Positions 1-64,000 of a stretch of DNA of 64,000 nucleotides are shown one piece after another (position 1 is the stretch's first letter; the number at the start of each line of letters is the position of its first letter). The stretch is from an uncultured Ruminococcus sp. (lineage in GTDB: Bacteria > Bacillota > Clostridia > Oscillospirales > CAG-272): contig CAZUPI010000007.1 in the NCBI GenBank assembly GCA_964621755.1, forward strand, positions 7,016 through 71,015, given 5' to 3'. The notes under the pieces are model-generated. The model was not told where the DNA came from, did not search any database, and was given only the letters and a program-made list of their open reading frames with translations. The position numbers and the translations under genes are program-made.

Positions 1-96
1 CTGCGATGTGACGCCAAGAGCCTGCGCCAAATCTTCCTGAGTTCTTCCATCCCTGCGACGGAGTTCTCTCATTTGTTCTCCCAATTTAATCTGCAT
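1..96 (-). CDS. XRE/Cro-CI-type helix-turn-helix regulator, N-terminal fragment (gene continues past window start)
   Basis: Reverse-strand ATG at 96..94 follows a GGAGAA Shine-Dalgarno. Translation MQIKLGEQMRELRRRDGRTQEDLAQALGVTSQ is a typical HTH_3 N-terminus. It is absent from the ORF track because the window edge truncates it. Confidence 0.55.
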   Translation of the reverse strand, partial: MQIKLGEQMRELRRRDGRTQEDLAQALGVTSQ

Positions 97-351
97 ATTA
101 TTTTCTCCAATATAGTTTATTCACCGGTGTGACTACATTCTATCATATAAATTCAGCGAAAACAATTATCAATTTGTTGTTCAAAAATCAACATATTGTT
201 TGATTTTACACCGTGCTTTATATTTCTATGGGGTTAGCAAGCATCGGATTTTGGCGCCAAAGTCCAAAACAAGCGGAAAAAATATAGTAGGCGGTGACTT
301 CTTTATGAGGTTCCGCCCACTCCGCTGTCCTTTTCAGGCAACCTGATTCAC

Positions 352-406
352 ATTAATATTTCTCAAACATTTTTCTAAACTTTCTCAAATATCGTCGGTA
401 TAGAAT
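352..406 (+). promoter_or_regulatory. Promoter/operator copy A: ATTAATATTT box, three CAAAC-like direct repeats at about 10-11 bp spacing, and -10 TAGAAT
   Basis: ATTAATATTTCTCAAACATTTTTCTAAACTTTCTCAAATATCGTCGGTATAGAAT. It is near-identical to 1551..1605 and related to 5180..5234 and 5844..5899. The box-to-(-10) distance is 49 bp. Confidence 0.6.
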
Positions 407-450
407 AAATAAGACAAGTGAGAAATCGCTGAATATAAGGAGGCAGAATT

Positions 451-1551
451 ATGAAAATCCAAAACCCAGAAGTAACGTTGAGCGATGAGGCAAGAAACGG
501 CGTGAAAGAGGAGGTCAGAAGCGGATTCCTCGACTGGTTGTTTCAGTTTTCCACAGAAGGCGACGACGGGGAGATTTACTCTCTCGGCGGCTCAATTCTT
601 TCCCTTGCTCTCGAAAAAATTGATCTGGTATCCATCAACTGGACGAAAGGAAAAGGCGATGCGGTTCAGCTTCCCAATTCGATCTATAAGCTCGGCAAGT
701 ACCCCGGAATGCAGCTTGAGCGGCTGCTGCGCAAACCCCAAGGAACGCTCCAAATTGAAAAGAAAGAACACAGCGTTTTCGTGACCTGCGGCGAAGAATA
801 TCAGGTGGAATGCTTCGAGAATCACGCATGGCACCTGATGATCGATACGCTGGACGGCGAATATAAAGCCGACCTCTGGCACAGACCGCAGGGGTATCCA
901 CTTTGGTATGGCAGAGAAAAACCATCCTACCTGACACAGCACTCCGTGACATACGGTTATAACTGGGCAGGTGAAGTGGAAGGAACGATATGGATTAAGG
1001 GAAATCAAGTAAAAGTAAAGGGTCTCGGCATCCGTGAACGCTATGTTGCGGTGGATTCCTCTGCGGCGGAGCTTGGCGGCTGGGAAGACTGGGGCTTTAT
1101 CTCTTTCAACGAGATTCATTCGTCCATGTACGATATGCGGATCGGCATGAAGGATTTCTCCGTTTACGATCTGCAGACCGGGAAGCACTACCCGGAAGGC
1201 AATATGACAATCACCCATGAGGATTGGGCGTTCCTGCGCGAGTTGGACGGCTTTATCCCGACGGTATACAAGGTGAAAATAGAACTGGAGGACGGCGTGT
1301 ACGAGATTAAAGCACATGTTTGCAATGCGACGACATGGGGCGCCACCTTCAAAGTGCCGGATAATCCCGTTGCAACCCTTACCTATGATAAAGTAGAAGG
1401 AACTTTTACTCACAAGGATGGCACAGTGAGAAAACTGACCGGCGGACGAGGCTGTATGTCAGTACGGCAATGGCACGCTTATCCCAACATTCTCCCCCGG
1501 GAGCTGTATTCGGATGAAACGCCCACCGGCGAGAAATTTGAGACTTTATAA
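451..1551 (+). CDS. Hypothetical cytoplasmic protein (366 aa), family not recognised
   Basis: Intact ORF with AAGGAGG 8 nt upstream of the ATG. No signal peptide or TM segment is visible. It is driven by promoter copy A. Confidence 0.7.
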   Translation: MKIQNPEVTLSDEARNGVKEEVRSGFLDWLFQFSTEGDDGEIYSLGGSILSLALEKIDLVSINWTKGKGDAVQLPNSIYKLGKYPGMQLERLLRKPQGTLQIEKKEHSVFVTCGEEYQVECFENHAWHLMIDTLDGEYKADLWHRPQGYPLWYGREKPSYLTQHSVTYGYNWAGEVEGTIWIKGNQVKVKGLGIRERYVAVDSSAAELGGWEDWGFISFNEIHSSMYDMRIGMKDFSVYDLQTGKHYPEGNMTITHEDWAFLRELDGFIPTVYKVKIELEDGVYEIKAHVCNATTWGATFKVPDNPVATLTYDKVEGTFTHKDGTVRKLTGGRGCMSVRQWHAYPNILPRELYSDETPTGEKFETL

Positions 1552-1605
1552 TTAATATTTTTCAAACATTTCTCTAAACTTTCTCAAATATTGCCAATGT
1601 AGAAT
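1551..1605 (+). promoter_or_regulatory. Promoter/operator copy B (same architecture as copy A)
   Basis: ATTAATATTTTTCAAACATTTCTCTAAACTTTCTCAAATATTGCCAATGTAGAAT. The -10 TAGAAT lies 49 bp after the ATTAATATTT box, directly upstream of the ABC operon. Confidence 0.6.
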
Positions 1606-1640
1606 AAGCATATCAAGTAAAGCAAGGGAGAGATCAAAAT

Positions 1641-1668
1641 GAACGCTATAGAAAGAACGCTATAGAAA
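1641..1668 (+). repeat. Perfect 14-bp tandem duplication (GAACGCTATAGAAA x2) inside the 5' end of the first ABC ATPase gene
   Basis: Positions 1641-1654 and 1655-1668 are identical. Removing one copy restores ATG(1639) MNAIEIRNLSKSFRGLYAVEGLNMTVPVG in frame with ORF 1722..2552. Confidence 0.9.
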
Positions 1669-1721
1669 TTAGAAATCTATCAAAAAGCTTTCGCGGACTG
1701 TATGCGGTTGAAGGTCTGAAT

Positions 1722-2552
1722 ATGACGGTTCCCGTTGGAGCGATTTATGGCTTTATCGGGGAAAACGGCTCCGGCAAATCTACTACAGAGAAGCTGATTT
1801 GCGGCCATCTTGTCCTGGACGGCGGCACAATCAAGTTGTTCGGAAGAGATTATAAGGATGCCGGCGTGCGCGTCCGGGTCGGCGCCCTGATTGAGAACGC
1901 AGGCTGCTTTCCGAATTCCAGCGTATGGGATAACCTGATGATGCAGGCTATCAATCTGGGGCTGGAAAATCCCGCCGAAGAAATCAACCGCGTGCTTGGA
2001 ATCGTCCGTATGGAGGATTCCGCAAAGATTAAATTCAAAAGCTGTTCTCTGGGAATGAAGCAGCGTATCGGCATTGCGATGGCGCTGCTGGGGGACCCGG
2101 CCTTGCTGATTCTCGATGAGCCCATCAACGGTCTTGACACCGATGGTATGCGGATCATGCGGGAAATCCTGATGGATATTACCCGGAAATATTCTACCAC
2201 TGTGCTAATCTCCTCGCATATTCTCGGGGAACTCGAAAAAATTGCCACGCATTACGGCATCATCCGCCAGGGGAAAAAGATTCAGGAAATCTCTGCAAAG
2301 GAAATGGAAAACAGAGCCCGTGTGTTCGTATCCATTAGAACAAAAGATATGAGAGGCGCAAAAAGCGTTTTGCAGAAAAGATTCGCGGATGTCCGGGAAG
2401 AGGAAGGGTATCTGCGCGTATACGAGGTAGATAATACAGAAGCGATTGTTGACTATCTGTATCGAAGCGGACATGTTGTGAACGAAATCCGAAAAAATAA
2501 AATCGGTCTGGAAGAGTACTATGTCGAGATGATGTCAAAGAAGGAGGCGTAA
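1722..2552 (+). CDS. ABC transporter ATP-binding protein (BcrA/lantibiotic-immunity-like); intact ORF only, ancestral start at 1639 disrupted
   Basis: Walker A GENGSGKST, signature LGMKQR, Walker B LLILDEP and H-loop SSHIL are present. The RBS-equipped ATG at 1639 is separated from this ORF by the 14-bp duplication, which gives a stop at 1663. Confidence 0.85.
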   Translation: MTVPVGAIYGFIGENGSGKSTTEKLICGHLVLDGGTIKLFGRDYKDAGVRVRVGALIENAGCFPNSSVWDNLMMQAINLGLENPAEEINRVLGIVRMEDSAKIKFKSCSLGMKQRIGIAMALLGDPALLILDEPINGLDTDGMRIMREILMDITRKYSTTVLISSHILGELEKIATHYGIIRQGKKIQEISAKEMENRARVFVSIRTKDMRGAKSVLQKRFADVREEEGYLRVYEVDNTEAIVDYLYRSGHVVNEIRKNKIGLEEYYVEMMSKKEA

Positions 2553-2556
2553 TCCT

Positions 2557-3393
2557 ATGGAAGCAGTGCGTAAATTAAGATTTAAATCGCCAAGTTTTAT
2601 TAACAGATTGAAGGGTATGCTGGGCGTTGATTTCTATCGCTTATTCCATACGCCCATGTTTTACATTTTTCTGGCAATAGCCGCGATGATTCCGGCGCTG
2701 ATCTTGGGGACCACCGGAACCACCGAAGGGGTGGAACCGCTATACACCAATACCTGGAACATCGTTGCAGCGGATACGCCCATTTATGCTGTTTCAGATA
2801 TGGGTGAATACGCCAATATGAACATGGTATTTATCTTTGGCGGTATTATGGTTTCCATCTTTATCGGACATGATTATAAAAGCGGATACGTGAAGCAGCT
2901 GTTCACCACCCATTCGAAAAAACAGGACTATATGATGTCTAAATCCATCACCTGCGCTTTCGCTATGGCTTGTATGTGCATCACTTACCTGATTGGCGGC
3001 GTGGCTGCGGGATTGCTTGTCGGGGCGTCCTTTGAGGTCAATGTCGGCTCGCTGATTTTTGCAATCCTCTCCAAAATGATTATGAGCCTTGGCTGGGCAA
3101 GCCTTTATACCTTCCTCAACATCATCTTCAGAAGATATTTTGGCATTTCCATCGCTTCGTCCTTCTTCTTTGGTACGGGCATTCTGATTATCGGCGCAGG
3201 TATGATTATCGGAAATTCCTCTATCCTCAATATTTTCCTATATGGTTCTTCGGTCTATGCGTGCCTGTCAAGCAGTATTGTGACCTTGCTTGTGTGCCTT
3301 GCAGTCTCGGCAGCATGGGCGGTTATCTATAATGTACTCGGTTCGCTCATCCTCTCGAAAAGCATGTATATTGATAGGAGGCGGTTAAAATGA
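2557..3393 (+). CDS. ABC-2-type transporter permease
   Basis: 278 aa with about 6 hydrophobic segments. It starts 5 nt after the ATPase stop, and its stop overlaps the ATG at 3390 (ATGA). Confidence 0.75.
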   Translation: MEAVRKLRFKSPSFINRLKGMLGVDFYRLFHTPMFYIFLAIAAMIPALILGTTGTTEGVEPLYTNTWNIVAADTPIYAVSDMGEYANMNMVFIFGGIMVSIFIGHDYKSGYVKQLFTTHSKKQDYMMSKSITCAFAMACMCITYLIGGVAAGLLVGASFEVNVGSLIFAILSKMIMSLGWASLYTFLNIIFRRYFGISIASSFFFGTGILIIGAGMIIGNSSILNIFLYGSSVYACLSSSIVTLLVCLAVSAAWAVIYNVLGSLILSKSMYIDRRRLK

Positions 3394-3457
3394 ATGCAAT
3401 AGAAATTAAGGCTTAACCAAAAACTTTGGAGACAAACAAGCGCTCAAAGGTCTCAAT

Positions 3458-4288
3458 ATGACCGTTCCTGTGGGAGCGATATACGGTTTCATCGGGGAAA
3501 ATGGAAGTGGAAAATCCACGACCGAAAAGCTCATCTGCGGACTTCTCGTTCCGAGCGGAGAAACGATTAAGCTGTTTGGCAGAGATTATACCAATGCGGA
3601 TGTTCGAGCAAAGGTCGGCGTCCTCATCGAAGCGCCTGGATGCTTCCCGAATTACAGTGTGTGGAACAACATGATGCTCCAAGCTGCCAATTTAAGTATT
3701 CAAAACCCGGAGACAGAGGTAAGAAAAGTTCTGAAAATGGTCAGAATGGAAGGCGCTGCCGGAAATAAATATAAAAACTGTTCTTTGGGTATGAAGCAAA
3801 GAATCGGCATCGCCATGGCGCTGCTGGGACGTCCGACCTTGCTGGTGCTGGATGAACCGATTAACGGTCTGGATGCGGACGGCATGCGCATTATGAGAGA
3901 GGTGCTTGTGAATATCACCAAAAACTACAGATGCACCGTTGTAATCTCCTCTCATATTCTGGGGGAACTCGAAAAGATAGCGACACATTACGGAATTGTC
4001 CGCGGCGGCAAAATGATTAAAGAGATGACCGCCGAAGAATTGGATGCGGGATGCCGGACCTATGTGGCTCTTCAAACAAGGGAGATGAGCCGAACAAAGG
4101 CGCTGCTGGCCTGCAAGTTTTCACGTGTGAAAGAAGATGAAAGTGGATATATCCGTGTGTATGACGTGGAAAATCCCGAGCAGGTTGTCACGTATCTGTA
4201 TGAAAACGGCATCTTGATAAGTGAGATCCAAACAGCCAAGATTGGTTTGGAAGAATACTATATCGATTTGATGAAGGAGGGCAGATAA
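3458..4288 (+). CDS. ABC transporter ATP-binding protein, paralogue of 1722..2552; ancestral start at 3390 lost by -1 frameshift
   Basis: It has the same motifs as the first ATPase and is highly similar to it. ATG at 3390 gives MNAIEIKA then a stop at 3414. Inserting one G in AAGGCTTAACC restores MNAIEIKGLTKNFGDKQALKGLNMTVPVG. Confidence 0.85.
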   Translation: MTVPVGAIYGFIGENGSGKSTTEKLICGLLVPSGETIKLFGRDYTNADVRAKVGVLIEAPGCFPNYSVWNNMMLQAANLSIQNPETEVRKVLKMVRMEGAAGNKYKNCSLGMKQRIGIAMALLGRPTLLVLDEPINGLDADGMRIMREVLVNITKNYRCTVVISSHILGELEKIATHYGIVRGGKMIKEMTAEELDAGCRTYVALQTREMSRTKALLACKFSRVKEDESGYIRVYDVENPEQVVTYLYENGILISEIQTAKIGLEEYYIDLMKEGR

Positions 4289-4289
4289 C

Positions 4290-5111
4290 ATGGAAAAGAC
4301 AGAGAAAATCAAATTTGCGCATAACAGCTTTGGCAAACGGCTGAAAAGCATGTTATCGGTGGACTTTCGAAGAATGTTTACAATGCCGCTGCTCTATATC
4401 ATGGTGGGTATCGCCGCCGTGATTCCCATATTGGTACTGGTAATGACGACTGCTATGGATGGGTCCGTTTCTGTAGATCCGGTAACAGGCGTGGAAACGG
4501 TAGTGGAAATGGAACCCTTTACAAACACTTGGCAAGTTGTTGAATCGGTAAGTAGCGATAGCTCCGGAATAAGCGCCGATATCATGAGTATGTGCAATAT
4601 TAACCTGCTTTTCTTCATGGCGGCAGTTCTTGTTTGCATTTTTGTTGCTGATGATTTCAGAAGCGGATATGCAAAAAATCTCTTTACGGTTCGCTCCCCA
4701 AAAAACGACTATGTGGTCTCGAAAACCCTTGTAGGCTTTGTCGGCGGCGCACTTATGATTTTGGCTTACTTGGTTGGCTCACTTCTCGGAGGTGCTATCG
4801 CGGGATTATCCTTCGACGCAGGCGCGGCAGGCGTCAGCGGAATCGTGATGTGTCTTCTGTCAAAGGAGTTCTTAATGGCGGTATTTGTTCCGATTTACCT
4901 GTTATGGAGCGTTGTGGGCAAACAGAAACTATGGCTGTCCATGGTCGGCTCGTTTTGCGTCGGCATGCTGTTCTTCATGATGATTCCTGCGCTGACGCCT
5001 CTAAATTCCGGAATCATGAATGTCATTATGTGCTTGATTGGGGGAGCATTATTCAGCGTGGGTCTCGGTGCCGTCAGCAACACGGTATTAAGAAAAACAA
5101 GTTTGGTGTAA
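4290..5111 (+). CDS. ABC-2-type transporter permease (diverged paralogue of 2557..3393)
   Basis: 273 aa, multi-pass hydrophobic. It starts 2 nt after the ATPase stop. Confidence 0.75.
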   Translation: MEKTEKIKFAHNSFGKRLKSMLSVDFRRMFTMPLLYIMVGIAAVIPILVLVMTTAMDGSVSVDPVTGVETVVEMEPFTNTWQVVESVSSDSSGISADIMSMCNINLLFFMAAVLVCIFVADDFRSGYAKNLFTVRSPKNDYVVSKTLVGFVGGALMILAYLVGSLLGGAIAGLSFDAGAAGVSGIVMCLLSKEFLMAVFVPIYLLWSVVGKQKLWLSMVGSFCVGMLFFMMIPALTPLNSGIMNVIMCLIGGALFSVGLGAVSNTVLRKTSLV

Positions 5112-5179
5112 CGGTACCTTCCTGATTTTCATCCGGGATTTGGCATCCCGCTATGGAAATTTTGTGACAAAAGCCGCAA

Positions 5180-5234
5180 ATTAATATTTTTCAAACAATT
5201 TTGAAGCAAGCTGCAAACAATCATGGGGTAATAT
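5180..5234 (+). promoter_or_regulatory. Promoter/operator copy C
   Basis: ATTAATATTTTTCAAACAATTTTGAAGCAAGCTGCAAACAATCATGGGGTAATAT. The -10 TAATAT lies 49 bp after the box. Confidence 0.5.
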
Positions 5235-5262
5235 ATAGCCAGATAACCTATATATGATTCAC

Positions 5263-5290
5263 AGGCAGCAGCCCATAGTCGCTGCTGCCT
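5263..5290 (+). terminator. Terminator-like hairpin in the leader downstream of promoter C
   Basis: AGGCAGCAGC-ccatagtc-GCTGCTGCCT followed by ATTTTATT. Confidence 0.45.
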
Positions 5291-5314
5291 ATTTTATTGC
5301 GAGGGAGGAAAAAG

Positions 5315-5732
5315 GTGGAAAGACTACTTAAGATATTGCGTTCCCGCACCATACCATATTTAATTTGCGATCATGAGCTTTTGAGCGCACTGCGCATGGC
5401 AGCGAAAAAGAGTGCGAATCATCACGCCGCATATCCCGGATAAGAAAACCGTCTTTCTGATGACGCGCCCAAATTATGGGGTGTTGATTCAGGACGGCGT
5501 GAAAATCTACGAATATACGCCGGGCTTTATTCATGCCAAGAACTTCATCTAGAACTTCATCCGCTTGAGTGTGGCGCATGGATGTATGATACGGACTTGC
5601 ATCCCGGACATGAAAGCGGACTTTTTGGAGACGGTCACACAATCTGAGAAGATTACGGCGGACAGGGCCCGATCGCGGGGATGGAAACGGTTATTGGCCG
5701 AGCTGATGAAAGTCTTCTCACCATTATTGTAA
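5315..5732 (+). pseudogene. Cardiolipin synthase (Cls, PLD/HKD family) C-terminal remnant: 5'-truncated, frameshifted, with an in-frame stop
   Basis: The pieces read ...YLICDHELLSALRMAAKKS / IITPHIPDKKTVFLMTRPNYGVLIQDGVKIYEYTPGFIHAKNFI* / ...DMKADFLETVTQSEKIT...LAELMKVFSPLL*. The HKD motif GFIHAK and the Cls-like C-terminus are recognisable. The N-terminal two thirds are missing. Confidence 0.6.
5539..5562 (+). repeat. 12-bp near-perfect tandem duplication (AGAACTTCATCT/AGAACTTCATCC) creating a TAG stop in the cls remnant
   Basis: 11 of 12 positions are identical. The junction creates TAG at 5550..5552, right after the HKD motif. Confidence 0.8.
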
Positions 5733-5843
5733 GGACGTTAAGAGTTGGGTTCCTAATAGGCAGATTGACAGAGGAGAATTCAATTTAGGCGGATGGCGTT
5801 CTGACGCTTTCGTCCTGGGTACAGAAATCACAGCAATTTTAAA

Positions 5844-5899
5844 ATTAATATTTTTAGAAACAATCCTCAAACAAAGTGCAAACAAAAATCGGGTATTAT
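5844..5899 (+). promoter_or_regulatory. Promoter/operator copy D (upstream of the two-component operon; likely autoregulation)
   Basis: ATTAATATTTTTAGAAACAATCCTCAAACAAAGTGCAAACAAAAATCGGGTATTAT. The -10 TATTAT lies 50 bp after the box. Confidence 0.5.
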
Positions 5900-5947
5900 G
5901 TTATGATATAGAGGTCTTACAATAGGATCAGAGAAGGAAACCGAGCC

Positions 5948-6835
5948 ATGAAACACTTTAAACGGATTTTGAATCACATTCTGTTTCCCAAATTAGCGGT
6001 GGTAATTATCAGTGTGCCGGTCGCGGTAGCTCTACTTGTCTATACGTTTTTATATGAGGAGGACTACAGCCTAGTTGCTTATATATCCTATATGCTGTCT
6101 GCATATTCTTTGATTATCGTGTGCGCACGGATTATCAGAATGCCCAAAGGAGACTTTAAGGCTGTGCTGCATCGGAATCAGTATATTCATAGGTACTTGA
6201 CAGATATTCCGTTTAAGACACATGTTTCGCTGTACCTGTCGCTTGGGATTAATCTGCTCTTTGTGGCAATGAAGCTCTTTTATGGCGTCTATTACAGTTC
6301 TGTGTGGTTTGGAACTCTGGCGGTTTACTATATCATGCTGGCCGTGATGCGCTTCCTGCTGCTGCGGCATGTCAAGCGAAATGCAATTGGAAAGGAGCTT
6401 GTTTTAGAACTGCGGCAGTATCGTTTGTGCGGTATTATCCTGTTGCTGATGAACATCGCATTGTCCGGTGTTGTGGTTCTTGTGGTCAGGAAAAATGAAG
6501 GCTTTCATTATGCCGGTTACCTGATTTATGTGGTCGCTATGTACGCTTTCTACAATATTATTTCGGCAGTCAGGGACGTTGTAAAATATAGGGAATATAA
6601 GAGCCCTGTTATGTCGGCGGCGAAAGCAATCAAATTGGCAACAGCTTTGGTGTCCATGCTGTCGCTGGAAACGGCAATGCTGATGCAGTTTGATACAGGC
6701 GAGAACCCACCGGTTTTTAGAAGAGTTATGACTGCAACCACGGGCGGTTGCGTTTGTTTCTTCGTGCTTGCAATGGCTGTTTTTATGATTATAAAATCAA
6801 CCAAGCAGCTAAAAAATGATAGCACGCAAACATAA
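5948..6835 (+). CDS. Multi-pass integral membrane protein of unknown function (295 aa)
   Basis: About 7-8 hydrophobic helices. It is the first gene behind promoter D, 17 nt upstream of the response regulator. Confidence 0.7.
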   Translation: MKHFKRILNHILFPKLAVVIISVPVAVALLVYTFLYEEDYSLVAYISYMLSAYSLIIVCARIIRMPKGDFKAVLHRNQYIHRYLTDIPFKTHVSLYLSLGINLLFVAMKLFYGVYYSSVWFGTLAVYYIMLAVMRFLLLRHVKRNAIGKELVLELRQYRLCGIILLLMNIALSGVVVLVVRKNEGFHYAGYLIYVVAMYAFYNIISAVRDVVKYREYKSPVMSAAKAIKLATALVSMLSLETAMLMQFDTGENPPVFRRVMTATTGGCVCFFVLAMAVFMIIKSTKQLKNDSTQT

Positions 6836-6852
6836 GAAATGGAGGAATTCTG

Positions 6853-7524
6853 ATGATAAAGATTCTTGTTTTGGACGATGATGTAAAGTTAAACCAGACG
6901 GTTTGCACTTACTTAAATGACTGCGGGTTTCAGACCAAGGGCTGTTTGCGTGCAAAAGACGCATACGATGAGATGTATAATAATTTATATGAGCTGATTA
7001 TCTCTGACATCATGATGCCGGAGGTGGATGGTTTTGAATTCGCGGAAAACGTAAGAAAGGTAAACAAGCATATACCAATCCTGTTCATGTCGGCCAAGGA
7101 TGACCTGCCTTCCAAGCAGAAAGGTTTTCAGCTGGGAATCGATGACTATATGGTCAAGCCAAATGAGTTGGATGAACTGCTTCTTCGTGTTCGGGCGCTT
7201 TTACGCCGCGCCAATATTGAAATGGATCGAAAGCTGACGGTGGGAAATTTGAAGATGTATGCGGATGCCATGGCTGCTACAGTGAATGGGGATGAGATTC
7301 CGATGACGACCAGGGAATTTAACATCCTGTATAAGCTGCTGTCCTACCCGAATAAGACTTTTTCCCGCTCCCAGCTAATGGATGAGTTCTGGGGAATCGA
7401 ATCGGAAACCAGCCTGCGGGCGGTGGATGTATATATTACGAAGCTGCGGGATAAATTCTCAATCTGTGACGGCTTTGAGATTAAGACAGTACGGGGGCTA
7501 GGCTATAAGGCGGTGCTGCGATGA
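6853..7524 (+). CDS. OmpR/PhoB-family DNA-binding response regulator
   Basis: The receiver domain has DD...D (ISDIMMP) and K (MVKP). The C-terminal winged helix reads LTTREFNILYKLLSYPNKTFSRSQL...VDVYITKLR. Confidence 0.9.
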   Translation: MIKILVLDDDVKLNQTVCTYLNDCGFQTKGCLRAKDAYDEMYNNLYELIISDIMMPEVDGFEFAENVRKVNKHIPILFMSAKDDLPSKQKGFQLGIDDYMVKPNELDELLLRVRALLRRANIEMDRKLTVGNLKMYADAMAATVNGDEIPMTTREFNILYKLLSYPNKTFSRSQLMDEFWGIESETSLRAVDVYITKLRDKFSICDGFEIKTVRGLGYKAVLR

Positions 7525-7533
7525 AAACGAAGA

Positions 7534-8613
7534 ATGCCAATAACTGGGCGGAAATTAAGGCAAGCCGGTTCCCCATATCGATTTTTTTCGTTTTTTTTGT
7601 TGACTCTTCTATTGATGTCCGGCATGCATTACGGAATCCTTGTGTTTGGGCATGAGAAGCAGTGGCCCAATTTGCTGCAGATTACGCTTCCTGTCCTGTA
7701 TTGGACATTGGTGGCAGCGGTGCTTACGTTGTTTACGAAATGGGAAATCCAAAGGCGTTACGAAAAGCCCGTAGTAAAGCTGCGGGAAGCCACCGAAAAG
7801 GTGGCGAATGGGGATTTTTCTGTGTATGTCCCTCCGCTGCACACCCATGAAAAACTGGATTATCTGGATGCCATGATTCAGGATTTTAACAAGATGGTAG
7901 AAGAACTGGGGAGCGTTGAAGTACTGAAAACAGATTTTTTCTCCAATGTATCCCATGAGATTAAGACTCCCTTAGCGGTGATTCACAACAATGCGGAACT
8001 TCTTCAAAACGAAAATCTGACAGATGCGCAGCGCAAAGAATGCACCCAAACAATTCTGCATGCCACACGGAGACTGTCCAATCTAATCATGAATATGCTG
8101 AAGCTAAATAAACTGGAAAAGCAGGTTATAAAACCGATACCCCAGCGGTTCGATTTGTGCGCCCAGCTTAGCGAATGCGCCCTGCAGTTTGAAAAAAGCT
8201 GGGAAGAGAAAGAGATTGAATTTGTGGCAGAACTGGAGGACCGGGCATTCATCATCGGTGATGAGGAGCTGCTGTCGCTGGTCTGGACAAATCTGCTGTC
8301 CAATGCTATTAAGTTCACACCTGCCGGGGGAACTGTGACGCTGACCCAGACCTCCGATACCGACGGGATAACGGTCTCGGTTGCTGATACCGGCTGCGGC
8401 ATGAATGCGGAAACTATCAAGCACATCTTCGATAAATTCTATCAGGGGGACACATCTCACGCTACCGAGGGCAATGGCCTCGGCTTATCCCTAGTACGGC
8501 GGATTTTGGAATTATCTGATGGAACGGTTTCCATAAAAAGCGCGGTAGGGCAGGGAAGTATCTTTACCGTCCGGCTGCCTGCATTTCATGATAGAGAGGA
8601 GACTCCGCAATGA
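7534..8613 (+). CDS. Sensor histidine kinase: two TM helices with a loop of about 11 aa (intramembrane-sensing type), HAMP, HisKA and HATPase
   Basis: H-box FFSNVSHEIKTPL, N-box LLSNAIKF, and G-boxes DTGCGM and GNGLGLS are present. The start is uncertain: an alternative ATG at 7521 overlaps the RR stop but is in another frame across a T7/T8 tract. Confidence 0.85.
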   Translation: MPITGRKLRQAGSPYRFFSFFLLTLLLMSGMHYGILVFGHEKQWPNLLQITLPVLYWTLVAAVLTLFTKWEIQRRYEKPVVKLREATEKVANGDFSVYVPPLHTHEKLDYLDAMIQDFNKMVEELGSVEVLKTDFFSNVSHEIKTPLAVIHNNAELLQNENLTDAQRKECTQTILHATRRLSNLIMNMLKLNKLEKQVIKPIPQRFDLCAQLSECALQFEKSWEEKEIEFVAELEDRAFIIGDEELLSLVWTNLLSNAIKFTPAGGTVTLTQTSDTDGITVSVADTGCGMNAETIKHIFDKFYQGDTSHATEGNGLGLSLVRRILELSDGTVSIKSAVGQGSIFTVRLPAFHDREETPQ

Positions 8614-9137
8614 TGGAAGACGAAAAAAAGGATTATATTGGTTACGAGTATAAAGAGGTTACCGTTCGCTCGGAAGAGGTTTCCTTCTATCTGGACAGCT
8701 ACGAGAATTTTGGATGGATTGAAGACGAACATCTCACCGCCACCTATGGTTCCTATTTAACGACGATACGCCTAAAGCGTGACAGGAAGATTATCAATAA
8801 GATGGAGCTGACGCGGTTGCAGCAGCATTTTGAAGCCTGCGTCAACGAAATGAAAGCATTGGAAAGAGCAAAATTCTCTGCCGCTATGGGATGGGCCTTG
8901 ACAATCGGCATCATCGGAACCGCGTTTATGGCAGGCTCGACCTTTGCGGTCACCCATGAGCCTCCGATTATCTGGCTGTGTATTCTGCTGGCGGTTCCAG
9001 GCATTGTCGGATGGATATTGCCCTATTTTATTTATAACGGGATTGTCGGGAAAAAGACACAGGAGATTCAGCCGCTGATTGAGGCGAAGCAGGAAGAAAT
9101 GTATGAAATCTGTGAAAAGGGCCACTCCCTGTTATAA
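8610..9137 (+). CDS. Small membrane protein (N-terminal soluble domain plus 2 TM), translationally coupled to the kinase
   Basis: The ATG overlaps the kinase TGA (ATGA). TM segments are AMGWALTIGIIGTAFMAGSTFAV and IWLCILLAVPGIVGWILPYFIY. Confidence 0.65.
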   Translation: MMEDEKKDYIGYEYKEVTVRSEEVSFYLDSYENFGWIEDEHLTATYGSYLTTIRLKRDRKIINKMELTRLQQHFEACVNEMKALERAKFSAAMGWALTIGIIGTAFMAGSTFAVTHEPPIIWLCILLAVPGIVGWILPYFIYNGIVGKKTQEIQPLIEAKQEEMYEICEKGHSLL

Positions 9138-9270
9138 AAGGCTTCGGCACCTGATGAAGAGGATAAACATCAGTACTTTATAAAGCGTATTCCGATTGTT
9201 AGTTTACCAATCGTTTCAATCCTTCGTCCAGTATCCTTCTACTTTGTTATCTTTTCTTGGTATGATAAGA

Positions 9271-9308
9271 CCTCCTGTTGTAGACTATATATAGTCTACA
9301 ACAGGAGG
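9271..9308. terminator. Bidirectional intrinsic terminator between convergent genes
   Basis: Perfect palindrome CCTCCTGTTGTAGACTATAT/ATAGTCTACAACAGGAGG followed by CTTTTTG. Confidence 0.8.
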
Positions 9309-9327
9309 CTTTTTGTCACTGTCTTTT

Positions 9328-9861
9328 TTATTTGATTCCGTATTTTTCTGCGAACTGTGAGACAGTTTTAACCCAGTGTTCGTAAGTAAAACTCTTCTTG
9401 ATGTCGGACAAATCGATATATGCCCCGTTCACAATAGCCTGTTCCGCGGCTTCGGCTATCATCGCTTCTTTGGTATAGTTGTCGCTCAGGGATTTTTCAA
9501 ATTCCATGTTCATTTTTTGGCTGACGCCTTCCATTGCTCCTATATAGAACAAGCTTTCGCGCCCCAGTAAATCTCCGATTTTTTCAAAGCATTCTATCCC
9601 TTCACGGATATCCGCAATACTTACCACACGTTTGTATTCCATAATTTTTTCACCTCCTGATAAAATATTGTCAACCGTTGTGCGCAGAATCTCTGCGAGG
9701 TCGAGCAGAATTCCTACATCGGGAATCGTCTCTCCACGCTCCCACTTTGATACCGCTTGGTAGGATATGCTAAGCCGTTCGCCCAGCTCGTTCTGCGTCA
9801 AACCGATATGTTTGCGTAGCATGGCTATCTGTGCACCCACTTTTTTTGAATCAACAGTCAT
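9328..9861 (-). CDS. XRE-family HTH transcriptional regulator with an uncharacterised C-terminal domain
   Basis: The start was chosen at MTVDSKK, with AAGGGGG 6 nt upstream. HTH: LTQNELGERLSISYQAVSKWERGETIPD. Confidence 0.8.
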   Translation of the reverse strand: MTVDSKKVGAQIAMLRKHIGLTQNELGERLSISYQAVSKWERGETIPDVGILLDLAEILRTTVDNILSGGEKIMEYKRVVSIADIREGIECFEKIGDLLGRESLFYIGAMEGVSQKMNMEFEKSLSDNYTKEAMIAEAAEQAIVNGAYIDLSDIKKSFTYEHWVKTVSQFAEKYGIK

Positions 9862-10036
9862 CTGATTCCCCCTTGTTAAAAATTTCAAAGCGCTTCGATA
9901 TCTATATTTTACAGATAAAAAGCCCCTTTTTCAATGACCGCGTGAGTTATATTTTAAGGGAAAACTAAATCAAGAGGTTAGTCCTCAAAAACTTAAAATT
10001 GACGCTTGATAGTGTGGCGGTTACGAAAATACAATA

Positions 10037-10070
10037 AAATCTCCCCCAAACCTGAGTCGGAGGAGATTTT
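10037..10070 (-). terminator. Intrinsic terminator downstream of the SLH protein gene
   Basis: AAAATCTCC...GGAGATTTT stem-loop, with T-rich sequence following on the minus strand. Confidence 0.6.
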
Positions 10071-10102
10071 ATTGTTCATTAATACTATACGATTACGCTA
10101 TA

Positions 10103-11830
10103 TCAGCCGTTGTAAACCGAGATATGGCTGTTCAGTTCGGTAACAAGTTCGATAACTGCAGTGGAAGTTGCACCGCTATCTTCGAGAAGGGCGCTTGCTT
10201 CTTCGTAGTGTTCAATAAGACCGCTGTCATTTGCTGCAACACCGCTGTCGATGAGCATCTTTGCCTGAAGTACGAGAGCTTCAAGAAGGGCACGTTCCGC
10301 ATCAGTTGCAGGAGATTCCGCGATGATGTTTGCGTAGTTGCTGCTGGAAACGGTTACGACGTAGGTGTTCGCGCTGTTGTAAGCTTCGGTCATTGTGACC
10401 TTTCCATCAACAACAGCTACACCGGAAGCTACAGTGGTCTTCTGACGACCGGAACCATAGTAGATACCAACTGTTACATCTTCGAGTGCTTCGGGAATAT
10501 TTTCTACAACGACATCGGCAGAGCCTTCAGCGAAGGTAGCTTTGATGACTTCGGAACCATCATAAGCAGGCTTGATGTAAATACCGTCGAAGGTATAAAC
10601 GTAAGTATTGTCGGGCATGATGTAGGTGATGGAAGTAACCCTTTCACCAACAAGTTTGGCAAGCTCAGGAAGGTTATCCCATCCAACGATATGGGAGTTG
10701 CAAAGACTGTCTTCACTTACGTTGAAGGAAACTTCCCAAGGCTGTACCCACATGCTCTGGAGATGTTCCATACCAACTTTAAGACCGGATTCGGTTTCAA
10801 GGATAATACCTTGGATATTTGCGTTAATGATCCAACCTTCATCCGAACGGTTGGTGCGGATATATGCGGTGGAGTTTTCAGTTACGTTGATTTGATAATC
10901 ACCCCATGTGGAACCGGTCTGAAGTTCAGCGGAGGCGTCTGTTACTGTTTCAACGATGTTGAAATTGGTGGCAGAATATACTGCTTTTCCATCAACAATC
11001 GAAACGGTCTTATACTGTTCGGGTGTACTTCTTGCAAGCTTGAATGTGGGATTAATTTCGAGATATGCATCATAATCATCCGCAGAAACAGCAACATTTA
11101 CATTTTTTACACCAAGAATATTGTAACCGTCCGTATTTTCTTCGGTGTAATTCGTGTACATGTTATCATTGAAGCTACTATACATTTTTACGGTAGCAGA
11201 AGTAACGCCGTCAATGCCGTAATATTCGGTTGTGCTGACGTCTCCGGAGTAGTATTCAGCATAAGTCAGCGTAGCAGTGCCGTAAACGACATCATGCTCA
11301 CTGATGTCAAAGGTCAGTGTATCGTAAATGTTGTCCAGAATTGTGATGCCTTCCGCACGTGTCAACTGAGAAGTAGGGTTAAGTAAGCCGGCGGTAGTGC
11401 CGTGGACATAATCGCCCGCAACCAGAGCAGCTACAGCATTTTTGGCACCTTCGGAAATCTCAGCAGCATCGCTGAACTTGGAAAGAGCGGCAATATCTGT
11501 ATCGGTTGCCGTAAGTCCCAGAACATCAGCAACAATGGTCATCGCTTCTTCACGGGTGAATATGCCGTCTTCATCTTCTTCCGTATTTTCAATAGGCGAC
11601 TTTGAGATTTGATTCAGAAGAGAAACAAACTGCGCGCGGTCCATTGCGACATCCGGACTGTAATGTACAACGCCATAATCGTTCATCCAACCGCTGTCAA
11701 CAAAGAACTGCAAGGATTTTTCAGCCCAGTGGCCGGCAATATCCGTGGCAGGAGCCGCGGCTGCGGATGCTGCCACACACATACTTCCAACCAGCAGTGC
11801 ACAGAAGAGAGTGTTGATTTTCTTGTTCAT
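10103..11830 (-). CDS. Secreted cell-wall-anchored protein: signal peptide, SLH repeats, and an uncharacterised C-terminal region of about 400 aa
   Basis: Signal peptide MNKKINTLFCALLVGSMCVAASAAAA. SLH-like blocks are DIAGHWAEKSLQFFVDSGWM...DRAQFVSLL and FSDAAEISEGAKNAVAALVAGDYVHG...LTRAEGITIL. It contains IDGVTSAT, which resembles the flavinylation motif. Confidence 0.8.
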   Translation of the reverse strand: MNKKINTLFCALLVGSMCVAASAAAAPATDIAGHWAEKSLQFFVDSGWMNDYGVVHYSPDVAMDRAQFVSLLNQISKSPIENTEEDEDGIFTREEAMTIVADVLGLTATDTDIAALSKFSDAAEISEGAKNAVAALVAGDYVHGTTAGLLNPTSQLTRAEGITILDNIYDTLTFDISEHDVVYGTATLTYAEYYSGDVSTTEYYGIDGVTSATVKMYSSFNDNMYTNYTEENTDGYNILGVKNVNVAVSADDYDAYLEINPTFKLARSTPEQYKTVSIVDGKAVYSATNFNIVETVTDASAELQTGSTWGDYQINVTENSTAYIRTNRSDEGWIINANIQGIILETESGLKVGMEHLQSMWVQPWEVSFNVSEDSLCNSHIVGWDNLPELAKLVGERVTSITYIMPDNTYVYTFDGIYIKPAYDGSEVIKATFAEGSADVVVENIPEALEDVTVGIYYGSGRQKTTVASGVAVVDGKVTMTEAYNSANTYVVTVSSSNYANIIAESPATDAERALLEALVLQAKMLIDSGVAANDSGLIEHYEEASALLEDSGATSTAVIELVTELNSHISVYNG

Positions 11831-11849
11831 AATTGTAATATCTCCTTTC

Positions 11850-11867
11850 AGTTAGTGAATGCTAACT
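11850..11867. promoter_or_regulatory. 18-bp palindrome AGTTAGtgaatgCTAACT (putative operator or RNA hairpin), just upstream of the SLH gene RBS
   Basis: Member of the RGTTAG-N6-CTAACY set, seen 6 times plus 1 degenerate copy in this window. Confidence 0.6.
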
Positions 11868-11922
11868 TATAACCTGTGTAATTGCTCTGTCGTTCAACAA
11901 CAGAGCAATGTAAAAATGTTCC

Positions 11923-11940
11923 GGTTATCTTCTGCTAACT
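11923..11940. promoter_or_regulatory. 18-bp palindrome copy GGTTATcttctgCTAACT, at the predicted transcription start of the SLH gene
   Basis: It lies 7 nt downstream (minus strand) of the -10 TATACT at 11948..11953. One mismatch in the left arm. Confidence 0.5.
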
Positions 11941-11947
11941 TATATGT

Positions 11948-11976
11948 AGTATATCACACATAAATGTTTATTTCAA
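11948..11976 (-). promoter_or_regulatory. Sigma-A-type promoter TTGAAA-17-TATACT for the SLH protein gene
   Basis: Hexamers read on the minus strand at 11976..11971 and 11953..11948, with 17-bp spacing. Confidence 0.5.
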
Positions 11977-12063
11977 TAGTTTTTTTGTACAAATTTTGAC
12001 GATAATTTATAAAAATATATAGGTAGAAATCATATATTATAATATTACAATATTATAATGAAA

Positions 12064-12579
12064 TCATTTTACTTTTTTGGATATTTTTTTCATTTGATAT
12101 ACCACAAGCTGTGCGCAGAATCCGGTGAAAGTTCCGCTGATAATACCGGAGATGAGCAGTACCGGCAGATAGCTTATAATCGCCGGTGTCTGCGTGATAA
12201 CGATTGCCACGGCAATCTGCCCGATATTATGTGCAACCGCACCAATGACGCTACATATCCAGATCTGTTTCTCTGTTACGATTTTCCGCATCAGAAGCAT
12301 TATAAGATAACAAAACATACCGCCGCATAAACTGTACAGAAACGCCATCATCTGTCCGGCAAAGATACAGCCCAGAACGATGCGGCACAGCAAAATGGCG
12401 AGGGTGTCCAATGAACCGCACAGAAACATAGCGTATACGGTAATCACATTCGCCAGTCCCAGTTTTACTCCGGGAATGGGGAGCGGCGTCGGAATCTGTG
12501 CTTCCACCACAAAAATGATTAATGCGATTGTAGTCAACATGGCATTGCGCGTTAATCGTTTGATTTTTTGATTGTTCAT
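12064..12579 (-). CDS. Gx transporter family membrane protein (heptaprenyl diphosphate synthase component I-like)
   Basis: The start at MNNQKIKR (12579) overlaps the upstream stop (ATGA). Five hydrophobic helices. This family is typically clustered with ApbE and NusG-II genes. Confidence 0.7.
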   Translation of the reverse strand: MNNQKIKRLTRNAMLTTIALIIFVVEAQIPTPLPIPGVKLGLANVITVYAMFLCGSLDTLAILLCRIVLGCIFAGQMMAFLYSLCGGMFCYLIMLLMRKIVTEKQIWICSVIGAVAHNIGQIAVAIVITQTPAIISYLPVLLISGIISGTFTGFCAQLVVYQMKKISKKVK

Positions 12580-12971
12580 TGACTTACACCGTCCAATGCG
12601 ATTTCTTCGCTTCCGCCCGGATTTGTCTGCACAAGCTGGATGACCAGTTTGTTCGGCAGACAGACGATTGGTAAGGCTCCTGTGGACTGCCAGCCTTGAT
12701 GAACACAAATCTGGTCCGGACAATCGGCCTCACTGACGCAGATTCTTCCGGGTTCTACAGAAATTATATTTTTCCCGTTCGTTCCTTCTACAACAAAGGA
12801 ATAGGGAGATACAACGGCGGAAAGCTCAATGGTTTCAATGCACTTATTGTCCAGGTAAATTTTCGCTGTCATATCTGCTGTCCCATTCCCCTGCCGCATC
12901 AGCAAAAGGGTACAAAATGATATCACCAGAACCAATATGATTCCAATTACCCAAATTCTTGTTTTTATCAT
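12576..12971 (-). CDS. NusG domain II-containing membrane-anchored protein
   Basis: N-terminal TM IWVIGIILVLVISFCTLLL, then a beta-rich domain with CPDQICVHQGW, as in NusG_II family proteins. ATGA overlaps occur at both ends. Confidence 0.7.
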   Translation of the reverse strand: MIKTRIWVIGIILVLVISFCTLLLMRQGNGTADMTAKIYLDNKCIETIELSAVVSPYSFVVEGTNGKNIISVEPGRICVSEADCPDQICVHQGWQSTGALPIVCLPNKLVIQLVQTNPGGSEEIALDGVSQ

Positions 12972-14059
12972 CGCTTGATTACCGACAGTTCTTTGTCTGC
13001 ATAAGCTTCCGCCAGAGTAAAACTGTCACACAGCCCTTCTGTGATATGGATGTTTCCATCTTCTGTTACAAAAATAGCTTCAAATCCCTCGTGCGTCCGC
13101 CAGTATTCGGAAGCCTTGTCCAATCCCATAACGAACAATGCAGTCGACATGGCATCGCACAGCAGGCCGCTTTCTCCGACGATGGTTACGGAGAGAATTC
13201 CGTTGTCCGCCGGTTTTCCAGTGGCTGGGTCGATGATATGCCAGTAAGTTCTGCCGTCGTCTCCGATGAAATACCGTTCGTAACTGCCGGAGGTGATGGC
13301 TGCCATGTTGGAAAGGGAAAGAACTCCCAGATAGTTTTCCTTATCGACTGGATGCTGAACGGCAATGCGCCACGGGCTTCCATCCGGTTTGCTGCCCAGC
13401 GCCTGTACGTTCCCGCCGAGATTCAGCAAAGCGGAGGTGATGCCGTTTTCTTTGAACAAATCGCAGAGAATATCGCCGGTGTAGCCCTTTGCCACACTTC
13501 CTAGGTCAATCTGTACATCTTCAGGAATCGATGCGTTCTGACCATCTAGAACAACGGAGGTATAATCCACATGCTCCAATAGGGCGGCAAGCTCCATATC
13601 ATCCGGAATTCGGTAATCTCCGGTGGTAAATCCCCATGCGCGTACGACGGGATACACGGTAATATCCAGTGCACCCTCTGTATTTTTGCAAAATTCCAGC
13701 GAAGTGTTCAGTAGAGAGGCGGTATCATCGGAAAGAATGCTGGTTCCGGTCGTGTTGAGCGTGTAAATCTCACTTCCGGGCAGAGTTACGGACAGCTTGC
13801 TTTCAAGCCCGACGATGCGTTTCTCTGCCAGCTCAAGGACGTCCTCTCCCCCGCTGTAAACCGTGAGTTCCATAGCAGTATCCATAGCGAGAACAATCCG
13901 GTTATATTTTTCCAGCGAAGCATCGGATTGCTCCGCGATGGCTGAGGTGGTTTCCTGAGGGAGGGGATCCGGTGTTTCCGTAACCGCGTCGGCATGGGCG
14001 CAGCCTGAAAGCAGGAGGCAGAGAAGAAACGAAAGAATTCGGTGTTTACGCATAATCAT
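12968..14059 (-). CDS. apbE: FAD:protein FMN transferase ApbE, lipoprotein
   Basis: The start was chosen at MIMRKHRILSFLLCLLLSGC (lipobox LSGC) with an AAGGAAA RBS. ApbE-like blocks: AMDTAMELTVY, DLGSVAKGY, ALLNLGGN, AITSGSYERYF, HIIDPATGKP. Confidence 0.9.
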   Translation of the reverse strand: MIMRKHRILSFLLCLLLSGCAHADAVTETPDPLPQETTSAIAEQSDASLEKYNRIVLAMDTAMELTVYSGGEDVLELAEKRIVGLESKLSVTLPGSEIYTLNTTGTSILSDDTASLLNTSLEFCKNTEGALDITVYPVVRAWGFTTGDYRIPDDMELAALLEHVDYTSVVLDGQNASIPEDVQIDLGSVAKGYTGDILCDLFKENGITSALLNLGGNVQALGSKPDGSPWRIAVQHPVDKENYLGVLSLSNMAAITSGSYERYFIGDDGRTYWHIIDPATGKPADNGILSVTIVGESGLLCDAMSTALFVMGLDKASEYWRTHEGFEAIFVTEDGNIHITEGLCDSFTLAEAYADKELSVIKR

Positions 14060-14075
14060 ACTTTCCTTATGGTTA

Positions 14076-15626
14076 TTAATTCTGCGCCTGGGCCAATGCG
14101 TTGGATATTGCTTCAAGCAGACCTTTCGAGCTGTAGGTTGCACCGGACACAGTATCCACTTCTGTACTTTGTGCTTCAATGACATTGTCTACGACTTCGA
14201 GCGCCTTGGACCAGAAAGCTTGGTCGTCTGATGTAGAGATAACAACAACGTAGGAAATGGAACCACCCGAAATCATAACTGCAACTTGAACATTTCCACT
14301 ATATCCGGTGCCATTACCGAAGTAAGCACCATCTTTGTATTGTACAGCAGGTTCAGGTTCGGGAGCAGGCTCAGGCTCAGGAGTGGGCTCAGGCTCGGGA
14401 GCAGGCTCAGGCTCGGGTTCGGGAGCAGGCTCAGGCTCGGGAGCAGGCTCAGGCTCGGGAGTGGGCTCAACTTCAGACTCTAAATTGGAAGTTTCATCAA
14501 GTGGAGCACTCGCATCAGCCAAAGCATTTTGAACCGCTTCAATGATGCCGCTCGAACTGAACGTTGCACCGGTGACAGTATCTACATCTGTGCTTTGTGT
14601 GGAAATAATCGTATCAATGACTGCAAGAGCGCTTGTCCAGAACGGTTCATCATCGTTGAATTCCACTACGTCGATGGACTCGATTTCATTTTCCGATACC
14701 GTTACGGCAAGGGTGATATTTCCAGAGAAACCCATGCCGGTTCCGTTGTAGGTACCGGTTTTGTATTTATATTCCATATCAGTTGCATCCGCGCCAGCGT
14801 CTGTTTCTTCAGGGGCTGCAATCCCGGTAGCTGCTACAACAGGAGAATTGGATCCTTTCGGTATGAGGGATGGTACACAGATAAATGCCAGTACAGCAAC
14901 AGCCACGACGAGCGGTACAACCGGAACGATTTTTGCAGCGGAGGGATTCCTTTTCCGCATCGCTTTACAGATACGCATCACCGCGTACACCGTAAAGATA
15001 ACGGTATAAAGGATAATATTGAACAGATATTTCATCTGTCCGCTTGCAAGAAGTGTGCTGTTCAGCAGCATAACATGCACGTAAATCAGCCCGTAGAACA
15101 CATAAGCCATACGCTGCAGCCTTTTCCAGTTCTTCGGCTTCATTTTTTTTCGTACTGCTGGAAATGAGGTTATCATCAGCGGGAGCATTATCGCAATCAT
15201 AACGAGCGAGCAAAGCGCCGCATACAGCAATTTGCCTGACAGCTGTTCCGGGGAGGTGAACAGCATTACGAAATACGTTTTTCCATATCCGATATTATGA
15301 CCGAGGGTGAGAATGCAGGCAATGATGGATAGTTCTGCGCGGATAGGCATCAGATGCTTGATGGCAGTGGAACCGTTTGGCAGAGCACCCATCATCATGA
15401 CAATAACAAATAGTGCCGTCGCAAAAGCACAGTTCGCGAAAATCGGCCAGATATAATTTTGTATCCATATTGGAAAACTGCGGTTCAGACCGCTGTATGT
15501 AACAACGATTATAAGCAGGCTTAGCACAGCAGAAATCACGTAAAAGAGATTGGCGTGTTTTTTAATTTGCTTTGCGCCAAACCATGAGAATGCGAATGCA
15601 AGCAGCAGACTGATAAGAAAAACCAT
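14076..15626 (-). CDS. Ferric-reductase-like multi-pass membrane domain fused to two extracytoplasmic FMN-binding domains
   Basis: The N-terminal region of about 245 aa has about 8 helices with conserved His ([18 protein letters not shown]). There are two FMN_bind domains with flavinylation motifs [10 protein letters not shown] and [10 protein letters not shown], joined by a Pro/Glu linker. Confidence 0.85.
14349..14469 (-). repeat. Coding low-complexity tandem repeat ([10 protein letters not shown] linker)
   Basis: Repeated GGCTCAGGCTCGGGAGCA units encode [40 protein letters not shown]. Confidence 0.9.
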
Positions 15627-15653
15627 GAACAGGTACCTCCATGAAATCTTCTT

Positions 15654-15671
15654 GGTTAGCTTTAGCTAACC
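15654..15671. promoter_or_regulatory. 18-bp palindrome GGTTAGctttagCTAACC in the leader of the flavin-reductase operon
   Basis: Perfect arms. It lies 27-44 nt upstream of the ATG at 15626 and about 41 nt downstream of the -10. Confidence 0.6.
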
Positions 15672-15712
15672 AAGGGGTAATAAAGCTACCAAAAAGTAAC
15701 CTATGAGAATAT

Positions 15713-15741
15713 AATATATCACTATCTCAGATGTTTGTCAA
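15713..15741 (-). promoter_or_regulatory. Sigma-A-type promoter TTGACA-17-TATATT for the FRD/FMN-apbE operon
   Basis: Minus-strand hexamers at 15741..15736 and 15718..15713. Confidence 0.55.
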
Positions 15742-15832
15742 TATCAATTTCGTAAATTTTATAGCCGCATATAAAAACATCCATTTGCAGACCAAATCCA
15801 TTTCTCACACGTAAAAAGGTTTTTAAAGGGGT

Positions 15833-15869
15833 TCGGGGGAAACTTTTTTAAGGTAAAAGTTTCCCCCGA
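15833..15869. terminator. Palindromic hairpin terminator (GGGGAAACTTTT family)
   Basis: TCGGGGGAAACTTTT-ttaaggt-AAAAGTTTCCCCCGA, just downstream of the minus-strand isomerase gene. Confidence 0.7.
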
Positions 15870-15890
15870 GAGCTCATGATTTCACTATCA

Positions 15891-17366
15891 TCAATCAAAC
15901 GGATTTTCCGTCGGATAGGGTATCGACTTCGGCTGGTTGTAAGAAATATCCACAATACCGATATACTTCAATACTTCGTAAATCGCCTTGCCGTGATTTC
16001 CGAACGCCACTGCGCCGTGGTGCGGGAATCTCTTTTCAATCAGCACATGACGGTAGAATCGGTCCATTTCCGGAATCGCAAACGCGCCGATAGAACCGAA
16101 GCTTTCGCAGTCAACGTCGAGTACTTCACCCTGCGCAATGTACGCGCGGAGCTTTGTATCCGCCGTGCCCTGAAGCCGGAACAGCGTAATTGCACCCGGT
16201 TTAATGTTCCCTTCAAGTGTGCCGCGGGTAATATCCGGCTCGGGAAGCTCAGGTTCAAGGTCACGCTTCATGATGAGCTGGTATCCCATGTGCGGATTTT
16301 TAAGCAGCTTCGAGCATGTGTTGCCGCAATGGAAGCCCATGAATGTCTCCGTCAGCTTCGCGCTGCACTTGCCGCAAATCGACTTGTCGTAAATCGACTT
16401 CGGAACCGTGTTGTTGATGTCGAGCAGCGTCACAGGCGCACCCGATACACAGATTCCTATGTATTCGGACAGCACCCCGTAAATGTCAACCTCGCAAGAT
16501 ACCGGGATACCCATCGCCGTCAGGCGGCTGTTGACATAGCACGGTACAAACTTGAACTCCGTCTGGAACGCAGGCCAGCACTTCCCGGCAAACGCAACAT
16601 AGTCTCGCGCACCCTTATGCTGCTCCGCCCAGTCAAGCAGGGTCAGCTCGTACTGCGCAAGCCGCGGAATAATTCCCGCATACTTATTGTCAGGACCAAG
16701 TTCCGCTTCCATTTCCGCCACTTTTTCAGGAATGCGCGGGTCGCCGGTATGCTTGTTGTAAGCCACCAAAAGGTCAAGCTCGGAGTTTTCTTCCACTGCA
16801 ACACCAAGGTCATACAACGGCTTTACCGGACCGTTGCACGCCAGAAAATCGTCCGGCCGAGGTCCAAAGGTGATCACCTTCAGTCCCTTCAGTCCAAGTA
16901 TTGCGCGGGATATCGGCACGAATTCGCGCACCTTTTCCGCAAGCTCTTCCGCATTTCCCACCGGGTAGGACGGAATGTAGGCAGTCTTACCGCGCAGTCC
17001 GAGGTTGTAAGAGCAGTTGAGCATACCGCAGTAAGCGTCGCCGCGCCCGTCGTGCAGATCGCCATCTCCCTCGGCGGCGGCAGCATACATGATGGGACCA
17101 TCAAACCATTCAGCAATGAGCGTCTCCGGTGTCTCAGGACCAAAGTTGCCAAGGAACACGAACAGGGCGTTTACACCGTGCGCCTTTACGTCCGCCACTG
17201 CCTTCTTTGCATCAAGCTCATTTTCCACTGTTACGGGACATTCGTACAGTTCTCCACCGTACGCTTTAACAAGCGCTGTGCGGCGGCGTTCGGACAATGC
17301 CTTCGGGAAGCAGCTTCGCGAAACCGCGATAATGCCGAGTTTTACCTCCGGAATGTTGTATATCAT
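15891..17366 (-). CDS. L-fucose/L-arabinose isomerase family protein
   Basis: 491 aa. N-terminus KLGIIAVSRSCFPKALSERR...VFLGNFGPE and overall collinearity with the fucose-isomerase-like family (from recall). Confidence 0.7.
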   Translation of the reverse strand: MIYNIPEVKLGIIAVSRSCFPKALSERRRTALVKAYGGELYECPVTVENELDAKKAVADVKAHGVNALFVFLGNFGPETPETLIAEWFDGPIMYAAAAEGDGDLHDGRGDAYCGMLNCSYNLGLRGKTAYIPSYPVGNAEELAEKVREFVPISRAILGLKGLKVITFGPRPDDFLACNGPVKPLYDLGVAVEENSELDLLVAYNKHTGDPRIPEKVAEMEAELGPDNKYAGIIPRLAQYELTLLDWAEQHKGARDYVAFAGKCWPAFQTEFKFVPCYVNSRLTAMGIPVSCEVDIYGVLSEYIGICVSGAPVTLLDINNTVPKSIYDKSICGKCSAKLTETFMGFHCGNTCSKLLKNPHMGYQLIMKRDLEPELPEPDITRGTLEGNIKPGAITLFRLQGTADTKLRAYIAQGEVLDVDCESFGSIGAFAIPEMDRFYRHVLIEKRFPHHGAVAFGNHGKAIYEVLKYIGIVDISYNQPKSIPYPTENPFD

Positions 17367-17613
17367 AAAAATCCTCCTCGGAATATAATTTTGTAGACAC
17401 CTTCATTTTACATGGTTTTCTTCGATATGTCAACTGTTTTTTTACATCATTTGTACGGAAGCATTTGCTTTTAAATTGAATCGAGGGGATGAAAATGCAG
17501 CGTAATAACGTACTCTTGTGAGCGTTCACAAAGTGGGGTATAATTTTATCAAGAATCGGTTCTACATTAAAAATCTCACTTCCGGAGTTCTCGCGCCAGA
17601 TTCTCCTTCTGTA

Positions 17614-17643
17614 CAAAGGACACGGGATTTCCCGTGTCCTTTG
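17614..17643. terminator. Hairpin terminator downstream of the sigma-factor gene
   Basis: CAAAGGACACGGG-attt-CCCGTGTCCTTTG. Confidence 0.6.
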
Positions 17644-17680
17644 TTAATTCATTTTCTATTTTTCCCTGAGAAAAGTACCT

Positions 17681-20197
17681 TTACAGCTGTCTTACGCCGC
17701 AGCGATTGGCAAATAAAACATTGCCGCTGACGGTATATTCCGCCCAGCCGATGTAGCCGTCGGTGAGACCGATGGCGTCGTAGCGCCGTACCATACCTTC
17801 GCAGAGGGGCATATAGCCGCGTCCGCGTCCGGTATAGGAGGTCAGGTCGTACGTGCTGCGGCGTTCGCCGTTTTTGTAGTCGGTCACGACGCGCACGATG
17901 CCGATGCTGCGGGCAAAATAGTATTCCTTGTGTCCGCAGCGGTAATAGAGCCCGCCGCTTAAGCCGTCGATGTCGAGAGACAGTTTGAGACAGTCGTCGA
18001 AGATTCCGGCAGGTGTCGTGATAGAGTCGACCGCTTCACAGGTCAGTTTGGTTTTAACTTTGCTGCGATAAATGTTAGCATCAAGCTCCAATGACGCGCC
18101 GGGCGCCCAGTCGGCAGACCATAACACACCGGTCGCATCCGTGAAGATTCCATAAATATCGTTGAACAGCAGCGGATAGCCCGCATCCCCTTCGCCAATA
18201 TAGCTCATGTCTTTCCATTCAAACGAATATTCACGGTCATCATCGATAACGTTACGTCCTTCGTTATCCTTAGCAATTTTCAGATACTCGAAGAAATTCC
18301 AGTGACCGGACATGGTTCGAGATGGGTTAAATTCCCCATCTGTGTCCATGATTCTCTGCATGACGGAGCAGGCCGCATTGGTGTGCGCGATCTGGAACGG
18401 GGTTTGGGCAAGGGCCTGGGCGCGTTCCATTTGGAAGGAAACGTCCTTCAAGTGTTCCTGACCATCCTCGCTTTCCGTACAGTATTCCCCCCGCATGGCG
18501 AGCATCATATCTTTCCAATCATTTTCGTCGTACTTTGTCTTGATGAAGTGGTAATAATGGGCTACTGAAACGTTCGTTCCATCGGCGCCGACTATTTCGG
18601 CCGTAATCCGACAGTCCTGCGTAGGGGAAAGGTCCTCGAAGCCATATTCCCAGCGGTTTCCAGCTGCGCAGGGAAGAAGTCCGTCTCCGCCCACGAGATG
18701 ATATTCCTTCAAGACAGTCGCCGTCGTTCCGGAAGATTGGATCATCTCCTGCTTCACGACGCCGACGCCGCTCTTGAGATACGTTTTTGTGGTATTCGAT
18801 CCCTTTTTCGTGATCCACAGCTCGCAGTTTTCAAAGGTGCCGCAAGGGGTCGTGATGGGAAGGGAGTCCGCTTCAAAGGTGAGGCTGCTCTTATCCGTAC
18901 CGTTGTACGTTTCCCCGAGCTTCAAGCCGTACGGAGGAAAATAACGGTCACAGTCTGCGAGGTTATAGAGAATGTACATGGGCTGATAATTTTCGATGCC
19001 AAATCCGAATGCGTATCCCGGCTGGCTGATAAGGCGCAGATTGCCATCTATTACACGGTAGTTTTCGGAATAACAGTGGATATCATACCGACCTTGCGAA
19101 AGGTCACCGAGTTCACTGATTTTTTTACGCGCTTTTTTTACGGAGAAAACGTTTGCGTAATAAACGTCAGTGGGTTTTAGAAGAGAAAGAACTTTGTCAA
19201 GTGCTTCCTGCCCCCTCTTTTCATCGTTTTTTATGAAGTATTCCCGTGCCAGCCAGAACCACGTTTCTCCGAGCGCTTTCGGGTAGTTCCCGGCTTCCAG
19301 ACGCGGGATTTGTTTGTCACGTATGAATTCGATCAGCGCGTTTCCGGATAGATTTTCACGTTCGATTGTAGAGACGGTCCCCATCACTTCATCGTTGTGA
19401 CTGCGTTCGGCCGCGTCGCGGAGCCGTGCGAGATATTCATCGCTTTTGACTCCCTTCACGCTCCACCAGCCAACTTTCAAGACGTCGGCTAGGGCGCTGT
19501 ATTTTTTCGTGGATTCCGGCAGCGCTTCGATTTCCGGCAAAAGTGCGTGGTAGGCGGCTTCAATCGGCGAGCGGTCATTGTTCAACAGCATGAGTTTGAG
19601 TTCTTCGACTTTTTTCATTACTTTTTCCACCAGGGTGTTGCTTTCAAGTTCGTTCATTGCACACAAATCCTTTCTGATTTTCTGACGACCGTCGTGAAGC
19701 TGCCACTTGACTGTCCCCACCGCCGTCCGTGTCCGTTCCGCGATTTCAGCGATGGAGAGTCCCTCAAAGTAGTGCAGGTAAATGACCCGCTTCACCTTAT
19801 CGGGCAGCCCCTTGATGCTGTCGTGCAGTTTTTCGTTGTTTTCGTCCGGTATAAGAAACCCCTCGATGTACTCGTTATGGTCGTACTCATAGCGCACCAG
19901 AACGTCGAAATCCATGTATTCCCGCACGCGTACAAGCATATTTTTTGCGCAGTTTTTTGCAATGCGGCAAACCCACACGCCGTATTTGGAGGGTTCTCGC
20001 AGCGTATCCAGCTTCATCCACGCGGCAACAAACGCATCCTGTGCGGCGTCCTCGGCCATATATTGATTATGTACGACCGAGTAAGCTGAAGCGGTGACTG
20101 CATTCTGATATCGGATTACGAGTGCTTCGTAGGCTTCCTGCATGCCGGTAAGCGTCAAATTCACCAGTATTTCGTCATTCTGTTCCGAATAAATCAT
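17681..20197 (-). CDS. ECF-type sigma-70 family factor fused to a soluble C-terminal extension of about 650 aa
   Basis: Region 2 (DAAQDAFVAAWMKL, VWVCRIAKNCAKN) and region 4.2 (LSIAEIAERTRTAVGTVKWQLHDGRQKI) fall in the first about 180 aa. The rest has no TM segment. It has a TPR-like stretch and two related beta-rich modules (ITTPCGTFENCELW... and ITTPAGIFDDCLKL...). Confidence 0.8.
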   Translation of the reverse strand: MIYSEQNDEILVNLTLTGMQEAYEALVIRYQNAVTASAYSVVHNQYMAEDAAQDAFVAAWMKLDTLREPSKYGVWVCRIAKNCAKNMLVRVREYMDFDVLVRYEYDHNEYIEGFLIPDENNEKLHDSIKGLPDKVKRVIYLHYFEGLSIAEIAERTRTAVGTVKWQLHDGRQKIRKDLCAMNELESNTLVEKVMKKVEELKLMLLNNDRSPIEAAYHALLPEIEALPESTKKYSALADVLKVGWWSVKGVKSDEYLARLRDAAERSHNDEVMGTVSTIERENLSGNALIEFIRDKQIPRLEAGNYPKALGETWFWLAREYFIKNDEKRGQEALDKVLSLLKPTDVYYANVFSVKKARKKISELGDLSQGRYDIHCYSENYRVIDGNLRLISQPGYAFGFGIENYQPMYILYNLADCDRYFPPYGLKLGETYNGTDKSSLTFEADSLPITTPCGTFENCELWITKKGSNTTKTYLKSGVGVVKQEMIQSSGTTATVLKEYHLVGGDGLLPCAAGNRWEYGFEDLSPTQDCRITAEIVGADGTNVSVAHYYHFIKTKYDENDWKDMMLAMRGEYCTESEDGQEHLKDVSFQMERAQALAQTPFQIAHTNAACSVMQRIMDTDGEFNPSRTMSGHWNFFEYLKIAKDNEGRNVIDDDREYSFEWKDMSYIGEGDAGYPLLFNDIYGIFTDATGVLWSADWAPGASLELDANIYRSKVKTKLTCEAVDSITTPAGIFDDCLKLSLDIDGLSGGLYYRCGHKEYYFARSIGIVRVVTDYKNGERRSTYDLTSYTGRGRGYMPLCEGMVRRYDAIGLTDGYIGWAEYTVSGNVLFANRCGVRQL

Positions 20198-20429
20198 GAT
20201 ACATCCTTCCTGAAGTTTCGTATATCTTTTTGCAGCTGCTATAATATAGACAATCGAAAAGTGTAAAAGGTTGGCGCAAAGAAAAATTTATGAAAAAAAA
20301 TTATTTTTTTGTGGTGAGAACGATGGGGAACTTTTGAGGGAGAAGCGACTATACGGCCGCTGGTTTACCTATTTGTTATTCAAAAAGTTCCTCTGTGGAT
20401 TTCCTCGTTTTTTCCACACATAAATTTGC

Positions 20430-20460
20430 GGGGAAAAACTTTTTGAAAAAGACTTTCCCC
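20430..20460 (-). terminator. Hairpin terminator downstream of ackA
   Basis: GGGGAAAAACTTTTT-g-AAAAAGACTTTCCCC (imperfect stem). Confidence 0.55.
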
Positions 20461-20484
20461 GTAATTTTGTGGAATTTTATGTTT

Positions 20485-21699
20485 TTATTTCTTAAGAGCC
20501 TTCACGATATCTTCGGTATCGGAGGCAATCATAAGTTCTTCATTTGTAGGCAAAACGTATACTTTAACCTTGGAGTTCGGAGTAGAGATTTCGACGGTGT
20601 TGGGCTGGTGATGCGTCTTTGCGTTCAGTTCACGGTCGATTTCAATTCCGAAGTATTCCATATTTGTGCAGGCTCTGTCGCGGAGTTCGGGATTGTTTTC
20701 GCCCATGCCCGCCGTCCATACGACAGCGTCGAGCCCGTTCATAGCAGCAGCATACGAGCCGATATACTTCTTCACCTGATATGCGAGCGTGGAGGCGGTC
20801 AAGTATGCTCTCTTGTCGCCCTTCAGAATGGCAGCCTCAATGTCACGGCTGTCGGAAGAAATGCCGGAAAGTCCGAGAAATCCGCACTTCTTGTTCATGT
20901 ATTCGCTCATTTCGTCCGGAGTATAGCCTTCTTTGTTCATGATGTATGTTACCACAGCCGGGTCGATAGAGCCGCAGCGTGTACCCATCATTACGCCCTC
21001 AAGAGGAGTGAAGCCCATGGAGGTATCAATGCACTTGCCGCCTTTTACAGCTGTAATCGACGAACCGTTTCCGATGTGGCAGGTGATAATTTTTGTCTCT
21101 TCGAGCGGCTTGTCAAGCAGTTTTGCCATCTCGCGGGATACAAATCTGTGGGAGGTACCGTGCGCGCCATAGCGGCGGATGTGGTACTTTTCGTACATAT
21201 CGTATGAGAGACCGTACATATAAGCCTGCTCCGGCATTGTCTGATGGAACGCGGTGTCGAATACGAGAACCTGCGGTTTATCCGGCATAACGGCGAGGCA
21301 ACCCTTGATACCCATGATGTGTGCGCCTGTGTGAAGCGGAGCAAAATCGCGGCACAGCTCGAGCTTTTCGAGAACTTCATCCGTGAGAAGAACCGATTCA
21401 AAGAAGTAAGGACCGCCGTGCACAACGCGATGTCCGACTGCTTCAATCTCGTTCATGTCTGAGATAACGCCCACCTCAGGGCTTGTCAGATACTTTACAA
21501 CAACGTTTGTTGCAACTGCATGGTCCGGCATCGGGATTTCTGCCTTTATTTTTTCGCCGGATTCTCCTTTTCTATGCTCGATACGGCCGTCAATACCGAT
21601 TCTCTCGCAGATACCCTTTGCGAGGACAGATGCTGTGGCGGTGTCGAAAAGCTGATATTTCAGGGATGAAGAACCTGCGTTTACGACTAAAACTTTCAT
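20485..21699 (-). CDS. ackA: Acetate kinase
   Basis: MKVLVVNAGSSSLKYQLFD N-terminus; length and motifs throughout are typical of AckA. Confidence 0.95.
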   Translation of the reverse strand: MKVLVVNAGSSSLKYQLFDTATASVLAKGICERIGIDGRIEHRKGESGEKIKAEIPMPDHAVATNVVVKYLTSPEVGVISDMNEIEAVGHRVVHGGPYFFESVLLTDEVLEKLELCRDFAPLHTGAHIMGIKGCLAVMPDKPQVLVFDTAFHQTMPEQAYMYGLSYDMYEKYHIRRYGAHGTSHRFVSREMAKLLDKPLEETKIITCHIGNGSSITAVKGGKCIDTSMGFTPLEGVMMGTRCGSIDPAVVTYIMNKEGYTPDEMSEYMNKKCGFLGLSGISSDSRDIEAAILKGDKRAYLTASTLAYQVKKYIGSYAAAMNGLDAVVWTAGMGENNPELRDRACTNMEYFGIEIDRELNAKTHHQPNTVEISTPNSKVKVYVLPTNEELMIASDTEDIVKALKK

Positions 21700-21828
21700 T
21701 TTGCCAAATTTCCTCCGAATTATTTAAAAATGTATTTGACAGTAAATTTTTCATACTGTATAATTATATATGAAAATCGATAAAAAAACAAGATATTTCA
21801 AACTATTCATAGGAAATTACAAAATATA

Positions 21829-22926
21829 ATGAAATTAGAAACTATAATTTGTGAATTAAATCCAATTCACCTCGGTCATCAAGCCGTGATCAATCGCGCA
21901 AAATCGACCTCCGATGCGGTCGCAGCCGTTATGAGCGGAAATTTCACACAGAGAGCCGAGCCCGCGCTGTTTGACAAGTATACAAGAGCACAAGCTGCCA
22001 TTCTTGCCGGATGTGATATCGTCTTCGAGCTTCCATATCCGTGGTGCTCCGCCGGTATCGAAGGATTTGCCTGCGGCGGCGTCGCTGTTGCGGCAGGTAT
22101 TCTGACCGACGGACTCACTTGCGGTTCCGAATCGGGCAGCCTTACGTACGTGTCACAACTCGCCGACATCAAGGCGTCTGACGCCTTCAAATCCGCCATA
22201 ACCAAAACGGAATCCGCTTTCCGCGATGCTGGTGCCGCCGCTGTATTCGAGAAAGCCCTCGCAGGATTTGGCGTCACCGATATGCCCGGCGCAAACGATA
22301 AATTGGCTGCCGAGTACATTCGTTTCAGCAGGGAAACAGGAATTCGGAATGTTAACCTTGTGAAACGCCTGTCTGATGTGAAATCCGCAAGTGAACTTCG
22401 CCTGATGGATTTTCACTCATGCAGACCATACATTCCCACCGAAGCATACGAGTTTCTCACTGACGCTCATTCTTCCGATATCCACCAATATGACACAATT
22501 CTCTATCATCATGCCCGCCTGTATCTCACTGATACCACGAACCCACTTTTGCAAATCGCCGCAAAGAAAGCCCGCGCCGCCGTAAAAGCCGAAGCTTTTC
22601 TGCAAACCATCGCCACGAAAAAGTACACCGCCGCCAGAATGCGCCGGGAGTTGCTGTATTCCATCACGAATGTCCGGGCGGAATGGCTGAAAACGCCTCC
22701 GCGATATACCATTCTCCTCGCTGCAAATGAGCGCGGTCGAGCGTATCTCGCGGAAAACCGGAAAAAATTCACGTTCCCCGTGATTACAAAACCCGCCGAT
22801 TATGCCGTCTCGGATATGGAATCTGCAGAGCTCCGCCAGTGTCACGCTTTGGCGGACGAGCTGTACTGCCTGTTGAGCGGACTTTCTGCAGATTCTTTTA
22901 TGAAGCGTCATCCGGTTATGCTGTGA
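21829..22926 (+). CDS. tmcAL: tRNA(Met) cytidine acetate ligase (TmcAL/YlbM-like nucleotidyltransferase)
   Basis: ELNPIHLGHQ...AVMSGNFTQRAEPALFDKYTRAQAAILAGCDIVFELPY is collinear with B. subtilis YlbM/TmcAL. Confidence 0.7.
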   Translation: MKLETIICELNPIHLGHQAVINRAKSTSDAVAAVMSGNFTQRAEPALFDKYTRAQAAILAGCDIVFELPYPWCSAGIEGFACGGVAVAAGILTDGLTCGSESGSLTYVSQLADIKASDAFKSAITKTESAFRDAGAAAVFEKALAGFGVTDMPGANDKLAAEYIRFSRETGIRNVNLVKRLSDVKSASELRLMDFHSCRPYIPTEAYEFLTDAHSSDIHQYDTILYHHARLYLTDTTNPLLQIAAKKARAAVKAEAFLQTIATKKYTAARMRRELLYSITNVRAEWLKTPPRYTILLAANERGRAYLAENRKKFTFPVITKPADYAVSDMESAELRQCHALADELYCLLSGLSADSFMKRHPVML

Positions 22927-24150
22927 TTACCGATTCAGTGTGCAGCAGTAGGTGACCGTGCGGTAGCCGAGGTCGGTGGAATCAAAATTGCCGTTGCGGT
23001 GTTCGTTTGACAGAATCTGACTATCGTCGAACGGAATCGCGCCGCGCTTCATTGCCGCATTGGTAACATATTTGTAGGCGTAGCGGTAGAGTTCATCGCT
23101 TTTGTATTCGTCGCAAAGGGATATTTCGATGCAGTTGTTTATGACGAAATCGTGTGCATGCTGCAGTCCGCCGATACACAGACCGATGATTTTATCTCCA
23201 TAATATACGAAAAATTGGAAAATCGAGTGATTCTCACAGCCGAGAACATCACGGCGGTGGAATTCCCTTTTGATATAGTCAAGATGACGTGTGTTGAATC
23301 CGCGCGATAGCCAATAGTTTTCGTATGCTTCCATGTCGGCGTATGTGACTTCCTTCATTGTGATTCCATCGGGGGCTGTGAGTTCGAACGGTTCTCCAGT
23401 ATAGACCCGATTTGGGGTTCGGCATACTTTACTGATTGTCACGCCGCGTTTTGCGAGTTCTTCCCTGATAGTGGATTCGTCGTCGAGTGTGAAGATACAC
23501 ATGTTGAACCGGCTATCGGTGAACGTATTCATGTACCGTGCAATGGTGTCATAATCGCTTGCGCAAATGCTGACGTCGAACCCGCGGTCGGGCCATTCGT
23601 TAATCCAGATGAACCCGTCATCGAGACTGTCACCGTCGTAGAGAGCCGCGCCGCCGTTTACAACAAAGCAAATCGCTTCATAACCGAGACGGAGCGCATC
23701 GTTTTCGAGAATCCAGTCAATGGCGTCGTCGCGTGTCGCCTGTTTGAACTGCGGAAATTCATGCGTGATTCGCATACCCACGGTGTCATCATGGTACAGG
23801 TCACCGTAGAACATTTCTGTGTTCTGCATGGCCTCACGGTATTCGGTCGGTGTCTTGCCGTACTGTTTTTTAAACGCGCGTGAAAAGCTTTCGTGCGCCT
23901 CATATCCACATTCGAGCGCGATGTCGAGGATGTCCCGGTCGGTCATACGGAGGAGGAACATTGCCTTTTTCAGCCGACGAAAACGGATGTATCCCATCAC
24001 ATTGAATCCAGTGTGGGCGGCAAAAATACGGTTGAAGTAGTCAGTGGAGAACCCCGCGTGGCTGGCAACGTCTTCGATAGACATGTCGCTTTTTCCGGCT
24101 TCGGACCGGATATATGCCAATGCCTTTGTTATCAGTTCGCTGTTTTCCAT
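22927..24150 (-). CDS. AraC-family transcriptional regulator with an uncharacterised C-terminal domain of about 290 aa
   Basis: N-terminal double HTH (IEDVASHAGFSTDYFNRIF...ILDIALECGYEAHESFSRAFKKQYGKTPTEYR). Its stop abuts the tmcAL stop with no spacer. Confidence 0.8.
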   Translation of the reverse strand: MENSELITKALAYIRSEAGKSDMSIEDVASHAGFSTDYFNRIFAAHTGFNVMGYIRFRRLKKAMFLLRMTDRDILDIALECGYEAHESFSRAFKKQYGKTPTEYREAMQNTEMFYGDLYHDDTVGMRITHEFPQFKQATRDDAIDWILENDALRLGYEAICFVVNGGAALYDGDSLDDGFIWINEWPDRGFDVSICASDYDTIARYMNTFTDSRFNMCIFTLDDESTIREELAKRGVTISKVCRTPNRVYTGEPFELTAPDGITMKEVTYADMEAYENYWLSRGFNTRHLDYIKREFHRRDVLGCENHSIFQFFVYYGDKIIGLCIGGLQHAHDFVINNCIEISLCDEYKSDELYRYAYKYVTNAAMKRGAIPFDDSQILSNEHRNGNFDSTDLGYRTVTYCCTLNR

Positions 24151-24280
24151 AAAATTATTCCTTAAAAATGGTGATATCGGGTACCCATAGCTACATTATA
24201 CAGCAAGGACGTTGGTTTTGTCTTGACTGAAAACGCGAAGAAACAAAAAGCGGACAGATTTTCGTCTGTCCGTTTTGGTT

Positions 24281-24898
24281 TTACTCGATATACTCCCGAA
24301 TCCGGAATCCTGCTCCAATATCGGATGCGATTTTTGCACAGCGGTCGAGGTCCGTGTCGGGGATGGTGCCGCGGATGGCGGTGAGGACGACTTTGGGAAC
24401 GTACTTGACAACTTCGCGGGCAAATTTGATGACGCCGGTGAAGGTGTCATCCCCGAATTTCGGGCGGCATAGTTTGGTATATGTATCGGGGTCGGCGGCG
24501 TTCAAGCTTATCGAAACGCAGTCGACCAGACCACGGAACATCGGCGCGGTGTCCTCCTTCATGATGAGAGAGGCGTGCCCGTTCGTATTTACGCGAATCG
24601 GCGTGGTCGTCACTTCACGGATTTTCTTGCAGGTCGAGAGCATGTCGTAAAGCCGGCACGCAGGCTCACCGAAGCCGCAGAAAACGATTTCGTTGAACTT
24701 GTTCAGGTTGTATGAGGTCACGTCGGTGATGATTTCCTCTAAAGTAGGTTCGCGTTCCAGTCGCAAATCGGCGAAGACCCCCGTGTGAGCGGTTTCACGA
24801 ATACAGAATTCACATCTGTTCGTACAGTGATTCGTAAGATTCACGTACAAATTGTTCTTTATAACGTATGTTATAACCATGAGTTCCTCCATGCTCAA
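24281..24898 (-). CDS. Radical SAM protein, TatD-associated type
   Basis: CTNRCEFC (CxxxCxxC) near the N-terminus; 205 aa; located immediately downstream of tatD. Confidence 0.75.
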   Translation of the reverse strand: MSMEELMVITYVIKNNLYVNLTNHCTNRCEFCIRETAHTGVFADLRLEREPTLEEIITDVTSYNLNKFNEIVFCGFGEPACRLYDMLSTCKKIREVTTTPIRVNTNGHASLIMKEDTAPMFRGLVDCVSISLNAADPDTYTKLCRPKFGDDTFTGVIKFAREVVKYVPKVVLTAIRGTIPDTDLDRCAKIASDIGAGFRIREYIE

Positions 24899-24977
24899 GA
24901 GCCGGAATTTTGCCGGTTCGGGGGCTTGTGAACCCCCGAACCTTTTGAAAAAGTTTTATTAGGTTTGGTGGCTGGTG

Positions 24978-25775
24978 CTATAGCTCCTCTATTCTAAACA
25001 GACGACACGCATTTTGCAGAGTTGCTTCTGCGATATACTCCGGCGATGCTCCGCGAATCGCGGCAACAACCTCACAGGTGTAGTGCATGTATCCCGAATA
25101 GTTCAGTTCGCCGCGATGAGGAACCGGCGGGAGATATGGACAGTCTGTTTCAATCAGGAGTCGGTTCTCTGGGACTATGGCTGCCGCTTCCTTTACCTTG
25201 TTTGCGTTTTTGTATGTTACAGGGCCGGAAAACGATACATACCATCCCTTGTCACAAAGCTGTCTCGCCACTTCTGCACTGCCGCTGAAGCTGTGCATGA
25301 CCCCGCGTGCTGCCGGATGGCGCGATATCATCTCAAGGGTGTCCCCCATTGCGTCACGGGAGTGGATGATGACCGAAAGCCCAACTTCCTCCGCAAGGGT
25401 CAGCTGCGCATCGAAATACTTCGCCTGACAGCTGCGGTCTGTGTCGTCGTAGTGGTAGTCAAACCCGATTTCGCCAATTGCAACAACCTTGCTGCGCGCT
25501 GCGAGCTCACGCAGACACCGTAACGCCTCGTCCATTTCGTCGATGCCGATTTCCTGCGAATCGCTTGGATGGATTCCAACCGCCGCCCAGATGAAGTCAT
25601 ACTTTTCTGCGAGGGATACAGAGCCCGCGGACGAGGCTAAGTTTGCTCCCACGTTGATAATCCCGCAGACTCCCTGATCGTGTGCTGCTTTTATCGCACC
25701 GTGCGTACCGCCTTCGAATTCCTTCTCGAAACGCTTGTCATCGTAGTGCGCGTGTGAGTCAAATAATCGAAGCAT
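24978..25775 (-). CDS. tatD: TatD-family metal-dependent hydrolase/DNase
   Basis: FDSHAHYDD start, plus GEIGFDYHY, IIHSRDA and ETDCPYL motifs. The start overlaps the metG stop. Confidence 0.9.
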   Translation of the reverse strand: MLRLFDSHAHYDDKRFEKEFEGGTHGAIKAAHDQGVCGIINVGANLASSAGSVSLAEKYDFIWAAVGIHPSDSQEIGIDEMDEALRCLRELAARSKVVAIGEIGFDYHYDDTDRSCQAKYFDAQLTLAEEVGLSVIIHSRDAMGDTLEMISRHPAARGVMHSFSGSAEVARQLCDKGWYVSFSGPVTYKNANKVKEAAAIVPENRLLIETDCPYLPPVPHRGELNYSGYMHYTCEVVAAIRGASPEYIAEATLQNACRLFRIEEL

Positions 25776-27730
25776 CAGCGAACACGCTCTCCATTCGGGG
25801 TTTCAGGGTCAAGGAATACTACGCGGACGGTTTCCTCACCTGAAGCCAGAATCATGCCGTTGGACTCGATGCCGCAGAGAACTGCCGGTTTGAGGTTCGA
25901 TACCACGATAATCTTCTTGCCGACAAGTGCTTCCGGTTCGTAGTACTTCGCGATACCGGACACGACTGTGCGCTCCTCCCATCCGAGGTCGACGGTCAAT
26001 TTGAGGAGTTTCTTCGCCTTCGGAACCTTTTCACAGGCTTTGATTTCTGCGGTGCGGAGGTCGACGTTCATAAAGTCGTCAATCCCAATCTGCGCGACTC
26101 CCTCCGGTTTCTCGACCGAGGGTTTATTCGCCTTAGCAGCCTCCTCCTCTCCTTCTTTCTTTGAAGCTTCGATTTCTGCCATGAACTTCGCTTCGTCGAT
26201 TCTCTGGAACAAGGGAGCGGCTTCGCAGACTGTCTTACCGGATTCGAGTCCGCCGAAAGTAAAGATGGAATCAAAATCGCGGACGTCGGAGTTAATTTCC
26301 GCGAAAATGGTGTCGGAGGTAGCCGGAATTAGGGACTGGAGCATGACCGCGCCGATGCGGATAACTTCGAGAAGGTTGTAAATTACGGTGCGCAGTCTCG
26401 GCAGGGTGTCTTCCGATTTGGCAAGCGTCCACGGCGTTGTCTCGTCGATATACTTGTTAGCGCGGCGGAGCATGGTGAAAACTTCGGCGCAGGCATCCGC
26501 GATATGGAGAGAATCCATATTTTCGACATATGCCTTAACAGCAGCGGAAGCAGCAGCTTTCAGTTCGTCGTCGGTACCTTCTTCCTCACCGGGGGCAGGG
26601 ATAACGCCGTCGAAGTACTTTTTGGTCATGGCGACGGTGCGGTTGACAAGGTTGCCGAGGTTGTTAGCAAGGTCTGTATTATAGCGGTTGATGATGGCCT
26701 CGTAAGTGATGGAGCCATCGGACGCATAAGGCATTTCGGAGAGAGCATAGTAGCGCACGCCGTCGACGGTGAACTTTTTGGCGAGGTCATCGGCATAGAT
26801 AACGTTGCCGCGGGACTTGGACATTTTATCGGCGCCAAAGTTGAACCACGGATGGCCGAACACTTTTTTCGGCAGAGACAAGTCAAGAGACATAAGGAAG
26901 ATGGGCCAGTAAATGGAGTGGAAGCGGACGATATCCTTACCAATCATGTGGATATCGGCAGGCCAATATTTTTGGAAGGATTCCGGTTGTACTTCATTAT
27001 CAGGGTCGTAGCCGAGCGCGGTGATATAGTTTGACAGCGCATCGAGCCAGACGTAGGTGACGTGCTTATCGTCGAAGTCAACGGGGATACCCCACTTGAA
27101 GCTGGTTCTGGAGACGCACAGGTCCTGAAGCCCCGGCTTGAGGAAGTTGTTCACCATCTCTTTACGGCGGGATTCAGGCTCTATAAAGTCGGGATTTTCC
27201 TCGATATATTTTATTAAGCGGTCCGCGTACTTGCTCATTTTGAAGTAGTAGGCCTCTTCTTTTGTCAGCTGTACTTCACGGCCGCAGTCGGGACACTTGC
27301 CGTCCTTGAGCTGAGTTTCGGTGAAGAAAGACTCACACGGTGTACAGTACCACCCTTCATAGTGTCCTTTATAGATGTCGCCTTTTTCATACATTTTGCG
27401 GAAGATGTGCGCGACAGCCTTCTCATGATAGTCATCGGTTGTGCGGATAAAGTGGTCATAACTGATGTTCATGAGGTCCCAGATTGCGCGAATCTGGCCG
27501 GCGATGTTATCGACATACTGCTTCGGCGTGATACCGGCTTCGTTTGCCTTATTCTCGATTTTCTGCCCATGCTCGTCGGTTCCGGTACAGAAGAAAACAT
27601 CAAATCCGCGCTGTCTCTTATATCGCGCGATAGCATCGGTTGCAATAATCTCATAGGTATTTCCAATATGCGGCTTTGTAGAAGCATACGCAATCGCAGT
27701 TGTTATATAGAATTTTTCTTTTTCAGCCAT
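25775..27730 (-). CDS. metG: Methionine--tRNA ligase with C-terminal tRNA-binding domain
   Basis: HIGN (HIGH-like) and KMSKS motifs; 651 aa. Confidence 0.95.
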   Translation of the reverse strand: MAEKEKFYITTAIAYASTKPHIGNTYEIIATDAIARYKRQRGFDVFFCTGTDEHGQKIENKANEAGITPKQYVDNIAGQIRAIWDLMNISYDHFIRTTDDYHEKAVAHIFRKMYEKGDIYKGHYEGWYCTPCESFFTETQLKDGKCPDCGREVQLTKEEAYYFKMSKYADRLIKYIEENPDFIEPESRRKEMVNNFLKPGLQDLCVSRTSFKWGIPVDFDDKHVTYVWLDALSNYITALGYDPDNEVQPESFQKYWPADIHMIGKDIVRFHSIYWPIFLMSLDLSLPKKVFGHPWFNFGADKMSKSRGNVIYADDLAKKFTVDGVRYYALSEMPYASDGSITYEAIINRYNTDLANNLGNLVNRTVAMTKKYFDGVIPAPGEEEGTDDELKAAASAAVKAYVENMDSLHIADACAEVFTMLRRANKYIDETTPWTLAKSEDTLPRLRTVIYNLLEVIRIGAVMLQSLIPATSDTIFAEINSDVRDFDSIFTFGGLESGKTVCEAAPLFQRIDEAKFMAEIEASKKEGEEEAAKANKPSVEKPEGVAQIGIDDFMNVDLRTAEIKACEKVPKAKKLLKLTVDLGWEERTVVSGIAKYYEPEALVGKKIIVVSNLKPAVLCGIESNGMILASGEETVRVVFLDPETPNGERVR

Positions 27731-27807
27731 AATGCTCTCCTTGTTTGGTTTGTATTTGGGAACAGGATAGAATTTTAAAAATCACACATGCTGTCCCCTT
27801 CCGTTCA

Positions 27808-28956
27808 TTATATTTTCTCTCCGTTGACCCATACTGATTGAATCGTTGGGGCTTTTTTATCATTTATCATGAGGAAGTCCGCGCGGTGATTGGGGGCAAT
27901 GCTGCCGCATGTGCCGGCGATTCCGACCATAGATGCGGGGTTGGAGGTTGCGCAGGGGAGGGCTTCCTCAAGTGATTTGCCGGTGAATTTCATAAAGTTA
28001 CAGAGAGCAGTGAAAAGGTCGAGAGTACTGCCTGCGAGGGCGCCTTCGACGGTTACTGCGCGTCCATTTTTCACAATTACGGGCAGACCGGCTATGGAGT
28101 ACTCGCCGTCGGCGCATCCTGCCGCTTCCATGGAGTCTGTTATCAGGACGAGGCGGTCGGCGGGCTTAGCGCGGCTTGCGAGCGCTATCATCGCGGGATG
28201 GGAATGTTCACCGTCGCAAATCAACTCAGTGTAGGCGCTGTCGCACATCAGAGACGCTATCATGTTGCCCGGCTCCCTGTGATGGATGGGGCGCATGGCG
28301 TTAAAGGTGTGCGTAAATGAGGTCACTCCCCATTTCACGGCGTTCATCGCTTCCTCAAAGGTAGCGTTACTGTGCGCCATACCGCAGGTTGCGCCAAGCG
28401 CTTTGGCGGTGCGGACAAATGTTTCGCCTCCCTCAAGTTCACACGCAGATGAAACGTGAACAGGGAGTGGAAGCATTCGCATAATCAACCCCTTGAGCTC
28501 CTCGGAGTTGAGAGGGAACAGCAGATTTTCCGCGTGGGCGCCGCGTCGGCTGGGGTTGAGGTAGCGTCCCTCGAGGTGGATGCCGGCGATGGTTGCCATG
28601 CTGGGCTCCGGCGTACGATTTTTGTTGATTGCTTCGATTGACGAAACAAGACTATCGTACTCTGCGGATGCAAGCGTTGCCATAATGGTAGTGGTTCCCG
28701 CAGCGGCATACGATTTCCTAAGTGCACGGCAGTCCTCTTCGTTTGCAAAGTTAAAGTCGTGACGGGTGCGTCCGTGCGTATGCACATCCACCAGTCCAGG
28801 CAGAATGTAAAGCCCGGTGCAGTCGACGGTAGGCATTGGCTCGTTTCCACGGTAATCGGTATCTGTTATCACACCGTCTTTTACGAGAATATCGGTTTTC
28901 ACAAATTTACGCAGGTCGGTCGAGTAGACGAGCCCGCCGGAAAATACAGTATACAT
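27808..28956 (-). CDS. nagA: N-acetylglucosamine-6-phosphate deacetylase
   Basis: LPGLVDVHTHG and GIHLEGRYLNPSRRGAH motifs; 382 aa. Confidence 0.85.
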   Translation of the reverse strand: MYTVFSGGLVYSTDLRKFVKTDILVKDGVITDTDYRGNEPMPTVDCTGLYILPGLVDVHTHGRTRHDFNFANEEDCRALRKSYAAAGTTTIMATLASAEYDSLVSSIEAINKNRTPEPSMATIAGIHLEGRYLNPSRRGAHAENLLFPLNSEELKGLIMRMLPLPVHVSSACELEGGETFVRTAKALGATCGMAHSNATFEEAMNAVKWGVTSFTHTFNAMRPIHHREPGNMIASLMCDSAYTELICDGEHSHPAMIALASRAKPADRLVLITDSMEAAGCADGEYSIAGLPVIVKNGRAVTVEGALAGSTLDLFTALCNFMKFTGKSLEEALPCATSNPASMVGIAGTCGSIAPNHRADFLMINDKKAPTIQSVWVNGEKI

Positions 28957-29220
28957 TACAGCTCCCTCGTTTTTACATAGTATAAATTTTCCTATTTTGT
29001 ATTATTACATTATAACAGAAAAACGTCCCATTTACAAGACGTTTTTACTATGCGTTTTATACAGGAATTGAAAAAATATATAGTTTCAAAGTGGAATAAT
29101 TGTCCAAAAACTCATAAAACTCGTTCAAAAATTTTCGTGAAATAATGTTCTGCGCCCCAAACAAACATACTTTTATACTTCATTTTACGAACATATGAAC
29201 AGCTTAAAAAGTTTTAAAGA

Positions 29221-29246
29221 GGGGACACTTTCTCAAAAGTGTCCCC
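29221..29246 (-). terminator. Hairpin terminator downstream of the sulfatase gene
   Basis: GGGGACACTTT-ctc-AAAAGTGTCCCC. Confidence 0.65.
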
Positions 29247-29267
29247 AACATTCTCATGTAAAAAGAG

Positions 29268-30623
29268 TCATATTCCCATCCCGCATTGCCATTCGACCCA
29301 GCCGGAGGCAAAGGGGTCGCTGCGGCGTTTGAGTTCGGCGATGAGGGTCTTGCCCAGTTCACGCATGATGTCTTTGTAGCGGGGGTCGGAAGCGAGATTA
29401 TGAAGCTCACCTGGGTCGGAGGCGAGGTCGTAGAATTCGTCCATATCGGTGAGATTCCAGATGTATTTGTATTTTTCTGTACGGATGCCGCGCTGGGTGA
29501 ACAGGCCAAACTGCTGACCATTTGATGTGAAGACCGCAAAGTCGGGAGTTTCTGTACCGTCGGTGTAGTCTGTGACGGGTCGACCGTGGCGGGGGCTTTC
29601 GGGAGTCAGACCTGCGAGCTTTTCGACCGTCGGGGCGATATCGAGCGTATTGCAGCAGAATTTATCGATGACACCACGTCCGAGCGCGGGGTGACGTACT
29701 ACGAACGGCACGTGTACAACATCGTCATATAGGATGTAGTGCTTGTCCATCATGCCGTGACTGCCGCATGTGTCACCGTGGTCCGCGGTTAGGAGGATGA
29801 GAGTGTTGTCGTACTCGCCGGTCGCACGGAGGGCGTCGATGATCTGACCGATTGCCGCGTCGGTCTGCGATATCATGCCGAAATAGCGCGCGACTGTGGG
29901 GGCGAAATCCTCCCATTTTTTATTTTCAAGGTGCCAGTTTTCGATTTGCTTCTTCTGGATGTAGGGCTTGTTTTCGAAGGTGTCGCCGAAGCCGCTCCAT
30001 GGGGTCATGTCCTCCGCTTTGTACATGGTATCGAAGGGGGCGGAAGGGCGGCACGGCAGGTGCGGGTCGGTGATGTCGACCCAGAGGTGCCACGGTTCAC
30101 CCGCGTTTTCGCGAATGAAGTCGGCGGCGGAGCGGCAGATGCGATAGGTTTTGGTATCCTCGAAGGCAATCGGATTGGACGCACCGAACCAGCCGCCATC
30201 GTATTGGATGCTGCCATATTTTTCGTTTATCTCACGGGCGTACGCGCCGCCATCGAAGATTGTCTCGTAGCCGAAGGCGTTTTCATTGCCGAGTGGGGAG
30301 GCATCCCAGTGACCAGCAAAGGCGCATTTCCAGCCATTCTCGTGCAGTTCCGACACCCATGTGGGCTTTGTGGGGTCCGCACCGTTTGTCTTGATAAAGT
30401 TATAGTTGAACAGCGCGCCGATGGAGTCAGGCTGGACGCCGGTGAGCATCGATTGACGAGACGGCGCACATACGGGAAGGGGAGAGTAGGCATTTCGGAA
30501 GTATAAGCCGTCAGCGGCAAGGGCATCCATTACGGGGGTCTTGACCGGATAGACGCCAGAGAAGCCGACTGAGTCATAGCGAAGCTGGTCGCAGACGATG
30601 AGGAGAATATTTGGTTTTGACAT
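29268..30623 (-). CDS. Sulfatase (Cys-type formylglycine sulfatase family)
   Basis: ILLIVCDQLR and the CAPSRQSMLTG (C-x-P-x-R) signature. It appears cytoplasmic (no signal peptide). Confidence 0.85.
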   Translation of the reverse strand: MSKPNILLIVCDQLRYDSVGFSGVYPVKTPVMDALAADGLYFRNAYSPLPVCAPSRQSMLTGVQPDSIGALFNYNFIKTNGADPTKPTWVSELHENGWKCAFAGHWDASPLGNENAFGYETIFDGGAYAREINEKYGSIQYDGGWFGASNPIAFEDTKTYRICRSAADFIRENAGEPWHLWVDITDPHLPCRPSAPFDTMYKAEDMTPWSGFGDTFENKPYIQKKQIENWHLENKKWEDFAPTVARYFGMISQTDAAIGQIIDALRATGEYDNTLILLTADHGDTCGSHGMMDKHYILYDDVVHVPFVVRHPALGRGVIDKFCCNTLDIAPTVEKLAGLTPESPRHGRPVTDYTDGTETPDFAVFTSNGQQFGLFTQRGIRTEKYKYIWNLTDMDEFYDLASDPGELHNLASDPRYKDIMRELGKTLIAELKRRSDPFASGWVEWQCGMGI

Positions 30624-30758
30624 AACGGTACCTCATAAAATTTGCTATAGTTTGTATTAAGGAATACGGAGAAAAACCCCTTTCAACCCTTTTGGTCAGG
30701 GAGCAGCTTTTGCACCGACTTTGTTGCTATAACAGATTGAAAACTTTTGAAGGGGTTT

Positions 30759-30785
30759 GGGGAAACTTTTTTCAAAAGTTTCCCC
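30759..30785 (-). terminator. Hairpin terminator (GGGGAAACTTTT family)
   Basis: GGGGAAACTTTT-ttc-AAAAGTTTCCCC. Confidence 0.65.
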
Positions 30786-30837
30786 AAGTCGTATTCCCAA
30801 GTCGTCATATTCCCAAAGACGTATCCTGCATCCTCTA

Positions 30838-31755
30838 TCAGGAATTCTCAAGAATATATCGCGCGGCAGCCATGCCAGATTCGCTGCCGATTTTACCGTC
30901 TTCCATGCCCTCGAATTCGATGGAGATATAGCCATTGTAGCCTGCGTCACGGATGAAGCCGAGGGAAGCCCATACGTCGAGGTCACCCTGCGCGAGGATG
31001 GAGCCGCGGAGCATGTATTCGCCGGAATTTGAGGAGAACCAGCAACCGGAGTCGCAACGGAAGAGTCCGCCGTTTCCGGTGAGACGGTCGGCGCGCCGAA
31101 TGTAGAAGTCTTTGAGATGGACCATTTTTGCGTACGGAGCGCACTTTTTGACCGCAACGGTGCAGTTTTCGTCGACGCAGGCGAAGTTTCCGGTGTCGAG
31201 AAGAAGGCCGAAGTTGTCGCGACCGACCGCTTCGATGAGACGGATGACGCGGTCAGAGCCGTTGATAAAGAATCCGTGGTTTTCAACGAGAGTTGTGATG
31301 CCATACTGTGCGGCATAGTCAGCGAGTTCGCGGCAGCACTCGACGGCAATCGGGAACTCGCGCTCAAAGGCAGTGGGGGTGTTGGATTCGAGAGGACGGC
31401 GGAAAGAGGAGATGTCATGACGCATACGCGGGAGACCGAGCTTTGCGGCAACATCGATGTGGCGCTTCAGACGCTCGACTTCCGCACGGCGCTCGCTTTC
31501 GTCCTGCTTGAGAAGGTCGCCAAGAACGGCATAGTCGGAGAGGGGAAGGTCGATTTCACGAGAGAGGCTCTTGATGCCGGCGATGAGGGCTTCGTTGAAC
31601 TCGCCGGTCTGGTCGTCGTGCAGCGTGAAGCCGAAGGGGACAAGTTCGATGTGTTCCGCACCCTTTTCTTTTGCAAAACGCATCACCTCAAGCACCGACA
31701 TTTCGCCGCCGCAGATGTAGTTGTTCATGCTATAGCTGGTAAGACCGATTTTCAT
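30838..31755 (-). CDS. Sugar phosphate isomerase/epimerase (xylose-isomerase-like TIM barrel)
   Basis: The start was chosen at MKIGLTSYS with an AAAGGAAAC RBS. The HIELV, VENHG and SIEFEG pattern is typical of the AP-endonuclease-2/TIM family. Confidence 0.75.
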   Translation of the reverse strand: MKIGLTSYSMNNYICGGEMSVLEVMRFAKEKGAEHIELVPFGFTLHDDQTGEFNEALIAGIKSLSREIDLPLSDYAVLGDLLKQDESERRAEVERLKRHIDVAAKLGLPRMRHDISSFRRPLESNTPTAFEREFPIAVECCRELADYAAQYGITTLVENHGFFINGSDRVIRLIEAVGRDNFGLLLDTGNFACVDENCTVAVKKCAPYAKMVHLKDFYIRRADRLTGNGGLFRCDSGCWFSSNSGEYMLRGSILAQGDLDVWASLGFIRDAGYNGYISIEFEGMEDGKIGSESGMAAARYILENS

Positions 31756-31836
31756 TTTATAGTTTCCTTTCGTTGGTTGAATTATCATTGTATGGTTATG
31801 TATATAGTTGCGGGGTCCCTTCTTTTCCCAAGGCTA

Positions 31837-32715
31837 TCAGTCGTGATTAACAAGGGTGTAGACTTCATTTTTGGGGATGCCGCGGAGTTTTGCAACGGTT
31901 TTGACAGCTTCCATTTTTGACATGCCGCTGTCGATGAGGGAGGTTACGTGTGTGAGGATATCTTCGGGATAATCCGGAACTTGGGCTTCGGGCTTTGCAC
32001 CGGCTACGACTAAGACGTACTCGCCGCGCGGTTCTTTTCCTTCATATAATTTTATTGCTTCTGCGATGGTTGTGCGGCAGACTTCCTCATTCAGTTTTGT
32101 GATTTCACGGCAGAGGGAGATTTCGCGATCGCCGAAGTATTGGAGAAGGTCGGCGAGGGTTGTGCGAAGCTTATGAGGCGCTTCGTAGAGAATCATGGTG
32201 CGGGGCTCAGTGGAGAGCTCTATGAGGCGGTCGCGGCGTTCGCTCTTCGCGGTGCTGAGGAATCCCTCGAACGCGAAGCGTCCGGTTGGGAGTCCCGACA
32301 GGGTGAGAGCTGTGACTGCGGCACAGCAGCCGGGGATACTCGTGACACGGACACCGCGTTCGGCGCACAGTTTTACGATATCCTCTCCGGGATCGCTGAT
32401 AGCGGGCGTTCCGGCATCCGTAAGGAGAGCGCATGATTCGCCGCCCTCGATCCGATTTACGATAATCTCACCGCGCTCGCGCTTATTATGCTCAAAATAG
32501 CTTATCATCGGTTTTGAGATTCCGAATCGCGACAGCATCAGCCCCGTATTGCGTGTATCCTCAGCGGCAACAAAATCTACCTCAGACAGAACCTTCAGCG
32601 CACGCTCTGATATGTCAGCCAGATTTCCAATCGGAGTTGCCACAAGATACAGCACACCGCCTTCAACCGCATTTTTCTCAACTCGCGACACATTCCGTTT
32701 CTTCTGACAACTCAT
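31837..32715 (-). CDS. rsmI: 16S rRNA (cytidine1402-2'-O)-methyltransferase
   Basis: LYLVATPIGNLADIS motif. The start was chosen at 32715 (AAGGAAG RBS). Synteny with trmN6-like, ricT and holB as in Bacillus. Confidence 0.9.
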   Translation of the reverse strand: MSCQKKRNVSRVEKNAVEGGVLYLVATPIGNLADISERALKVLSEVDFVAAEDTRNTGLMLSRFGISKPMISYFEHNKRERGEIIVNRIEGGESCALLTDAGTPAISDPGEDIVKLCAERGVRVTSIPGCCAAVTALTLSGLPTGRFAFEGFLSTAKSERRDRLIELSTEPRTMILYEAPHKLRTTLADLLQYFGDREISLCREITKLNEEVCRTTIAEAIKLYEGKEPRGEYVLVVAGAKPEAQVPDYPEDILTHVTSLIDSGMSKMEAVKTVAKLRGIPKNEVYTLVNHD

Positions 32716-32798
32716 TTTATTCTCTTCCTTCTTTGATTTTTTGTTTATACATGGAGAGCCGCCCCTGAGACGGTTCATGAGAGATGAAAAGTTTTTGG

Positions 32799-32830
32799 GC
32801 AAGGGAGCTTTTTTCAAAAAGTCCCCTTGC
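32799..32830 (-). terminator. Hairpin between the methyltransferase gene and rsmI
   Basis: GCAAGGGAGCTTTTT-tc-AAAAAGTCCCCTTGC (one mismatch). Confidence 0.5.
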
Positions 32831-32833
32831 GCA

Positions 32834-33601
32834 TTAAAATAAATGCTCCATAGAAAAATCGTTATAAACTTGATGCATGTCGGGGGTATAGTGGCGGGTG
32901 GATTTATTGGGATAGATGATGAGTGGGCGGGAGATGTGGAGGGTAGAGGAGGCCCCTTTTTTAGCTTCGGTTAGGACGAGACAGGGTTTGTCTGTAGGGG
33001 TGGGGTATACGAAAATGGCGCGCTTTGGCTCAAGAGAATTTGCACGCATGGCGCATATCAGGTCGGCAAAGCGGTCTGGACGATAGACGGTTGTAAAGTA
33101 TCCACCCCATTTGAGAAGGCGTCCTGCCGCGGCGCAGAAGTCGGCGATGGTTCCGTTTTCTTCACGACGCGCGGTGTTCATTTCGGAAGTAGCATTCGTT
33201 TTTCCGCTGTCAGTTTTCATGTACGGGGGATTTGAGAGGACTGCGGCGACTTCTCCGCCGAAGGAGGCGGGAGAGAGTGTACGGATGTCGGCGCAGAAGG
33301 AGTGAACGCGTTCGGAGAGAGCGTTTAAGGCAGCATTGCGAGCGATGAGGTCCGCAAAATAAGGTTGGATTTCGGCAGCGTGGATTTGAGCGAATTTTTC
33401 GCGTGACGCTGCGAGGAGGGAAACGACGCCTGTTCCGCCGCCAAGTTCGATGCAGGTCTCGTGCGGCGCGGGTCTTGCGAATGCCGCAAGAAGGTAGCTG
33501 TCGGTCCCGAAGGTAAGGCCGCTTTTGGACTGGATGAGGGAGAGGGACTCGTTGATTTCGTCCAGCCGTTCGTTGGCGGGGTTATATGGAATGTTGTTCA
33601 C
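32834..33601 (-). CDS. N6-adenine methyltransferase, tRNA1(Val) m6A37 TrmN6/YabB-like
   Basis: SAM-binding ELGGGTGV and catalytic SNPPYM motifs. Its position matches B. subtilis yabB. Confidence 0.75.
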   Translation of the reverse strand: MNNIPYNPANERLDEINESLSLIQSKSGLTFGTDSYLLAAFARPAPHETCIELGGGTGVVSLLAASREKFAQIHAAEIQPYFADLIARNAALNALSERVHSFCADIRTLSPASFGGEVAAVLSNPPYMKTDSGKTNATSEMNTARREENGTIADFCAAAGRLLKWGGYFTTVYRPDRFADLICAMRANSLEPKRAIFVYPTPTDKPCLVLTEAKKGASSTLHISRPLIIYPNKSTRHYTPDMHQVYNDFSMEHLF

Positions 33602-33834
33602 ATGATTCTCCTGATTCAGGTGTTTACGCGGATTTCACGGCAAGGGATGGCTTTGCGGGAGACGCCGTTTTTGTCGGGATAATATAAAATCACTGTAAAA
33701 CATGAGGGCGACATGGTCATCAAGAGGGAGAATTTGCGGATTGCCGCCCGCGCCGTCCCATTCATGAAAGATTGGGTTTGTCATGGGAATATTGGCCGTT
33801 TTCGGGGTTGATGTGTCCTTCTCTGGGAACGGCA

Positions 33835-33858
33835 AAGGGGAGACTGACGTCTCCCCTT
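33835..33858 (-). terminator. Intrinsic terminator downstream of the ferredoxin gene
   Basis: AAGGGGAGAC-tgac-GTCTCCCCTT, followed by TTTGCC on the minus strand. Confidence 0.65.
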
Positions 33859-33897
33859 GTGTTATGTTATGAATTGCCGATTATGTCCGTATCTGAA

Positions 33898-34071
33898 TTA
33901 TTCTTCAGGTTGGGGAGCGTCAACGGGACATACACCCGCGCAGGCACCGCATTCGAGACATTCGTCGGGATTGATAACGTACTTACCGTCCTTTTCGGTA
34001 ATACATTCTACAGGACATTCAGCAGCGCAGGAACCGCAGCCGATGCAGTCATCACCAATTTTGTAAGCCAT
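33898..34071 (-). CDS. 2x[4Fe-4S] ferredoxin (57 aa; below the ORF-track size cutoff)
   Basis: Manual translation: MAYKIGDDCIGCGSCAAECPVECITEKDGKYVINPDECLECGACAGVCPVDAPQPEE. It has two CxxCxxCxxxCP motifs and a GGAGGTG RBS. Confidence 0.85.
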   Translation of the reverse strand: MAYKIGDDCIGCGSCAAECPVECITEKDGKYVINPDECLECGACAGVCPVDAPQPEE

Positions 34072-34192
34072 TCTGAAAACACCTCCGTTTCAAGATACCT
34101 TATTCTATCATATCTTTGACGTAAATTAAATAGGTTTTCGAAAAAAATTTAAAAAAATTTATTGTAAATACAACTATTTTTTATAATTCAAC

Positions 34193-35044
34193 TTACGATT
34201 CGTGCTTCCCCACTTTTAATACCGTGACGTCATCGCGGTGATACGGCTTAACGCCGTCCTCCAGCTTTACTTTAATAAAGCCTGTCAGCGGGCTGATTTC
34301 CGTTACTACGCCGATTCCGTCTGCTGTCTTAACCGTGGAATCGACCGGCGGGGTTTTCGCGATTTCCTCCTCATAGGTTTCGTGCTCGTACCGCAGGCAG
34401 CACATGAGTCTACCGCATGTCCCCGAGATTTTGGATGAGTTCAGGGAGAGGTTCTGTTCTTTTGCCATTTTTATGGACACTTGTACAAAATCCGATAAGA
34501 AGCTGCAGCAGCAGAACGGTCTGCCGCAGACACCGAGTCCGCCCATCATTTTTGCCTCATCGCGGATACCGATCTGGCGGAGTTCGATTCTGGTGCGGAA
34601 CACGGACGCGAGGTCTTTGACGAGGTCGCGGAAGTCCACACGGTTTTCAGAGGCGAAGTAGAACAGGAGCTTGCTGTTATCGAAGGTGTATTCTGCTTCA
34701 ATCAGCTTCATGTCGAGGTTATGTTCGGCGGTCTTTGTATGCCAAACTGCAAAGGCTTCCGCTTCGAGCTGCTTGTTATGCTCATAATGCGCCTTATCCT
34801 CGTCGGTTGCCACGCGAATCACAGGGCGGAGGGGCGGCACGATTTTGGAGGTCGGTACGTATTGATTTCCGGATGCGACAAAGCCGAATTCGATGCCGCG
34901 TGCGGTTTCGACGATGACGTTATCGCCGGAATCGACGTGGAATCCAACTGGGTCGAAGTAGTAGACTTTGCCTGCGTTGCGGAAGCGGACGCTGACGATT
35001 TCAGTCGTATCGTTGGTAATTTCGGGTATGGTTTCGTTGTTCAT
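34193..35044 (-). CDS. ricT: PSP1 domain protein RicT/YaaT
   Basis: VSVRFRNAGKVYYFDP...VIVETARGIEFG N-terminus and a Cys cluster (GVCGRPFCCCSF...GTCGRLMCCLRYE). It follows holB as in Bacillus. Confidence 0.9.
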   Translation of the reverse strand: MNNETIPEITNDTTEIVSVRFRNAGKVYYFDPVGFHVDSGDNVIVETARGIEFGFVASGNQYVPTSKIVPPLRPVIRVATDEDKAHYEHNKQLEAEAFAVWHTKTAEHNLDMKLIEAEYTFDNSKLLFYFASENRVDFRDLVKDLASVFRTRIELRQIGIRDEAKMMGGLGVCGRPFCCCSFLSDFVQVSIKMAKEQNLSLNSSKISGTCGRLMCCLRYEHETYEEEIAKTPPVDSTVKTADGIGVVTEISPLTGFIKVKLEDGVKPYHRDDVTVLKVGKHES

Positions 35045-35083
35045 CTATTATTTTCTCCGTTTATTTCGGTTTCAGATTTATTT

Positions 35084-36079
35084 TCAGCTGCCGCAGACGA
35101 GGGCGGTCATGATGGTATTTTGCGAGCCGTTTGCAGCGATATCGGATTCCGCGCGTCCGACTGCTTCCGAGAGGTCGATTATTCGTTTGACGGACAGCTT
35201 TTTGACGTACGCGGGGGGCGCGGTGAAAAAGAGCAGGTCTCCGCCGCGCTTGGCGGAGAGGATATCGCGCAGTGCAAACCGTACAAGGGTGAGCAGCTCG
35301 CGTGTTTTTTCGCGTTCCTTTGGGGTATTCGCGGCAATATAGGCGAGGGCGTCGGACTTTCTGCCGTTCAGGAGGAGTCCGGTGAAATCCTCGGACATTT
35401 TGTATAGGGAGAGCTCGGCGTCTCCGTTTTTCAGGAGAGCAAGCGCGGAACCGAGCGAGCCGCCGCAAAGGTGGGAGGCTGCGGATATACGTTCACGCTG
35501 CACCGGAGTGAGGTTTTTCTGACTATTGAGATATTCCGCCACAAAGGCAGGGGAAAAAAGCTCTGTTTTGATGACAGGCGCGCGGCTGCGGACGGTTTCG
35601 AGGAGCAAGGTTGCATCCTCGGTGAGAAGAAGGAACATGACGTACGACGGCGGCTCCTCAAGGGAGAGGAGAAGCGCATTTTGTGCCTGCGCGGTCATGA
35701 GGTGTGCGTTTTCGATGATATATATTTTTCGGTCGCCGTCGTTTGGCGCGATGTAGAGGCTCTGGCGTATCTGGCGAATCGATTCTACGCCGATGGACGC
35801 ACGGTCGCCGTTTGTAACGGTCATGACGTCGACGGAGAGGTTGTCGGCGATTTTGCGGCATGTTGCACATGTACCGCAGGGGAGAGGGCGGCCGTCATCT
35901 TCGCGGTTCTCGCACAGCAAGGCTTGGCAGATGTATTTTGCAATCGTGTGTTTGCCGGAACCGGCAGGGCCGTCTATGATATACGCGTGTGCGCACTTTC
36001 CGGAAGCGAAGTCAAACGAGAGCGTTTCTTTCAAGTTGGCGTTTCCAATTAATCCGCCAAAAACCTCACGCGTTTTCAT
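35084..36079 (-). CDS. holB: DNA polymerase III subunit delta'
   Basis: AHAYIIDGPAGSGKHT Walker-like motif and zinc module CGTCATCRKI. The start could be 36079 or 36094. Confidence 0.85.
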   Translation of the reverse strand: MKTREVFGGLIGNANLKETLSFDFASGKCAHAYIIDGPAGSGKHTIAKYICQALLCENREDDGRPLPCGTCATCRKIADNLSVDVMTVTNGDRASIGVESIRQIRQSLYIAPNDGDRKIYIIENAHLMTAQAQNALLLSLEEPPSYVMFLLLTEDATLLLETVRSRAPVIKTELFSPAFVAEYLNSQKNLTPVQRERISAASHLCGGSLGSALALLKNGDAELSLYKMSEDFTGLLLNGRKSDALAYIAANTPKEREKTRELLTLVRFALRDILSAKRGGDLLFFTAPPAYVKKLSVKRIIDLSEAVGRAESDIAANGSQNTIMTALVCGS

Positions 36080-36295
36080 TTTCTGCACCCCCATCTCAAA
36101 ATATCAAAAACTATAAATTATTATAGCATAAAGCATAGAGTTTGTCAAATCAAATATATGAAAGGCACGTGTGCTTTTTGAATATCCTCCTCTGCGTGAA
36201 ATGTACAAAAATTTTTGTATTTGATGTGTGTTCGGCAAAGGATTGGGGAAAACTTTAAATAAAATTATTTTAAACAATCAAAAACGGAGAAAAAT

Positions 36296-37126
36296 ATGAA
36301 AATACGTGGGATGGTTTGCGCATGCGTGGCGCTAAGCTTGGTAATTGTTGGATTGGGATGCTATATTTATTTGGATTTTGTGAAAGATGCGGAGGCGGCT
36401 GAGGCGCAAACGCATCTGGCAGATACAATGTTCAAGACAAATGTACGGCGGCTTGTAGTGGCATTGGAGGAAGAAAATCAAGTGACGGCGTACCATTTTG
36501 CGGAGACGGCGGCGGACAACGCAGCGTCAGGCGGACGGCAGGAAGCGGCGCTATTTTTCCGAAAAATATCCGCAGGAATTTCGGATGGTGCGAGCAATAT
36601 GGTTGAAATTGCGGAAGCTGTAGAGAAATACGTGGAGACTGGGACGATTCCGTCACAGTTTGCAGTAAGTTATGATACCACAGAAAATAGGGACGATGCA
36701 GAACAGAAAGAAGAACCTTCGTCGGTTTCGAATTACCGTAGAACGGCAGCAATGGAGTGCGCAGCAGCTATTATTGGAGTGAACAAACTCATGAAGCCTG
36801 TGGAAAAGAGCAACGGCGGAGAGTTTGTCTTCACCTGCCGCAACGCGTACGCTGTGATTGACGCGCGCTCGACTTCACCTGTCGAAGCCGGAATCAGCTT
36901 GGCTCCCGGAGAGGAACGACTGTCGGAATCCGCATGTGTAGCATATGCAGATTCTTTTATTCATCAGTATTTCCCCAGTGATATTGCTTCCTCCGCCTAC
37001 CTCGTCGGGGCACAACCTGACAAAGCAACAGGCGTATACGAGCTGATATATCAGTGCCGCAATAAGACTATCAAAATCGCTGTAAAGCGGGATACCGGCA
37101 AAGTCGTCCGACTTGTAGCAAGGTGA
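36296..37126 (+). CDS. Membrane-anchored hypothetical protein, possibly YpeB/PepSY-like
   Basis: N-terminal TM VCACVALSLVIVGLGCYIYL. The C-terminal IKIAVKRDTGKVVRL resembles a PepSY ending. This is a weak assignment. Confidence 0.4.
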   Translation: MKIRGMVCACVALSLVIVGLGCYIYLDFVKDAEAAEAQTHLADTMFKTNVRRLVVALEEENQVTAYHFAETAADNAASGGRQEAALFFRKISAGISDGASNMVEIAEAVEKYVETGTIPSQFAVSYDTTENRDDAEQKEEPSSVSNYRRTAAMECAAAIIGVNKLMKPVEKSNGGEFVFTCRNAYAVIDARSTSPVEAGISLAPGEERLSESACVAYADSFIHQYFPSDIASSAYLVGAQPDKATGVYELIYQCRNKTIKIAVKRDTGKVVRLVAR

Positions 37127-37136
37127 TGAAAGAACA

Positions 37137-37164
37137 TTAGGGGGATTCTTAAAAATCCCCCTAA
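37137..37164. terminator. Bidirectional terminator between convergent genes
   Basis: TTAGGGGGATT-cttaaa-AATCCCCCTAA. Confidence 0.7.
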
Positions 37165-37184
37165 GTTTTCGAAAAATTATATTT

Positions 37185-39146
37185 TTACCATTTTCTCATT
37201 TTGCCGGAATACTCAAGCAGCTTGATGAAGTGGCCGCCAACTACGGTGCGGTGCTGGAATCCGCGCTGGTTGGAAGTTACAGTGAAATACCAGTCGGTCA
37301 TGGGAACGCGTGACAGAGTGCAGTTGTAGTTTTCCCAAAGAGGCGCGACGTATTCTTCGAAGTCGCCGCGGTCTTCTGCGAGAGTTGCGGTCCAGATGAG
37401 CCAGTCAGATTTGGTGTAGGTTTCACGGTTGTCAAGAGGCATACCGTAGTGGTTGATGTGATGCTTGTAGGATGCAAATTCTGTTGCAAGGACCGCTTTG
37501 TCCATGATGTTTGTATCAAACAGCTTGTCCCACACGATGTTGTACTTCATCGACCATGTGCCGGGGCGGTCGAAGGCGAGACGATAGCTTCCATCGCCAT
37601 TTGCTGCGCGCTTTGCCCAGCCTTCTGCCATCTTCTTCGCCTTTTCTGTCATGGTGTTGTAGTCGTCTGTTCTGCCGAGGAGTTTGTAGATGATGCCCAG
37701 TCCCGCGATACCCATGACTGCCTTCAGGGAAAGGTTGCAGTTATGTGCGAGGTGGCCGGCGAAGTCGTCGGTGCAGAGCTGGTTTTCCGGGTCGTCGCCA
37801 TGCAATTCGAGATATTTGACCCATGTTTCGAGCAGGTCGAGATTTTCTTCCGCAAATTTGGTGCTGCCCGATGCGATAGCAACTGTGGATGCCATGACGA
37901 GCATGTTGCCGCATTCCTCAACAGGCATCTGACCGTCGAGACGATTGTTCGCATAAACCTGTCCGTGTACGAGCGGGTACTGACCGCAGTCGTGAGGCGC
38001 GAAGTCGAAAATCCAGCCTTCGGTGCGGGCGTACTTGTAAATCGGACGCATCATGCCGCATACCAGCTCGGGATTGTAAAGCAAGAACAGCGGAATGGAC
38101 GGATAGCTTACGTCAACCGTAGCGGCGCAGCCGTTGGAGAAGCATTCCTTTGAAATGAAGAGAATGTTTCCTTCGGTATCGACTGCGACCTTATGCGCGG
38201 CGATTGCCTGACGGTAAGAAAGCTCGCAGATTTCCGCATACTTTTCGCCGCCGGCGCGCGTTGCGTCGAGGAAAAGACGGTCCGCGAAAGCAGCACACTT
38301 TTTCATTACGCAGTCATAATCCGCGTATGCTTCGCTGATTGCCGTGAGAATGGTCTTGCCGTCTTTGTTCCAATAGGAGGTGAGGTGGTCGCCGAAATAT
38401 TCAATGGATTTTACATCATCATAAGCGAAGGTGAAGAGGGAAGACGGCTTGCAGCAGGTCTTGAGTTCGGTCTCGGCACATGCGAATACCATTTCTTCCT
38501 TGAAGCTTTCGGGAGCGGTATCATGTCCGTGACTCGGCACGAAAGGAACCTTTACCGTTTCGGTATAAACTTTGCCGTCCTGCGTGGCGAGGTAGAAGTA
38601 ACCCCAGTTGATACGGATATCGTCGCCGGAAACTGCGAGAACGGGCTGCTTTTCGCTGCCGATTTTTACTGCGGAATACGTATCGTTTTCGATGGTCTCG
38701 CAGACTACGGTGTCTTCCCCGCGGTAGTTGAGGCAGATTTCCTCCGACACAGCGATTTTGATTTTGACAGTATGATGTGCGCCGTCTGCAGATTTCACTT
38801 CGGTCTTGAGATAGCTTACAGGGCGTGTCATTATGTCGAGGTTGTCCATCAGAAGAGGTGTTGAGAAGGTAAGATTCAGAACAATGCCTGCACCCTCGAA
38901 GGTATAGTAGGTCGAGAAAGTATCGCAGTTTCTTGCAGTCTGGGTGAGAGCGGGAGAATTGTCGTTGCGATTCAGCTTACCCATAAAGCGGTATGCTGTT
39001 CCATCCACTTCAGCGGTGCCGATGATGGTGTTCGGCTTGCCGGTCCAGTGAACGGTAGTTGTATCGGTCAGTCTGTCAGCCGGTGACCACACGGAAAAAT
39101 ACGGGTCAACCGTAATCAGCGGTACAGACGGAGGCCTAAGTCTCAT
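37185..39146 (-). CDS. Glutaminase-A-like glycoside hydrolase family protein (DUF5127/DUF4965/DUF1793 architecture)
   Basis: PPSVPLITVDPYFSVWS...TVHWTGKPNTIIG N-terminus and a length of 653 aa match this family from recall. Confidence 0.65.
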   Translation of the reverse strand: MRLRPPSVPLITVDPYFSVWSPADRLTDTTTVHWTGKPNTIIGTAEVDGTAYRFMGKLNRNDNSPALTQTARNCDTFSTYYTFEGAGIVLNLTFSTPLLMDNLDIMTRPVSYLKTEVKSADGAHHTVKIKIAVSEEICLNYRGEDTVVCETIENDTYSAVKIGSEKQPVLAVSGDDIRINWGYFYLATQDGKVYTETVKVPFVPSHGHDTAPESFKEEMVFACAETELKTCCKPSSLFTFAYDDVKSIEYFGDHLTSYWNKDGKTILTAISEAYADYDCVMKKCAAFADRLFLDATRAGGEKYAEICELSYRQAIAAHKVAVDTEGNILFISKECFSNGCAATVDVSYPSIPLFLLYNPELVCGMMRPIYKYARTEGWIFDFAPHDCGQYPLVHGQVYANNRLDGQMPVEECGNMLVMASTVAIASGSTKFAEENLDLLETWVKYLELHGDDPENQLCTDDFAGHLAHNCNLSLKAVMGIAGLGIIYKLLGRTDDYNTMTEKAKKMAEGWAKRAANGDGSYRLAFDRPGTWSMKYNIVWDKLFDTNIMDKAVLATEFASYKHHINHYGMPLDNRETYTKSDWLIWTATLAEDRGDFEEYVAPLWENYNCTLSRVPMTDWYFTVTSNQRGFQHRTVVGGHFIKLLEYSGKMRKW

Positions 39147-39312
39147 ATGTAGTACTCCTTATAATTTAAAATTTGCTGTGAGTTTGGAGGTTCCGGTGCG
39201 AAACGTATTAAAAAAAACTCACATTCCGTCGTATACAGAGTATCATATATAAGTAACAAAATCAAGTCTGAAATATTAATTATAGAGGAATTTTTGCTTT
39301 AATTATTAACAT

Positions 39313-40350
39313 TTAGGGGTTGGGGTCCTCCGATTCGAGCCGGGCTGCGCCCTTCAGAATATCGACGGAGAAGGAGGGAATGCGGCCGAGAGCGTCGGGA
39401 CCTACGTTCAAAAGGTAATTAATACCCATGGAGTTCAGGTGTTTTTTATTGCGATAGATTTGGTCTGCGCTCTTCCAGTGATGGTCGAAATATTTGAATC
39501 CCCACGTGTTGTTGAGGGTTGCAGCGGTTTCGTACAGGCCATAAGGGGAGTACTTAAAGCCATCGAGGTTGTTCATATTTCCTTCCGGGGAATCCGGCAG
39601 TTTGTCGGGAAGCTTGGCTGGAATTTCGTTATCGCCGAGGGAGACATAGTCATACGCACCGTTGCCGAGGCGGGAGTTGATGAGACATTCGGGCTGATAC
39701 TCCTTTATCATGTTATACAGCTCTATGCTTTGGGAGGGGGAAATGACGTATGGGGTGTCGAACCATATCAGGCACAGCTCACCGTATTTTGTGAGGATTT
39801 CCTTGACCTGCGGTTTAATTTTATTCTCGAAGCAGCGGGTGAAGTTCTTTTCGGCGGTATCGGGGAAGTCCCACGAGTTGTGCCATGAGCGGCCGGCGCA
39901 GTGGGTTTTGTTCGTATATCCGCCGCCATCGGGGTCGTGCCAGTCGAGCTCCTGCGAGTAGTACAGACCGAAACGGAGACCGTATTTGTAACATGCTTCC
40001 GCCAGTTCCGCGATGATGTCGCGTCCGAATGGGGTGGCGTCGACCACATTGAACGGGTCTGCTTCCGATTTAAACAGCGCGAAACCGTCGTGGTGCTTGG
40101 AGGTGATGACGAAGTACTGCATGCCGCAGTCACGGGCAAGGGAAATCCACTCGTCCGCATTGAAGAAGACGGGATTGAACGCCTTCGCGAGGGCGCCGTA
40201 TTCTGCGTTCGGGATGCCGAAATAAGACTGCGCCCACTCGCCGTATGACGGGGTACGTGCGCCGCGGTATTCGCCGCCAAGGAGGGAATACAGGCCGAAG
40301 TGAACCATCATACCATATTTTGCGTTTTTGAACCATTCTCTATTGTTCAT
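39313..40350 (-). CDS. Alpha-L-fucosidase (GH29)
   Basis: WFKNAKYGMMVHFGLYS, KHHDGFALF and LIWFD motifs. The start was chosen at MNNREWF (AAGGAAGG RBS). Confidence 0.85.
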   Translation of the reverse strand: MNNREWFKNAKYGMMVHFGLYSLLGGEYRGARTPSYGEWAQSYFGIPNAEYGALAKAFNPVFFNADEWISLARDCGMQYFVITSKHHDGFALFKSEADPFNVVDATPFGRDIIAELAEACYKYGLRFGLYYSQELDWHDPDGGGYTNKTHCAGRSWHNSWDFPDTAEKNFTRCFENKIKPQVKEILTKYGELCLIWFDTPYVISPSQSIELYNMIKEYQPECLINSRLGNGAYDYVSLGDNEIPAKLPDKLPDSPEGNMNNLDGFKYSPYGLYETAATLNNTWGFKYFDHHWKSADQIYRNKKHLNSMGINYLLNVGPDALGRIPSFSVDILKGAARLESEDPNP

Positions 40351-40506
40351 GAATAACCTTCCTTTGTGGGGATTTTTGTGAGTCAATGATACCATATAAA
40401 TTTGGTGTAGTCAATAAATTTCGTAAGTGAAACGTGCAATTTTATATTGTGCGAAGGCTTTCTTTGTGCTATAATGAAAGAAAAATGCGGAAAGGCGGGC
40501 TTGAGA

Positions 40507-41079
40507 ATGGAGCAGCTTATGATGATACACCGGATGGAGAAAATGGAGCGCTATCCCGTACCGGAGGGTTGGGTGATACGCAACTGGCGCGAGGGAGAAA
40601 TCGATTTTTGGACGAGAATATGCGAAAATGGGCTTATAGGACCAGATACCGATGGTGGGGCGTGGAAGAATTGCATTCTTGATGAAGACCTTGTGCCGGA
40701 GAGGGACGTCTTTTTTGTATGCCGCGGAGACGGCGCGCCTGAGGCAACGATAACCGTTTATTCGAATCCGAAGGGGGTGGGGCATATCCACATGGTGGCG
40801 GCCGCTCCGTCGATTCGCGGGAATAACGTCGGGCGTGTGATGCTCTCTCACGCGATGGAGAAACTCGAGGGGGAAATGACCTGGCGCCCGCGTATGACCA
40901 GACTGACGACAGACGACTGGCGGATTCCAGCGATTGTGGGGTACTTGAAGGGCGGATTCCAACCGGTGGAGTATGATGAAGGAATGTTTGACAGATGGAA
41001 GAAAATCTGCGATGAGCTTGGAATGCACGGGGTCGAGATGCTGACTGAGCATGGCGAGCCGACCGGAATTCTTCTATAA
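40507..41079 (+). CDS. GNAT-family N-acetyltransferase
   Basis: HIHMVAAAPSIRGNNVGRVMLSHAMEKL fits the acetyl-CoA-binding beta4-alpha3 region. The start is uncertain (40447 to 40519). Confidence 0.6.
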   Translation: MEQLMMIHRMEKMERYPVPEGWVIRNWREGEIDFWTRICENGLIGPDTDGGAWKNCILDEDLVPERDVFFVCRGDGAPEATITVYSNPKGVGHIHMVAAAPSIRGNNVGRVMLSHAMEKLEGEMTWRPRMTRLTTDDWRIPAIVGYLKGGFQPVEYDEGMFDRWKKICDELGMHGVEMLTEHGEPTGILL

Positions 41080-41109
41080 ACGGGGATGGCAATGTTTCTG
41101 AAAAACAAA

Positions 41110-41141
41110 TTGGGGGGTACTTTTTTAAAAGTACCCCCCAA
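41110..41141. terminator. Bidirectional terminator between convergent genes
   Basis: TTGGGGGGTACTTTT-tt-AAAAGTACCCCCCAA. Confidence 0.75.
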
Positions 41142-41183
41142 TTCCCCATCAAAACTTTTTTTGCCTGATTTAGGGTCTCAGGT

Positions 41184-42143
41184 TTATATCATATAATACC
41201 ACTCATCGCTTTGAACGACTTCTTCGATATTGCGGGCTCCATTGTGCCCCTGCTTATACTCCAGTTCTTGATTTTTGATGCTGACTTTTGTATCGCTCGG
41301 GATAGATGCTGTGATGAAGGCGTTTCCGCCGATAACAGAATCATGACCGATTACGGTTTCGCCACCGAGGATAGATGCACCGGCGTATATGGTTACATTA
41401 TCCTCTATGGTCGGATGTCTCTTTTTGCCGTGCAGCTTTTGACCACCTCTGGTTGACAGTGCTCCTATTGTTACTCCCTGATAGATTTTCACATAATCTC
41501 CGATAACTGCGGTTTCGCCGATTACAATTCCGGTACCGTGGTCGATAAAGAAGTATTTTCCGAGTTGAACGCCTGGATGAATGTCGATACCGGTTTGGGC
41601 ATGGGCATACTCGGTCATGATTCTCGGTATAAGCGGCACGCCGAGCAAATAGAGTTCATGTGCGATTCTGTTTACCATAATAGCATACAATCCCGGATAA
41701 GAAAATATGATTTCCGGCTTATTGAACGCAGCAGGGTCGCCGTCATATGTAGCCTGCAGGTCGGTCTGGATCAAGGCGCGGATGTGGGTTAATTTTTCAA
41801 GAAAACGAAGGGACAGAGTTTCTCCTTCGTATAACAGCTCCTTTTCGTCCTTTCCGGCGTATTCCGGCAAGTATTTAAGGACAATCGATATTTGTTTGCT
41901 GAGGTTGTACAGTACATCCTCAAGCAACATAGAAAGATGATTTCGTACCGTATAAGTACGGTAATTTTTGTTTTTAAAGTAACCTGGGAATATGATACTC
42001 CGGAGTTGCTCTATGATTTTAATAATGTCATCCTTGTTAGGCGGCAAGAAAGTATCTACAGTATCGATGTCTCTTTCGTTTTCATAGTCCGCCATTATTT
42101 CCTGTACAAGCTGATTGACATTGTTTTCAAGTCTATGAGCCAT
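41184..42143 (-). CDS. cysE: Serine O-acetyltransferase (long form)
   Basis: Hexapeptide repeats (GIDIHPGVQLGKYFFIDHGTGIVIGETAVIGDYVKIYQGVTIG). The start was chosen at MAHRLENN with an AAGGAGA RBS. Confidence 0.85.
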   Translation of the reverse strand: MAHRLENNVNQLVQEIMADYENERDIDTVDTFLPPNKDDIIKIIEQLRSIIFPGYFKNKNYRTYTVRNHLSMLLEDVLYNLSKQISIVLKYLPEYAGKDEKELLYEGETLSLRFLEKLTHIRALIQTDLQATYDGDPAAFNKPEIIFSYPGLYAIMVNRIAHELYLLGVPLIPRIMTEYAHAQTGIDIHPGVQLGKYFFIDHGTGIVIGETAVIGDYVKIYQGVTIGALSTRGGQKLHGKKRHPTIEDNVTIYAGASILGGETVIGHDSVIGGNAFITASIPSDTKVSIKNQELEYKQGHNGARNIEEVVQSDEWYYMI

Positions 42144-42229
42144 TGTAATGTCGTCTCCTTCTGAAAATAAAAAGCACAATATAAGTACTATTACAATCAT
42201 TTACGTACCCTATATTGTGTCGTTTTATA

Positions 42230-42301
42230 AGCTGGTGGAGGGATTCGGACCCTCGACCTGCTGATTACGAATCAGCTGCTCTACCCCTGAGCCACACCAG
42301 C
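42230..42301 (-). tRNA. tRNA-Thr (anticodon CGT)
   Basis: Manual fold: acceptor GCTGGTG/CACCAGC, D-stem GCTC/GAGC, anticodon stem GCTGA/TCAGC with loop TTCGTAA, and T-stem GAGGG/CCCTC. No CCA is encoded. Confidence 0.9.
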
Positions 42302-42507
42302 GCCGCAAAGTTTAGCCTGTTTATTATACTATATGGTTTTTGGTTTGTCAAGAGTTTTTACTAAATTTGTCCTAAAATTTGTTTCGAATAACATGAATAA
42401 CATTTTGTTGGTTTTTCATAGAATTTCGGACAATATCTTGACTTCGTTTTTTCTTTCCTATATAATATTGTTATCTGAATTCATAACGACGGTGCAGGAG
42501 AAAAATC

Positions 42508-43062
42508 GTGGATTGGAATGAACTTGAAGCCGCGTGTGCGGCGTGTACCGGATGCAGTCTGTATAAAACAAGGACAAATCTTGTTTTCGGATGCGGCAAT
42601 CGGGAAGCTGACCTGATGTTTGTTGGAGAGGGACCCGGGGAACGGGAGGATGCAACGGGTATCCCGTTTGTCGGAGCGGCGGGGATGCTGCTTGACAAAT
42701 ATCTCGCCGCAGTTGGGATTGAGCGGGAGAGTGTGTATATTGCCAATATTCTCAAGTGCAGACCGCCGCACAACCGCGACCCGCTTCCGGAAGAGGGGGA
42801 TGCGTGCATTGGATTTCTGCGGGGACAGGTGAAACTGGTGCGCCCGCGGATGATCGTATGTCTTGGCCGAATCGCGGCTGCCCGGCTGATTCATCAGGAT
42901 TACAAAATTACGCGAGAGCATGGGGAAATCGTGCAGAAGGGAAATTTCGCCATGACTGCGATATATCATCCGGCGGCACTCCTTCGGGATGCGTCTAAAA
43001 AAGAAGATACCTTGCGCGATTTTAAGAAAATTAAAGCCTATATAGAGGGAGACACTTTTTAA
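42508..43062 (+). CDS. Uracil-DNA glycosylase, family 4
   Basis: CTGCSLYKTRTNLVFGCGN...LMFVGEGPGEREDATGIPFVGAAG and ALYHPAALLR-type motifs. Confidence 0.9.
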   Translation: MDWNELEAACAACTGCSLYKTRTNLVFGCGNREADLMFVGEGPGEREDATGIPFVGAAGMLLDKYLAAVGIERESVYIANILKCRPPHNRDPLPEEGDACIGFLRGQVKLVRPRMIVCLGRIAAARLIHQDYKITREHGEIVQKGNFAMTAIYHPAALLRDASKKEDTLRDFKKIKAYIEGDTF

Positions 43063-43076
43063 AAAAAGTGTCTCCC
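43047..43076. terminator. Bidirectional terminator overlapping the UDG stop codon
   Basis: GGGAGACACTTTTT-aa-AAAAAGTGTCTCCC. Confidence 0.7.
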
Positions 43077-43118
43077 CTTTGAGATTTATAAACGAGTCCC
43101 GTGTCTTTTGTAAAAATT

Positions 43119-43907
43119 TTACCCTAACGCCACGTCAAGGACCATCATGAGGGCGAAGCCGGCTGCGGCGCCGATGGTACCCATGTTGCTGTGTGCGCCG
43201 TTCTGTGATTCGGGAATGAGTTCTTCTATTACTACGTATATCATAGCGCCGGCGGCGAAAGAGAGAATGTAGGGAAGAACAGGGGTAATGAGCGAGGTCA
43301 AAAGAATGGTAAGAAGCGCTCCTATGGGCTCGACAACGCCGGAGAGAAGACCGTAGGAGAAGGCCTTTCCCTTCGAAATTCCCGTCCCTATAAGGGGCAT
43401 AGAGATGATGGCGCCCTCAGGGAAGTTCTGGATGGCAATGCCAATTGCAAGGGCAAACGCACCCGCCGTGGAAATGGTCGCGCCGCCCGCTAGCATGCCG
43501 GCGAAAACAACTCCTACCGCCATTCCTTCCGGAATATTGTGCAGCGTGACCGCAAGAACCAGCATGACGGATTTCCCGAATTTTGATTTCGCACCTTCCG
43601 GCTCGTCAGAATCTATATGAAGATGTGGAATGACAGAGTCCAAAAATAAAAGAAATCCAATGCCTAGTAAAAATCCTACAACTGCCGGTATCCATGCGAT
43701 GTTTCCGCTATCCTCTGTCATTTCGATTGCCGGAATCAGAAGAGACCAAACTGATGCAGCAATCATAACTCCCGATGCAAAACCAAGCAGTACTTTCTGA
43801 AGAAGAGGCTTCATTTCCCGCTTCAAAAAGAACACCATCGATGCTCCCAAAACCGTTCCGGCAAGCGGGAGCAGTAAGCCAATTATAATTTTTAATGTGT
43901 CATTCAT
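43119..43907 (-). CDS. ZIP-family divalent metal transporter (ZupT-like)
   Basis: 262 aa with 8 TM-like segments. HNIPEGMAVG and QNFPEGAIIS motifs. Confidence 0.85.
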   Translation of the reverse strand: MNDTLKIIIGLLLPLAGTVLGASMVFFLKREMKPLLQKVLLGFASGVMIAASVWSLLIPAIEMTEDSGNIAWIPAVVGFLLGIGFLLFLDSVIPHLHIDSDEPEGAKSKFGKSVMLVLAVTLHNIPEGMAVGVVFAGMLAGGATISTAGAFALAIGIAIQNFPEGAIISMPLIGTGISKGKAFSYGLLSGVVEPIGALLTILLTSLITPVLPYILSFAAGAMIYVVIEELIPESQNGAHSNMGTIGAAAGFALMMVLDVALG

Positions 43908-43959
43908 CCTATCTGCTCCTTTGAAATGCAGCTATCATTTTTGATTCATGATGTTTTCC

Positions 43960-43988
43960 ATTATATCATATAATTGTGAAGGTTTCAA
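43960..43988 (-). promoter_or_regulatory. Sigma-A-type promoter TTGAAA-17-TATAAT for the ZIP transporter
   Basis: Minus-strand hexamers at 43988..43983 and 43965..43960. Confidence 0.5.
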
Positions 43989-44165
43989 GTTATCTCGCTT
44001 TATCCGTCGCAGGGCAACTGCCAGGGAGACGTTATGAAATCCTTGTACGTGAAACGTACACAATCTGTTTTGCGCGAATTTATACAAATTCAATAATTAT
44101 ACCCTACTGGATAGGTGAAAAAGTGACGAAAATTGATTGCGTTAAATTTTTTGTACGAAAAGCTC

Positions 44166-44194
44166 TTGACAAAAATCCCTCGGCGTTTTATAAT
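44166..44194 (+). promoter_or_regulatory. Consensus sigma-A promoter TTGACA-17-TATAAT of the feo operon
   Basis: TTGACAaaaatccctcggcgtttTATAAT. The palindrome 44201..44218 begins 6 nt after the -10. Confidence 0.75.
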
Positions 44195-44200
44195 ATGCAT

Positions 44201-44218
44201 AGTTAGATGATGCTAACT
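44201..44218. promoter_or_regulatory. 18-bp palindrome AGTTAGatgatgCTAACT at the predicted feoA transcription start
   Basis: Perfect 6-bp arms. A degenerate second copy, GGTTAGcctatgCTGATT, follows at 44222..44239. Confidence 0.65.
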
Positions 44219-44270
44219 TATGGTTAGCCTATGCTGATTCTGGCAGATACAAAAGAGAGAAGGCGAAGCT

Positions 44271-44483
44271 ATGATGCCATTGACATTTGCCACTGTTGGA
44301 GAAGAAAACATCATTAAAAAAGTCGGCGGAAGTCCTGAAGTCAAAAAGCATCTTGAAAATCTTGGATTTGTTACGGGCGGAAATGTGACCGTGATTAACG
44401 AACTTGGCGGGAACATTATTGTGAACGTCAAGGAAGCGCGGATTGCAATCAGCCGTGAAATGGCGCAGAAAATCATGATTTGA
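44271..44483 (+). CDS. feoA: FeoA family protein
   Basis: 70 aa SH3-like FeoA pattern (GEENIIKKVGG...LENLGFVTGGNVTVI...IVNVKEARIAISREMA). Confidence 0.85.
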   Translation: MMPLTFATVGEENIIKKVGGSPEVKKHLENLGFVTGGNVTVINELGGNIIVNVKEARIAISREMAQKIMI

Positions 44484-44519
44484 TTTTACATAAGGATAAA
44501 TTTTGAGGAGGACCTACAG

Positions 44520-44741
44520 ATGAACACACTAAGAGAGGCAAAAATCGGCGATACAGTGAAGGTCGTAAAGCTTCACGGTGAAGGTGCCGTAAAACGCCGT
44601 ATCATGGACATGGGAATTACAAAAGGCGTAGAGGTACATATTCGTAAGGTAGCGCCCCTTGGCGACCCCATTGAAGTGACCGTGCGCGGCTACGAGTTGT
44701 CTATCCGCAAGGGAGACGCGGAAATGATTGAAGTCGAATAA
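44520..44741 (+). CDS. feoA: FeoA family protein (second copy)
   Basis: LREAKIGDTVKVVKLHGEGAVKRRIMDMGITKGVEVHIRKVAPLGDPIEV... Confidence 0.85.
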   Translation: MNTLREAKIGDTVKVVKLHGEGAVKRRIMDMGITKGVEVHIRKVAPLGDPIEVTVRGYELSIRKGDAEMIEVE

Positions 44742-44794
44742 TCTGGACTGGCAGTCCATTTTACTGTCTATTTCTATTGTTTTCTATGGCATGC

Positions 44795-44812
44795 GGTTAG
44801 GAAATGCTAACT
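44795..44812. promoter_or_regulatory. 18-bp palindrome GGTTAGgaaatgCTAACT between feoA2 and feoB
   Basis: It lies in the 148-bp feoA2-feoB spacer, 78 nt upstream of the feoB ATG. Confidence 0.55.
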
Positions 44813-44889
44813 GCATGGTGAATTTGGTGAACTTTTGGGAAAAAGCGTTTTTCGCTTAAACACCCCATCAACAGAAAGAAGGATTTGAC

Positions 44890-47307
44890 ATGGATTTAAG
44901 AATCGCGCTTGCGGGGAATCCAAACTGTGGTAAGACCACATTGTTTAACGCGCTCACCGGTTCGAACCAGTTCGTCGGAAACTGGCCGGGCGTTACGGTT
45001 GAGAAAAAAGAAGGAAAATTGAAAAAGCATGACGGCGTTGTCATTACCGACCTGCCAGGCATTTACTCCCTTTCTCCCTACACCCTTGAGGAGGTTGTGG
45101 CGAGAAACTACTTGATCGGCGAGCGTCCGGATGCGATACTCAACATCATCGACGGTACAAACCTTGAGAGAAACTTGTACCTCACTACACAGCTTACGGA
45201 ACTTGGAATCCCGACGGTGGTTGCCATCAACATGATGGACGTTATCCGCAAAAACGGCGACAAAATCAACACGGAAGAGCTTTCCCGTCAGCTGGGCTGC
45301 AAGGTAGTTGAAATCTCCGCCCTCAAAGGGGACGGCATCATGGCGGCGGCTGAGGAAGCAATTAACGCCGCGAAAAATACCAAGACTGTTCCGCAGCACA
45401 CCTTTACAGGAGTAGTCGAGCATGCTATCGCCCACATTGAGGAAGCAGCTGTACATACTATGCCTGATGAACAGCAGAGATGGTACGCCATCAAGATTTT
45501 CGAGCGCGACGATAAGGTCCTTGAACAGCTGAAGCTGGATAAGACCATCCTTGAACATATCGAAAGGGATATCAAGGCAGCGGAAGAAGAGCTTGACGAC
45601 GACGCAGAATCTATCATTACCAACGAGCGTTACGTATATATTGCCTCTTTAATGAAGGCTTGCTACAAGAAAAAATCCGCCGGAACACTTTCGACCTCCG
45701 ATAAAATCGATAAAGTTGTCACCAATAGATGGGCAGCTCTTCCGATTTTCGCGGTAATTATGTTCCTTGTATACTATATTTCCGTCTCCACTGTCGGTAC
45801 CATCTTCACAGATTGGGCAAACGACGGCGTGTTCGGCGACGGTTGGCATTTGTTCTCGATTGGCAGCTCCGCTTATGACGACGCAATGACAGAGTATGCG
45901 ATTGATAACGTTTGGACGGATGAAATGAAGTCTATCGTGGACGCCGCTGCTGCTGCAGATGTAATCGGTGCCGAAGATATTCAGGGCGCGATTGAAGAGA
46001 AAGACTTCGGCGCGTTTGACGAGGCTTATGGCTCGTTTGCAGATTCTCTCGCAGAAAGAGGGTACGATATTTCGGAAATCTACGATGCGGCTCTTGGCGA
46101 TGACGCGGAAAATGTTCCGGACTCTGCTGACTACGGCGTTTGGGTTCCTGGTATTCCGGTGCTGGTTGAAAGCGGTCTGGAAGCTGTCGGTACACCGGAA
46201 TGGCTGAACAGCCTCCTGCTTGACGGTATCATCGGCGGTGTTGGTGCGGTTCTCGGCTTCGTTCCGCAGATGGTAGTTCTCTTTATCCTGTTGGCTTTCT
46301 TGGAAGCGTGCGGATATATGGCCCGTATCGCGTTCGTGATGGACAGAATCTTCCGTAAATTCGGTTTGTCCGGTAAATCCTTCATTCCGATGCTCATCGG
46401 AACCGGATGCGGCGTTCCTGGCGTCATGGCGTCCCGTACCATTGAAAATGAACGTGACCGCAGAATGACCATTATGACGACCACGTTTATCCCGTGCGGC
46501 GCAAAGCTCCCGATTATTGCACTTATTGCCTCTGCTTTGTTTCACGGTGCTTGGTGGGTTGCGCCCTCCGCTTACTTTGTCGGTATCGCGGCAATCGTAA
46601 TATCCGGTATCATGCTCAAGAAAACAAAGGTGTTTGCCGGAGACCCTGCGCCGTTTGTTATGGAGCTTCCCGCTTACCACTGGCCGACCTTCGGAAACAT
46701 CATGCGTTCCATGTGGGAGCGTGCGTCCTCCTTTATTAAGAAGGCTGGTACGATTATCCTTCTGTCCTCCATCATTATCTGGGCAGGTTCTTGCTTCGGC
46801 ATGATGGACGGTTCGTTCACCTTCAGCACAGAAATGGAACTGGAAGACAGCGTTCTCGGCATCATCGGCGGTGCGATATGCTGGATTTTCTCTCCTCTTG
46901 GCTTTGGCAACATCAAGGCGACTATCGCCACGATTATGGGTCTTGTTGCGAAGGAAGAAGTGGTCGGCGTGTTCGGCGTTCTCGATTTCGAGGGCTTGAG
47001 CAAGCTCGGGGCTTATTCGTTCCTCGTATTCAACCTCCTCTGCGCACCGTGCTTTGCGGCTATCGGCGCTATCAAACGTGAAATGAACAGCGCAAAGTGG
47101 ACGTGGTTTGCAATTGGTTATCAGTGCGGTTTCGCTTATGTCGTATCGCTGATGATTTATCAGATTGGCTCTGCTTTTACAGGAAACGTAAACATAATCG
47201 GTCTGATTGTAGCTATTCTGCTTTTGGCAGCTATGGTATATATGCTTGTTAAGCCTTACAAGGAAGCTACCAAGCTCACAGCAAACGTAAAAGTAACAGC
47301 GAAATAA
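44890..47307 (+). CDS. feoB: Ferrous iron transporter FeoB (805 aa, with an acidic insertion of about 130 aa after TM1)
   Basis: G-domain GNPNCGKTTLFN, DLPG and NMMD. Membrane-domain blocks are FLEACGYMARIAFVMDRIFRKFGLSGKSFIPMLIGTGCGVPGVMASRTI. Confidence 0.95.
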   Translation: MDLRIALAGNPNCGKTTLFNALTGSNQFVGNWPGVTVEKKEGKLKKHDGVVITDLPGIYSLSPYTLEEVVARNYLIGERPDAILNIIDGTNLERNLYLTTQLTELGIPTVVAINMMDVIRKNGDKINTEELSRQLGCKVVEISALKGDGIMAAAEEAINAAKNTKTVPQHTFTGVVEHAIAHIEEAAVHTMPDEQQRWYAIKIFERDDKVLEQLKLDKTILEHIERDIKAAEEELDDDAESIITNERYVYIASLMKACYKKKSAGTLSTSDKIDKVVTNRWAALPIFAVIMFLVYYISVSTVGTIFTDWANDGVFGDGWHLFSIGSSAYDDAMTEYAIDNVWTDEMKSIVDAAAAADVIGAEDIQGAIEEKDFGAFDEAYGSFADSLAERGYDISEIYDAALGDDAENVPDSADYGVWVPGIPVLVESGLEAVGTPEWLNSLLLDGIIGGVGAVLGFVPQMVVLFILLAFLEACGYMARIAFVMDRIFRKFGLSGKSFIPMLIGTGCGVPGVMASRTIENERDRRMTIMTTTFIPCGAKLPIIALIASALFHGAWWVAPSAYFVGIAAIVISGIMLKKTKVFAGDPAPFVMELPAYHWPTFGNIMRSMWERASSFIKKAGTIILLSSIIIWAGSCFGMMDGSFTFSTEMELEDSVLGIIGGAICWIFSPLGFGNIKATIATIMGLVAKEEVVGVFGVLDFEGLSKLGAYSFLVFNLLCAPCFAAIGAIKREMNSAKWTWFAIGYQCGFAYVVSLMIYQIGSAFTGNVNIIGLIVAILLLAAMVYMLVKPYKEATKLTANVKVTAK

Positions 47308-47325
47308 GTGAAAGGAGATGCCCGG

Positions 47326-47508
47326 ATGCTCACATGGGTTGCAGCTAACCTTGCTACTATTCTCATTTGCCTTGTTCTGATTGGAATTGTAGCGGCGATT
47401 ATCGTAAGTATAGTTAAGGGAAAGAAAAAAGGAAAATCCGCTTGCGGTTGCGGATGCGCAAGTTGTCCCATGAGCGGCTCGTGCAGCTCATCTCACAAGA
47501 AACATTAA
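47326..47508 (+). CDS. FeoB-associated Cys-rich small membrane protein
   Basis: The start was chosen at MLTWVAANL (AAGGAGA RBS). One TM, then KKKGKSACGCGCASCPMSGSCS. Confidence 0.8.
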   Translation: MLTWVAANLATILICLVLIGIVAAIIVSIVKGKKKGKSACGCGCASCPMSGSCSSSHKKH

Positions 47509-47530
47509 CCACAGCGTCAAAAAGAAAGGA

Positions 47531-47561
47531 TGCAAGGGGACGCACAAAAGTTACCCTTGCA
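47531..47561 (+). terminator. Hairpin after the feo operon
   Basis: TGCAAGGG...CCCTTGCA stem followed by moderately T-rich sequence. Confidence 0.45.
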
Positions 47562-47580
47562 CCCTTATCTTATACACATG

Positions 47581-47598
47581 AGTTAGCTAAAGCTAACT
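47581..47598. promoter_or_regulatory. 18-bp palindrome AGTTAGctaaagCTAACT upstream of the DUF2325 gene
   Basis: The palindrome extends to TGAGTTAGC-taaa-GCTAACTCA. It lies 22 nt upstream of the ATG at 47620, immediately 5' of an AAGGAGG RBS. Confidence 0.6.
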
Positions 47599-47619
47599 CA
47601 TCAAATCAAGGAGGAACAC

Positions 47620-47913
47620 ATGAGCGTAGTCATTATTGGAGGAAACGAGTGCATGACCCGGAGGTATGTGGAGTTATGCGCGGAATACAAGTGCAAGGCA
47701 AAGGTATATCCGAAGATGAACGCGGGCCTAAAGAACCTTGGCAAGCCTGACTTGCTCGTCCTATTCACCAACACGATGTCGCACAAGATGCTCCGCTTTG
47801 TTCTGAGCGAGACGAAGGGACGAGACATTCGGATTGCGCGCAGTCACACAAGTTCAGCAGCTGCGCTGAAAAACATTCTGCAGGAACACACGCGTGAGGT
47901 CTGTCCGGTGTAA
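47620..47913 (+). CDS. DUF2325 domain protein
   Basis: VVIIGGNE...KPDLLVLFTNTMSHKM...ARSHTSSAAALKNIL matches the DUF2325 pattern, which is often found next to feoB in Clostridia (from recall). Confidence 0.7.
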   Translation: MSVVIIGGNECMTRRYVELCAEYKCKAKVYPKMNAGLKNLGKPDLLVLFTNTMSHKMLRFVLSETKGRDIRIARSHTSSAAALKNILQEHTREVCPV

Positions 47914-47934
47914 TAATAAGAAGAGAATATGCGG

Positions 47935-47967
47935 ATGGGGGACACTTTTTCAAAAAGTGTCCCCCAT
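47935..47967. terminator. Bidirectional terminator between convergent genes
   Basis: ATGGGGGACACTTTTT-c-AAAAAGTGTCCCCCAT. Confidence 0.75.
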
Positions 47968-48013
47968 CGCGTCTCTATTACACTATTTTTCCATACAATT
48001 TGGTGACCATCCT

Positions 48014-48874
48014 TTATTCTGTTGTCGTAAAGTATGTTTCCATTTGTTCTCCGCCTCCTGTGACGACAATACGGTGGTCGCCGCTGTTGGTTCTGCTGCC
48101 AATTTTCCATGACCAGGAGATATTGCCGGATTCATCGGAGGTTTTGTCTTCCAAACCGGCTGCCGAACTTGCGGTGGTTGCATAATAGACGCTGATACTG
48201 TACTCGGTATATGGCTTTCCAATTGCGGTAAGAGTAGCAGTGTCGTTCCGACCGACTGGAGATGTCACGCTCACCAATTGAAGAATTTGCTCAGGTTCGG
48301 TGGCTGTTTCGAGATTCCATGATATGTCTGTGGATGCGGACGCTTCTGTATACTCCAGTTCAGGTTTCATCCAGTCTTCTTCTTCCGGATCCGGTTCGAT
48401 GATTTTCGGTTCCGGGACTTCCGGCTCCATCCAGTCTTCTTCGATTTTTTCTACAATCGGTTCATCGTATGTGATGAAGTCTTCCTGCGGGATTGTATCG
48501 GAAACGGTGTCCCATTCTCCCCAATCCCATGTCGGTTCTTCGGAGAAAGTGGCTTCCGATTCGACAATCGGATCTGGTGCAGATTCCGTTTCCAGAACGG
48601 TTATTGTAACATTTTCTGCGTCGCTTTCGTCCATTTCGGGGGCGAGCAGGGTTTCTATGGATTTCGTCTCGTCCGGTTTATATGTTTCTTCATTGTATGT
48701 GATTTCCTCGATTTCAGCCGACGGCAGCTGTGTTGTTTCGTCTGTTGTTTCGGACGTATCGGAATCGGCTGAATTGCTGAGTGCGGTTCCGAAAATTGAT
48801 CCGGCAACGAACACTCCAGCCACGGCTAAGATGGCTTTGGCGGGAGTGTTTTTCTTTTGCTTTTTCTTCGGCAT
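48014..48874 (-). CDS. Membrane-anchored, highly acidic hypothetical protein
   Basis: KKKQKK tail, TM AILAVAGVFVAGSIFGTAL, a D/E/T/P-rich disordered region of about 170 aa, and a small C-terminal beta domain. Confidence 0.6.
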   Translation of the reverse strand: MPKKKQKKNTPAKAILAVAGVFVAGSIFGTALSNSADSDTSETTDETTQLPSAEIEEITYNEETYKPDETKSIETLLAPEMDESDAENVTITVLETESAPDPIVESEATFSEEPTWDWGEWDTVSDTIPQEDFITYDEPIVEKIEEDWMEPEVPEPKIIEPDPEEEDWMKPELEYTEASASTDISWNLETATEPEQILQLVSVTSPVGRNDTATLTAIGKPYTEYSISVYYATTASSAAGLEDKTSDESGNISWSWKIGSRTNSGDHRIVVTGGGEQMETYFTTTE

Positions 48875-49068
48875 GATATTCTCCTTTCAATCATTGCTCT
48901 CCAACAAATTATATTAAAACATCTAATATTATCAAGAGGATGAATGCTATTAAAAGAAAACGCGAGCAGGCATATGAAATTGCCCTTTGCAGAAATTGAC
49001 AGGCCTTGATGCACGCTGTACAGCAGATAAAAAACCACAAGAAATGCGCTGATGTCATTTGTAAGTCT

Positions 49069-50463
49069 TTATTCTTCGTATAGCAGAGCATTTAGCCTCG
49101 TTGCGGCATCGGCAATGTCAAACGAGACAATCGACATCTTATTGTACCAAGCAAATTTATATGCATCGGTAAACGGAACGACATGCGTCTCGATTGTAAG
49201 CGTGTTTTTCTGAGACACGACCGACGTAACAAGCGACGTCATGGTAATCATATCAATGTTGGTGCTGACAATAGACGTGGTGTATTCGACCAATTCGAGT
49301 ATCTCGGACAGAGACTTTTCCTTTAGTATCGTCGATACGATTGTAGTTATCACGTCACGCTGCCGCTTTGTTCTGCCGAAGTCGTTGCCGATAGCCCGGT
49401 TACGTATATGTTTCATCACCTCGTCGGCATTGAGATGGCATACACCTGCAGTGAAGGTCTTGCCATAAGTGCTATTGTAATAATCAACCTCTTCCTGCGT
49501 AAGCGTTACATCGACGCCGCCGATGTGATCGATAAATTCGCACACACCATCCATGTCAACCACGATAAATCTCTGAATATCAAGATCGAACAGTTGGTTA
49601 ATGGTGTTGATGGCCAACCCTACTCCGCCAAAAATATATGCGGTATTCAGACGGTTCCAATCATATCCCTCAATCGGTACAAGCGAATCTCGCAGGAGCG
49701 AGACTAACTTCACCTCACCGCTTTTCTTATTGTAAGATACCACTATCATGGTATCACTTCGCCCGCGGTCGACCGTGACGTCACGCGAATCTGTGCCGAG
49801 CAGAAGAATATTTACTATATCGGTACTTTTCTGCTTTACCTCGTAAATGGGTATACCTTTATAAACGGATAGTTTGTTCGATGAATTGCTGTATGTCGTA
49901 GTCGGCAAAGTCGCGGACGGTTGAGTGTCTGTGGTGGGTGTATCGACCGGCTCCGTATCGACCGGCTCCGTATCGACCGGTTCTGTGTCGACCGGTTCTG
50001 TGTCGACCGGTTCTGCGTCGACCGGCTCCGTATCGACCGGTTCTGCGTCGACCGGTTCTGTGTCGACCGGTTCTGTATCGACCGGCTCCGTTTCAATTGA
50101 TTCCGCATCGTCACCCGGTTCATCATCGAGCTGTGGGTAGTCGGGCATAATATATGTATCCGGCCTTTTCACAATATCGACCGGCTCGTATGTAGCGTTG
50201 TACTGTTTTATAATAAACGCGGCCACAACGCCGATAAAAAACAAAAGCAGCACAGCGACAACAATCAATATGATCTTAATCCATTTTTTTTGTTTTTTCA
50301 TTTTCACCGTTTTCATTCCCCAATGTCTTTGGAGTCTCTTGCTAAAAAATTTATTTACAGTAATACGTCTTTCGTATATACTGAACTTGCCGCCAATTTC
50401 CCGTAGGCAGTTGACCAGCACCCGATAATCGGCCATGCTTTCGTTGAAAGACATTGATGACAT
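49069..50463 (-). CDS. LytR-CpsA-Psr (LCP) family cell-wall polymer transferase with an (EPVDT)n spacer
   Basis: VNILLLGTDSRD...RSDTMIVVSYN LCP core and TM WIKIILIVVAVLLLFFIGVVAAFII. The start is uncertain (alternative ATG at 50316). Confidence 0.8.
   Translation of the reverse strand: MSSMSFNESMADYRVLVNCLREIGGKFSIYERRITVNKFFSKRLQRHWGMKTVKMKKQKKWIKIILIVVAVLLLFFIGVVAAFIIKQYNATYEPVDIVKRPDTYIMPDYPQLDDEPGDDAESIETEPVDTEPVDTEPVDAEPVDTEPVDAEPVDTEPVDTEPVDTEPVDTEPVDTPTTDTQPSATLPTTTYSNSSNKLSVYKGIPIYEVKQKSTDIVNILLLGTDSRDVTVDRGRSDTMIVVSYNKKSGEVKLVSLLRDSLVPIEGYDWNRLNTAYIFGGVGLAINTINQLFDLDIQRFIVVDMDGVCEFIDHIGGVDVTLTQEEVDYYNSTYGKTFTAGVCHLNADEVMKHIRNRAIGNDFGRTKRQRDVITTIVSTILKEKSLSEILELVEYTTSIVSTNIDMITMTSLVTSVVSQKNTLTIETHVVPFTDAYKFAWYNKMSIVSFDIADAATRLNALLYEE
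49941..50090 (-). repeat. Ten tandem 15-bp coding repeats (EPVD[T/A] x10)
   Basis: Units TATCGACCGGCTCCG and TGTCGACCGGTTCTG, head to tail and in frame. Confidence 0.95.
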
Positions 50464-50643
50464 ATCTGATAAACATAATACAATAGCGTAATTATATCAC
50501 AAATGCCTAAAAAAAGTCAATATTTATGGGTTAATAATCAATTTTCGACAAAAGAAAAAAATATTGACAATTTGTATATAATATTTTGTTTCTTAGAAGA
50601 TAAAGTTTGTTTGAGTAACCCCTGTTTTTTGGAGACGACTCTA

Positions 50644-50672
50644 TTGACAAATAAAGGATGAAGTTTTATAAT
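50644..50672 (+). promoter_or_regulatory. Consensus promoter TTGACA-17-TATAAT upstream of the cobalamin riboswitch
   Basis: TTGACAaataaaggatgaagtttTATAAT. Confidence 0.7.
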
Positions 50673-50689
50673 ACTTGATGTAGATGACA

Positions 50690-50850
50690 ATTAAATATGA
50701 ATATTATATGGGAATTACGGTTTGAAAGGTTGTAGACTGAGTAGAATAAACGAAAAGCCGGTTCGAGTCCGGCACAACTGCCATTACTGTAATTAACCGT
50801 TCTTTTGTACTGTCGGTTATAAGTCAGAAAACGTCCTGATTCTCATTGGT
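50690..50850 (+). promoter_or_regulatory. Cobalamin (B12) riboswitch, somewhat atypical
   Basis: AAGCCGGTTCGAGTCCGGCACAACTGCCATTACTGTAA core and a B12-box-like AAGTCAGAAAACGTCCTG. It parallels the clearer minus-strand copy at 56631..56895. Confidence 0.55.
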
Positions 50851-51223
50851 TTTATACATTTCTGGGTATTTGAGGAGTGCAGCCATGCTTATCGTTTTTT
50901 AATAAGAAGCGGTAATATGGTTTAGCACTCTTTCTTTTTTGGAAAATGAATGCCTTGCTGCGTATCGTTCCGGGAAAAATATGGACATGCGACTGCTTTT
51001 TTGATTAGCGGAATCGGCGCGCTTGACGCGATTTCACTCACTGCATATGTGGTATATTGGCAGCTACAAGAAACTCGATTATGAACCGATTACTGCATCC
51101 GTAAATTCGGATTTGCCATCACGAAAAAGTGCTTGTCAACATTTTGCGCTCCAAGAAGAAGGGGCGATACACCATGATAATGGCACAGAACTCGGCTTAT
51201 ATCTTTTCTATGGGAGGTACATC

Positions 51224-52201
51224 ATGCTGACTTTGCTGAAATATCAAACTGTTGCGATACTTATCGGATTTATGATCGACTTTTTTGTCGGCGACCCGCA
51301 CTGTATCCTTCATCCGGTCTGCCTGATTGGCAATCTTATCACCGCTCTGGATCATAAATTGCGGAAAAAAATCAGCGAAAAGAGCGATTTTCGACGCGGT
51401 ATTCTGACTGCCGTCATCGTAACGTTCCTTTCTTCCGTCGTTCCCGCGTTGATTTTACTGGCCGCATGGCTTCTCCATCCACTCCTTTATCTGACGATCG
51501 ACAGCATGATGTGTGCACAGATTCTCGCCGCACGTCAGCTTTGCCGCGAAAGCCGCCTTGTGGAAAAATCGCTGAAGGCAGGCGACGTGGAAGGAGCGCG
51601 ACACAACGTTTCCATGATTGTTGGACGTGATACGGATGTTTTGGACGCCAACGGAATCTGCCGCGCCGCAGTTGAAACCGTAGCGGAAAACACTTCCGAC
51701 GGCGTTATCGCCCCTCTTTTCTGGATGGCTCTTTTGGGGGCGGTAGGCGGATTTTTCTATAAATCTGTCAATACCATGGATTCTATGCTTGGCTATAAAA
51801 ACGAGAAGTACCTCTACTTCGGACGCGCGGCTGCCAAACTTGATGATTTTGTCAACTATCTTCCCGCGCGGATTTCGGGCGTCGCTATGGTCCTCGCCTG
51901 TCCATTTTGCGGATGTGACCGGAAAAATGCCTGGAAAATCTTTCGACGCGATCGGTATAAACACGCAAGTCCAAACTCTGCACAAACAGAATCAGCCTGT
52001 GCGGGTGCGCTTCGGGTACGGCTTGCGGGAGATGCGCGTTACGGCGGCGTGTGGCATAAAAAAGAGTTCATCGGCGACCCCTTGCGTGAAATCGAATATG
52101 AGGATATCACGCGTGCCGGGCGGCTTATGTATGCGGCTACCGTTTTGGTGCTTCTTCTTCTGTTGATAATGCGAATTGCTGCGATAACGTTATGCTTATA
52201 A
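51224..52201 (+). CDS. cbiB: Adenosylcobinamide-phosphate synthase CbiB
   Basis: The start was chosen at MLTLLKYQ (GGGAGG RBS). FFVGDPHCILHPVCLIGNLI, MIVGRDT and ENTSDGVIAPLFW motifs. Confidence 0.85.
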   Translation: MLTLLKYQTVAILIGFMIDFFVGDPHCILHPVCLIGNLITALDHKLRKKISEKSDFRRGILTAVIVTFLSSVVPALILLAAWLLHPLLYLTIDSMMCAQILAARQLCRESRLVEKSLKAGDVEGARHNVSMIVGRDTDVLDANGICRAAVETVAENTSDGVIAPLFWMALLGAVGGFFYKSVNTMDSMLGYKNEKYLYFGRAAAKLDDFVNYLPARISGVAMVLACPFCGCDRKNAWKIFRRDRYKHASPNSAQTESACAGALRVRLAGDARYGGVWHKKEFIGDPLREIEYEDITRAGRLMYAATVLVLLLLLIMRIAAITLCL

Positions 52202-52358
52202 GTAAAAATATCCCCTTAGAGGGACAGCAGCTTCCATATGTTGCGATGAATGCCGCAGGATAGCTTTCTTATTTGAAAATTGCAGCATGATAATTGGCGG
52301 ACGACGCCAGACGTGCACTTGATATGGAATTGATTTATTGAAATTTTGAGGAGGGTAT

Positions 52359-52868
52359 ATGATTCATATTTATTGTGGCGACGGAAAGGGAAAGACCACC
52401 GCCGCTTGCGGATTGGCCGTTAGAGCTTCAGGATGTGGGATGAAGGTACTGTTTGCGCAGTTTTTCAAATGCGGGAATTCATCGGAAATCCTGCAAATGG
52501 AAAAGCTCGACCGCATTGATACTCTCCATTTCAACAAGCATCTCGGCCGGAATAAGAATGCCGATGAAAAAGGGAAAACAGAAACCAGTGACGCGTACTG
52601 CGAAATGATGGAACAAATATACGAAATTGCCGGAAACTACGATATGATAGTGCTGGATGAGGTGATTTTGGCCTATAACTATGGTGTGCTGGACAGTCAA
52701 GAGGTGCTTTCCTTCCTGCATGATTTTAGGGATACTCATGAAATTGTGCTGACCGGACGGAATCCCGCTCAAGCGATGTTGGATCTTGCCGATTATGTCA
52801 CGGAAATGAAAAAAATCAAGCATCCTTATGACCACGGCATCACTGCTCGACGGGGAATCGAATACTGA
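52359..52868 (+). CDS. cobO: Cob(I)yrinic acid a,c-diamide / corrinoid adenosyltransferase (CobO/BtuR type)
   Basis: IHIYCGDGKGKTTAACGLAVRA P-loop, ILDEV, and the KHPYDHGITARRGIEY C-terminus. Confidence 0.85.
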   Translation: MIHIYCGDGKGKTTAACGLAVRASGCGMKVLFAQFFKCGNSSEILQMEKLDRIDTLHFNKHLGRNKNADEKGKTETSDAYCEMMEQIYEIAGNYDMIVLDEVILAYNYGVLDSQEVLSFLHDFRDTHEIVLTGRNPAQAMLDLADYVTEMKKIKHPYDHGITARRGIEY

Positions 52869-52876
52869 AAGAAAAA

Positions 52877-52910
52877 ATAGGGGAGACGATTTGAAAAACA
52901 TCTCCCCTAT
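52877..52910. terminator. Bidirectional terminator between the convergent cobalamin operons
   Basis: ATAGGGGAGA-cgatttgaaaaaca-TCTCCCCTAT, flanked by A6 and T5 runs. Confidence 0.8.
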
Positions 52911-52913
52911 TTT

Positions 52914-53483
52914 TTACCCAATTTCTTCATACGTCATCTTTTCCAAATCCACGCTGTATCCTCGACCGGGCTTGGGCTGCCATTCATAGCGGTTTTTATT
53001 TTTCTGAGGAAATAGCTTTGCCATAACTGCGGCAATGACACCGCCATGCGTGAGAATCAGTGTGTCACGTCCCGTTTGCATGATTTGCTCAACGGCATTC
53101 AGCACACGCGCTTTCATAAGATTGCCGCTTTCACCGCCCGGTGCGACGTTTTCTTCGTTATCACCTGTAATCCACTTTATATAATCGGGGGCTTCTTTCA
53201 ATTCCTCATAAGAATGCATCTCGAACACACCAAAGTCCATTTCTGCGAGGGCAGGGAGAACTTCATGCTCCCTCTTACCGTACAGAATGAATAATGTTTG
53301 CTCGCAGCGCTTCATGCCGCTGGAAACAATCCGAAAACCTTCCACGCTGGGATAGGAGACCGACTCTTTTAGCGCGTTCAATTCGGCAATTCCGTTTTCT
53401 GAAAGCTCCTCATCGGTCGCACCGCAATAGAGATGTCGTTCGTTGGCATTTGTTTTGCCATGTCGTATTAAAATAATTTTCAT
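52914..53483 (-). CDS. cobC: Alpha-ribazole phosphatase (histidine phosphatase family)
   Basis: IILIRHGKTNAN RHG motif and a THGGVI second His. Operon context with cobS, cobU and cobT. Confidence 0.8.
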   Translation of the reverse strand: MKIILIRHGKTNANERHLYCGATDEELSENGIAELNALKESVSYPSVEGFRIVSSGMKRCEQTLFILYGKREHEVLPALAEMDFGVFEMHSYEELKEAPDYIKWITGDNEENVAPGGESGNLMKARVLNAVEQIMQTGRDTLILTHGGVIAAVMAKLFPQKNKNRYEWQPKPGRGYSVDLEKMTYEEIG

Positions 53484-53484
53484 C

Positions 53485-53862
53485 TTATTTTAACCTCTGT
53501 GGGAGTCCGCAAAATATTCTTGTTACCTCCTCAGCTTCACGCGAGAGATAGATGCACAACCTTCCCGTTTCCTCACGCCATGCGCGCATGTCCGCACCCA
53601 GTGGAACGACTCCACAGAAGATGTCGCAGCAAATCAAAACTGAATTCCGCCACACCTCTGCATGGTTTTGAAACGCCGTAAGCGCGTGGATTCCGTTCCG
53701 TACACAGAATAAGGTGTACTCCTCAATTCGATAGATACATGGCTTGCCAAAGTCAATGTGCCCGCTTTCCGTACAAGTGCAGATATCCTCCTTGGCGAGT
53801 TTATAATGATTTTGTGCGTATTCCAACTTTCCCTGATACGCACCGCCGAGAATCAGATTCAT
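53485..53862 (-). CDS. Short, degenerate CobU-like protein (125 aa)
   Basis: N-terminal LILGGAYQGKLEYAQ aligns to the CobU P-loop but lacks GK[ST]. The C-terminal VLICCDIFCGVVPLGADMRAWREETGRL aligns to the CobU C-terminus. The middle region is absent. Confidence 0.6.
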   Translation of the reverse strand: MNLILGGAYQGKLEYAQNHYKLAKEDICTCTESGHIDFGKPCIYRIEEYTLFCVRNGIHALTAFQNHAEVWRNSVLICCDIFCGVVPLGADMRAWREETGRLCIYLSREAEEVTRIFCGLPQRLK

Positions 53863-53874
53863 AGTAAGTATACC

Positions 53875-54624
53875 TCATAAAAAAGCAAGTACAACAATGC
53901 CGCAAAGCTCGCCGATTGTCAGCGCGTAGCCGGAAATATCCCCGGACATCCCATCCAGTGACTTAAAAGCACGGTGCAGCGCCAAACCATACCCGAGATA
54001 AACCGCCGGAACCACCAGCCCACCTATCCCGAGAATCAGAAATCCAAGAACAGCTGTTGCCAACATCACTGCTGCAAACCATATGATGTGTGATTTTTTT
54101 ATCCCTTTGCGGTAAGCGCCTGCATATTCGCTTGTCGAAATGGGGCGCAGCAGCGTGACTGCCAATCCGGCCACAGCACGGGAGGCGATGGGAATAAAAA
54201 TCAACGCGAGCAGGCGGGTTCCTTCATGAAAGGAGGCAAATGCCGCAAACTGTATCATTACGATCAAAGCGCAGGCAATTACAGCAAAGGATCCGGAGGT
54301 GGGGTCCTTTAAAATACGCCTCCGTTCTTCGAGGTCGCGCCACGATTTCACAGCATCGGTCGTGTCGAGAAAGCCGTCAAAGTGCATGAATCCGGTTACA
54401 AGAAAGGGATAAGCACATAAAACTGCCGCCGCAAGCAGGTAAGGGACTGGCAGCAGCTTCAGCAGATACGCCAAAACTGCCCATATAGCGCCAATCCACG
54501 CGCCCACAATCGGGAGAAACAGCGTCATCAACGGACGAGCCTCCTCATCCCAGCCATGATACGGAGACGGAATTGCACAAAACATGGAAAATGCCATCAT
54601 ACAGCCGCGCAGATATTTTTTCAC
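53875..54624 (-). CDS. cobS: Adenosylcobinamide-GDP ribazoletransferase (cobalamin synthase)
   Basis: AFSMFCAIP...HFDGFLDTTDA motif; multi-pass membrane protein of 249 aa. Confidence 0.9.
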   Translation of the reverse strand: MKKYLRGCMMAFSMFCAIPSPYHGWDEEARPLMTLFLPIVGAWIGAIWAVLAYLLKLLPVPYLLAAAVLCAYPFLVTGFMHFDGFLDTTDAVKSWRDLEERRRILKDPTSGSFAVIACALIVMIQFAAFASFHEGTRLLALIFIPIASRAVAGLAVTLLRPISTSEYAGAYRKGIKKSHIIWFAAVMLATAVLGFLILGIGGLVVPAVYLGYGLALHRAFKSLDGMSGDISGYALTIGELCGIVVLAFL

Positions 54625-55169
54625 AGGTCAAATTCCCCCTTATAAGATATGACATTTCCGGCGCACAACTCAAGTACAACGTCACAGACCTCAGCAAGTG
54701 CGCGGTCAAGCGACGCCAATCCACGGCGGTAGGCTTCGGTATATTCGTCATAGCGTGCGGCGTCAGAATAAAGATAATCCGAAACAAAGACCGCATTTTC
54801 CACTTTCGCTGAGAATGCAAGAAGGTCCGCCTTTACTTTTTCAAGAGCACTTTTATCAAGCTCCCAGTTGTTTTCCGCAGGATACATCTCGTTCATCAAA
54901 AGGGCGGTTATGCTATCAACGAGAAAAACGCCGTTTTTGTCAACTTCATCCGTTACCACGGTCGGAAGATTCCGTCCGCATTCGAGCGTCTGAAAACCCA
55001 TTCCACGGCGGTTTTCAACATGACGCGCGATTCTTTGCCTGTCTTCTTCATCAGAGGGAATCATCGTGGCGACATAGTAAAGATTGCCGGAACCGGCCAG
55101 TTTCACAGCGGCAGTCTGCGCAAAATTCGACTTTCCATTTTTGCACCCGCCGGAAATTAGTATTTTCAT
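54621..55169 (-). CDS. cobU: Bifunctional adenosylcobinamide kinase / adenosylcobinamide-phosphate guanylyltransferase
   Basis: ILISGGCKNGKSNFAQ P-loop and YVATMIPSDEEDRQRIARH with the candidate guanylyl-His. It overlaps cobS and cobT. Confidence 0.85.
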   Translation of the reverse strand: MKILISGGCKNGKSNFAQTAAVKLAGSGNLYYVATMIPSDEEDRQRIARHVENRRGMGFQTLECGRNLPTVVTDEVDKNGVFLVDSITALLMNEMYPAENNWELDKSALEKVKADLLAFSAKVENAVFVSDYLYSDAARYDEYTEAYRRGLASLDRALAEVCDVVLELCAGNVISYKGEFDL

Positions 55170-56605
55170 TCTGCACCGTCCTCTTTGACTGTAAAAGAGT
55201 CTTTTTTTCGGATTTCCTCAAGATAGCTGTCGTCGATTCCAGCTTCGTCAAATGTTGCCATATCGTTCATCACGGCACAGGCTGCGTCGATAACTTGAAA
55301 GGCAATTGGGCATCCGCTTCCCTCGCCGAGACGCATTCCCAAGTTCAGCATGGGAGAAAGTCCCAATTCCCGCATGGCAACGCGATAGCCGATTTCATAT
55401 GACGCGTGGGAGGGAATCAAATACTCTCGAACCGTCGGACACAGCTTTACCGCAAGCAGCGCAGCTGTGACAGAGATAAATCCATCCATCACAGCCGGAA
55501 TTTTCGCGGAAGCGGCGCCAAGAAATGCACCCGCCATTGCCGCAATATCCAGTCCTCCGACTTTTGACACGACATCCAGCGGGTCTTCCGGATTGGGTGC
55601 GTTGACCGCAATTGCCCGCTCAATTACCTGAATTTTATGTAAATAACCTTCATCTGTCATACCGCCGCCTCGTCCCGTTACCATGCGAACCGGTTCGCCG
55701 GAAAAAACGGCAAGTACTGCTGCAGAAGTAGTCGTATTACCTATCCCCATTTCTCCTACACCAACAATGTTGTATCCCTCATTTGCTGCGCGAATCGCCA
55801 GTTCCGCACCGATTACCATAGCTTCAACCGCCTGTTTGCGCGTCATAGCGGGGACCTTTGCGATGTTTTGCGTGCCGTAGGAGATTTTTTTGTGGATGAC
55901 AGCAGGCTCATGAATATCAGCATTGACGCCTACATCACAGACCCAAAGTTCGCACCCGAAGTGATGTGCCAAAACTGCGGCCCCGGTTTTGCCGCGCACC
56001 AGATTTATGGTCTGCGCCAGCGTCACAGACTGTGGCGTGCAGGCGACCCCTTCTTCCACTACGCCGTTGTCCGCCGCAAAAACAAGCAGGAGTCTTTTGT
56101 CGATGGCGTTGTGAATTCGTCCGGTGATTCCGGCGAGCTGAATGGAAAGTTCCTCAAGCGTTCCAAGGCTGCCTGGGGGCTTGGCAAGCTGAGCCTGCCG
56201 TTTGCGTGCCGCATCCATGGTATCGGAATTAAGAAAAGTGATGGATGAAAGGATTTGTGTGAGTTTTTCTTCGTTATTCTTACATGCTATATCCATATCT
56301 GCGTTGGTTTCTGTATTGGAGGTATCTTTTGTTTCTCTCTTTTGTGCTTTTTTCATTTCATTCCGCCGCCGTTTGGAACGGATTCGCTTTTCACGATTCA
56401 ACTTGATGCGGTCGTCTTGGCGCGGGGGCTTGATTCCCGCAGCTTCAAGGGCGCGCGGCCACGGTCCGAGGAAGGCTTTGATTGCGCTCACTTCGTCATT
56501 GGCAAAATCCGAACGCTGCGGATAGCGTGTATCTCCATGCTCGCGGAGAAATTTATGCTTTTTGCACAGGATGTCAATGCAAGTCTCGCGGGTGAATTTC
56601 GCCAT
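55166..56605 (-). CDS. cobT: Nicotinate-nucleotide--dimethylbenzimidazole phosphoribosyltransferase CobT with an N-terminal extension of about 110 aa
   Basis: The CobT core starts about residue 112 (LAKPPGSLGTLEELSIQLAGI, GEMGIGNTT). The start was chosen at MAKFTRETC (AAGGAGG RBS). Confidence 0.85.
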   Translation of the reverse strand: MAKFTRETCIDILCKKHKFLREHGDTRYPQRSDFANDEVSAIKAFLGPWPRALEAAGIKPPRQDDRIKLNREKRIRSKRRRNEMKKAQKRETKDTSNTETNADMDIACKNNEEKLTQILSSITFLNSDTMDAARKRQAQLAKPPGSLGTLEELSIQLAGITGRIHNAIDKRLLLVFAADNGVVEEGVACTPQSVTLAQTINLVRGKTGAAVLAHHFGCELWVCDVGVNADIHEPAVIHKKISYGTQNIAKVPAMTRKQAVEAMVIGAELAIRAANEGYNIVGVGEMGIGNTTTSAAVLAVFSGEPVRMVTGRGGGMTDEGYLHKIQVIERAIAVNAPNPEDPLDVVSKVGGLDIAAMAGAFLGAASAKIPAVMDGFISVTAALLAVKLCPTVREYLIPSHASYEIGYRVAMRELGLSPMLNLGMRLGEGSGCPIAFQVIDAACAVMNDMATFDEAGIDDSYLEEIRKKDSFTVKEDGAE

Positions 56606-56630
56606 GTACCAGTCGCCTCCTTCGCGGAAC

Positions 56631-56895
56631 AAAAAAAGCGCTTTCATTGCCGATAAAAGACAACAAAAGCGCAACAATTCAAAGCCATACGGAACGAGCG
56701 CTCACGTATGACTTAAAATGGCTGCACTTTTCATGTCCAAAATGTACCGAATGATTCGGTATGCCAGTGCAATATGGTAAGTATTCCGACTTATGCGGTC
56801 CATCCACAATCACGGTAATGACGGTTGCGACGGAATTTCACCGAACTTCCCTCTAATCCGTATGGTATACGGAACCATATTGCATATTATTTTAG
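56631..56895 (-). promoter_or_regulatory. Cobalamin riboswitch with terminator expression platform
   Basis: The minus strand reads AGAGGGAAGTTCGGTGAAATTCCGTCGCAACCGTCATTACCGTGA...ATAAGTCGGAATACTTACC (B12 box). This is followed by GCGCTTT...AAAGCGC plus T7 just before the cobT RBS. Confidence 0.8.
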
Positions 56896-56902
56896 TTTTG
56901 TC

Positions 56903-56931
56903 ATTATAGCATATCCTGTCGAAAAAGTCAA
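56903..56931 (-). promoter_or_regulatory. Promoter TTGACT-17-TATAAT for the cobT riboswitch operon
   Basis: Minus-strand hexamers at 56931..56926 and 56908..56903. Confidence 0.65.
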
Positions 56932-57029
56932 TACACAAATGTTGAGGAAGCTCGGCAGCAGCATAAAATCACACGTTCTCTATAGGAATTCAGCGAGTAG
57001 GGACTTTGTGGTATCCACGGGCTTGAAGC

Positions 57030-59624
57030 TTACGGTAAAGCTTTCCCCTCCCGACTGAGTTTTTTCAGTATCGCTCTGATTTCCTCATCTACCGCGAGTA
57101 TTTCTTCGCGGAATTCGCGTGCAGACAACCGCAAAACGCCTGAACGCAGCGCCTGCAGCTGGATAAGTCCATCTGAGGTAACTACACGCACCGAGAAATC
57201 CTTACCAATCTCACGGATCAGTTTTTCAATGTAGATGTCTCCCAGCTCGCCCTCTTTGGTGTAAACAATGTGAAGTCCGTGATAGTCAAACTTTCGCTCT
57301 ACAGAACATTTTACGTTGTATGCGTCAAATACCACAATCATATCGCGGCCGGTATATGCCTGATAATTTGCCAGTATGTCACACAGACTTTGCCGTGCAT
57401 GTTCCAGGTCGTTTTCGGCGATGGCGGCAAGCTCGTCCCAGGCGAAAATTACATTGTATCCGTCTACAATATATAAAGATTTTTTGTATTTTACATTTCC
57501 AGCATTTGCTATCTGCGGCTTCTTCGGGCCACCGTAGACCTTTCTCTTAATGGGGCCAAATTCGCGTTCCATGATAGACTCAAGTTCTTTTTCGTCAATG
57601 TTAAGGTTCTTTTGGATAACCTGCGGCTCCGCAAGCTGTATTTTGTCTTCTTCCGTAGCAGATTCCAGATTCAGCCCCTCAAGATGCATGTACTGCGGAA
57701 CCATCGCCCACGGGACAATAAACCCCGCGCCGTGCGAGCAGAAAACCGAATCCGGCGTATTGTCAATATCCGCTTCGGGATTATATCGGAATTCGCTAAG
57801 AACTTCATCGGTGTTATGGCAGGGAAAATATCCCTCAACCCTGCATGAAAATTTTCCTTTCCCATGAGTATAGGCTGCCACTTCGCGTGCATGTCCACCA
57901 ATGGCCGCAACGGGCGCTCTTCCCACAAGAACGGAGGTGCCGACATCCGCTTCATGTTCGTCAAACGTTCCAAATCGCGCGAGAATATCCGATATCGCGC
58001 GTCCAACATATTCGCCGGGGAGTTCCAATCGGAAGGAATAATACGGCTCCAGAAGAACCGTTTTCCCATGTGACGAGGCGGTCATCAAGCCCTGTCTGAC
58101 TGCGCGGTAAGTGGACTCCCGAAAATCGCCGCCTTGCGTATGCTTGAGGTGCGCACGACCGGAAACCAGAGTGATTTTCATATCCGTAATCGGAGAACCG
58201 GTCATGACGCCAAGGTGCTGTTTCTCCTCAAGATGGGTGAGAATCAGTCTTTGCCAGTTTCTCTCAAGAAAGCTCTCGTTGCAGACCGTATCAAATACAA
58301 GTCCGCTCCCCCGTTCAAGAGGTTCCAAAAGAAGATGCACTTCCGCATAATGACGCAGCGGCTCAAAATGCCCTACCCCCTCGACTGGCTCTGTGATGGT
58401 CTCTTTATACATAATTCGTCCGTCGTCAAAGCTGACATCTACACCATACCGTTCGGATATCAGGCTGACAAGTACCTCTGTCTGCACCTGCCCCATAACC
58501 TGAGCGTGGATTTCCCCAAAACGTTCGTTCCATACGATATGCAGAAGCGGCTCCTCCTCTTCAAGCATTTGCAGCTTCGGAAGAATCGTCCGGGCGTCCA
58601 CCTCTTTTGGCAGGGTGATGCGGTAGTTCAGCACGGGCTCAAGGTACGGTCTTCCGGATGATTCCGCTTCTCCAAGCCCCTGACCAGCATAGGTTTTGCT
58701 CAATCCGACAACTGCACATACATCTCCCGCCTGAGCGGTTTCGAGACTATCGAATTTGGCACCGGAGTACATGCGTATAGAGGTGATTTTTTCTTCAATC
58801 GGTTCGCTTGCCCCAAGGGGAAGATAAGAGAGAGGCTGCCTGACCGACAGTGTCCCACCAGTCAACTTCATATATGTGAGCCGTGCCCCGTTTTTATCAT
58901 GTGCGATTTTGTACACCCGTGCTGCAAACGATTCCGAAGCAGTAGAATATTCCTGTTCAACAGTATACCGATCCAAAGCGTCGAGAAGCTGCTCAATCCC
59001 TTCGAGCTTTAAACCGCTGCCGAAGAAACAGGGAAACAGCCTGCGTTTCCGTATCAGACTGGCAATATCCTTATCTTCAACTGTGCCGCTATTCATATAT
59101 TTTTCAAGGATATCTTCATCGGTCATTGCGATTTGCTCATCACGGTCTGCCGCATCACGGAAATCGATACATCTGTGGTCAAGTCCGGCGGAGAGTCCTC
59201 GCATGATTTCGCGTTCATCGCACCCTGCAAGGTCCATTTTTGTCACAAAAATAAAGGTTGGCACGCGGTAGCGTTCCAGCAAATGCCAAAGTGTTTCCGT
59301 ATGCGCTTGCACACCTTCTGATCCGCTGATAACAAGTATCGCATAATCCAGAACCGACAAGGTTCGTTCTGTTTCCGCAGAAAAGTCGACATGCCCAGGA
59401 GTATCAAGGAGCGTTATCTGCAAATTCCCAGTTGTGATGATTGCCTGCTTGGAGAAAATGGTGATACCACGTTCACGCTCGAGCTCATGTGTGTCGAGGT
59501 ACGTATTTCGCCAGTCGACTCTACCGGGCTTTTTTATTTTTCCGGTTGTATATAAAAGCGCCTCAGACAGAGTCGTTTTACCCGCGTCCACATGCGCCAA
59601 AATTCCGATAACCTGTTTTTTCAT
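57030..59624 (-). CDS. Translational GTPase (TetM/EF-G-like, five-domain) fused to a C-terminal Rae1/YacP-type NYN ribonuclease domain
   Basis: G1 AHVDAGKTT, G3 DTPGH, G4 TKMD, and blocks collinear with ribosomal-protection proteins to about residue 640. Residues 716-864 (nt 57033..57479) read LYIVDGYNVIFAW...MIVVFDAYNV...IVYTKEGELGDIYIEKL...VVTSDGLIQ, collinear with B. subtilis Rae1/YacP. Confidence 0.85.
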   Translation of the reverse strand: MKKQVIGILAHVDAGKTTLSEALLYTTGKIKKPGRVDWRNTYLDTHELERERGITIFSKQAIITTGNLQITLLDTPGHVDFSAETERTLSVLDYAILVISGSEGVQAHTETLWHLLERYRVPTFIFVTKMDLAGCDEREIMRGLSAGLDHRCIDFRDAADRDEQIAMTDEDILEKYMNSGTVEDKDIASLIRKRRLFPCFFGSGLKLEGIEQLLDALDRYTVEQEYSTASESFAARVYKIAHDKNGARLTYMKLTGGTLSVRQPLSYLPLGASEPIEEKITSIRMYSGAKFDSLETAQAGDVCAVVGLSKTYAGQGLGEAESSGRPYLEPVLNYRITLPKEVDARTILPKLQMLEEEEPLLHIVWNERFGEIHAQVMGQVQTEVLVSLISERYGVDVSFDDGRIMYKETITEPVEGVGHFEPLRHYAEVHLLLEPLERGSGLVFDTVCNESFLERNWQRLILTHLEEKQHLGVMTGSPITDMKITLVSGRAHLKHTQGGDFRESTYRAVRQGLMTASSHGKTVLLEPYYSFRLELPGEYVGRAISDILARFGTFDEHEADVGTSVLVGRAPVAAIGGHAREVAAYTHGKGKFSCRVEGYFPCHNTDEVLSEFRYNPEADIDNTPDSVFCSHGAGFIVPWAMVPQYMHLEGLNLESATEEDKIQLAEPQVIQKNLNIDEKELESIMEREFGPIKRKVYGGPKKPQIANAGNVKYKKSLYIVDGYNVIFAWDELAAIAENDLEHARQSLCDILANYQAYTGRDMIVVFDAYNVKCSVERKFDYHGLHIVYTKEGELGDIYIEKLIREIGKDFSVRVVTSDGLIQLQALRSGVLRLSAREFREEILAVDEEIRAILKKLSREGKALP

Positions 59625-60017
59625 ATTCGTCCTTATTCAAACAAAACGTAAATTCGATTGAAAGATGCTTTTGAAAAGCACCTCCCCGAACCCTTTTATA
59701 AAAAACATTCAAACAATAAATTAAAGTTATTCCGAAAACTTATCGAACTCACTTTAAACATAATTATATTATTATATCACGGACATGCTGTAATTTCTAC
59801 GATAAAAATGTAAATGCGTGAAGATTTCTATAAAATATTGACCGAATATTCTGACGGGAATTGTAGGAGTTCAGAATATCGAAGAAGAGAAATACAATAT
59901 TGTTTGATTTCCATAAAAAGGAAGGAACCATTGCAAATTTATGAAATCCATGCTATAATAGCGGCAGAAGATGTGTTCTGCAAAAATTTATCAAATAATA
60001 TACCAAATGGAGGCAGC

Positions 60018-62522
60018 ATGATTTACTACATAGACCCAATACACGGTATGGATTCGGCGGATGGGACATTCCCTGAAAAGGCGCGGCGCAGCTATACGGA
60101 TATAGCACTGCAGCCCGGTGACACGGTTCTGTTTAAGCGCGGCAGCTTCATCCGTGACTGTCTGTACCGCAAGAGTGGTACGCCTGAAAAGCCAATTACT
60201 TACGGTGCATATGGAGAGGGCGAAAATCCGGTGTTCTGCGGCTCAATTGATGTGAGCGCTCCTGAAAAATGGACGGAAATCCGTCCGAATGTGTGGAAGT
60301 ACACCGACTCTTTGCCAAGCGAAGCATGTAATTTTATTTACGATAACGGCAGAATGGGCGCGACCCTGCGTTGGGAGGAAAATCTGCTATCCGCACAGGG
60401 GGATTGGTACGATAGCCGCATGGGTTTACGGGAGAACGGAAAAAAGCCTGTGGAGGAAAAAGTTCTACTGTACTCTGAGGGGAATCCCGGAAAGGTTTAT
60501 TCTCATATCGAATGCGCAGTCTGGGGGCAGCGTAACCTGTCGCAAAACACAAACTGCACGACCTGCGAAGACTTGTGCTTCTTCGGCAGCGGCGTTCACG
60601 CACTGTCGGGCGGCGGCGACCACATCACAGTCAGACGGTGCTCGTTCTGCTTTATCGGCGGCGCAGTCTGGAACCGTCAGTTGAAAATCCGCTTTGGCAA
60701 CGCCATCGAATTCTGGAACCATGGTGAGGATATCCGAATCGAGGACTGTTATTTCAACAATATTTACGATTCCTGCATCACACATCAGGGAGCCGGAGAT
60801 TGTGAACCTGCGAAAAATCTGGTCATGCGCCACAACCTGTTTGTCAATTATGGTATGGGCGCGTATGAAGGACGAGACCGCATGTCAATTGCTTCCGCGT
60901 TTAACGACAACATCTGCCTGTATGCGGGCGGCGGCTTTTCCGCCTTCGGGGACACTTTGCCGAGAAATTCTGAAATCTATCCGCAGCCCATGGGACATCA
61001 TTTGTTTATGTGGAGAATCCCCAAGCCGACTGAGAACGGCTGTCTTGAGGTTGCCGGAAACCTCTTCTATGAGGCCACGGGCGCCGCAATGTACGCCATC
61101 ATCTCTCCCGAAGCGGACGCACAGATGTACTTGCATGACAACCGATATTATACTTCAAACAAAACGCTGCTGACTCATATTCGTGGAAAGAGTTACTCTC
61201 CTGATGATTTTGATACATATCTTTCCGAATACGGCGAAGCGGGTGCAAAATACCAAAGTCTCGACATCGCCGCCGAGGTTGAACAGTGGTTCAAGGAAAC
61301 TGGATGCGGCAGATACGGCGCAAAGCTGTTCACAGATAAGCTTCCGCCCCAGCGGTATTTTGTCGGCTCTACGGAAAAGGACGCACTGTCATATGCGGTC
61401 GGCGAGGACATGTGGTTCCGTCTCACATTGACAGAGGAGGGAACCCCGGTGACTTGTCCGAACTTCAAGTATGTCTGCCGCGGCGATGACGGCAAACACA
61501 GCGAAGGTGTTGTGGACGGTACCAGCGGCAGATTTGAGCTTCATACCTCAGTCGATGTGCCGGGTTATGTCCACTTGATTGTAACTGCATGCGACGAAAA
61601 CGGCAAACCACTGCGGGGATACGACGTGTTTGAAGGCGGTGCATGTGCCGGATTTGACGAAATCAAGACTTCTCAAAAAGAACCAGACGATTTTGACACA
61701 TTCTGGAATCGCGTCATCCATGACGAGCTTGACCCAGTTGCTCCCGTGACGATAGAAAAGCACGAATTCCACTGCGGCGACCCGGGAGATATCGTGTACG
61801 ATGTGAAAATTGCGTGCCCTGGCCCCAATCCGGTCTCGGGATATCTGCGTATGCCGCGAAATGCGGGAGAAAAGTCCCTGCCCATCGTGGTCGGTTATAT
61901 GGGTTATAATGTATCGAGCGCCAATATTCCCACAAAATCCGAAGCCATCCAGCTTAATATCAATCAGCACGGTATTGTAAATGGAGAAACATTCGAATAT
62001 TATCAGCAGCTTTTTGGAACGACGTACCGCGACTTCGGCTTCAATCGAGAAGAAAATAAGAATCCCGACACCGTATACTTCAAATACATGGTTCTTCGCG
62101 CTTTGCAGGCGATTCGCTACTGCAAGACTTTGCCGGAATGGGACGGACAAAATATCGCAGCACGCGGGGGAAGCATGGGAGCATTTCAGGCCACTTCAGC
62201 TGCGGCATGGGATAAGGACGTCACATGCCTCGAAATCCAGATTCCGTGGATGTGCGATTTGCACGGCATAGAAACTGGCAGGCTCGGCGGATGGCGTCCC
62301 GCATGCGATAAGGGGCTCGATTATTACGATACGGTCTTTCAGGGCCGCCGCGTCACCTGTGACACCTATCTTTATGCAGGACTTGGCGACTATATATGCC
62401 CGCCGTCCGGTGTAACCGCACTTTTCCACAGCATAAGCGGGAAAGCGAGCCTTACTATGATGCAGAATAAAACCCACCCATATACCGCACCGGAATGCAG
62501 TACGTATATGAGAAAAAAATGA
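60018..62522 (+). CDS. Right-handed beta-helix domain protein fused to a CE7-like acetyl esterase (AXE1/cephalosporin-C deacetylase) domain
   Basis: The start was chosen at MIYYIDP (GGAGG RBS). The C-terminal DFDTFWN...GGSMGAF (GxSxG)...GLGDYICPP...KTHPY triad pattern is typical of AXE1. No signal peptide. Confidence 0.7.
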   Translation: MIYYIDPIHGMDSADGTFPEKARRSYTDIALQPGDTVLFKRGSFIRDCLYRKSGTPEKPITYGAYGEGENPVFCGSIDVSAPEKWTEIRPNVWKYTDSLPSEACNFIYDNGRMGATLRWEENLLSAQGDWYDSRMGLRENGKKPVEEKVLLYSEGNPGKVYSHIECAVWGQRNLSQNTNCTTCEDLCFFGSGVHALSGGGDHITVRRCSFCFIGGAVWNRQLKIRFGNAIEFWNHGEDIRIEDCYFNNIYDSCITHQGAGDCEPAKNLVMRHNLFVNYGMGAYEGRDRMSIASAFNDNICLYAGGGFSAFGDTLPRNSEIYPQPMGHHLFMWRIPKPTENGCLEVAGNLFYEATGAAMYAIISPEADAQMYLHDNRYYTSNKTLLTHIRGKSYSPDDFDTYLSEYGEAGAKYQSLDIAAEVEQWFKETGCGRYGAKLFTDKLPPQRYFVGSTEKDALSYAVGEDMWFRLTLTEEGTPVTCPNFKYVCRGDDGKHSEGVVDGTSGRFELHTSVDVPGYVHLIVTACDENGKPLRGYDVFEGGACAGFDEIKTSQKEPDDFDTFWNRVIHDELDPVAPVTIEKHEFHCGDPGDIVYDVKIACPGPNPVSGYLRMPRNAGEKSLPIVVGYMGYNVSSANIPTKSEAIQLNINQHGIVNGETFEYYQQLFGTTYRDFGFNREENKNPDTVYFKYMVLRALQAIRYCKTLPEWDGQNIAARGGSMGAFQATSAAAWDKDVTCLEIQIPWMCDLHGIETGRLGGWRPACDKGLDYYDTVFQGRRVTCDTYLYAGLGDYICPPSGVTALFHSISGKASLTMMQNKTHPYTAPECSTYMRKK

Positions 62523-63517
62523 ATATGAAACGTGAAACAATAAAACAAGCTCTCGCGCATAAAGAGAGCGGCAAAGTTCCATATACTATCATATTAGCGC
62601 CGGAAAGTGTAGAGCCGTATGCGCCAAAGCTGATTGAACGGTATGCAAACGACAAAATCAAAGCCGACTTAGAAGCGGAAAAACTCAATTTAATTGAAGC
62701 TTATTCGCTCGATATTGGAAATTGCATGCTTTATGTCAATTGTCCGTGGTGGGGATGGCACTCCTTCTCCGAGGACTATTCCGCCGAGGAGGCGCCGTCT
62801 CGCTTGCCCTATACGTATGGTTATGGAAGGCTATGAAGGCGCGTTCGAACATTGGAAATACCTCCGTGAAACCTATGACGCATACCTTCTTGTCACGATT
62901 TGGGGCAGCCGCTTTGAAAAAGCTTATTTTGCACGCGGACTTGAAAATTTCCTTGCAGATATTGCGGGAGCACCGGAATTCGCAGCCGATCTGCTGAATA
63001 TGATTATCCGCAAAAATATGGTAATGCTCGAAAACTTTCTTGTGTCCCCGCACATTGACGGCATTCTGCTAGGGTCGGACTGGGGAACACAGCGCGGTAT
63101 GCTTATGTCTCCCAAAGCGTGGACAGAACTGATACGTGACGGAGAACGGCGCGAATATGACTAATACACAATATGAAAAAAGATGTTTTTGTCCATTCAT
63201 GCGGCAAAATCGACGCCATCATTTTTGATTTGTGTGAAATCGGAGTGGATGCGCTCAATCCTGTACAGCCGGAGTGTATGGATATCGCAGAGCTGAAGCG
63301 CACATATGGCGATAAACTCACATTCTTTGGCGGTATCAGTAAACAGCAGCCTCTCCCGAACGGATCACTGGACGAGGTGCGTCGTGAAACGCGCCGAATC
63401 ATCGAGATGATGAGCGTAAACGGATACATCACCGCTCCTTCGCAGGAAATCATGCCGGATGTACCGTTTGAAAATCTGATCGCACTGATTGATACTGCGC
63501 GTGAGTATTATGATTGA
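62519..63517 (+). pseudogene. Uroporphyrinogen-decarboxylase-like (URO-D/MtaA-type) family gene split into three frames
   Basis: The pieces 62519..62836, about 62826..63164 and about 63161..63517 read through as one URO-D-like protein (...GILLGSDWGTQRGMLMSP...VFVHSCGKIDAI...GVDALNPVQPE...). The frameshifts are at about 62822-62840 and about 63159-63163. Confidence 0.7.
62822..62840 (+). repeat. Imperfect short tandem duplication TATGGAAGGC/TATGAAGGC at the first URO-D frameshift
   Basis: Deleting the 10-nt first unit restores ...LPYTYGYEGAFEHWKYL... in a single frame. Confidence 0.75.
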
Positions 63518-63539
63518 TGGGATGTAAACTTAATAAAAA

Positions 63540-63570
63540 AGATGGGGTACTTTTAAAGGGTACTCCATCT
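63540..63570. terminator. Bidirectional terminator between convergent genes
   Basis: AGATGGGGTAC-ttttaaagg-GTACTCCATCT (one mismatch) followed by TTTTC. Confidence 0.6.
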
Positions 63571-63591
63571 TTTCATATTTCTTAATTTTTA

Positions 63592-64000
63592 TCACTTATC
63601 AAACGCTGCCGCGGCGGTGATTCCGGATTTGTAGTTTTCGATATATTTGTCGAATCCTGCTTTACCATCTGCGGTCGGCTGGAGTGTTGTGACCTCCATG
63701 GAACTGAATACGCATTTGTCAAGGAAGTCAGGCAGGGTTTTGCCGTTCTTCAATACCATATACGCCGCAAGGAGGGCCATCCCCCACGCACCGCCTTCGC
63801 CCGCAGTTTTCATGACCGATACGGGAGTATTGAGCCCATCTGCAAGAATCTGCTGTGCCACGCCCTTTGTCTTAAACAATCCGCCGTGACCGGTGAATTT
63901 GTCCGCCGTGACCTTTTCATTGTCAAACAACAGATCCATGCCGATTTTCAGTGCGGCTACTGCGGACACAATTTGTGCGCGGAAGAAATTCGCGAGATTC
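63592..64000 (-). CDS. FGGY-family carbohydrate kinase, C-terminal part (gene continues past window end)
   Basis: ...FTGHGGLFKTKGVAQQILADGLNTPVSVMKTAGEGGAWGMALLAAYM... is the typical FGGY_C ending. The ORF is open to position 64000. Confidence 0.75.
   Translation of the reverse strand, partial: NLANFFRAQIVSAVAALKIGMDLLFDNEKVTADKFTGHGGLFKTKGVAQQILADGLNTPVSVMKTAGEGGAWGMALLAAYMVLKNGKTLPDFLDKCVFSSMEVTTLQPTADGKAGFDKYIENYKSGITAAAAFDK

Follow-up and report, generated by a model that had tools for sequence, protein, structure and literature searches.

The 64-kb stretch of DNA analysed here (the window) carries four 55-bp elements, sites A to D, at positions 352, 1551, 5180, and 5844, all on the (+) strand and each beginning with ATTAATATTT. 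Their coordinates and shared opening box agree with the initial annotation, and the genes behind them are those it described: one for a 366-aa protein, two ABC ATPase/permease pairs, a cardiolipin synthase (cls) remnant, and a two-component system (TCS) operon encoding a membrane protein, a response regulator (RR), a histidine kinase (HK), and a second membrane protein. The features are as follows.

352..406 (+), site A: operator with -10 TAGAAT at 401-406; 36.2 bits against the weight matrix described below; predicted to drive the 366-aa gene
451..1551 (+), 366-aa cytoplasmic protein with a predicted AttH/CrtC-like double beta-barrel fold
1551..1605 (+), site B: operator with -10 TAGAAT at 1600-1605; 42.1 bits; predicted to drive the double ABC operon
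1639..2552 (+), ABC ATPase 1 (Pfam ABC_tran), disrupted after codon 5 by a 14-bp tandem duplication at 1652-1665
2557..3393 (+), ABC-2 type permease 1 with at least six transmembrane (TM) helices (Pfam ABC2_membrane_4; hydropathy)
3390..4288 (+), ABC ATPase 2 (Pfam ABC_tran) with a 1-nt deletion near 3411-3413 (codon 8)
4290..5111 (+), ABC-2 type permease 2 (weak Pfam ABC2_membrane_4 match; six hydrophobic segments)
5180..5234 (+), site C: top-scoring operator, 58.0 bits; -10 TAATAT at 5229-5234
5263..5298 (+), GC-rich hairpin (7 GC among 10 pairs) and T-run detected by the terminator scan, ~30 nt past the site C -10
5385..5732 (+), cardiolipin synthase remnant corresponding to roughly the last 120 residues and damaged by a deletion, a frameshift, and an internal stop codon
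5844..5899 (+), site D: putative autoregulatory operator, 35.9 bits (scored at 5844/5845); -10 TATTAT at 5894-5899
5948..6835 (+), polytopic membrane protein of 295 aa with at least six TM helices by hydropathy, opening the TCS operon; no Pfam family reached its cut-off
6853..7524 (+), OmpR/PhoB-family response regulator (Pfam Response_reg and Trans_reg_C), proposed binder of the four sites
7521..8613 (+), histidine kinase (Pfam HAMP, HisKA, and HATPase_c) with two TM helices and a loop of ~10-11 residues
8610..9137 (+), 175-aa protein with a cytoplasmic N-terminal part and two TM helices, encoded at the end of the operon; weak DUF2207_C match
9271..9316 (+), intrinsic terminator ending the TCS operon (perfect 19-bp palindrome and T-run)

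The regulator contains a receiver domain (PF00072; 1.7e-22) and a winged-helix domain (PF00486; 2.1e-20), has PDB matches that include BasR, PrrA, and MtrA, and scores under every NCBIfam equivalog cut-off. Its DNA-binding domain is almost invariant (117 orthologues, 61-100% identity). In the kinase, TM segments spanning residues ~20-38 and ~50-68 precede the HAMP domain, which is the topology of Bce-type intramembrane-sensing kinases; because the two helices are joined by a loop of only ~10 residues, the protein probably senses inside the membrane. The 295-aa membrane protein, whose family was found directly downstream of a site in 69 instances, is a candidate accessory or sensing partner. 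Homologues of the 175-aa protein were found in 133 tblastn hits across the loci, and its family directly follows sites 27 times. The window locus is flanked by XRE-type genes.

No match to the 366-aa protein was found in Pfam or NCBIfam searches, but it has 365 homologues, the best 120 of which are 71-94% identical. Its AF2 model (pLDDT 76) is all-beta, with the double beta-barrel of AttH, carotenoid and kievitone hydratases, and Diels-Alderases. Foldseek searches with the model returned AttH (2ich), 25-phosphosteroid lyase, Diels-Alderases, and kievitone hydratase with E values of 1e-7 to 5e-11, a probability of 1.00, and TM scores of 0.45-0.56 against 2ich, 9fzn, 6kbc, and 7a0t. Judging from this predicted fold, the protein is probably an enzyme or a binder for a hydrophobic small molecule.

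The locus is decaying in this genome: frameshifts interrupt both ABC ATPase genes, the kinase gene has gained a T, and the cls remnant lies behind a terminator. Removing the 14 duplicated bp from the ATPase 1 gene restores MNAIEIRNLSKSFRGLYAVEGLNMTVPVG, as in orthologues, and adding one base to that of ATPase 2 restores MNAIEIKALTKNFGDKQALKGLNMTVPVG, as in two other loci, L203 and L205. The extra T in the kinase gene lies in a T8 run at 7591-7598, leaving an in-frame ATG at 7534, and its deletion restores MKTKNANNWAEIKASRFPISIFFVFLLTLLLMSGMHYG when the N termini of orthologues are compared. When the intact Cls proteins of loci L004 and L028 were used in tblastn, the cls remnant covered residues 401-522 only, at 42% identity and with a stop inside. 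Transcripts from site C would moreover stop after ~55 nt because of the terminator at 5263..5298. With lesions in three of the four outputs and in the kinase, the circuit may no longer work here and is probably partly or wholly defunct.

As a bare 10-mer, ATTAATATTT is not significant in the window (10 matches with at most one mismatch versus 7.5 expected), and a fifth exact copy, at 39271 (-), is not followed by repeats. A position weight matrix (PWM) was seeded with only the repeats of related loci and refined by iteration; it comprises 168 sites. When both strands of the 64-kb window were scanned for further copies, the four sites were the sole matches, with no other score above 4 bits, and in 30 shuffles of the window no score exceeded 0. 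Sites A and B share 82% identity across 68 nt and sites C and D 75% across 48 nt. Site B directly adjoins the stop codon of the gene for the 366-aa protein. Equivalents of site A precede the orthologous 366-aa gene in L203 (9873) and L205 (9730), those of site B are found at 11121 in L203 and 15272 in L205, and sites resembling site C precede intact cls genes in L004 (6609), L028 (2919), and L203 (7132).

The element consists of four half-sites at 11-bp steps: TTAAYA (about -60 to -55), sAAACA (about -49 to -44), CAARCA (about -38 to -33), and CAAAYA (about -27 to -22). A TAnnnT -10, with T, A, and T each at 96%, lies 9 bp past half-site 4 and 20 bp from half-site 3. The information in the PWM peaks in four blocks of 5-6 nt exactly 11 columns apart and in the T/A/T of the -10, and the spacers are uninformative. 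The initial annotation had described a box followed by three words; the repeats stand, but not the separate box, since ATTAATATTT is half-site 1 of four in the same 11-bp register. Half-site 1 (TTAAYA, then WTT) is the most conserved block and is unlike the other three; it could be read by another factor or serve partly as an UP element. The -10 hexamers TAGAAT, TAGAAT, TAATAT, and TATTAT begin 49, 49, 49, and 50 bp from the start of the box, as had been noted, and one extra nucleotide separates half-sites 1 and 2 in site D. The absence of a -35 also held, a consensus scan having detected no -35/-10 pair at sites A to D. In sites A and B, half-sites 3 and 4 are weak and slightly off-register (CTAAAC and CAAATA), and the cargo of these sites is closest to that of loci whose regulator is only 62% identical; for these reasons, the resident regulator may use sites A and B poorly.

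Tandem direct repeats with an 11-bp period that take the place of the -35 and end 9 nt before the -10 are the arrangement of OmpR/PhoB class II (pho-box) promoters. By analogy with PhoB and PhoP, half-sites at -60 to -22, a missing -35, and a fixed -10 support activation by the regulator. The same half-sites overlap the polymerase footprint, and as half-site 4 lies within the -35/-10 spacer, occupancy could block RNA polymerase; the regulator would then bind the sites but repress, and induction would be its release. Some OmpR-family regulators, such as C. difficile RR_1586 (PMC6222199), are indeed released upon phosphorylation. However, promoters entirely lacking a -35 should be weak without an activator, half-site 4 ends 9-10 bp before the -10, as in activation by PhoB and PhoP, and inducible stress systems typically show positive autoregulation sites. 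We therefore regard repression as unlikely.

In a regulator-anchored set of 80 loci, fetched via RR orthologues of 76-89% identity, the PWM identified 165 further sites (169 including the window), a count that includes kin rather than independent events because the loci are related by descent. All were on the RR strand, and shuffled sequence gave 0. In 60 of 68 loci, the RR had a site no more than 1.6 kb upstream, mostly ~1.0 kb away and before the membrane-protein gene; none fell within the RR or HK genes of the 68 related loci, and 33 sites lay just past the kinase. The -10 precedes the start codon by a median of 49 nt (357 sites). A motif-only search of metagenome and viral sequences returned an RR or HK orthologue in 63 of 122 stretches, with site and TCS on the same strand 110 times versus 3, and 62 of 84 sites in TCS-less stretches were upstream of the same gene families. 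In L203 and L205, which were fetched via the 366-aa protein, sites precede a radical SAM gene as well as cls, the gene for the 366-aa protein, and the ABC operon; no site was detectable upstream of the RR in L203. The motif is conserved, and its linkage to the regulator family and to a recurring set of cargo is tight. All three comparisons (RR-anchored, motif-only, and 366-aa-anchored) back the earlier proposal that a shared operator/promoter defines the regulon of the adjacent OmpR-type TCS, autoregulation included.

These data also bear on whether the elements are regulatory at all. Being A/T-rich and having an unenriched 10-mer, they might be constitutive promoters (an UP element plus a -10) or a non-regulatory dispersed repeat in which CAAACA is compositional or bends DNA. 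The related lanFEG-RK systems of gut commensals are reported to be constitutively expressed and unresponsive to nisin (PMC10793476), which, by analogy, would weigh against an inducible regulon. However, conservation is position specific, with C at 87-94% in half-sites 2 and 3 and at 70% in half-site 4 and with the spacers free; every site is co-oriented with genes at the start codon distance given above; and the element is restricted to this TCS and its cargo families. Along with the lack of matches in shuffled sequence, the repeat scan found no terminal inverted repeats at the elements, and the flanks of the four sites are not conserved. Constitutive promoters or a dispersed repeat are accordingly extremely improbable.

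A further possibility is that the binder is a different factor travelling with the island, be it an alternative sigma factor, one of the XRE-type repressors flanking the locus, or another OmpR-type protein such as the 217-aa Trans_reg_C protein of L203. This would fit the presence of those XRE genes, the encoding of a second winged-helix protein near the sites in L203, and 23 motif-anchored stretches of at least 5 kb with sites and without the TCS; the genomes behind those stretches may encode the regulator at a distance, or a different factor may act there. Yet the loci share no second conserved regulator, and the window holds a single OmpR-type gene. Direct repeats in 11-bp phase, with the -10 at 9 and 20 bp from half-sites 4 and 3, are unlike the palindromic targets of XRE dimers or the -35/-10 pairs at 16-18 bp of sigma factors, and it is this RR/HK that the motif-only search retrieved. 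We hold a different binder to be very unlikely.

The four elements are, in our assessment, probably activator-dependent promoters of one regulon under the RR at 6853-7524. The kinase would sense within the membrane, perhaps together with the co-transcribed membrane proteins of 295 and 175 aa, detect a perturbation of the membrane or envelope, and cause the regulator to be phosphorylated. We infer that two regulator dimers, arranged head-to-tail, would then fill the four half-sites and bring in RNA polymerase in the manner of PhoB and B. subtilis PhoP at pho boxes, with predicted starts ~7 nt past the -10, near 413, 1612, 5241, and 5906. Site D would feed back on the regulator's operon, and sites A, B, and C would yield the AttH-fold protein (presumably for a hydrophobic ligand), the two ABC-2 exporters, and cardiolipin synthase, respectively. 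The two-helix, short-loop sensor and the membrane-related cargo make a cell-envelope-active compound a reasonable candidate for the inducer. The regulon is real but mechanistically ordinary, since the same promoter beside the same sensor recurs hundreds of times in other gut Clostridia.

The loci show block shuffling and a cassette-like packing of genes, and the cargo with its own promoter includes ABC-2 and MacB pumps, cardiolipin synthase, small membrane proteins, the AttH-fold protein, and two enzymes, an epimerase and a radical SAM enzyme. More speculatively, and with a rather low probability, the 55-bp regulator-dependent promoter could serve as the joint in a defence island that is modular, exchanged horizontally, and responsive to a hydrophobic membrane-active gut compound. 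Single genes or small operons, each with a promoter copy, would be swapped between loci, possibly via recombination at the promoters. If so, the four-gene sensor module (membrane protein, RR, HK, and membrane protein) could recruit new cargo, the inducer of the island could be, e.g., a bile acid, an ionophore, or a lantibiotic, and the AttH-fold protein, which is highly conserved and present in more than one phylum, would act as a novel enzyme that detoxifies this compound.

Our literature search found no paper on this regulator/promoter family, and it was compared with known systems. The B. subtilis PhoP core site, reportedly described by Liu and Hulett in 1998, is said to be four TT(A/T/C)ACA repeats at about -60 to -20, a half-site that resembles TTAAYA and CAAACA here. 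PhoB and PhoP boxes are built of 11-nt units with 6 conserved and 5 variable positions and are bound by tandem dimers (PMC2275107). The pho boxes of E. coli PhoB and of PhoP from B. subtilis and Streptomyces share with the present element these direct-repeat units, the replacement of the -35, an end ~10 bp before the -10, and a receiver plus winged-helix regulator; their placing of two dimers on four units would be shared as well. In contrast to Pho, there are no phosphate genes here, the kinase lacks the PAS and extracellular domains of PhoR, the cargo consists of membrane and efflux genes, and half-site 1 has its own consensus. Orthology to PhoB/PhoP was rejected on these targets and on scores of 165 and 150 bits against PhoB models (cut-offs, 270 and 296) and 182 against PhoR (334).

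The LanFEG-LanRK modules (NisRK/SpaRK, C. difficile CprABC-CprK/R, and the gut-commensal 'LRS' [PMC10793476]) likewise have an OmpR-type TCS adjoining ABC-2 exporters, occur in gut Bacillota, spread horizontally, and include pseudogenised members. However, the window has an ATPase and a single permease, twice, instead of lanF-lanE-lanG, and no lanI or biosynthetic genes; its TCS has flanking membrane-protein genes of its own, and the regulon extends to cls, the AttH-fold protein, the epimerase, and the radical SAM enzyme. Assignment to LanFEG/LanRK immunity was rejected on the missing three-gene transporter and lanI and on the score of ATPase 1 against its top NCBIfam match, the lantibiotic-protection ATPase TIGR03740 (173 bits, below the cut-off of 309.75). 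No NCBIfam model matched the window permeases.

BceRS-BceAB, a module for detoxifying peptide antibiotics, resembles the present system in its intramembrane-sensing kinase with two TM helices and a very short loop, its OmpR-family regulator, and its adjacent ABC transporter, which the kinase and regulator induce. BceR-type boxes are generally inverted-repeat-like and are not known to consist of four direct repeats. A Bce-type module was rejected, as the window permeases are of the ABC2_membrane_4 type (~275 aa) and a BceB/FtsX type with a large extracellular domain is absent; a MacB/FtsX-type pump behind a site was found in L205 only. LiaFSR/VraTSR also have a membrane-protein gene before the TCS, are autoregulated, respond to the envelope or membrane, and are linked functionally to cardiolipin synthase in daptomycin resistance, but their regulators are of the NarL/LuxR type and act on inverted repeats, whereas the present OmpR-type regulator has direct repeats; membership was rejected because it contains Trans_reg_C, not GerE. 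SaePQRS of S. aureus (PMC5083920) controls virulence factors and requires just two half-sites, and its accessory proteins are unrelated to those here, which lack a Pfam match. Nevertheless, Sae is likewise autoregulated, with accessory membrane proteins co-transcribed with an OmpR-type RR and an intramembrane kinase of ~350 aa, and its operator, GTTAAN6GTTAA, is a direct repeat in 11-bp phase similar to half-site 1 of the present element.

Four stretches of ~55 bp, here called sites A to D, start on the forward strand of the window at positions 352, 1551, 5180, and 5844, and direct inspection of the sequence bore out the initial annotation in placing ATTAATATTT at the start of each. The -10 hexamers begin 49, 49, 49, and 50 bp after this box, as expected from the fixed spacing that had been proposed, and a consensus scan detected a -35/-10 pair at none of the four sites, in agreement with the earlier remark that no good -35 is present. 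Sites A and B share 82% identity across 68 nt, and sites C and D share 75% across 48 nt. The following genes and signals lie behind them.

Features behind sites A to D in the window
451-1551, behind site A: 366-aa protein, unmatched in Pfam and NCBIfam
Behind site B: ABC ATPase genes ABC1 and ABC2, each with an ABC-2 permease gene after it
5385-5732, behind site C: remnant of a cardiolipin synthase gene (cls)
Behind site D: 295-aa polytopic membrane protein
6853-7524, behind site D: OmpR-type regulator
Behind site D: histidine kinase with HAMP, HisKA, and HATPase_c domains
Behind site D: 175-aa protein with two C-terminal membrane helices
9271-9308, behind the site D operon: strong terminator

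The kinase has ~10 residues between its two membrane helices; two helices separated by such a very short gap are a hallmark of intramembrane-sensing kinases. The regulator reached no cut-off among the curated equivalog models and is thus a member of an unnamed subfamily of OmpR/PhoB proteins. A check for mobile-element signatures to the right of the locus showed genes of the housekeeping type (for acetate kinase, ApbE, an SLH protein, and a sigma factor) and only a slight difference in GC content. Homologues of the acetate kinase mark the window as part of a contig from an uncultured, Oscillospiraceae-like member of the Clostridia. XRE-type helix-turn-helix genes are found on both flanks of the regulon island (1-97 and 9328-9888, both on the reverse strand). 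An unusual 838-aa protein with no relation to the regulon is encoded at 17681-20197 on the reverse strand and has an ECF-type sigma-70 domain (regions 2 and 4) at its N terminus, joined to a long C-terminal part that includes a DUF3108-like domain.

Enrichment of the bare ATTAATATTT 10-mer was rejected as a signal, since 10 matches with at most one mismatch in the window, against 7.5 expected, are not significant. A fifth exact copy at 39271 (reverse strand) has no repeats behind it and was taken as a chance occurrence. With a weight matrix learned from related loci, sites C, B, A, and D score 58, 42, 36, and 36 bits, respectively; elsewhere in the 64-kb window, scores stay at or below 4 bits on both strands, and those of shuffled windows at or below 0. 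An Rfam scan of positions 1-10000 at permissive E-values gave no relevant match and hence no riboswitch or known leader in this region.

The related loci comprise 80 loci fetched via regulator orthologues (76% to 89% identical) from Lachnospiraceae, Oscillospiraceae, Erysipelotrichaceae, and other gut and rumen MAGs and isolates. The starting matrix, which contained only the three "CAAACA" words, recovered many sites, and nearly all of them carried (A/T)TTAA(T/C)A(A/T)TT upstream in a constant register. The model obtained by iteration has 168 non-overlapping sites and none in shuffled sequence. Its information content falls into four blocks exactly 11 columns apart with uninformative spacers, and TAnnnT follows 9 nt after the last block, with the T, A, and T at 96% each.

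Half-sites of the operator, assuming a -10 at -12 to -7
About -60 to -55: half-site 1, TTAAYA
About -49 to -44: half-site 2, sAAACA
About -38 to -33: half-site 3, CAARCA
About -27 to -22: half-site 4, CAAAYA

The place of the absent -35 is covered by half-site 3. The initial annotation had described a box followed by three words; these parts are present as stated, but the box is not a separate element, since it is half-site 1 of four in the 11-column register. For Bacillus subtilis PhoP, Liu and Hulett reportedly described in 1998 four TT(A/T/C)ACA repeats at about -60 to -20. The layout of the element is that of a pho box. PhoB and PhoP bind as tandem dimers that read 11-nt units of 6 conserved and 5 variable positions (PMC2275107). 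The target repeat of Clostridioides difficile RR_1586, TTAAG, is unlike the operator described here.

Judged from the sequence, the elements are likely to be promoters dependent on the adjacent regulator, two tandem dimers of which would occupy the four half-sites and stand in for the -35. Weak points of regulator dependence are half-site 1, which is very strongly conserved and has a deviant consensus, and half-sites 3 and 4, which are weak in sites A and B. Repression by the same regulator at these sites is unlikely, as the promoters are missing the -35.

The proposed tie between the element and the adjacent OmpR-type two-component system (TCS) was upheld by three independent anchors, namely, the regulator, the motif alone, and the 366-aa protein. 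In the 80 loci and the window, all 169 sites lie on the strand of the regulator. A site is located within 1.6 kb of the regulator start in 60 of the 68 loci having enough upstream sequence; the upstream sites are mostly ~1.0 kb away, before the gene for a ~300-aa membrane protein, and some are ~100 bp upstream. Among the regulator-anchored loci, no site lies within the regulator or kinase gene, and 33 are found just downstream of the kinase.

The motif-only pattern TTAAYAWTT-N3-AAACA-N6-AARCA-N6-AAACA was searched for in viral and metagenome contigs, and 63 of the 122 stretches found contain a regulator or kinase orthologue; 34 of the stretches without one are <5 kb. Sites on the TCS strand number 110, compared with 3 on the opposite strand. 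In TCS-less stretches, 62 of 84 sites precede families that adjoin the TCS elsewhere, and the presence of sites in some stretches without the TCS was counted as a further weak point of regulator dependence. Three overlapping low-scoring sites in a giant-virus MAG (L082:11302-11423), which lie in very A/T-rich DNA with no related genes, were rejected as probable chance matches.

The 366-aa protein led to two loci, L203 and L205, with homologues that are 86% and 84% identical, respectively. Sites in these loci precede cls, the 366-aa gene, a small-protein/double-ABC operon, a MacB-type pump, and a radical SAM gene. Across 117 orthologues, the DNA-binding domain of the regulator is almost invariant, which matches the conserved operator, and over 357 sites the -10 lies a median of 49 nt before the start codon. 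A different factor binding the sites is quite improbable, because the loci share no second conserved regulator and repeats of this geometry do not suit XRE proteins or sigma factors. There is very little likelihood that the element is a constitutive promoter or a generic repeat, given that its conservation is position specific and its distribution is restricted to this TCS and its cargo families. The element is thus neither a generic repeat, the possibility raised earlier against its regulatory role, nor a chance feature.

The genes directly behind the sites were grouped into recurring families.

Gene families directly behind the sites
69 sites: ~300-aa membrane protein, first gene of the TCS operon
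61 sites: 123-aa small membrane protein
59 sites: the regulator itself
32 sites: 94-aa amphipathic protein
27 sites: relatives of the 175-aa protein
22 sites: NAD-dependent epimerase
10 sites: ABC ATPases of the type in the window
9 sites: CmpB-like membrane protein
5 sites: radical SAM/SPASM enzyme
3 sites: cardiolipin synthase

This content points to membrane remodelling and export and is consistent with an envelope or membrane signal. Autoinduction by a RiPP via the radical SAM/SPASM cargo was rejected because no precursor was identified. In loci L205 and L028, 33-aa hydrophobic ORFs (L205:19041-19142 and L028:6027-6128) lie between the operator site and the radical SAM/SPASM gene; these are mutually unrelated and do not resemble RiPP precursors. 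No small ORF was found upstream of the radical SAM gene in L203 or L031.

The island is modular and mosaic. Blocks of DNA similarity match gene units, and the order of the 366-aa gene, ABC pairs, cls, and TCS varies among loci. Some loci are densely packed; the cassette-like array of L004 (791-10806) contains nine sites in 13 kb, several of which begin inside the stop codon of the gene before them, a position shared by site B of the window (1549-1551). The cargo proteins of the window are 78% to 86% identical to those of L203 and L205, and the regulators of these loci are only 62% identical. In L203, an otherwise intact relative, no operator site of >8 bits was detected before the regulator gene (L203:15727-15899), a further weak point of regulator dependence and an indication that autoregulation is not universal in the wider family. 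In L205, the 366-aa gene is followed by a fragment of a related regulator gene that encodes the DNA-binding half alone (L205:11352-11639; 54% identical to residues 128 to 223), which again points to decay and rearrangement of such islands.

The 366-aa protein was modelled as an all-beta double barrel of the AttH/CrtC-like type (pLDDT, 76), with structural matches to AttH, 25-phosphosteroid lyase, fungal Diels-Alderases, and kievitone hydratase. On the basis of this model, it probably binds or acts on a small hydrophobic molecule. The best 120 of its 365 homologues are 71% to 94% identical, and a few of these bear source names from Bacteroidota, Ignavibacteria, and Proteobacteria, a pattern like that of a resistance or detoxification gene that has spread horizontally.

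Four gene lesions are clustered in a 9-kb part of the window.

Gene lesions in the window
1652-1665: ABC1, 14-bp tandem duplication after codon 5; its deletion gives back MNAIEIRNLSKSF...
Near 3411-3413: ABC2, one base missing; its addition gives back MNAIEIKALTKNFG...
5385-5732: cls, truncated and frameshifted, with a stop and a deletion; ~120 C-terminal residues left
7591-7598: kinase, extra T in a T8 run; its removal gives an orthologue-like N terminus

The ABC1 and ABC2 lesions both lie inside the first 10 codons (MNAIEI...). The ABC1 start was resolved against L203 and L205; in locus L069, another small gene intervenes there. The repaired kinase starts at ATG 7521, overlapping the stop of the regulator. 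A GC-rich hairpin with a T-run (5263-5298) follows ~30 nt downstream of the -10 of site C, so that promoter C, the best scoring of the four, would give a transcript of only ~55 nt; the hairpin may be left over from the cls deletion, or it may act as a small RNA or an attenuator. Since the other long genes of the window appear intact, the lesions more likely represent real decay than a general assembly error. Both pseudogenization and a fitness cost have been reported for the related lanFEG-RK lantibiotic immunity and resistance modules of gut commensals (PMC10793476), and the lesions in the window fit this picture.

The regulon is modular and widespread and its prediction is solid, with a degraded copy in the window. 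The TCS family occurs widely in gut Clostridia (Lachnospiraceae, Oscillospiraceae, and Erysipelotrichaceae), and our literature search retrieved no description of it or its operator. Cultured strains in which the locus is intact include Eisenbergiella tayi DSM 26961 (L057), Faecalimonas umbilicata DSM 103426 (L034), Bariatricus massiliensis AT12 (L009), and Diplocloster agilis (L012). The analysis provides this uncharacterized family with a concrete operator model (four half-sites, a fixed -10, and predicted starts) and a target list of pumps, cardiolipin synthase, small membrane proteins, and an unannotated AttH-fold protein. It also offers a putative inducible promoter of natural origin for genetically recalcitrant organisms and a way into what these commensals sense in their membranes.

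The working principle is that of a pho-box-type OmpR/PhoB promoter; the mechanism is conventional and leaves the understanding of OmpR-family regulation unchanged. By membership, none of the named systems considered fits. Scores fall below the model cut-offs for the phosphate regulon, and phosphate genes are absent. LanFEG/LanRK systems have a different gene set, and the ATPase of the window falls below the model cut-off. The kinase topology agrees with Bce-type systems, whereas the BceB permease is absent, and Lia/Vra systems have a regulator of another family. In operon logic, SaePQRS comes closest: although its proteins are unrelated, it likewise has a direct-repeat operator along with accessory membrane proteins and a kinase of the intramembrane-sensing type.

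Follow-up and report, generated by a model that had tools for sequence, protein, structure and literature searches.

An 18-bp palindrome, RGTTAG-N6-CTAACY, that recurs in leaders and promoters of the feo locus and of two further transcription units is very probably a DNA operator. Its cognate metalloregulator is in all likelihood a small DtxR-family protein of two domains, without an SH3 domain, and would be encoded elsewhere in the genome. A preliminary description of this DNA had proposed the operator of an iron-responsive, possibly DtxR-family, repressor, and comparative sequence evidence supports such an assignment well: promoters in 80 orthologous loci retain the motif, 23 of these loci have a DtxR-family gene with Fe-type ligands close to feo, and the other site-bearing genes are iron-related. 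In a group of gut Clostridia, the palindrome would then be the site through which an iron-sensing repressor shuts off ferrous-iron uptake by feo and an operon for an extracellular iron reductase.

Palindromes in the window

In the 64-kb window (the whole stretch of DNA that was analysed), a pattern search returned five exact matches to the palindrome (Table 1), compared to 0.01 expected, and none of 100 shuffles reached five. The minimal core TTAG-N6-CTAA occurred exactly five times, each at one of these palindromes, compared to 0.52 expected. A chance origin is therefore excluded. A position weight matrix (PWM) derived from the sites of orthologous loci gave the five palindromes 20 to 25 bits, whereas the maximum in shuffled windows averaged 12.4 bits and was 17.8 at its highest. 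All five occupy leader or promoter positions. The preliminary description had located the motif in the feo locus, where its three palindromes (O1 to O3) are indeed present; however, it overlooked the exact copies in the leaders of the SLH gene and the reductase operon. With these and a weaker copy at the SLH gene, two further transcription units in the window carry the motif, which is thus not confined to feo. The degenerate tandem copy that had been noted 21 bp after O1 (O1') is plausible but, taken alone, borderline, given its score relative to the good sites and the shuffles.

Pfam searches bore out the earlier assignments of FeoA, FeoA, FeoB, FeoB_associated and DUF2325. The consensus promoter of feoA, also described previously, matches at every position; O1 starts 6 nt past its -10 element, on a transcription start predicted from this promoter. 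Upstream of O2, a promoter scan of the feo locus detected no promoter-like site. The order hairpin, operator, RBS is common to the regions upstream of feoB and DUF2325. A Fur-box search run as a control found no Fur box.

Outside feo, the first gene of the reductase operon encodes a membrane protein whose two FMN-binding domains are joined by a PEPEPA-type linker in the translation. Its N-terminal domain gave a weak match to the MamZ C-terminal (YedZ/ferric-reductase-like) family (6.5e-7, far under the family cut-off). Iron assimilation has been linked to flavinylated extracytosolic proteins (PMC8238504), and the ferric-reductase-like/FMN/ApbE operon, co-regulated with feo in the scheme proposed below, suggests reduction of Fe(III). 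At the two non-feo operons, and likewise before feoB and DUF2325, the strongest sites adjoin the RBS and not the promoter, an arrangement not usually expected of a repressor that simply occludes promoters.

Table 1. Features of the feo locus and the two other site-bearing transcription units, by position in the window
Feature	Position	Strand	Evidence
Secreted 575-aa protein with SLH domain	10103..11830	-	Pfam SLH, the one part assigned; signal-peptide-like N terminus in translation
SLH-gene leader operator	11850..11867	.	Exact match; 23.9 bits; 19 nt 5' of start codon of - strand gene
Weaker copy AGTTAGcagaagATAACC (on - strand)	11923..11940	.	18.5 bits, exceeds all 20 shuffles; begins 7 nt past SLH-promoter -10
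SLH-gene promoter TTGAAA-17-TATACT with TG	11948..11976	-	10/12 match
Hpre_diP_synt_I / ECF-S-like membrane protein, last gene of reductase operon	12064..12723	-	Pfam PF07456, 8e-42
ApbE flavin transferase	12968..14185	-	Pfam ApbE, 7e-83; longest ORF, true start probably further downstream
Membrane protein, ferric-reductase-like N-terminal domain and two FMN-binding domains	14076..15626	-	Pfam FMN_bind, two stretches
Reductase-operon leader operator GGTTAGctaaagCTAACC (on - strand)	15654..15671	.	Exact match; 25.3 bits, best in window; 27 nt 5' of start codon
Reductase-operon promoter TTGACA-17-TATATT with TG	15713..15741	-	11/12 match
feoA promoter, -35 TTGACA (44166-44171), -10 TATAAT (44189-44194)	44166..44194	+	12/12 consensus match, spacer 17
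Operator O1 AGTTAGatgatgCTAACT	44201..44218	.	Exact match; PWM 20.1 bits; on predicted feoA transcription start
Weak tandem copy O1' GGTTAGcctatgCTGATT	44222..44239	.	PWM 15.9 bits, borderline; 21 bp after O1
feoA1	44271..44483	+	Pfam FeoA, 2.5e-16
feoA2	44520..44741	+	Pfam FeoA, 2.6e-22
Terminator-like hairpin TGGACTggcAGTCCA with TTTTA tail, 3' of feoA2	44744..44763	+	Terminator-like scan
Operator O2 GGTTAGgaaatgCTAACT	44795..44812	.	Exact match; 22.4 bits; feoA2-feoB spacer
feoB	44890..47307	+	Pfam FeoB_N, FeoB_Cyto, Gate, FeoB_C
FeoB-associated Cys-rich membrane protein (FeoB_associated)	47326..47508	+	Pfam PF12669, 4.7e-11
8-bp hairpin TGCAAGGG...CCCTTGCA, 19 nt 5' of O3	47531..47561	+	Read from sequence
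Operator O3 AGTTAGctaaagCTAACT	47581..47598	.	Exact match; 25.2 bits; DUF2325 start codon 21 nt downstream
DUF2325 gene, recurrent regulon member	47620..47913	+	Pfam PF10087, 4e-27

Conservation in related loci

Conservation near feoA in relatives, which had been suggested as a check, proved strong. Across 80 FeoB-orthologous loci from Oscillospirales and Lachnospirales (1.29 Mb), GTTAG-N6-CTAAC was found at 146 perfect and 117 one-mismatch sites, where simple arithmetic predicts ∼1.2 perfect ones; 227 of these sites fall in the 1.2 kb preceding feoB, and 194 kb of feoB coding sequence contained no perfect site. Typical positions are the predicted feoA transcription start or the -35/-10 spacer, the leader again, ∼36 bp 5' of feoB, and before DUF2325. 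In most loci TTGACA-17-TATAAT is followed after 5 to 7 nt by site 1, with a second leader site usually 34 bp further on. Counting the window as well, 68 sites occupy the transcription start position equivalent to O1 and 63 belong to the pre-feoB class typified by O2. The -35/-10 spacer holds 12 sites, whose 3' arm supplies the -10 element (tgCTAACAt or tgCTAATAt), and many others lie upstream of the feoA -35; both groups are predicted to be untranscribed. Of 62 loci, 30 have an equivalent hairpin with a T tail ahead of the pre-feoB operator. The distance from this terminator-like hairpin to the operator before feoB is fixed. Regulon members comprise Feo, the ferric-reductase-like/FMN-binding protein with ApbE, ABC-transporter ATPases, ZIP, DUF2325 (preceded by sites in L003, L030 and L033), DUF3793 and the regulator gene.

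A candidate DtxR-family regulator

Near feo in 23 of the 80 loci, DtxR and MntR probes matched a two-domain DtxR-family gene of 119 to 145 aa. In 15 loci this gene and feoA are transcribed away from each other, and sites lie no more than 400 bp from the start of the regulator gene. In a metagenome set anchored on the regulator, feo was adjacent in 29 of 80 loci, almost all of which carry sites. All five representative regulators that were scanned exceed the Pfam cut-offs for Fe_dep_repress and Fe_dep_repr_C. Nearly all regulators keep Cys102, Glu105 and His106 as DAC[KR]xEH, and Met10 is conserved in the largest subgroup; a review names Met10 and Cys102 as the Fe-selective ligands (PMC11672702). 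Pfam scans and local phmmer detected no DtxR-family gene in the 64-kb window, as had been stated previously, nor did the closest relatives (L001 to L007) have one less than 10 kb from feoB. This organism's own regulator is therefore assumed, not seen.

We infer that the DtxR-family protein binds these sites with iron as its effector, that binding represses transcription, and that internal sites serve as roadblocks. One dimer would occupy each 18-bp site through the core TTAG(C)-N4-(G)CTAA, which corresponds to the half that a single dimer reads in the classical 19-bp DtxR/IdeR box. With sufficient cytosolic Fe(II), the metal-loaded dimer would cover the transcription start or the spacer that separates -35 from -10 and thereby block RNA polymerase at three promoters, those of feoA-feoA-feoB, the ferric-reductase-like/FMN-binding/ApbE operon and the SLH surface-protein gene. 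Copies just 5' of the RBSs of feoB, DUF2325 and the two other operons would probably be roadblocks, the one before feoB cooperating with the terminator-like hairpin upstream. Under iron limitation the apo-protein would leave the DNA, and the iron-acquisition regulon would be expressed.

Alternative readings

The palindrome might instead be an RNA hairpin in 5' leaders and intercistronic spacers, bound by an RNA-binding protein or acting as a stabilising or RBS-modulating stem-loop, with no DNA operator involved. Every copy in the window but O1 is predicted to be fully transcribed, 19 to 77 nt 5' of a start codon, with modest predicted stability (-3.8 to -8.6 kcal/mol). Among 96 transcribed sites, the sense-strand G2-C17 pair becomes G-U in 46, whereas its A-C mirror is almost absent, and 89.0% of cells are paired compared to 87.2% in shuffles, 2 of 500 of which reach the observed value. 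Over 239 sites, C17→T occurs in 68 and G2→A in 6, a strand asymmetry that a symmetric dimer does not predict. However, none of the five core pairs changes on both sides in the 96 sites; variation is confined to the outermost and innermost pairs, each unpaired in 31, and the other changes that wobble pairing would tolerate (C13→T, A15/A16→G, A5→G) practically do not occur. What the arms keep is sequence, not pairing. The sites in -35/-10 spacers and upstream of the feoA -35 would go untranscribed, and site 1 begins at the predicted +1, such that its 5' arm may be truncated in RNA. No Rfam family matched, and the arm words agree with the DNA consensus of the DtxR family, one of whose genes co-localises with sites. 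Since arm sequence is conserved, some sites are predicted untranscribed and Rfam gave no match, a DNA operator is favoured; the hairpin, offered earlier as an alternative, is disfavoured, keeping a small probability for transcribed copies, and is overall very unlikely.

Granting a DtxR-family operator, its effector might be Mn(II) or another divalent metal, with Feo and the reductase forming an MntR-like regulon for manganese or general metal uptake. The regulators are two-domain proteins of MntR length, and MntR models gave their best NCBIfam scores (77 to 100 bits), above the DtxR model; a subset has Asn or Asp in place of Met10. Mn(II) or mixed specificity is possible on these grounds. A ZIP transporter has sites in L058, and sites in L138 lie near a ZIP homolog. 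Yet every MntR score is far under the equivalog cut-offs of 138 to 153 bits, Cys is nearly invariant at the DtxR Cys102 position where MntR has Glu, feoAB is the commonest and best-conserved target, and the reductase operon points to iron; we consider an Mn(II)-type operator unlikely. That the operator belongs to an unrelated factor (Xre-, MarR- or Rrf2-type, or the DUF2325 product), with DtxR-feo adjacency coincidental, is hardly credible. The window lacks a DtxR-family regulator, 57 of 80 feo loci have no DtxR-like gene found within 10 kb, and DUF2325 is almost always nearby with its own site. Nevertheless, the motif is the family-specific one-dimer DtxR/IdeR consensus (PMC8464063), L052 contains a near-canonical 19-bp box, divergent regulator-feoA pairs with shared sites occur among genomes and metagenomes alike, stand-alone regulator genes also have upstream sites (L058 19607, L062 15976), and DUF2325 carries no recognised DNA-binding domain in Pfam.

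Comparison with known systems

A dimer bound to the 19-bp IdeR/DtxR box touches either repeats 1 and 3 or repeats 2 and 4. A single dimer therefore reads TTAGG-N4-CCTAA, equal to TTAG-N6-CTAA, and the 19-bp box is two overlapping sites of this kind. The half-sites had rightly been recognised as iron-box words, but the "unusual spacing" ascribed to them was a misreading: the window core TTAGC-N4-GCTAA has exactly the geometry of the 14-bp one-dimer consensus TTAGGNNNNCCTAA explicitly proposed in PMC8464063. The actinobacterial iron box (TTAGGTTAGSCTAACCTAA) shares with the window motif its arm words TTAG and CTAA, its one-dimer geometry (PMC8464063), and its overlap with the -10 element and the start of transcription at iron-uptake genes. 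The relatives' feo-adjacent regulators share both family domains and the primary-site ligands Met10, Cys102, Glu105 and His106 with DtxR/IdeR. In contrast to the two-dimer box, each site here is a single palindrome for one dimer, frequently repeated in tandem at 21 to 34 bp; only L052 approaches the canonical box, with two copies offset by 5 bp that jointly read TTAGGTTAAGCTAACCTAA (18 of 19 positions). The core-flanking base is G/C-swapped (GCTAA for CCTAA), Arg, Val, Ile or Tyr replaces DtxR Gln43, and the SH3-like domain and ancillary-site ligands Glu83 and His98 are missing. The host is a Gram-positive anaerobe of Clostridia and not a high-GC actinobacterium.

Bacillus subtilis MntR and other two-domain Mn sensors share size and architecture with the relatives' regulators and are their best NCBIfam matches, albeit under the equivalog cut-offs. 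At the positions of Met (or Asn/Asp) and Cys in these proteins, however, MntR uses Asp8 and Glu99, and it targets mntH/mntABC, not feo and a reductase operon. Akkermansia muciniphila Amuc_1082 is likewise a gut-anaerobe DtxR-family regulator gene in a Feo cluster, in another phylum; iron-responsive co-expression suggested its control of Feo, direct regulation in its authors' words needing validation, and the sections of PMC12552655 drawn on here define no operator. Haloferax volcanii TroR, a DtxR-family protein validated by ChIP-seq and reporters where the window case is known by comparative inference, binds TTTAGGC-N3-CCTAAA, with tandem motifs ∼30 bp apart (PMC10783522). Its promoter context is archaeal (TATA/BRE), with sites ∼100 nt 5' of start codons. 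The TTAG-N6-CTAA core and several motifs per promoter are common to both systems, either of the two tandem TroR motifs suffices for repression, and TroR represses iron uptake under iron-replete conditions (PMC10783522), as proposed here. The palindrome is most likely a fresh example of this already well-known type of switch, not a new kind.

Occurrence of the palindrome in the window

All three palindromes that the preliminary description had placed in the feo locus were recovered at exactly the positions claimed for them. Pfam searches bore out the gene assignments (FeoA, FeoA, FeoB, FeoB_associated, and DUF2325), and the promoter reported ahead of the first palindrome matched the consensus at 12 of 12 positions (44166 to 44194), with the palindrome beginning 6 nt past the -10. 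However, the motif is not confined to the feo locus as first described: of five exact matches to RGTTAG-N6-CTAACY in the window (0.01 expected; 0 of 100 shuffles reached five), two fall outside the reported feo region, one before a gene for a secreted SLH-domain protein and one before an operon encoding a reductase-like protein. The core TTAG-N6-CTAA matched all five sites and had no further occurrences in the window.

Scored with a PWM built from orthologous sites, the five exact sites reached 20 to 25 bits, against a mean best score of 12.4 bits and a highest score of 17.8 bits in shuffled windows. The same matrix retrieved the degenerate tandem copy that had been noted behind the first palindrome, at a borderline 15.9 bits, and a companion in the SLH-gene leader at 18.5 bits. 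Besides the five sites and these two companions, nothing in the window scored above 9 bits. A third weak copy near 15697 on the minus strand, spotted by eye, was dropped because it scored below 8 bits. A consensus scan found no promoter inside the operon before feoB or DUF2325; at pre-feoB sites the 3' arm yields no usable -10, since position -7 is not T. Between DUF2325 and a convergent gene lies a strong inverted repeat, GGGGGACACTTTTT...AAAAAGTGTCCCCC, which is probably a bidirectional terminator.

Coordinates of operator sites and associated features (loci labeled L are those of relatives; other coordinates are in the window)
Feature	Location	Remarks
Operator O1	44201-44218	exact match; predicted feoA start
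Weaker companion of O1	44222-44239	degenerate tandem copy
Operator O2	44795-44812	exact match; feoA2-feoB spacer
Operator O3	47581-47598	exact match; before DUF2325
Operator	11850-11867	exact match; 19 nt 5' of start codon of minus-strand secreted SLH-domain protein gene
Weaker companion	11923-11940	begins 7 nt past -10 of SLH-gene promoter
Operator	15654-15671	exact match; 27 nt 5' of minus-strand reductase operon start
DUF2325 gene with own site	47620-47913; L003:8083-8367; L030:8155-8436; L033:12770-13066
DUF3793 gene with own site	L030:8490-9062; L062:8492-9070
ABC-transporter ATPase genes preceded by sites	L049, L056, L058
ZIP transporter gene preceded by sites	L058
Stand-alone regulator gene copies preceded by sites	L058, L062
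FMN-binding protein gene	14076-15626 (-)	two FMN-binding domains
ZIP-family transporter gene	43119-43907 (-)	own promoter 43988-43960
Fur-family genes	L049:9182-9625; L032:8209-8658	3' of feoB
Paired sites at 5-bp offset	L052:6691-6713
Inverted repeat	47915-47982	between DUF2325 and convergent gene
ECF-sigma fusion gene	17681-20197 (-)	838 aa
LytR_cpsA_psr protein gene	49069-50463 (-)
EF-G-like GTPase gene	57030-59624 (-)	864 aa

Conservation and layout in related genomes

A contig search with FeoB retrieved 80 feo loci from Oscillospirales and Lachnospirales genomes, at 68 to 88% FeoB identity; the window is identical to none of them. These loci (1.29 Mb) contain 146 perfect and 117 one-mismatch copies of GTTAG-N6-CTAAC, where simple arithmetic predicts about 1.2 perfect ones. 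Sites within 1.2 kb 5' of feoB number 227, and the feoB coding sequences of the 80 loci (194 kb) hold no perfect copy. The proposed check on conservation near feoA orthologues therefore came out clearly in favor of the motif, which is strongly enriched in the feo loci and sits on predicted promoters and starts. The consensus across loci is RGTTAG[C/T]-N4-[G/A]CTAA[C/T]Y, with the arms kept and the central six bases not.

In the commonest layout, TTGACA-17-TATAAT is followed after 5 to 7 nt by a first site on the predicted start, a second site 34 bp on, and the feoA RBS. Twelve sites form a second class (e.g., in L012, L013, L017, L043, L045, and L075) located between the -35 and the -10, where the 3' arm itself makes the -10 (tgCTAACAt or tgCTAATAt); these promoters have a further site on the transcription start. 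Many loci carry an extra site ∼108 bp upstream, past the feoA -35. Sites of the pre-feoB class (n = 63, loci and window combined) lie ∼30 to 130 bp, typically 35 to 40 bp, 5' of the feoB start codon, and several loci have a site 5' of DUF2325. A mobile or REP-like repeat was rejected as an explanation because the element spans only 18 bp, its centers vary, and its positions relative to promoters and RBSs are fixed across genomes at this level of FeoB identity.

DNA operator or RNA hairpin

The preliminary description had offered a conserved leader hairpin, recognized as RNA, as an alternative to a protein-binding site. The hairpins that the sites could form are of modest stability (-3.8 to -8.6 kcal/mol), and an Rfam search of 43900 to 48000 returned no relevant family at E ≤ 1, its matches being spurious miRNAs on the terminator after DUF2325. 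Among 96 transcribed sites from the leader site 2 and pre-feoB classes, no double-sided change was found in the five core pairs; variation was restricted to the outermost and innermost pairs, each of which is unpaired in 31 of the 96. It is thus the sequence of the arms that is conserved, with no compensatory change in the core, rather than pairing at the expense of sequence. Invariant pairs are uninformative, and the site search demands arm conservation, which biases it against compensatory changes. This bias is of limited concern because no replacement palindrome was seen at the pre-feoB position in most loci lacking a pre-feoB site, and because complementary double changes in two-mismatch sites (5 of 36) were as frequent as the high T17 frequency predicts. 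DNA recognition is argued directly by the predicted untranscribed sites, in promoter spacers and upstream of the -35. These comparisons indicate a DNA operator; a hairpin is disfavored as the element's main role, and a secondary RNA role of the transcribed copies is possible. The preliminary description had stated that the motif does not resemble the classical Fur box. In the window, Fur-box matches are at chance level: a TGATAAT-N-ATTATCA-like box has seven matches with three mismatches versus 3.8 expected, and none falls close to the promoters of feo, the SLH gene, or the reductase operon.

The two arms of the operator vary unequally. On the sense strand, T replaces C17 in 68 of 239 sites, with a frequency of ∼48% in both the leader site 2 and the pre-feoB classes and of 12% at site 1, whereas the mirror change, G2 to A, is rare (6 of 239), and this asymmetry is present in every site class. 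A C-to-T mutation bias was rejected as the cause on the grounds that positions 7 and 12 show no such skew (T7 in 57, A12 in 56). Wobble-type changes other than C17 to T are absent, so that a simple hairpin constraint does not account for the asymmetry either. In spacer-class sites, T17 improves the -10. One conceivable cause is an orientation-dependent roadblock, for which the promoter-proximal half-site would stay perfect and the distal half would be relaxed to CTAAT; alternatively, a second, weak RNA-hairpin constraint may act on the same sequence.

A candidate two-domain DtxR-family regulator encoded near feo in relatives

The preliminary description was correct that no candidate regulator gene is evident in the window: Pfam searches of greedily called ORFs, and local searches with DtxR, MntR, and Fur probes that covered every ORF of 60 aa or longer, detected no Fur- or DtxR-family gene in the 64 kb. 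The OmpR-type response regulator and its kinase, the Xre-HTH and AraC proteins, and the ECF-sigma fusion that the window does encode show no link to the sites. In the ECF-sigma fusion, an N-terminal sigma factor with regions 2 and 4 is extended by a long C-terminal stretch that has a DUF3108-like domain at its end.

In 23 of the 80 feo loci, an ORF of 119 to 145 aa matched the DtxR and MntR probes; in 15 of those 23, this regulator gene and feoA are divergently oriented, and sites lie no more than 400 bp from the start of the regulator gene. Five representatives were scanned. All exceeded the Pfam thresholds for Fe_dep_repress and Fe_dep_repr_C, and all remained below the NCBIfam equivalog cut-offs for MntR (58 to 100 bits; cut-offs, 138 to 153) and DtxR (31 to 44 bits; cut-off, 290). 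The proteins end after the dimerization domain, without an SH3-like domain. Alignment to solved DtxR showed conservation of the primary-site ligands, with GEMYLE supplying Met10 and DAC[KR]xEH supplying Cys102, Glu105, and His106. The largest subgroup retains Met10; some other subgroups carry Asn or Asp in its place. At the ancillary site, His79 is retained and Glu83 and His98 are replaced.

A metagenome search with the regulator alignment yielded 80 loci of its own. The regulator adjoins feo in 29 of these, and in nearly all of the 29 the intergenic region between the two contains sites; where the regulator lies away from feo, there is usually no site. The sites thus mark target genes, with the regulator often encoded away from feo. 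Judging from the genes present in the window, the latter is presumably the arrangement in the source organism.

Composition of the putative regulon

The comparison points to something broader than first reported, namely, a coherent iron-acquisition regulon that includes two domains of unknown function: DUF2325 and DUF3793, each with its own site in more than one locus, are putative members. In the window, the minus-strand operon behind the 15654 site starts with the gene for a membrane protein that carries two FMN-binding domains; ApbE comes next, and an Hpre_diP_synt_I/ECF-S-like protein is also encoded. The N-terminal membrane domain of the FMN-binding protein shows a weak match to the C-terminal, ferric-reductase-like part of MamZ (6.5e-7, well short of the family cut-off). 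A link between iron assimilation and flavinylated extracytosolic proteins has been reported (PMC8238504). The predicted regulon makes sense as extracellular Fe(III) reduction coupled to Fe(II) uptake via Feo.

Several neighboring features were recorded alongside. The two FMN-binding domains are connected by a long PEPEPA-type low-complexity linker. The ZIP-family transporter gene that diverges from feoA is served by a promoter of its own without an operator copy, in contrast to the ZIP homolog of L058, which sites precede; in locus L138, sites lie near a ZIP homolog. Fur-family genes occur from a few hundred bases to ∼5 kb 3' of feoB in L049 and L032, and in L049 the order of Fur-family gene, DtxR-type site, and ABC-transporter ATPase suggests overlapping metal regulons. 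Elsewhere in the window, an EF-G-like GTPase (GTP_EFTU, EFG_III, EFG_IV, and EFG_C) carries a C-terminal YacP-like NYN nuclease domain, and the translated LytR_cpsA_psr ORF contains an EPVDT/EPVDA tandem-repeat linker.

Terminator-like hairpins ahead of operon-internal operators

In 30 of 62 loci, the pre-feoB site has 5' of it a terminator-like hairpin that is GC-rich and ends in a T tail, compared with 8 of 243 random 70-mers. In those 30 loci, the distance from stem end to operator start is 12 to 18 nt (mode, 16 to 17), and the hairpin sequences vary between loci while the spacing is fixed. The hairpin in the window (44744 to 44758) is separated from O2 by a gap of 36 nt. The order of hairpin, operator, and RBS recurs before DUF2325 (hairpin at 47531 to 47561, operator from 47581) and in the SLH leader. 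It is conceivable, and on balance we think it unlikely, that the operon-internal copies are more than spare operators and that repressor-assisted, iron-dependent termination uncouples feoB from feoA. In such a scheme, metal-loaded repressor on the pre-feoB operator would stall RNA polymerase on the U-tract and thereby make an otherwise leaky terminator iron dependent, and termination before feoB (and DUF2325) would uncouple their expression from that of feoA. Only if this coupling is functional would it represent a new regulatory principle.

Relation to known DtxR-type systems

Oscillospirales and Lachnospirales are dominant gut anaerobes, and the literature searched contained no description of an iron regulator or operator for them. 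We describe here a candidate iron regulon built on an 18-bp one-dimer DtxR-type operator and a two-domain Fe-type DtxR regulator, with Feo, a ferric-reductase-like/flavinylated extracytosolic protein with ApbE, an SLH surface protein, DUF2325, and DUF3793 as predicted targets. Such a regulon would tie iron-regulated uptake to flavin-based extracytosolic electron transfer and would place two DUFs in iron homeostasis. The original reading of the element as an operator of an iron-responsive, possibly DtxR-family repressor holds at its core, and its account of the spacing does not. We propose that the element is a one-dimer operator, probably iron responsive, of an uncharacterized two-domain, Fe-type DtxR subfamily of gut Clostridia; regulator binding, effector, and direction of regulation are those we infer from sequence and comparison.

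MntR has Asp and Glu where DtxR has Met10 and Cys102. The regulators differ from MntR, whose binuclear Mn site comprises Asp8, Glu99, Glu102, and His103, in that Cys stands for Glu99. According to a review, it is probably Met10 and Cys102 that make the site selective for Fe(II) over Mn(II) (PMC11672702).

The N6 spacing had been called unusual by comparison with the 1-nt separation in the 19-bp box; it is instead the canonical spacing for one dimer. The full 19-bp box is bound by two dimers on opposite faces. It consists of four CCTAA quintets, each contacted by one subunit, with the dimers contacting repeats 1 and 3 or 2 and 4 (PMC8464063). A single IdeR dimer also binds a "half" target, for which the 14-bp consensus TTAGGNNNNCCTAA has been proposed (PMC8464063). 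This consensus reads TTAG-N6-CTAA, and the Clostridia core TTAGC-N4-GCTAA has the same geometry; all five window sites show the DtxR/IdeR one-dimer pattern (TTAGG-N4-CCTAA, i.e., TTAG-N6-CTAA). They are isolated 18-bp palindromes, none with the second copy at a 5-bp offset that characterizes the full two-dimer box. Like DtxR/IdeR sites that lie over the -10/+1 of metal-uptake promoters, O1 overlaps this region of its promoter, which is predicted rather than mapped. Two copies at a 5-bp offset do occur in the feo locus L052, the sole case among the loci, where their combined sequence, GGTTAGGTTAAGCTAACCTAACC, comes close to the canonical 19-bp two-dimer IdeR/DtxR box; read jointly as TTAGGTTAAGCTAACCTAA, they match the canonical box at 18 of 19 positions. 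TroR, the DtxR-family iron regulator of Haloferax, recognizes TTTAGGC-NNN-CCTAAA in tandem motifs ∼30 bp apart (PMC10783522). We regard the N6 spacing as canonical because the TTAGGNNNNCCTAA geometry is shared and both the TroR motif and the L052 box agree with it. The Clostridia sites offer natural examples that support 14-bp one-dimer sites as targets of DtxR/IdeR proteins, as has been proposed.

Follow-up and report, generated by a model that had tools for sequence, protein, structure and literature searches.

Nucleases of the NYN_YacP family are recognized by a GYN motif that follows the first catalytic Asp, at least four catalytic Asp residues, and two C-terminal helices with conserved basic residues (PMC5499597). 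The Bacillus subtilis member, Rae1, makes its cut 12 nt upstream of the codon in the A site, at the rear of the stalled ribosome; the earlier A-site model was revised in 2025 by the same laboratory, and structural studies of how Rae1 interacts with the ribosome are under way (PMC12407103). On collided ribosomes, Rae1 makes tmRNA substrates (PMC13622287). Fusions of a Tet-like GTPase to an NYN_YacP domain have already been listed for Clostridia by Atkinson 2015, with members that include Ruminococcus albus 7 YP_004106010 and Acetivibrio thermocellus ATCC 27405 YP_001036467 (PMC4342817), and a “Tet-NYN_YacP” fusion in Clostridia was also noted by Matelska et al. 2017 (PMC5499597). These two reports make the novelty implied by the original prediction for the gene described below overstated, whereas its statement that no characterized example was known holds for the literature searched, in which experimental characterization of any member of the fusion family was not found.

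The gene examined here lies in a 64,000-nt stretch of DNA (the window) from an uncultured Oscillospiraceae-like gut bacterium and adds a new sequence to the listed family members. It is a single uninterrupted ORF of 864 codons, as originally described, and the features of the gene and its product are collected in Table 1. Pfam comparison, which had been proposed as a check, finds GTP_EFTU at residues 5-221 (E = 1.3e-50), EF-G_D2 at 233-314 (23.8 bits, under the gathering score of 27), EFG_III at 329-399, EFG_IV, EFG_C, and NYN_YacP at 719-857 (E = 2.5e-41, 141.9 bits versus a gathering score of 24.6), so that the GTPase domain, EF-G domains II-V and the nuclease are all present. The original layout of a GTPase joined to a nuclease stands, but its internal borders move: the linker is about 65 aa rather than 75 because a 45-aa mini-domain after domain V extends the conserved GTPase module to about residue 650 instead of 640. 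In many matches of a representative search (clusters at 50% identity, best 150 taken), the first matched stretch likewise ends at about 649. About 135 of these 150 representatives, with lengths of 820-1010 aa, and all 120 best clusters have the architecture of the window protein. Along its whole length, the window protein shows 50% identity to the R. albus 7 member; with the clostridial Tet + NYN_YacP proteins it has in common the domain order, the NYN catalytic residues, the signature loops GHFEPLRHYAEVH and GRAHxKHTEGGDFR, and a linker helix with a similar motif. On this resemblance, we regard it as an orthologue of that published family.

Table 1. Features of the fusion gene, with nucleotide positions in the window
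Feature	Residues	Position	Strand	Basis or remark
Complete fusion ORF	864 aa	57030..59624	(-)	EF-G/Tet-like trGTPase + Rae1/YacP-type NYN endoribonuclease; stop codon 57030-57032
G domain	1-225	58950..59624	(-)	Pfam GTP_EFTU and invariant motifs
Domains II + III	226-400	58425..58949	(-)	Pfam EF-G_D2, EFG_III; model superposition
Domain IV	401-520	58065..58424	(-)	Pfam EFG_IV 402-516
Domain V	521-604	57813..58064	(-)	Pfam EFG_C 523-604
C-terminal mini-domain	605-650	57675..57812	(-)	Predicted secondary structure, conservation
Flexible linker	651-715	57480..57674	(-)	pLDDT, low conservation
Short conserved helix within linker	676-698	57531..57599	(-)	Alignment, predicted helix
Rae1/YacP-type NYN domain	716-864	57033..57479	(-)	Pfam NYN_YacP, PDB 5MQ8 alignment
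Promoter-like site TAGAAA-17-TATAAT with extended -10 TG		59771..59799	(-)	Upstream of fusion ORF

The match of residues 716-864 to Rae1/YacP, first read from the letters of the sequence, is borne out by alignment. Residues 717-860 align to residues 3-146 of B. subtilis YacP/Rae1 (PDB 5MQ8/5MQ9) at E = 4e-25, with 39% identity to PDB 5MQ8 over 143 residues and one gap on each side. The motifs VDGYN (residues 720-724), FDAYN (766-770), GDIYIEKL (795-802), and TSD (816-818) are in place, and the acidic residues D721, D767, D796, and D818 align with Rae1 D7, D53, D81, and D104, the GYN motif following the first of them (D721-G-Y-N). All four are invariant in 35 close homologues (alignment A1) and are 98-99% conserved in 136 representatives of the wider family that share 41-54% identity with the window protein. 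The Pfam match ends before the C-terminus of the model, at position 142 of 166, with the last ~24 model positions absent; helices are predicted at residues 835-845 and 847-861, and basic residues can be seen in the sequence. By its GYN motif and four Asp residues, the NYN half is predicted to be a catalytically intact Rae1-type nuclease. It has in common with Rae1 the NYN_YacP fold, the GYN motif, and the four catalytic Asp residues, and is presumably ribosome-associated; however, Rae1 is a free protein of ~170 aa, whereas the NYN domain of the fusion is covalently tethered to a translational GTPase. The intervening linker is predicted to be disordered (pLDDT <50 over residues 655-713) and is poorly conserved among the 136 representatives (mean majority fraction 0.14-0.17) outside a single short helix, predicted at 678-689, with the consensus (D/E)EKELExIMEREFGPI. 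Within this helix, A1 shows no variation at E680, L681, M685, R687, E688, F689, G690, or P691, and E680 (91%), I684 (89%), and G690 (83%) are conserved in the wide family. A linker that is, as modeled, disordered and, apart from one helix, unconserved is what a tether would be expected to look like.

In the GTPase half, the G1 (AHVDAGKTT, residues 10-18), G3 (DTPGH, 74-78), and G4 (TKMD, 128-131) motifs are, like VDGYN and TSD in the nuclease, located as the original prediction gave them, and the G domain also carries switch I RGITI and the catalytic His78 within DTPGH. The P-loop, DTPGH, and [N/T]KxD are invariant across A1, and the residues of these motifs and the four NYN Asp are nearly all 96-100% conserved in the 136 representatives, with the two catalytic centers at 98-100% and H11 (89%) and A14 (86%) lower. 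The wider family mostly opens G4 with Asn (NKxD, 91%), whereas the clade of the window protein has Thr at this position; the window protein thus differs from the listed clostridial members in having TKMD, not NKMD. The GTPase half should accordingly be read, from its motifs, as catalytically intact, and across this large family purifying selection acts on both halves. The best-conserved domain is domain IV (mean majority fraction 0.66 in the 136 representatives), whose near-invariant, family-specific tip loops GxGHFEPLRHYAEVH (416-430) and GRAHLKHTxGGDFR (489-502) consist of residues mostly 85-100% conserved in the same set; by homology, this would be the part of the fusion that enters the 30S A site. 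The mini-domain that follows domain V is predicted to form a helix, a beta-hairpin, and a helix (pLDDT 60-88), with C602, C629, W639, and H647 conserved in and around it, and nothing corresponds to it in those parts of TetM or EF-G that align.

The predicted model can be superposed on structures of both EF-G and TetM, with a Foldseek E of about 1e-50 for EF-G. With EF-G, the fusion has in common the five-domain fold, the G motifs, and the catalytic His, and loop III of its domain IV contains a His that aligns with the one in the equivalent EF-G loop, GSYHEVDSS. In EF-G, loop I GGRGQ contacts the codon-anticodon helix; this segment is absent from the fusion, where a 4-residue gap occurs and the family has GHFEPLRHY instead, and EF-G lacks the C-terminal extension. 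Scores against EF-G models are below their cut-offs (TIGR00484, 275 versus 659 bits; PRK12740, 311 versus 583).

The fusion family is widespread in Clostridia and old. Relatives at 80 related loci come from Oscillospiraceae, Ruminococcus, and Clostridia gut MAGs, and the family occurs in abundant gut and cellulolytic Clostridia. Neither the 64-kb window nor the flanks of the 80 loci contain a stand-alone yacP/rae1. In 28 of the 80 loci, the next gene downstream, on the same strand, is a ylmH homologue; its product matches B. subtilis YlmH (PDB 8S1P) at E = 1e-29 and carries the Pfam domain YlmH_RBD. In 18 loci the interval between the two genes lies between a 13-nt overlap and +50 nt, and in nine it is 129 to 1881 nt (L028 excluded); the flanks of the pair vary between loci. 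This adjacency, in contexts that are otherwise variable, is a new clue, since YlmH is a ribosome quality-control factor (PMC11317155). The linked loci form one subclade, with 53-61% identity to the window protein, and because the linkage is confined to it, the number of independent events may be small. Two very distant members, P0160 and P0269, lie on contigs too short to show their gene context. Neither ylmH nor any other translation gene adjoins the fusion gene in the window or in its closest relatives (65-80% identity).

The best explanation of these observations, to which we attach moderate confidence, is that the fusion is a GTPase-docked, tethered Rae1-type nuclease that cuts RNA near stalled or blocked ribosomes and thereby feeds their rescue. 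The GTP-bound protein would dock at the ribosomal factor-binding site, where the family-specific tip of domain IV would probe the A site and select ribosomes that are stalled or translocation-blocked, like the trailing ribosome of a collision. The tethered NYN domain would cut RNA near the ribosome so selected, the likeliest substrate being mRNA beyond the A site, where it enters or leaves the ribosome or spans two collided ones; GTP hydrolysis would then free the protein, and the ribosome on its truncated mRNA would enter trans-translation or ribosome quality control (YlmH/RqcH). We infer ribosome binding and the choice of mRNA over rRNA as substrate from homology alone, and likewise only infer the ribosomal state recognized and where the cut falls. 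A function in ribosome rescue or mRNA surveillance, already suggested in the original prediction, is the most likely reading and gains support because the ylmH operon is conserved in a sister clade.

Several systems offer functional analogies, though no more than that. SmrB of Escherichia coli and Cue2/NONU-1 of eukaryotes are collision-activated mRNA endonucleases that make rescue substrates, with a nuclease of the SMR fold that is unrelated to the NYN fold, and Hbs1-Dom34 comprises a GTPase that delivers a stall-sensing module; among these, only the fusion has nuclease and GTPase in one polypeptide. It is plausible, if more tentative than the reading above, that the family represents a GTPase-gated stall or collision nuclease, a third bacterial solution beside free Rae1 and SmrB, with an EF-G-like sensor of translocation-blocked or A-site-vacant ribosomes that would place the tethered Rae1 domain for cleavage of the mRNA and work alongside YlmH quality control and trans-translation. 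If the nuclease is indeed GTPase-gated, the fusion would give a direct view of the way in which ribosomes are targeted by a Rae1-type nuclease, and if the ylmH linkage is functional, mRNA cleavage at stalled ribosomes would be joined to 50S-based quality control in one operon. A Rae1 domain hard-wired to a factor-site GTPase provides a defined entry point, by cryo-EM and biochemistry, for the recognition of stalled or collided ribosomes by Rae1, and some Clostridia that carry the family are genetically tractable.

The principal alternative, which we consider unlikely, concerns the substrate: the nuclease might be delivered to the decoding center or subunit interface and cleave 16S or 23S rRNA in maturation, inactivation, or turnover. 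An rRNA target was put forward by Atkinson 2015 (PMC4342817), and stand-alone yacP shares an operon with mrnC and rlmB and was originally suggested to act in rRNA/tRNA processing (PMC5499597). Domain IV and the mini-domain would be expected by homology to lie beside h44 and H69, and the present data fit either RNA substrate. Nonetheless, the sole characterized YacP-family enzyme, B. subtilis Rae1, cuts mRNA in a way that depends on translation, the 65-aa tether, predicted to be disordered, would set the nuclease apart from the site bound by the GTPase body, and the ylmH linkage points toward the rescue of stalled translation complexes.

Cleavage within the A site, where the NYN domain would itself enter the bound ribosome and cut the A-site codon as RelE does, was the mechanism put forward in the original prediction and now appears improbable. 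Factors of the EF-G family do reach the A site, but in ribosome complexes of EF-G and TetM it is domain IV that fills it, so the NYN domain could not share the site at the same time, and domain IV of the fusion is intact as well as best conserved. The long, disordered linker parts the NYN domain from the GTPase body, and as modeled it fits a tethered nuclease better than an A-site RNase. The precedent on which this mechanism drew has also changed: it was once possible to dock a crystal structure of Rae1 into the A site, but that model was withdrawn by its authors in favor of cleavage at the tail of the stalled ribosome (PMC12407103).

Still less probable is a ribosomal protection protein against tetracycline that bears an accessory domain, although the names in use suggest one: several database sources apply Tet names, and proteins of the family are widely labeled “TetM/TetW/TetO/TetS family tetracycline resistance”. 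TetO and TetM align as one stretch (residues 5-602), with the collinear five-domain EF-G fold (PDB 3J9Y, 4V6V) and the DFR motif after loop III in common, and the best NCBIfam model is tet_protect. Its score of 404 bits nevertheless falls short of the cut-off of 775, all Tet subfamily cut-offs are missed (TetM/W, 281 versus 1100; Tet(M), 230 versus 1420), and identity to TetM is a mere 30%. Tetracycline is dislodged in TetM by the Y-S-P motif of domain IV loop III (Y506-P509); in the fusion, YYSPVS is replaced by AHLKHT, which is conserved in the family, and the C-terminal helix of TetM is unaligned. Domains IV-V are more like EF-G than Tet proteins, and at E <= 1e-10 this region matches EF-G chains only. 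Unlike TetM and TetO, the fusion has the mini-domain, linker, and nuclease and is not on a mobile element. Tetracycline protection genes are typically found on such elements, whereas this family appears to be vertically inherited and chromosomal, with no mobile-element genes nearby. The original TetM-type reading of the GTPase half thus gives way, by these scores and loops, to that of a protein outside the tetracycline protection group. In gut metagenomes, the resistance label, which the sequence does not support, would make resistome counts too high.

A toxin-like or antiphage abortive-infection effector that shuts off translation, another of the roles first considered, is compatible with a ribosome-targeted nuclease and is, on present evidence, slightly less credible again. 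There is no PADLOC match, no antitoxin-like or defense-island neighbors were seen, and the gene is present in one copy at each locus examined across families of Clostridia; in relatives, an extended -10 promoter (TGnTATAAT) similar to that in the window is conserved close to the start codon, 20-40 nt upstream of the ATG. The window is core chromosome of housekeeping character: metG, tatD, holB, ackA, and the cob operon surround the fusion gene, its GC content equals that of the window, and the 64 kb contain no mobile-element genes. Upstream lies a divergent gene for an AXE1-domain protein, and downstream a cobalamin riboswitch precedes the cobT-cobU-cobS-cobC operon; because this riboswitch has its own promoter, the fusion gene is separate from the cob operon and appears to be monocistronic in the window, where it has no functional neighbors. 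A candidate regulatory leader, comprising a uORF (…LFKSIFQSNLRFV) of 14-23 codons that ends 12 nt before the start and a weak hairpin, was rejected as it is unconserved in relatives, and no Rfam element reaches its gathering threshold in the 5' region.

That two neighboring genes were mis-joined through assembly or sequencing error is effectively refuted, despite the draft status of the assembly, a frameshift in the linker at locus L084, and a split ORF at L023, because the single ORF recurs in independent assemblies (76 of the 80 related loci, as well as the ~135 representative clusters) and in finished genomes of cultured species. The proposed search of related genomes thus recovered the same fusion, and a stop or frameshift between the two parts is not general. 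Among apparently unfused proteins, P0217 comes from a protein of 869 aa that is cut off at the end of its contig and L084 owes its form to the frameshift, and both were rejected as unfused members. L083 (651 aa) is the only apparent genuine nuclease-less variant among the unfused matches of the representative search, and its lack of a nuclease suggests that the GTPase module may have a function of its own.

The open reading frame at window positions 57030-59624 (-) runs for 864 codons without a break and encodes a real, conserved fusion protein, which the original prediction had read correctly, from motifs found where it placed them, as an EF-G/TetM-like GTPase joined to a Rae1/YacP-type NYN nuclease. 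Pfam searches recover both parts (listed in the table). For the C-terminal 156 residues the sole PDB match is B. subtilis YacP/Rae1 (5MQ8/5MQ9; E = 4e-25), and residues 717-860 align with Rae1 3-146 at 39% identity with one gap per side. The acidic residues predicted to be catalytic do match in this alignment, D721, D767, D796, and D818 lying opposite Rae1 D7, D53, D81, and D104; these four aspartates, together with a family-specific GYN motif, form the NYN_YacP active site (Matelska et al., 2017; PMC5499597).

The fusion family is large and old. A single intact ORF was found in 76 of the best 80 related loci and the fusion is not an artefact; of the other four, one runs into a contig end, two differ in their start codon, and one has a split ORF. 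All 80 match across essentially the full length, and their hosts include Oscillospiraceae, Acutalibacteraceae, Ruminococcus, and unclassified Clostridia MAGs, with MAG sources in ruminant, rabbit, horse, and human guts. The same Pfam architecture is present in all of the 120 best clusters from a search of 5.8 billion proteins (65-100% identity, 848-894 aa). In an exhaustive search clustered at 50% identity, 135 of the best 150 representatives are 820-1010 aa long, and most matches extend from query residue 1 to about 850 at identities down to 41%. At the threshold of the tool used, a scan of one genome per GTDB species gives at least 563 stretches that encode a relative, among the 600 listed. 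The fusion has already been described (Atkinson, 2015, PMC4342817; Matelska et al., 2017, PMC5499597), and comparative genomicists had flagged the family to which the window protein now adds a member. Additional file 8 of Atkinson (2015; PMC4342817) gives fusion sequences for at least nine species, namely Ruminococcus albus 7, Eubacterium eligens, E. rectale, Butyrivibrio proteoclasticus, Clostridium cellulolyticum, C. lentocellum, Lachnoclostridium phytofermentans, Ruminiclostridium thermocellum, and Desulfitobacterium hafniense; with the R. albus 7 protein of this list, the window protein shares 50% identity and is collinear across 870 columns. Full-text literature searches turned up no experiments on the fusion, in keeping with the earlier statement that no characterised example was known, and the family appears to have been characterised by no one. 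The architecture will not surprise specialists; recent work on Rae1 makes it timely and directly testable.

Coordinates of features in the fusion protein (residues), in the window, and at related loci
Feature	Coordinates	Strand	Remarks
GTP_EFTU	residues 5-221	(-)	Pfam, E = 1.3e-50
EF-G_D2	residues 233-314	(-)	Pfam, 23.8 bits, slightly below gathering score 27
EFG_III	residues 329-399	(-)	Pfam
EFG_IV	residues 402-516	(-)	Pfam
EFG_C	residues 523-604	(-)	Pfam
NYN_YacP	residues 719-857	(-)	Pfam, E = 2.5e-41; 141.9 bits vs gathering score 24.6
Promoter-like site	59799-59771	(-)	extended -10; upstream of fusion gene
Second promoter-like site	56931-56903	(-)	downstream of fusion stop codon
Cobalamin riboswitch RF00174	56759-56894	(-)	Rfam, 42.5 bits vs gathering score 31.5; directly downstream of fusion gene
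cobT	55166-56677		
cobU	54621-55169		
cobS	53875-54624		
cobC	52914-53483		
ylmH, locus L045	8568-9308		downstream of fusion
ylmH, locus L032	8563-9309		downstream of fusion
ylmH, locus L066	8504-9253		downstream of fusion

The P-loop, the switch I motif RGITI, and DTPGH with catalytic His78 are invariant in 35 aligned close homologues. Across a wider alignment of 136 representative sequences, the four NYN aspartates, G3, G4, and the P-loop are 96-100% conserved, with the exception of H11 and A14 in the P-loop (86-89%); as its G4 motif the clade of the window protein has TKMD, and 91% of the wider family has NKxD. Domain IV is the most conserved domain, with a mean majority fraction of 0.66 vs 0.48-0.58 elsewhere (n = 136), and its tip loops, GxGHFEPLRHYAEVH (416-430) and GRAHLKHTxGGDFR (489-502), are near-invariant and family-specific. 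Domain V is followed by a 45-residue helix-hairpin-helix mini-domain (605-650), a region in which TetM does not align. This module (residues 602-650, window 57675-57821 (-)) carries C602, C629, and H647, which do not vary among close homologues, are 86-93% conserved across the family, and may form a metal-binding site; H603 does not vary among close homologues either, and W639 is a further conserved residue.

Between the mini-domain and the NYN domain, residues 651-715 have AlphaFold pLDDT below 50 and conservation of just 0.14-0.17, except for one short helix, and the nuclease is thus predicted to sit on a flexible tether and not to be rigidly docked. The helix (678-689) lies within the conserved motif (D/E)EKELExIMEREFGPI (residues 676-698, window 57531-57599 (-)), of which related versions occur in R. 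albus (EELMAIFERTYG) and in other species of the Atkinson list, and it may serve in docking or regulation. Two related loci place the module breakpoint in the linker: at L083 (5001-6956) a 651-aa protein stops where the mini-domain ends and no NYN gene lies nearby, and at L084 (5001-7705) a frame change in the linker yields a 719-aa GTPase ORF and a separate 138-aa NYN ORF. The GTPase module therefore exists on its own, at least rarely. A further candidate for an unfused variant, P0217 from the representative search, was rejected as a contig-end fragment.

The best-supported function, which we consider somewhat better than an even proposition, is that of a Rae1-type nuclease targeted to the factor site, gated by GTP, and acting on stalled or collided ribosomes. 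The original prediction had started from entry of Rae1 into the A site, a premise now outdated, as that model rested on docking and has been superseded by Deves et al. (PMC12407103), who place the Rae1 cut 12 nt upstream of the A-site codon, at the tail of a stalled ribosome, and according to whom Rae1 may require collided ribosomes; tmRNA tagging upon collision is Rae1-dependent (Tetreault et al., 2026; PMC13622287). With a reach of several tens of angstroms, the disordered 65-residue linker would extend to the mRNA entry side of the same ribosome and, in a disome, to the short mRNA between the entry of the trailing ribosome and the exit of the leading one, a segment that would lie near the reported cut position of free Rae1. 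A trailing ribosome blocked in translocation would also be a natural substrate state for an EF-G-like factor. The main alternative, that the nuclease targets rRNA, is considered unlikely. Cleavage by the NYN domain within the A site is very unlikely, since domain IV fills the A site in ribosome structures of EF-G and TetM, and a tethered NYN domain could not occupy it simultaneously.

A new and useful clue comes from gene linkage. At 28 of the best 80 loci (L023-L078), the fusion is followed directly, on the same strand, by a gene of about 247 codons, which often overlaps it or starts 2-11 nt away; in 18 loci the spacing lies between a 13-nt overlap and +50 nt, and in nine between 129 and 1881 nt, locus L028 falling outside these counts. 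The product matches Pfam YlmH_RBD (34.6 bits vs gathering score 23), with a weak S4 match, and B. subtilis YlmH (PDB 8S1P chain V; E = 1.2e-29, residues 22-243), a ribosome-associated quality-control factor (PMC11317155). In four loci the genes flanking the pair vary (a MobA-like NTP-transferase-domain gene, DUF975, a hydrolase with RNase Y, and MMPL) and the next gene downstream is on the opposite strand in three; because the pair is kept while its flanks differ, fusion and ylmH behave as a conserved two-gene unit. Only one subclade, 53-61% identical to the query and with fusion proteins 55-97% identical to one another, shows the linkage, and ylmH is not adjacent to the fusion at the window locus or in its closest relatives. 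In a single occurrence, at L066, RNase Y (rny, 9291-10829 (-)) is convergent just beyond the pair.

The window protein is a separate EF-G-family paralogue, as indicated by several lines of evidence. Its top NCBIfam model, tet_protect, scores 404 bits vs a cut-off of 775, and the cut-offs of the EF-G models are not reached. A Foldseek search with the whole model retrieves structures of both EF-G and TetM (E about 1e-50 to 1e-43). Domains IV-V searched alone match only EF-G chains at E <= 1e-10. Identity to TetM, whose sequence was checked against PDB 3J9Y before alignment, is 30%; loop III of TetM carries YYSPVS, where the fusion has AHLKHT, and loop I of T. thermophilus EF-G has GGRGQ, whereas the first loop of the fusion is four residues shorter and lacks it. 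PADLOC gave no match to the protein. The gene content of the window is that of ordinary core chromosome (metG, tatD, holB, a PSP1-domain and a tetrapyrrole-methylase-family gene, ackA, feoB, and the cobalamin salvage operon), the Pfam families listed for the 64 kb include none for transposases, integrases, or conjugation, and GC content is 49% in the fusion gene and 48% in the window. Tetracycline protection is a highly improbable function, and the evidence against it is a useful addition. The name used in databases, "TetM/TetW/TetO/TetS family tetracycline resistance protein", is unsupported, with tet_protect below cut-off and YYSPVS absent.

In the window genome the fusion gene appears to be a stand-alone transcription unit, since it has its own promoter-like site, the second promoter-like site and the riboswitch downstream head the cobT-cobU-cobS-cobC salvage operon, and the AXE1-domain gene upstream is divergently transcribed. 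An ORF of at most 23 codons (59636-59707 (-), …VLFKSIFQSNLRFV) ends 12 nt ahead of the fusion start and overlaps a weak hairpin; its lack of conservation in relatives makes it probably fortuitous. The cobT (DBI_PRT) ORF is extended at its N terminus by about 140 aa (56258-56677 (-)), its phosphoribosyltransferase domain starting at residue 147; the extension weakly matches Pfam HNH_repeat ("homing endonuclease associated repeat"; E = 6e-4, below gathering score) and could be a real extra domain or reflect an over-extended TTG start. Two genes downstream of full-length cobU, a 125-aa ORF (53485-53862 (-)) aligns with CobU over the C-terminal third alone (profile positions 112-168) and could be a divergent paralogue or a duplicate that has been truncated. 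At 62495-63517 (+), consecutive ORFs (62495-62836, 62694-63164, and 63173-63517, in frames 2, 0, and 2), of which the last alone matches URO-D (C-terminal profile part, 240-346), look like a methyltransferase/URO-D-family gene broken by frameshifts, which could be a pseudogene or a draft-assembly error.
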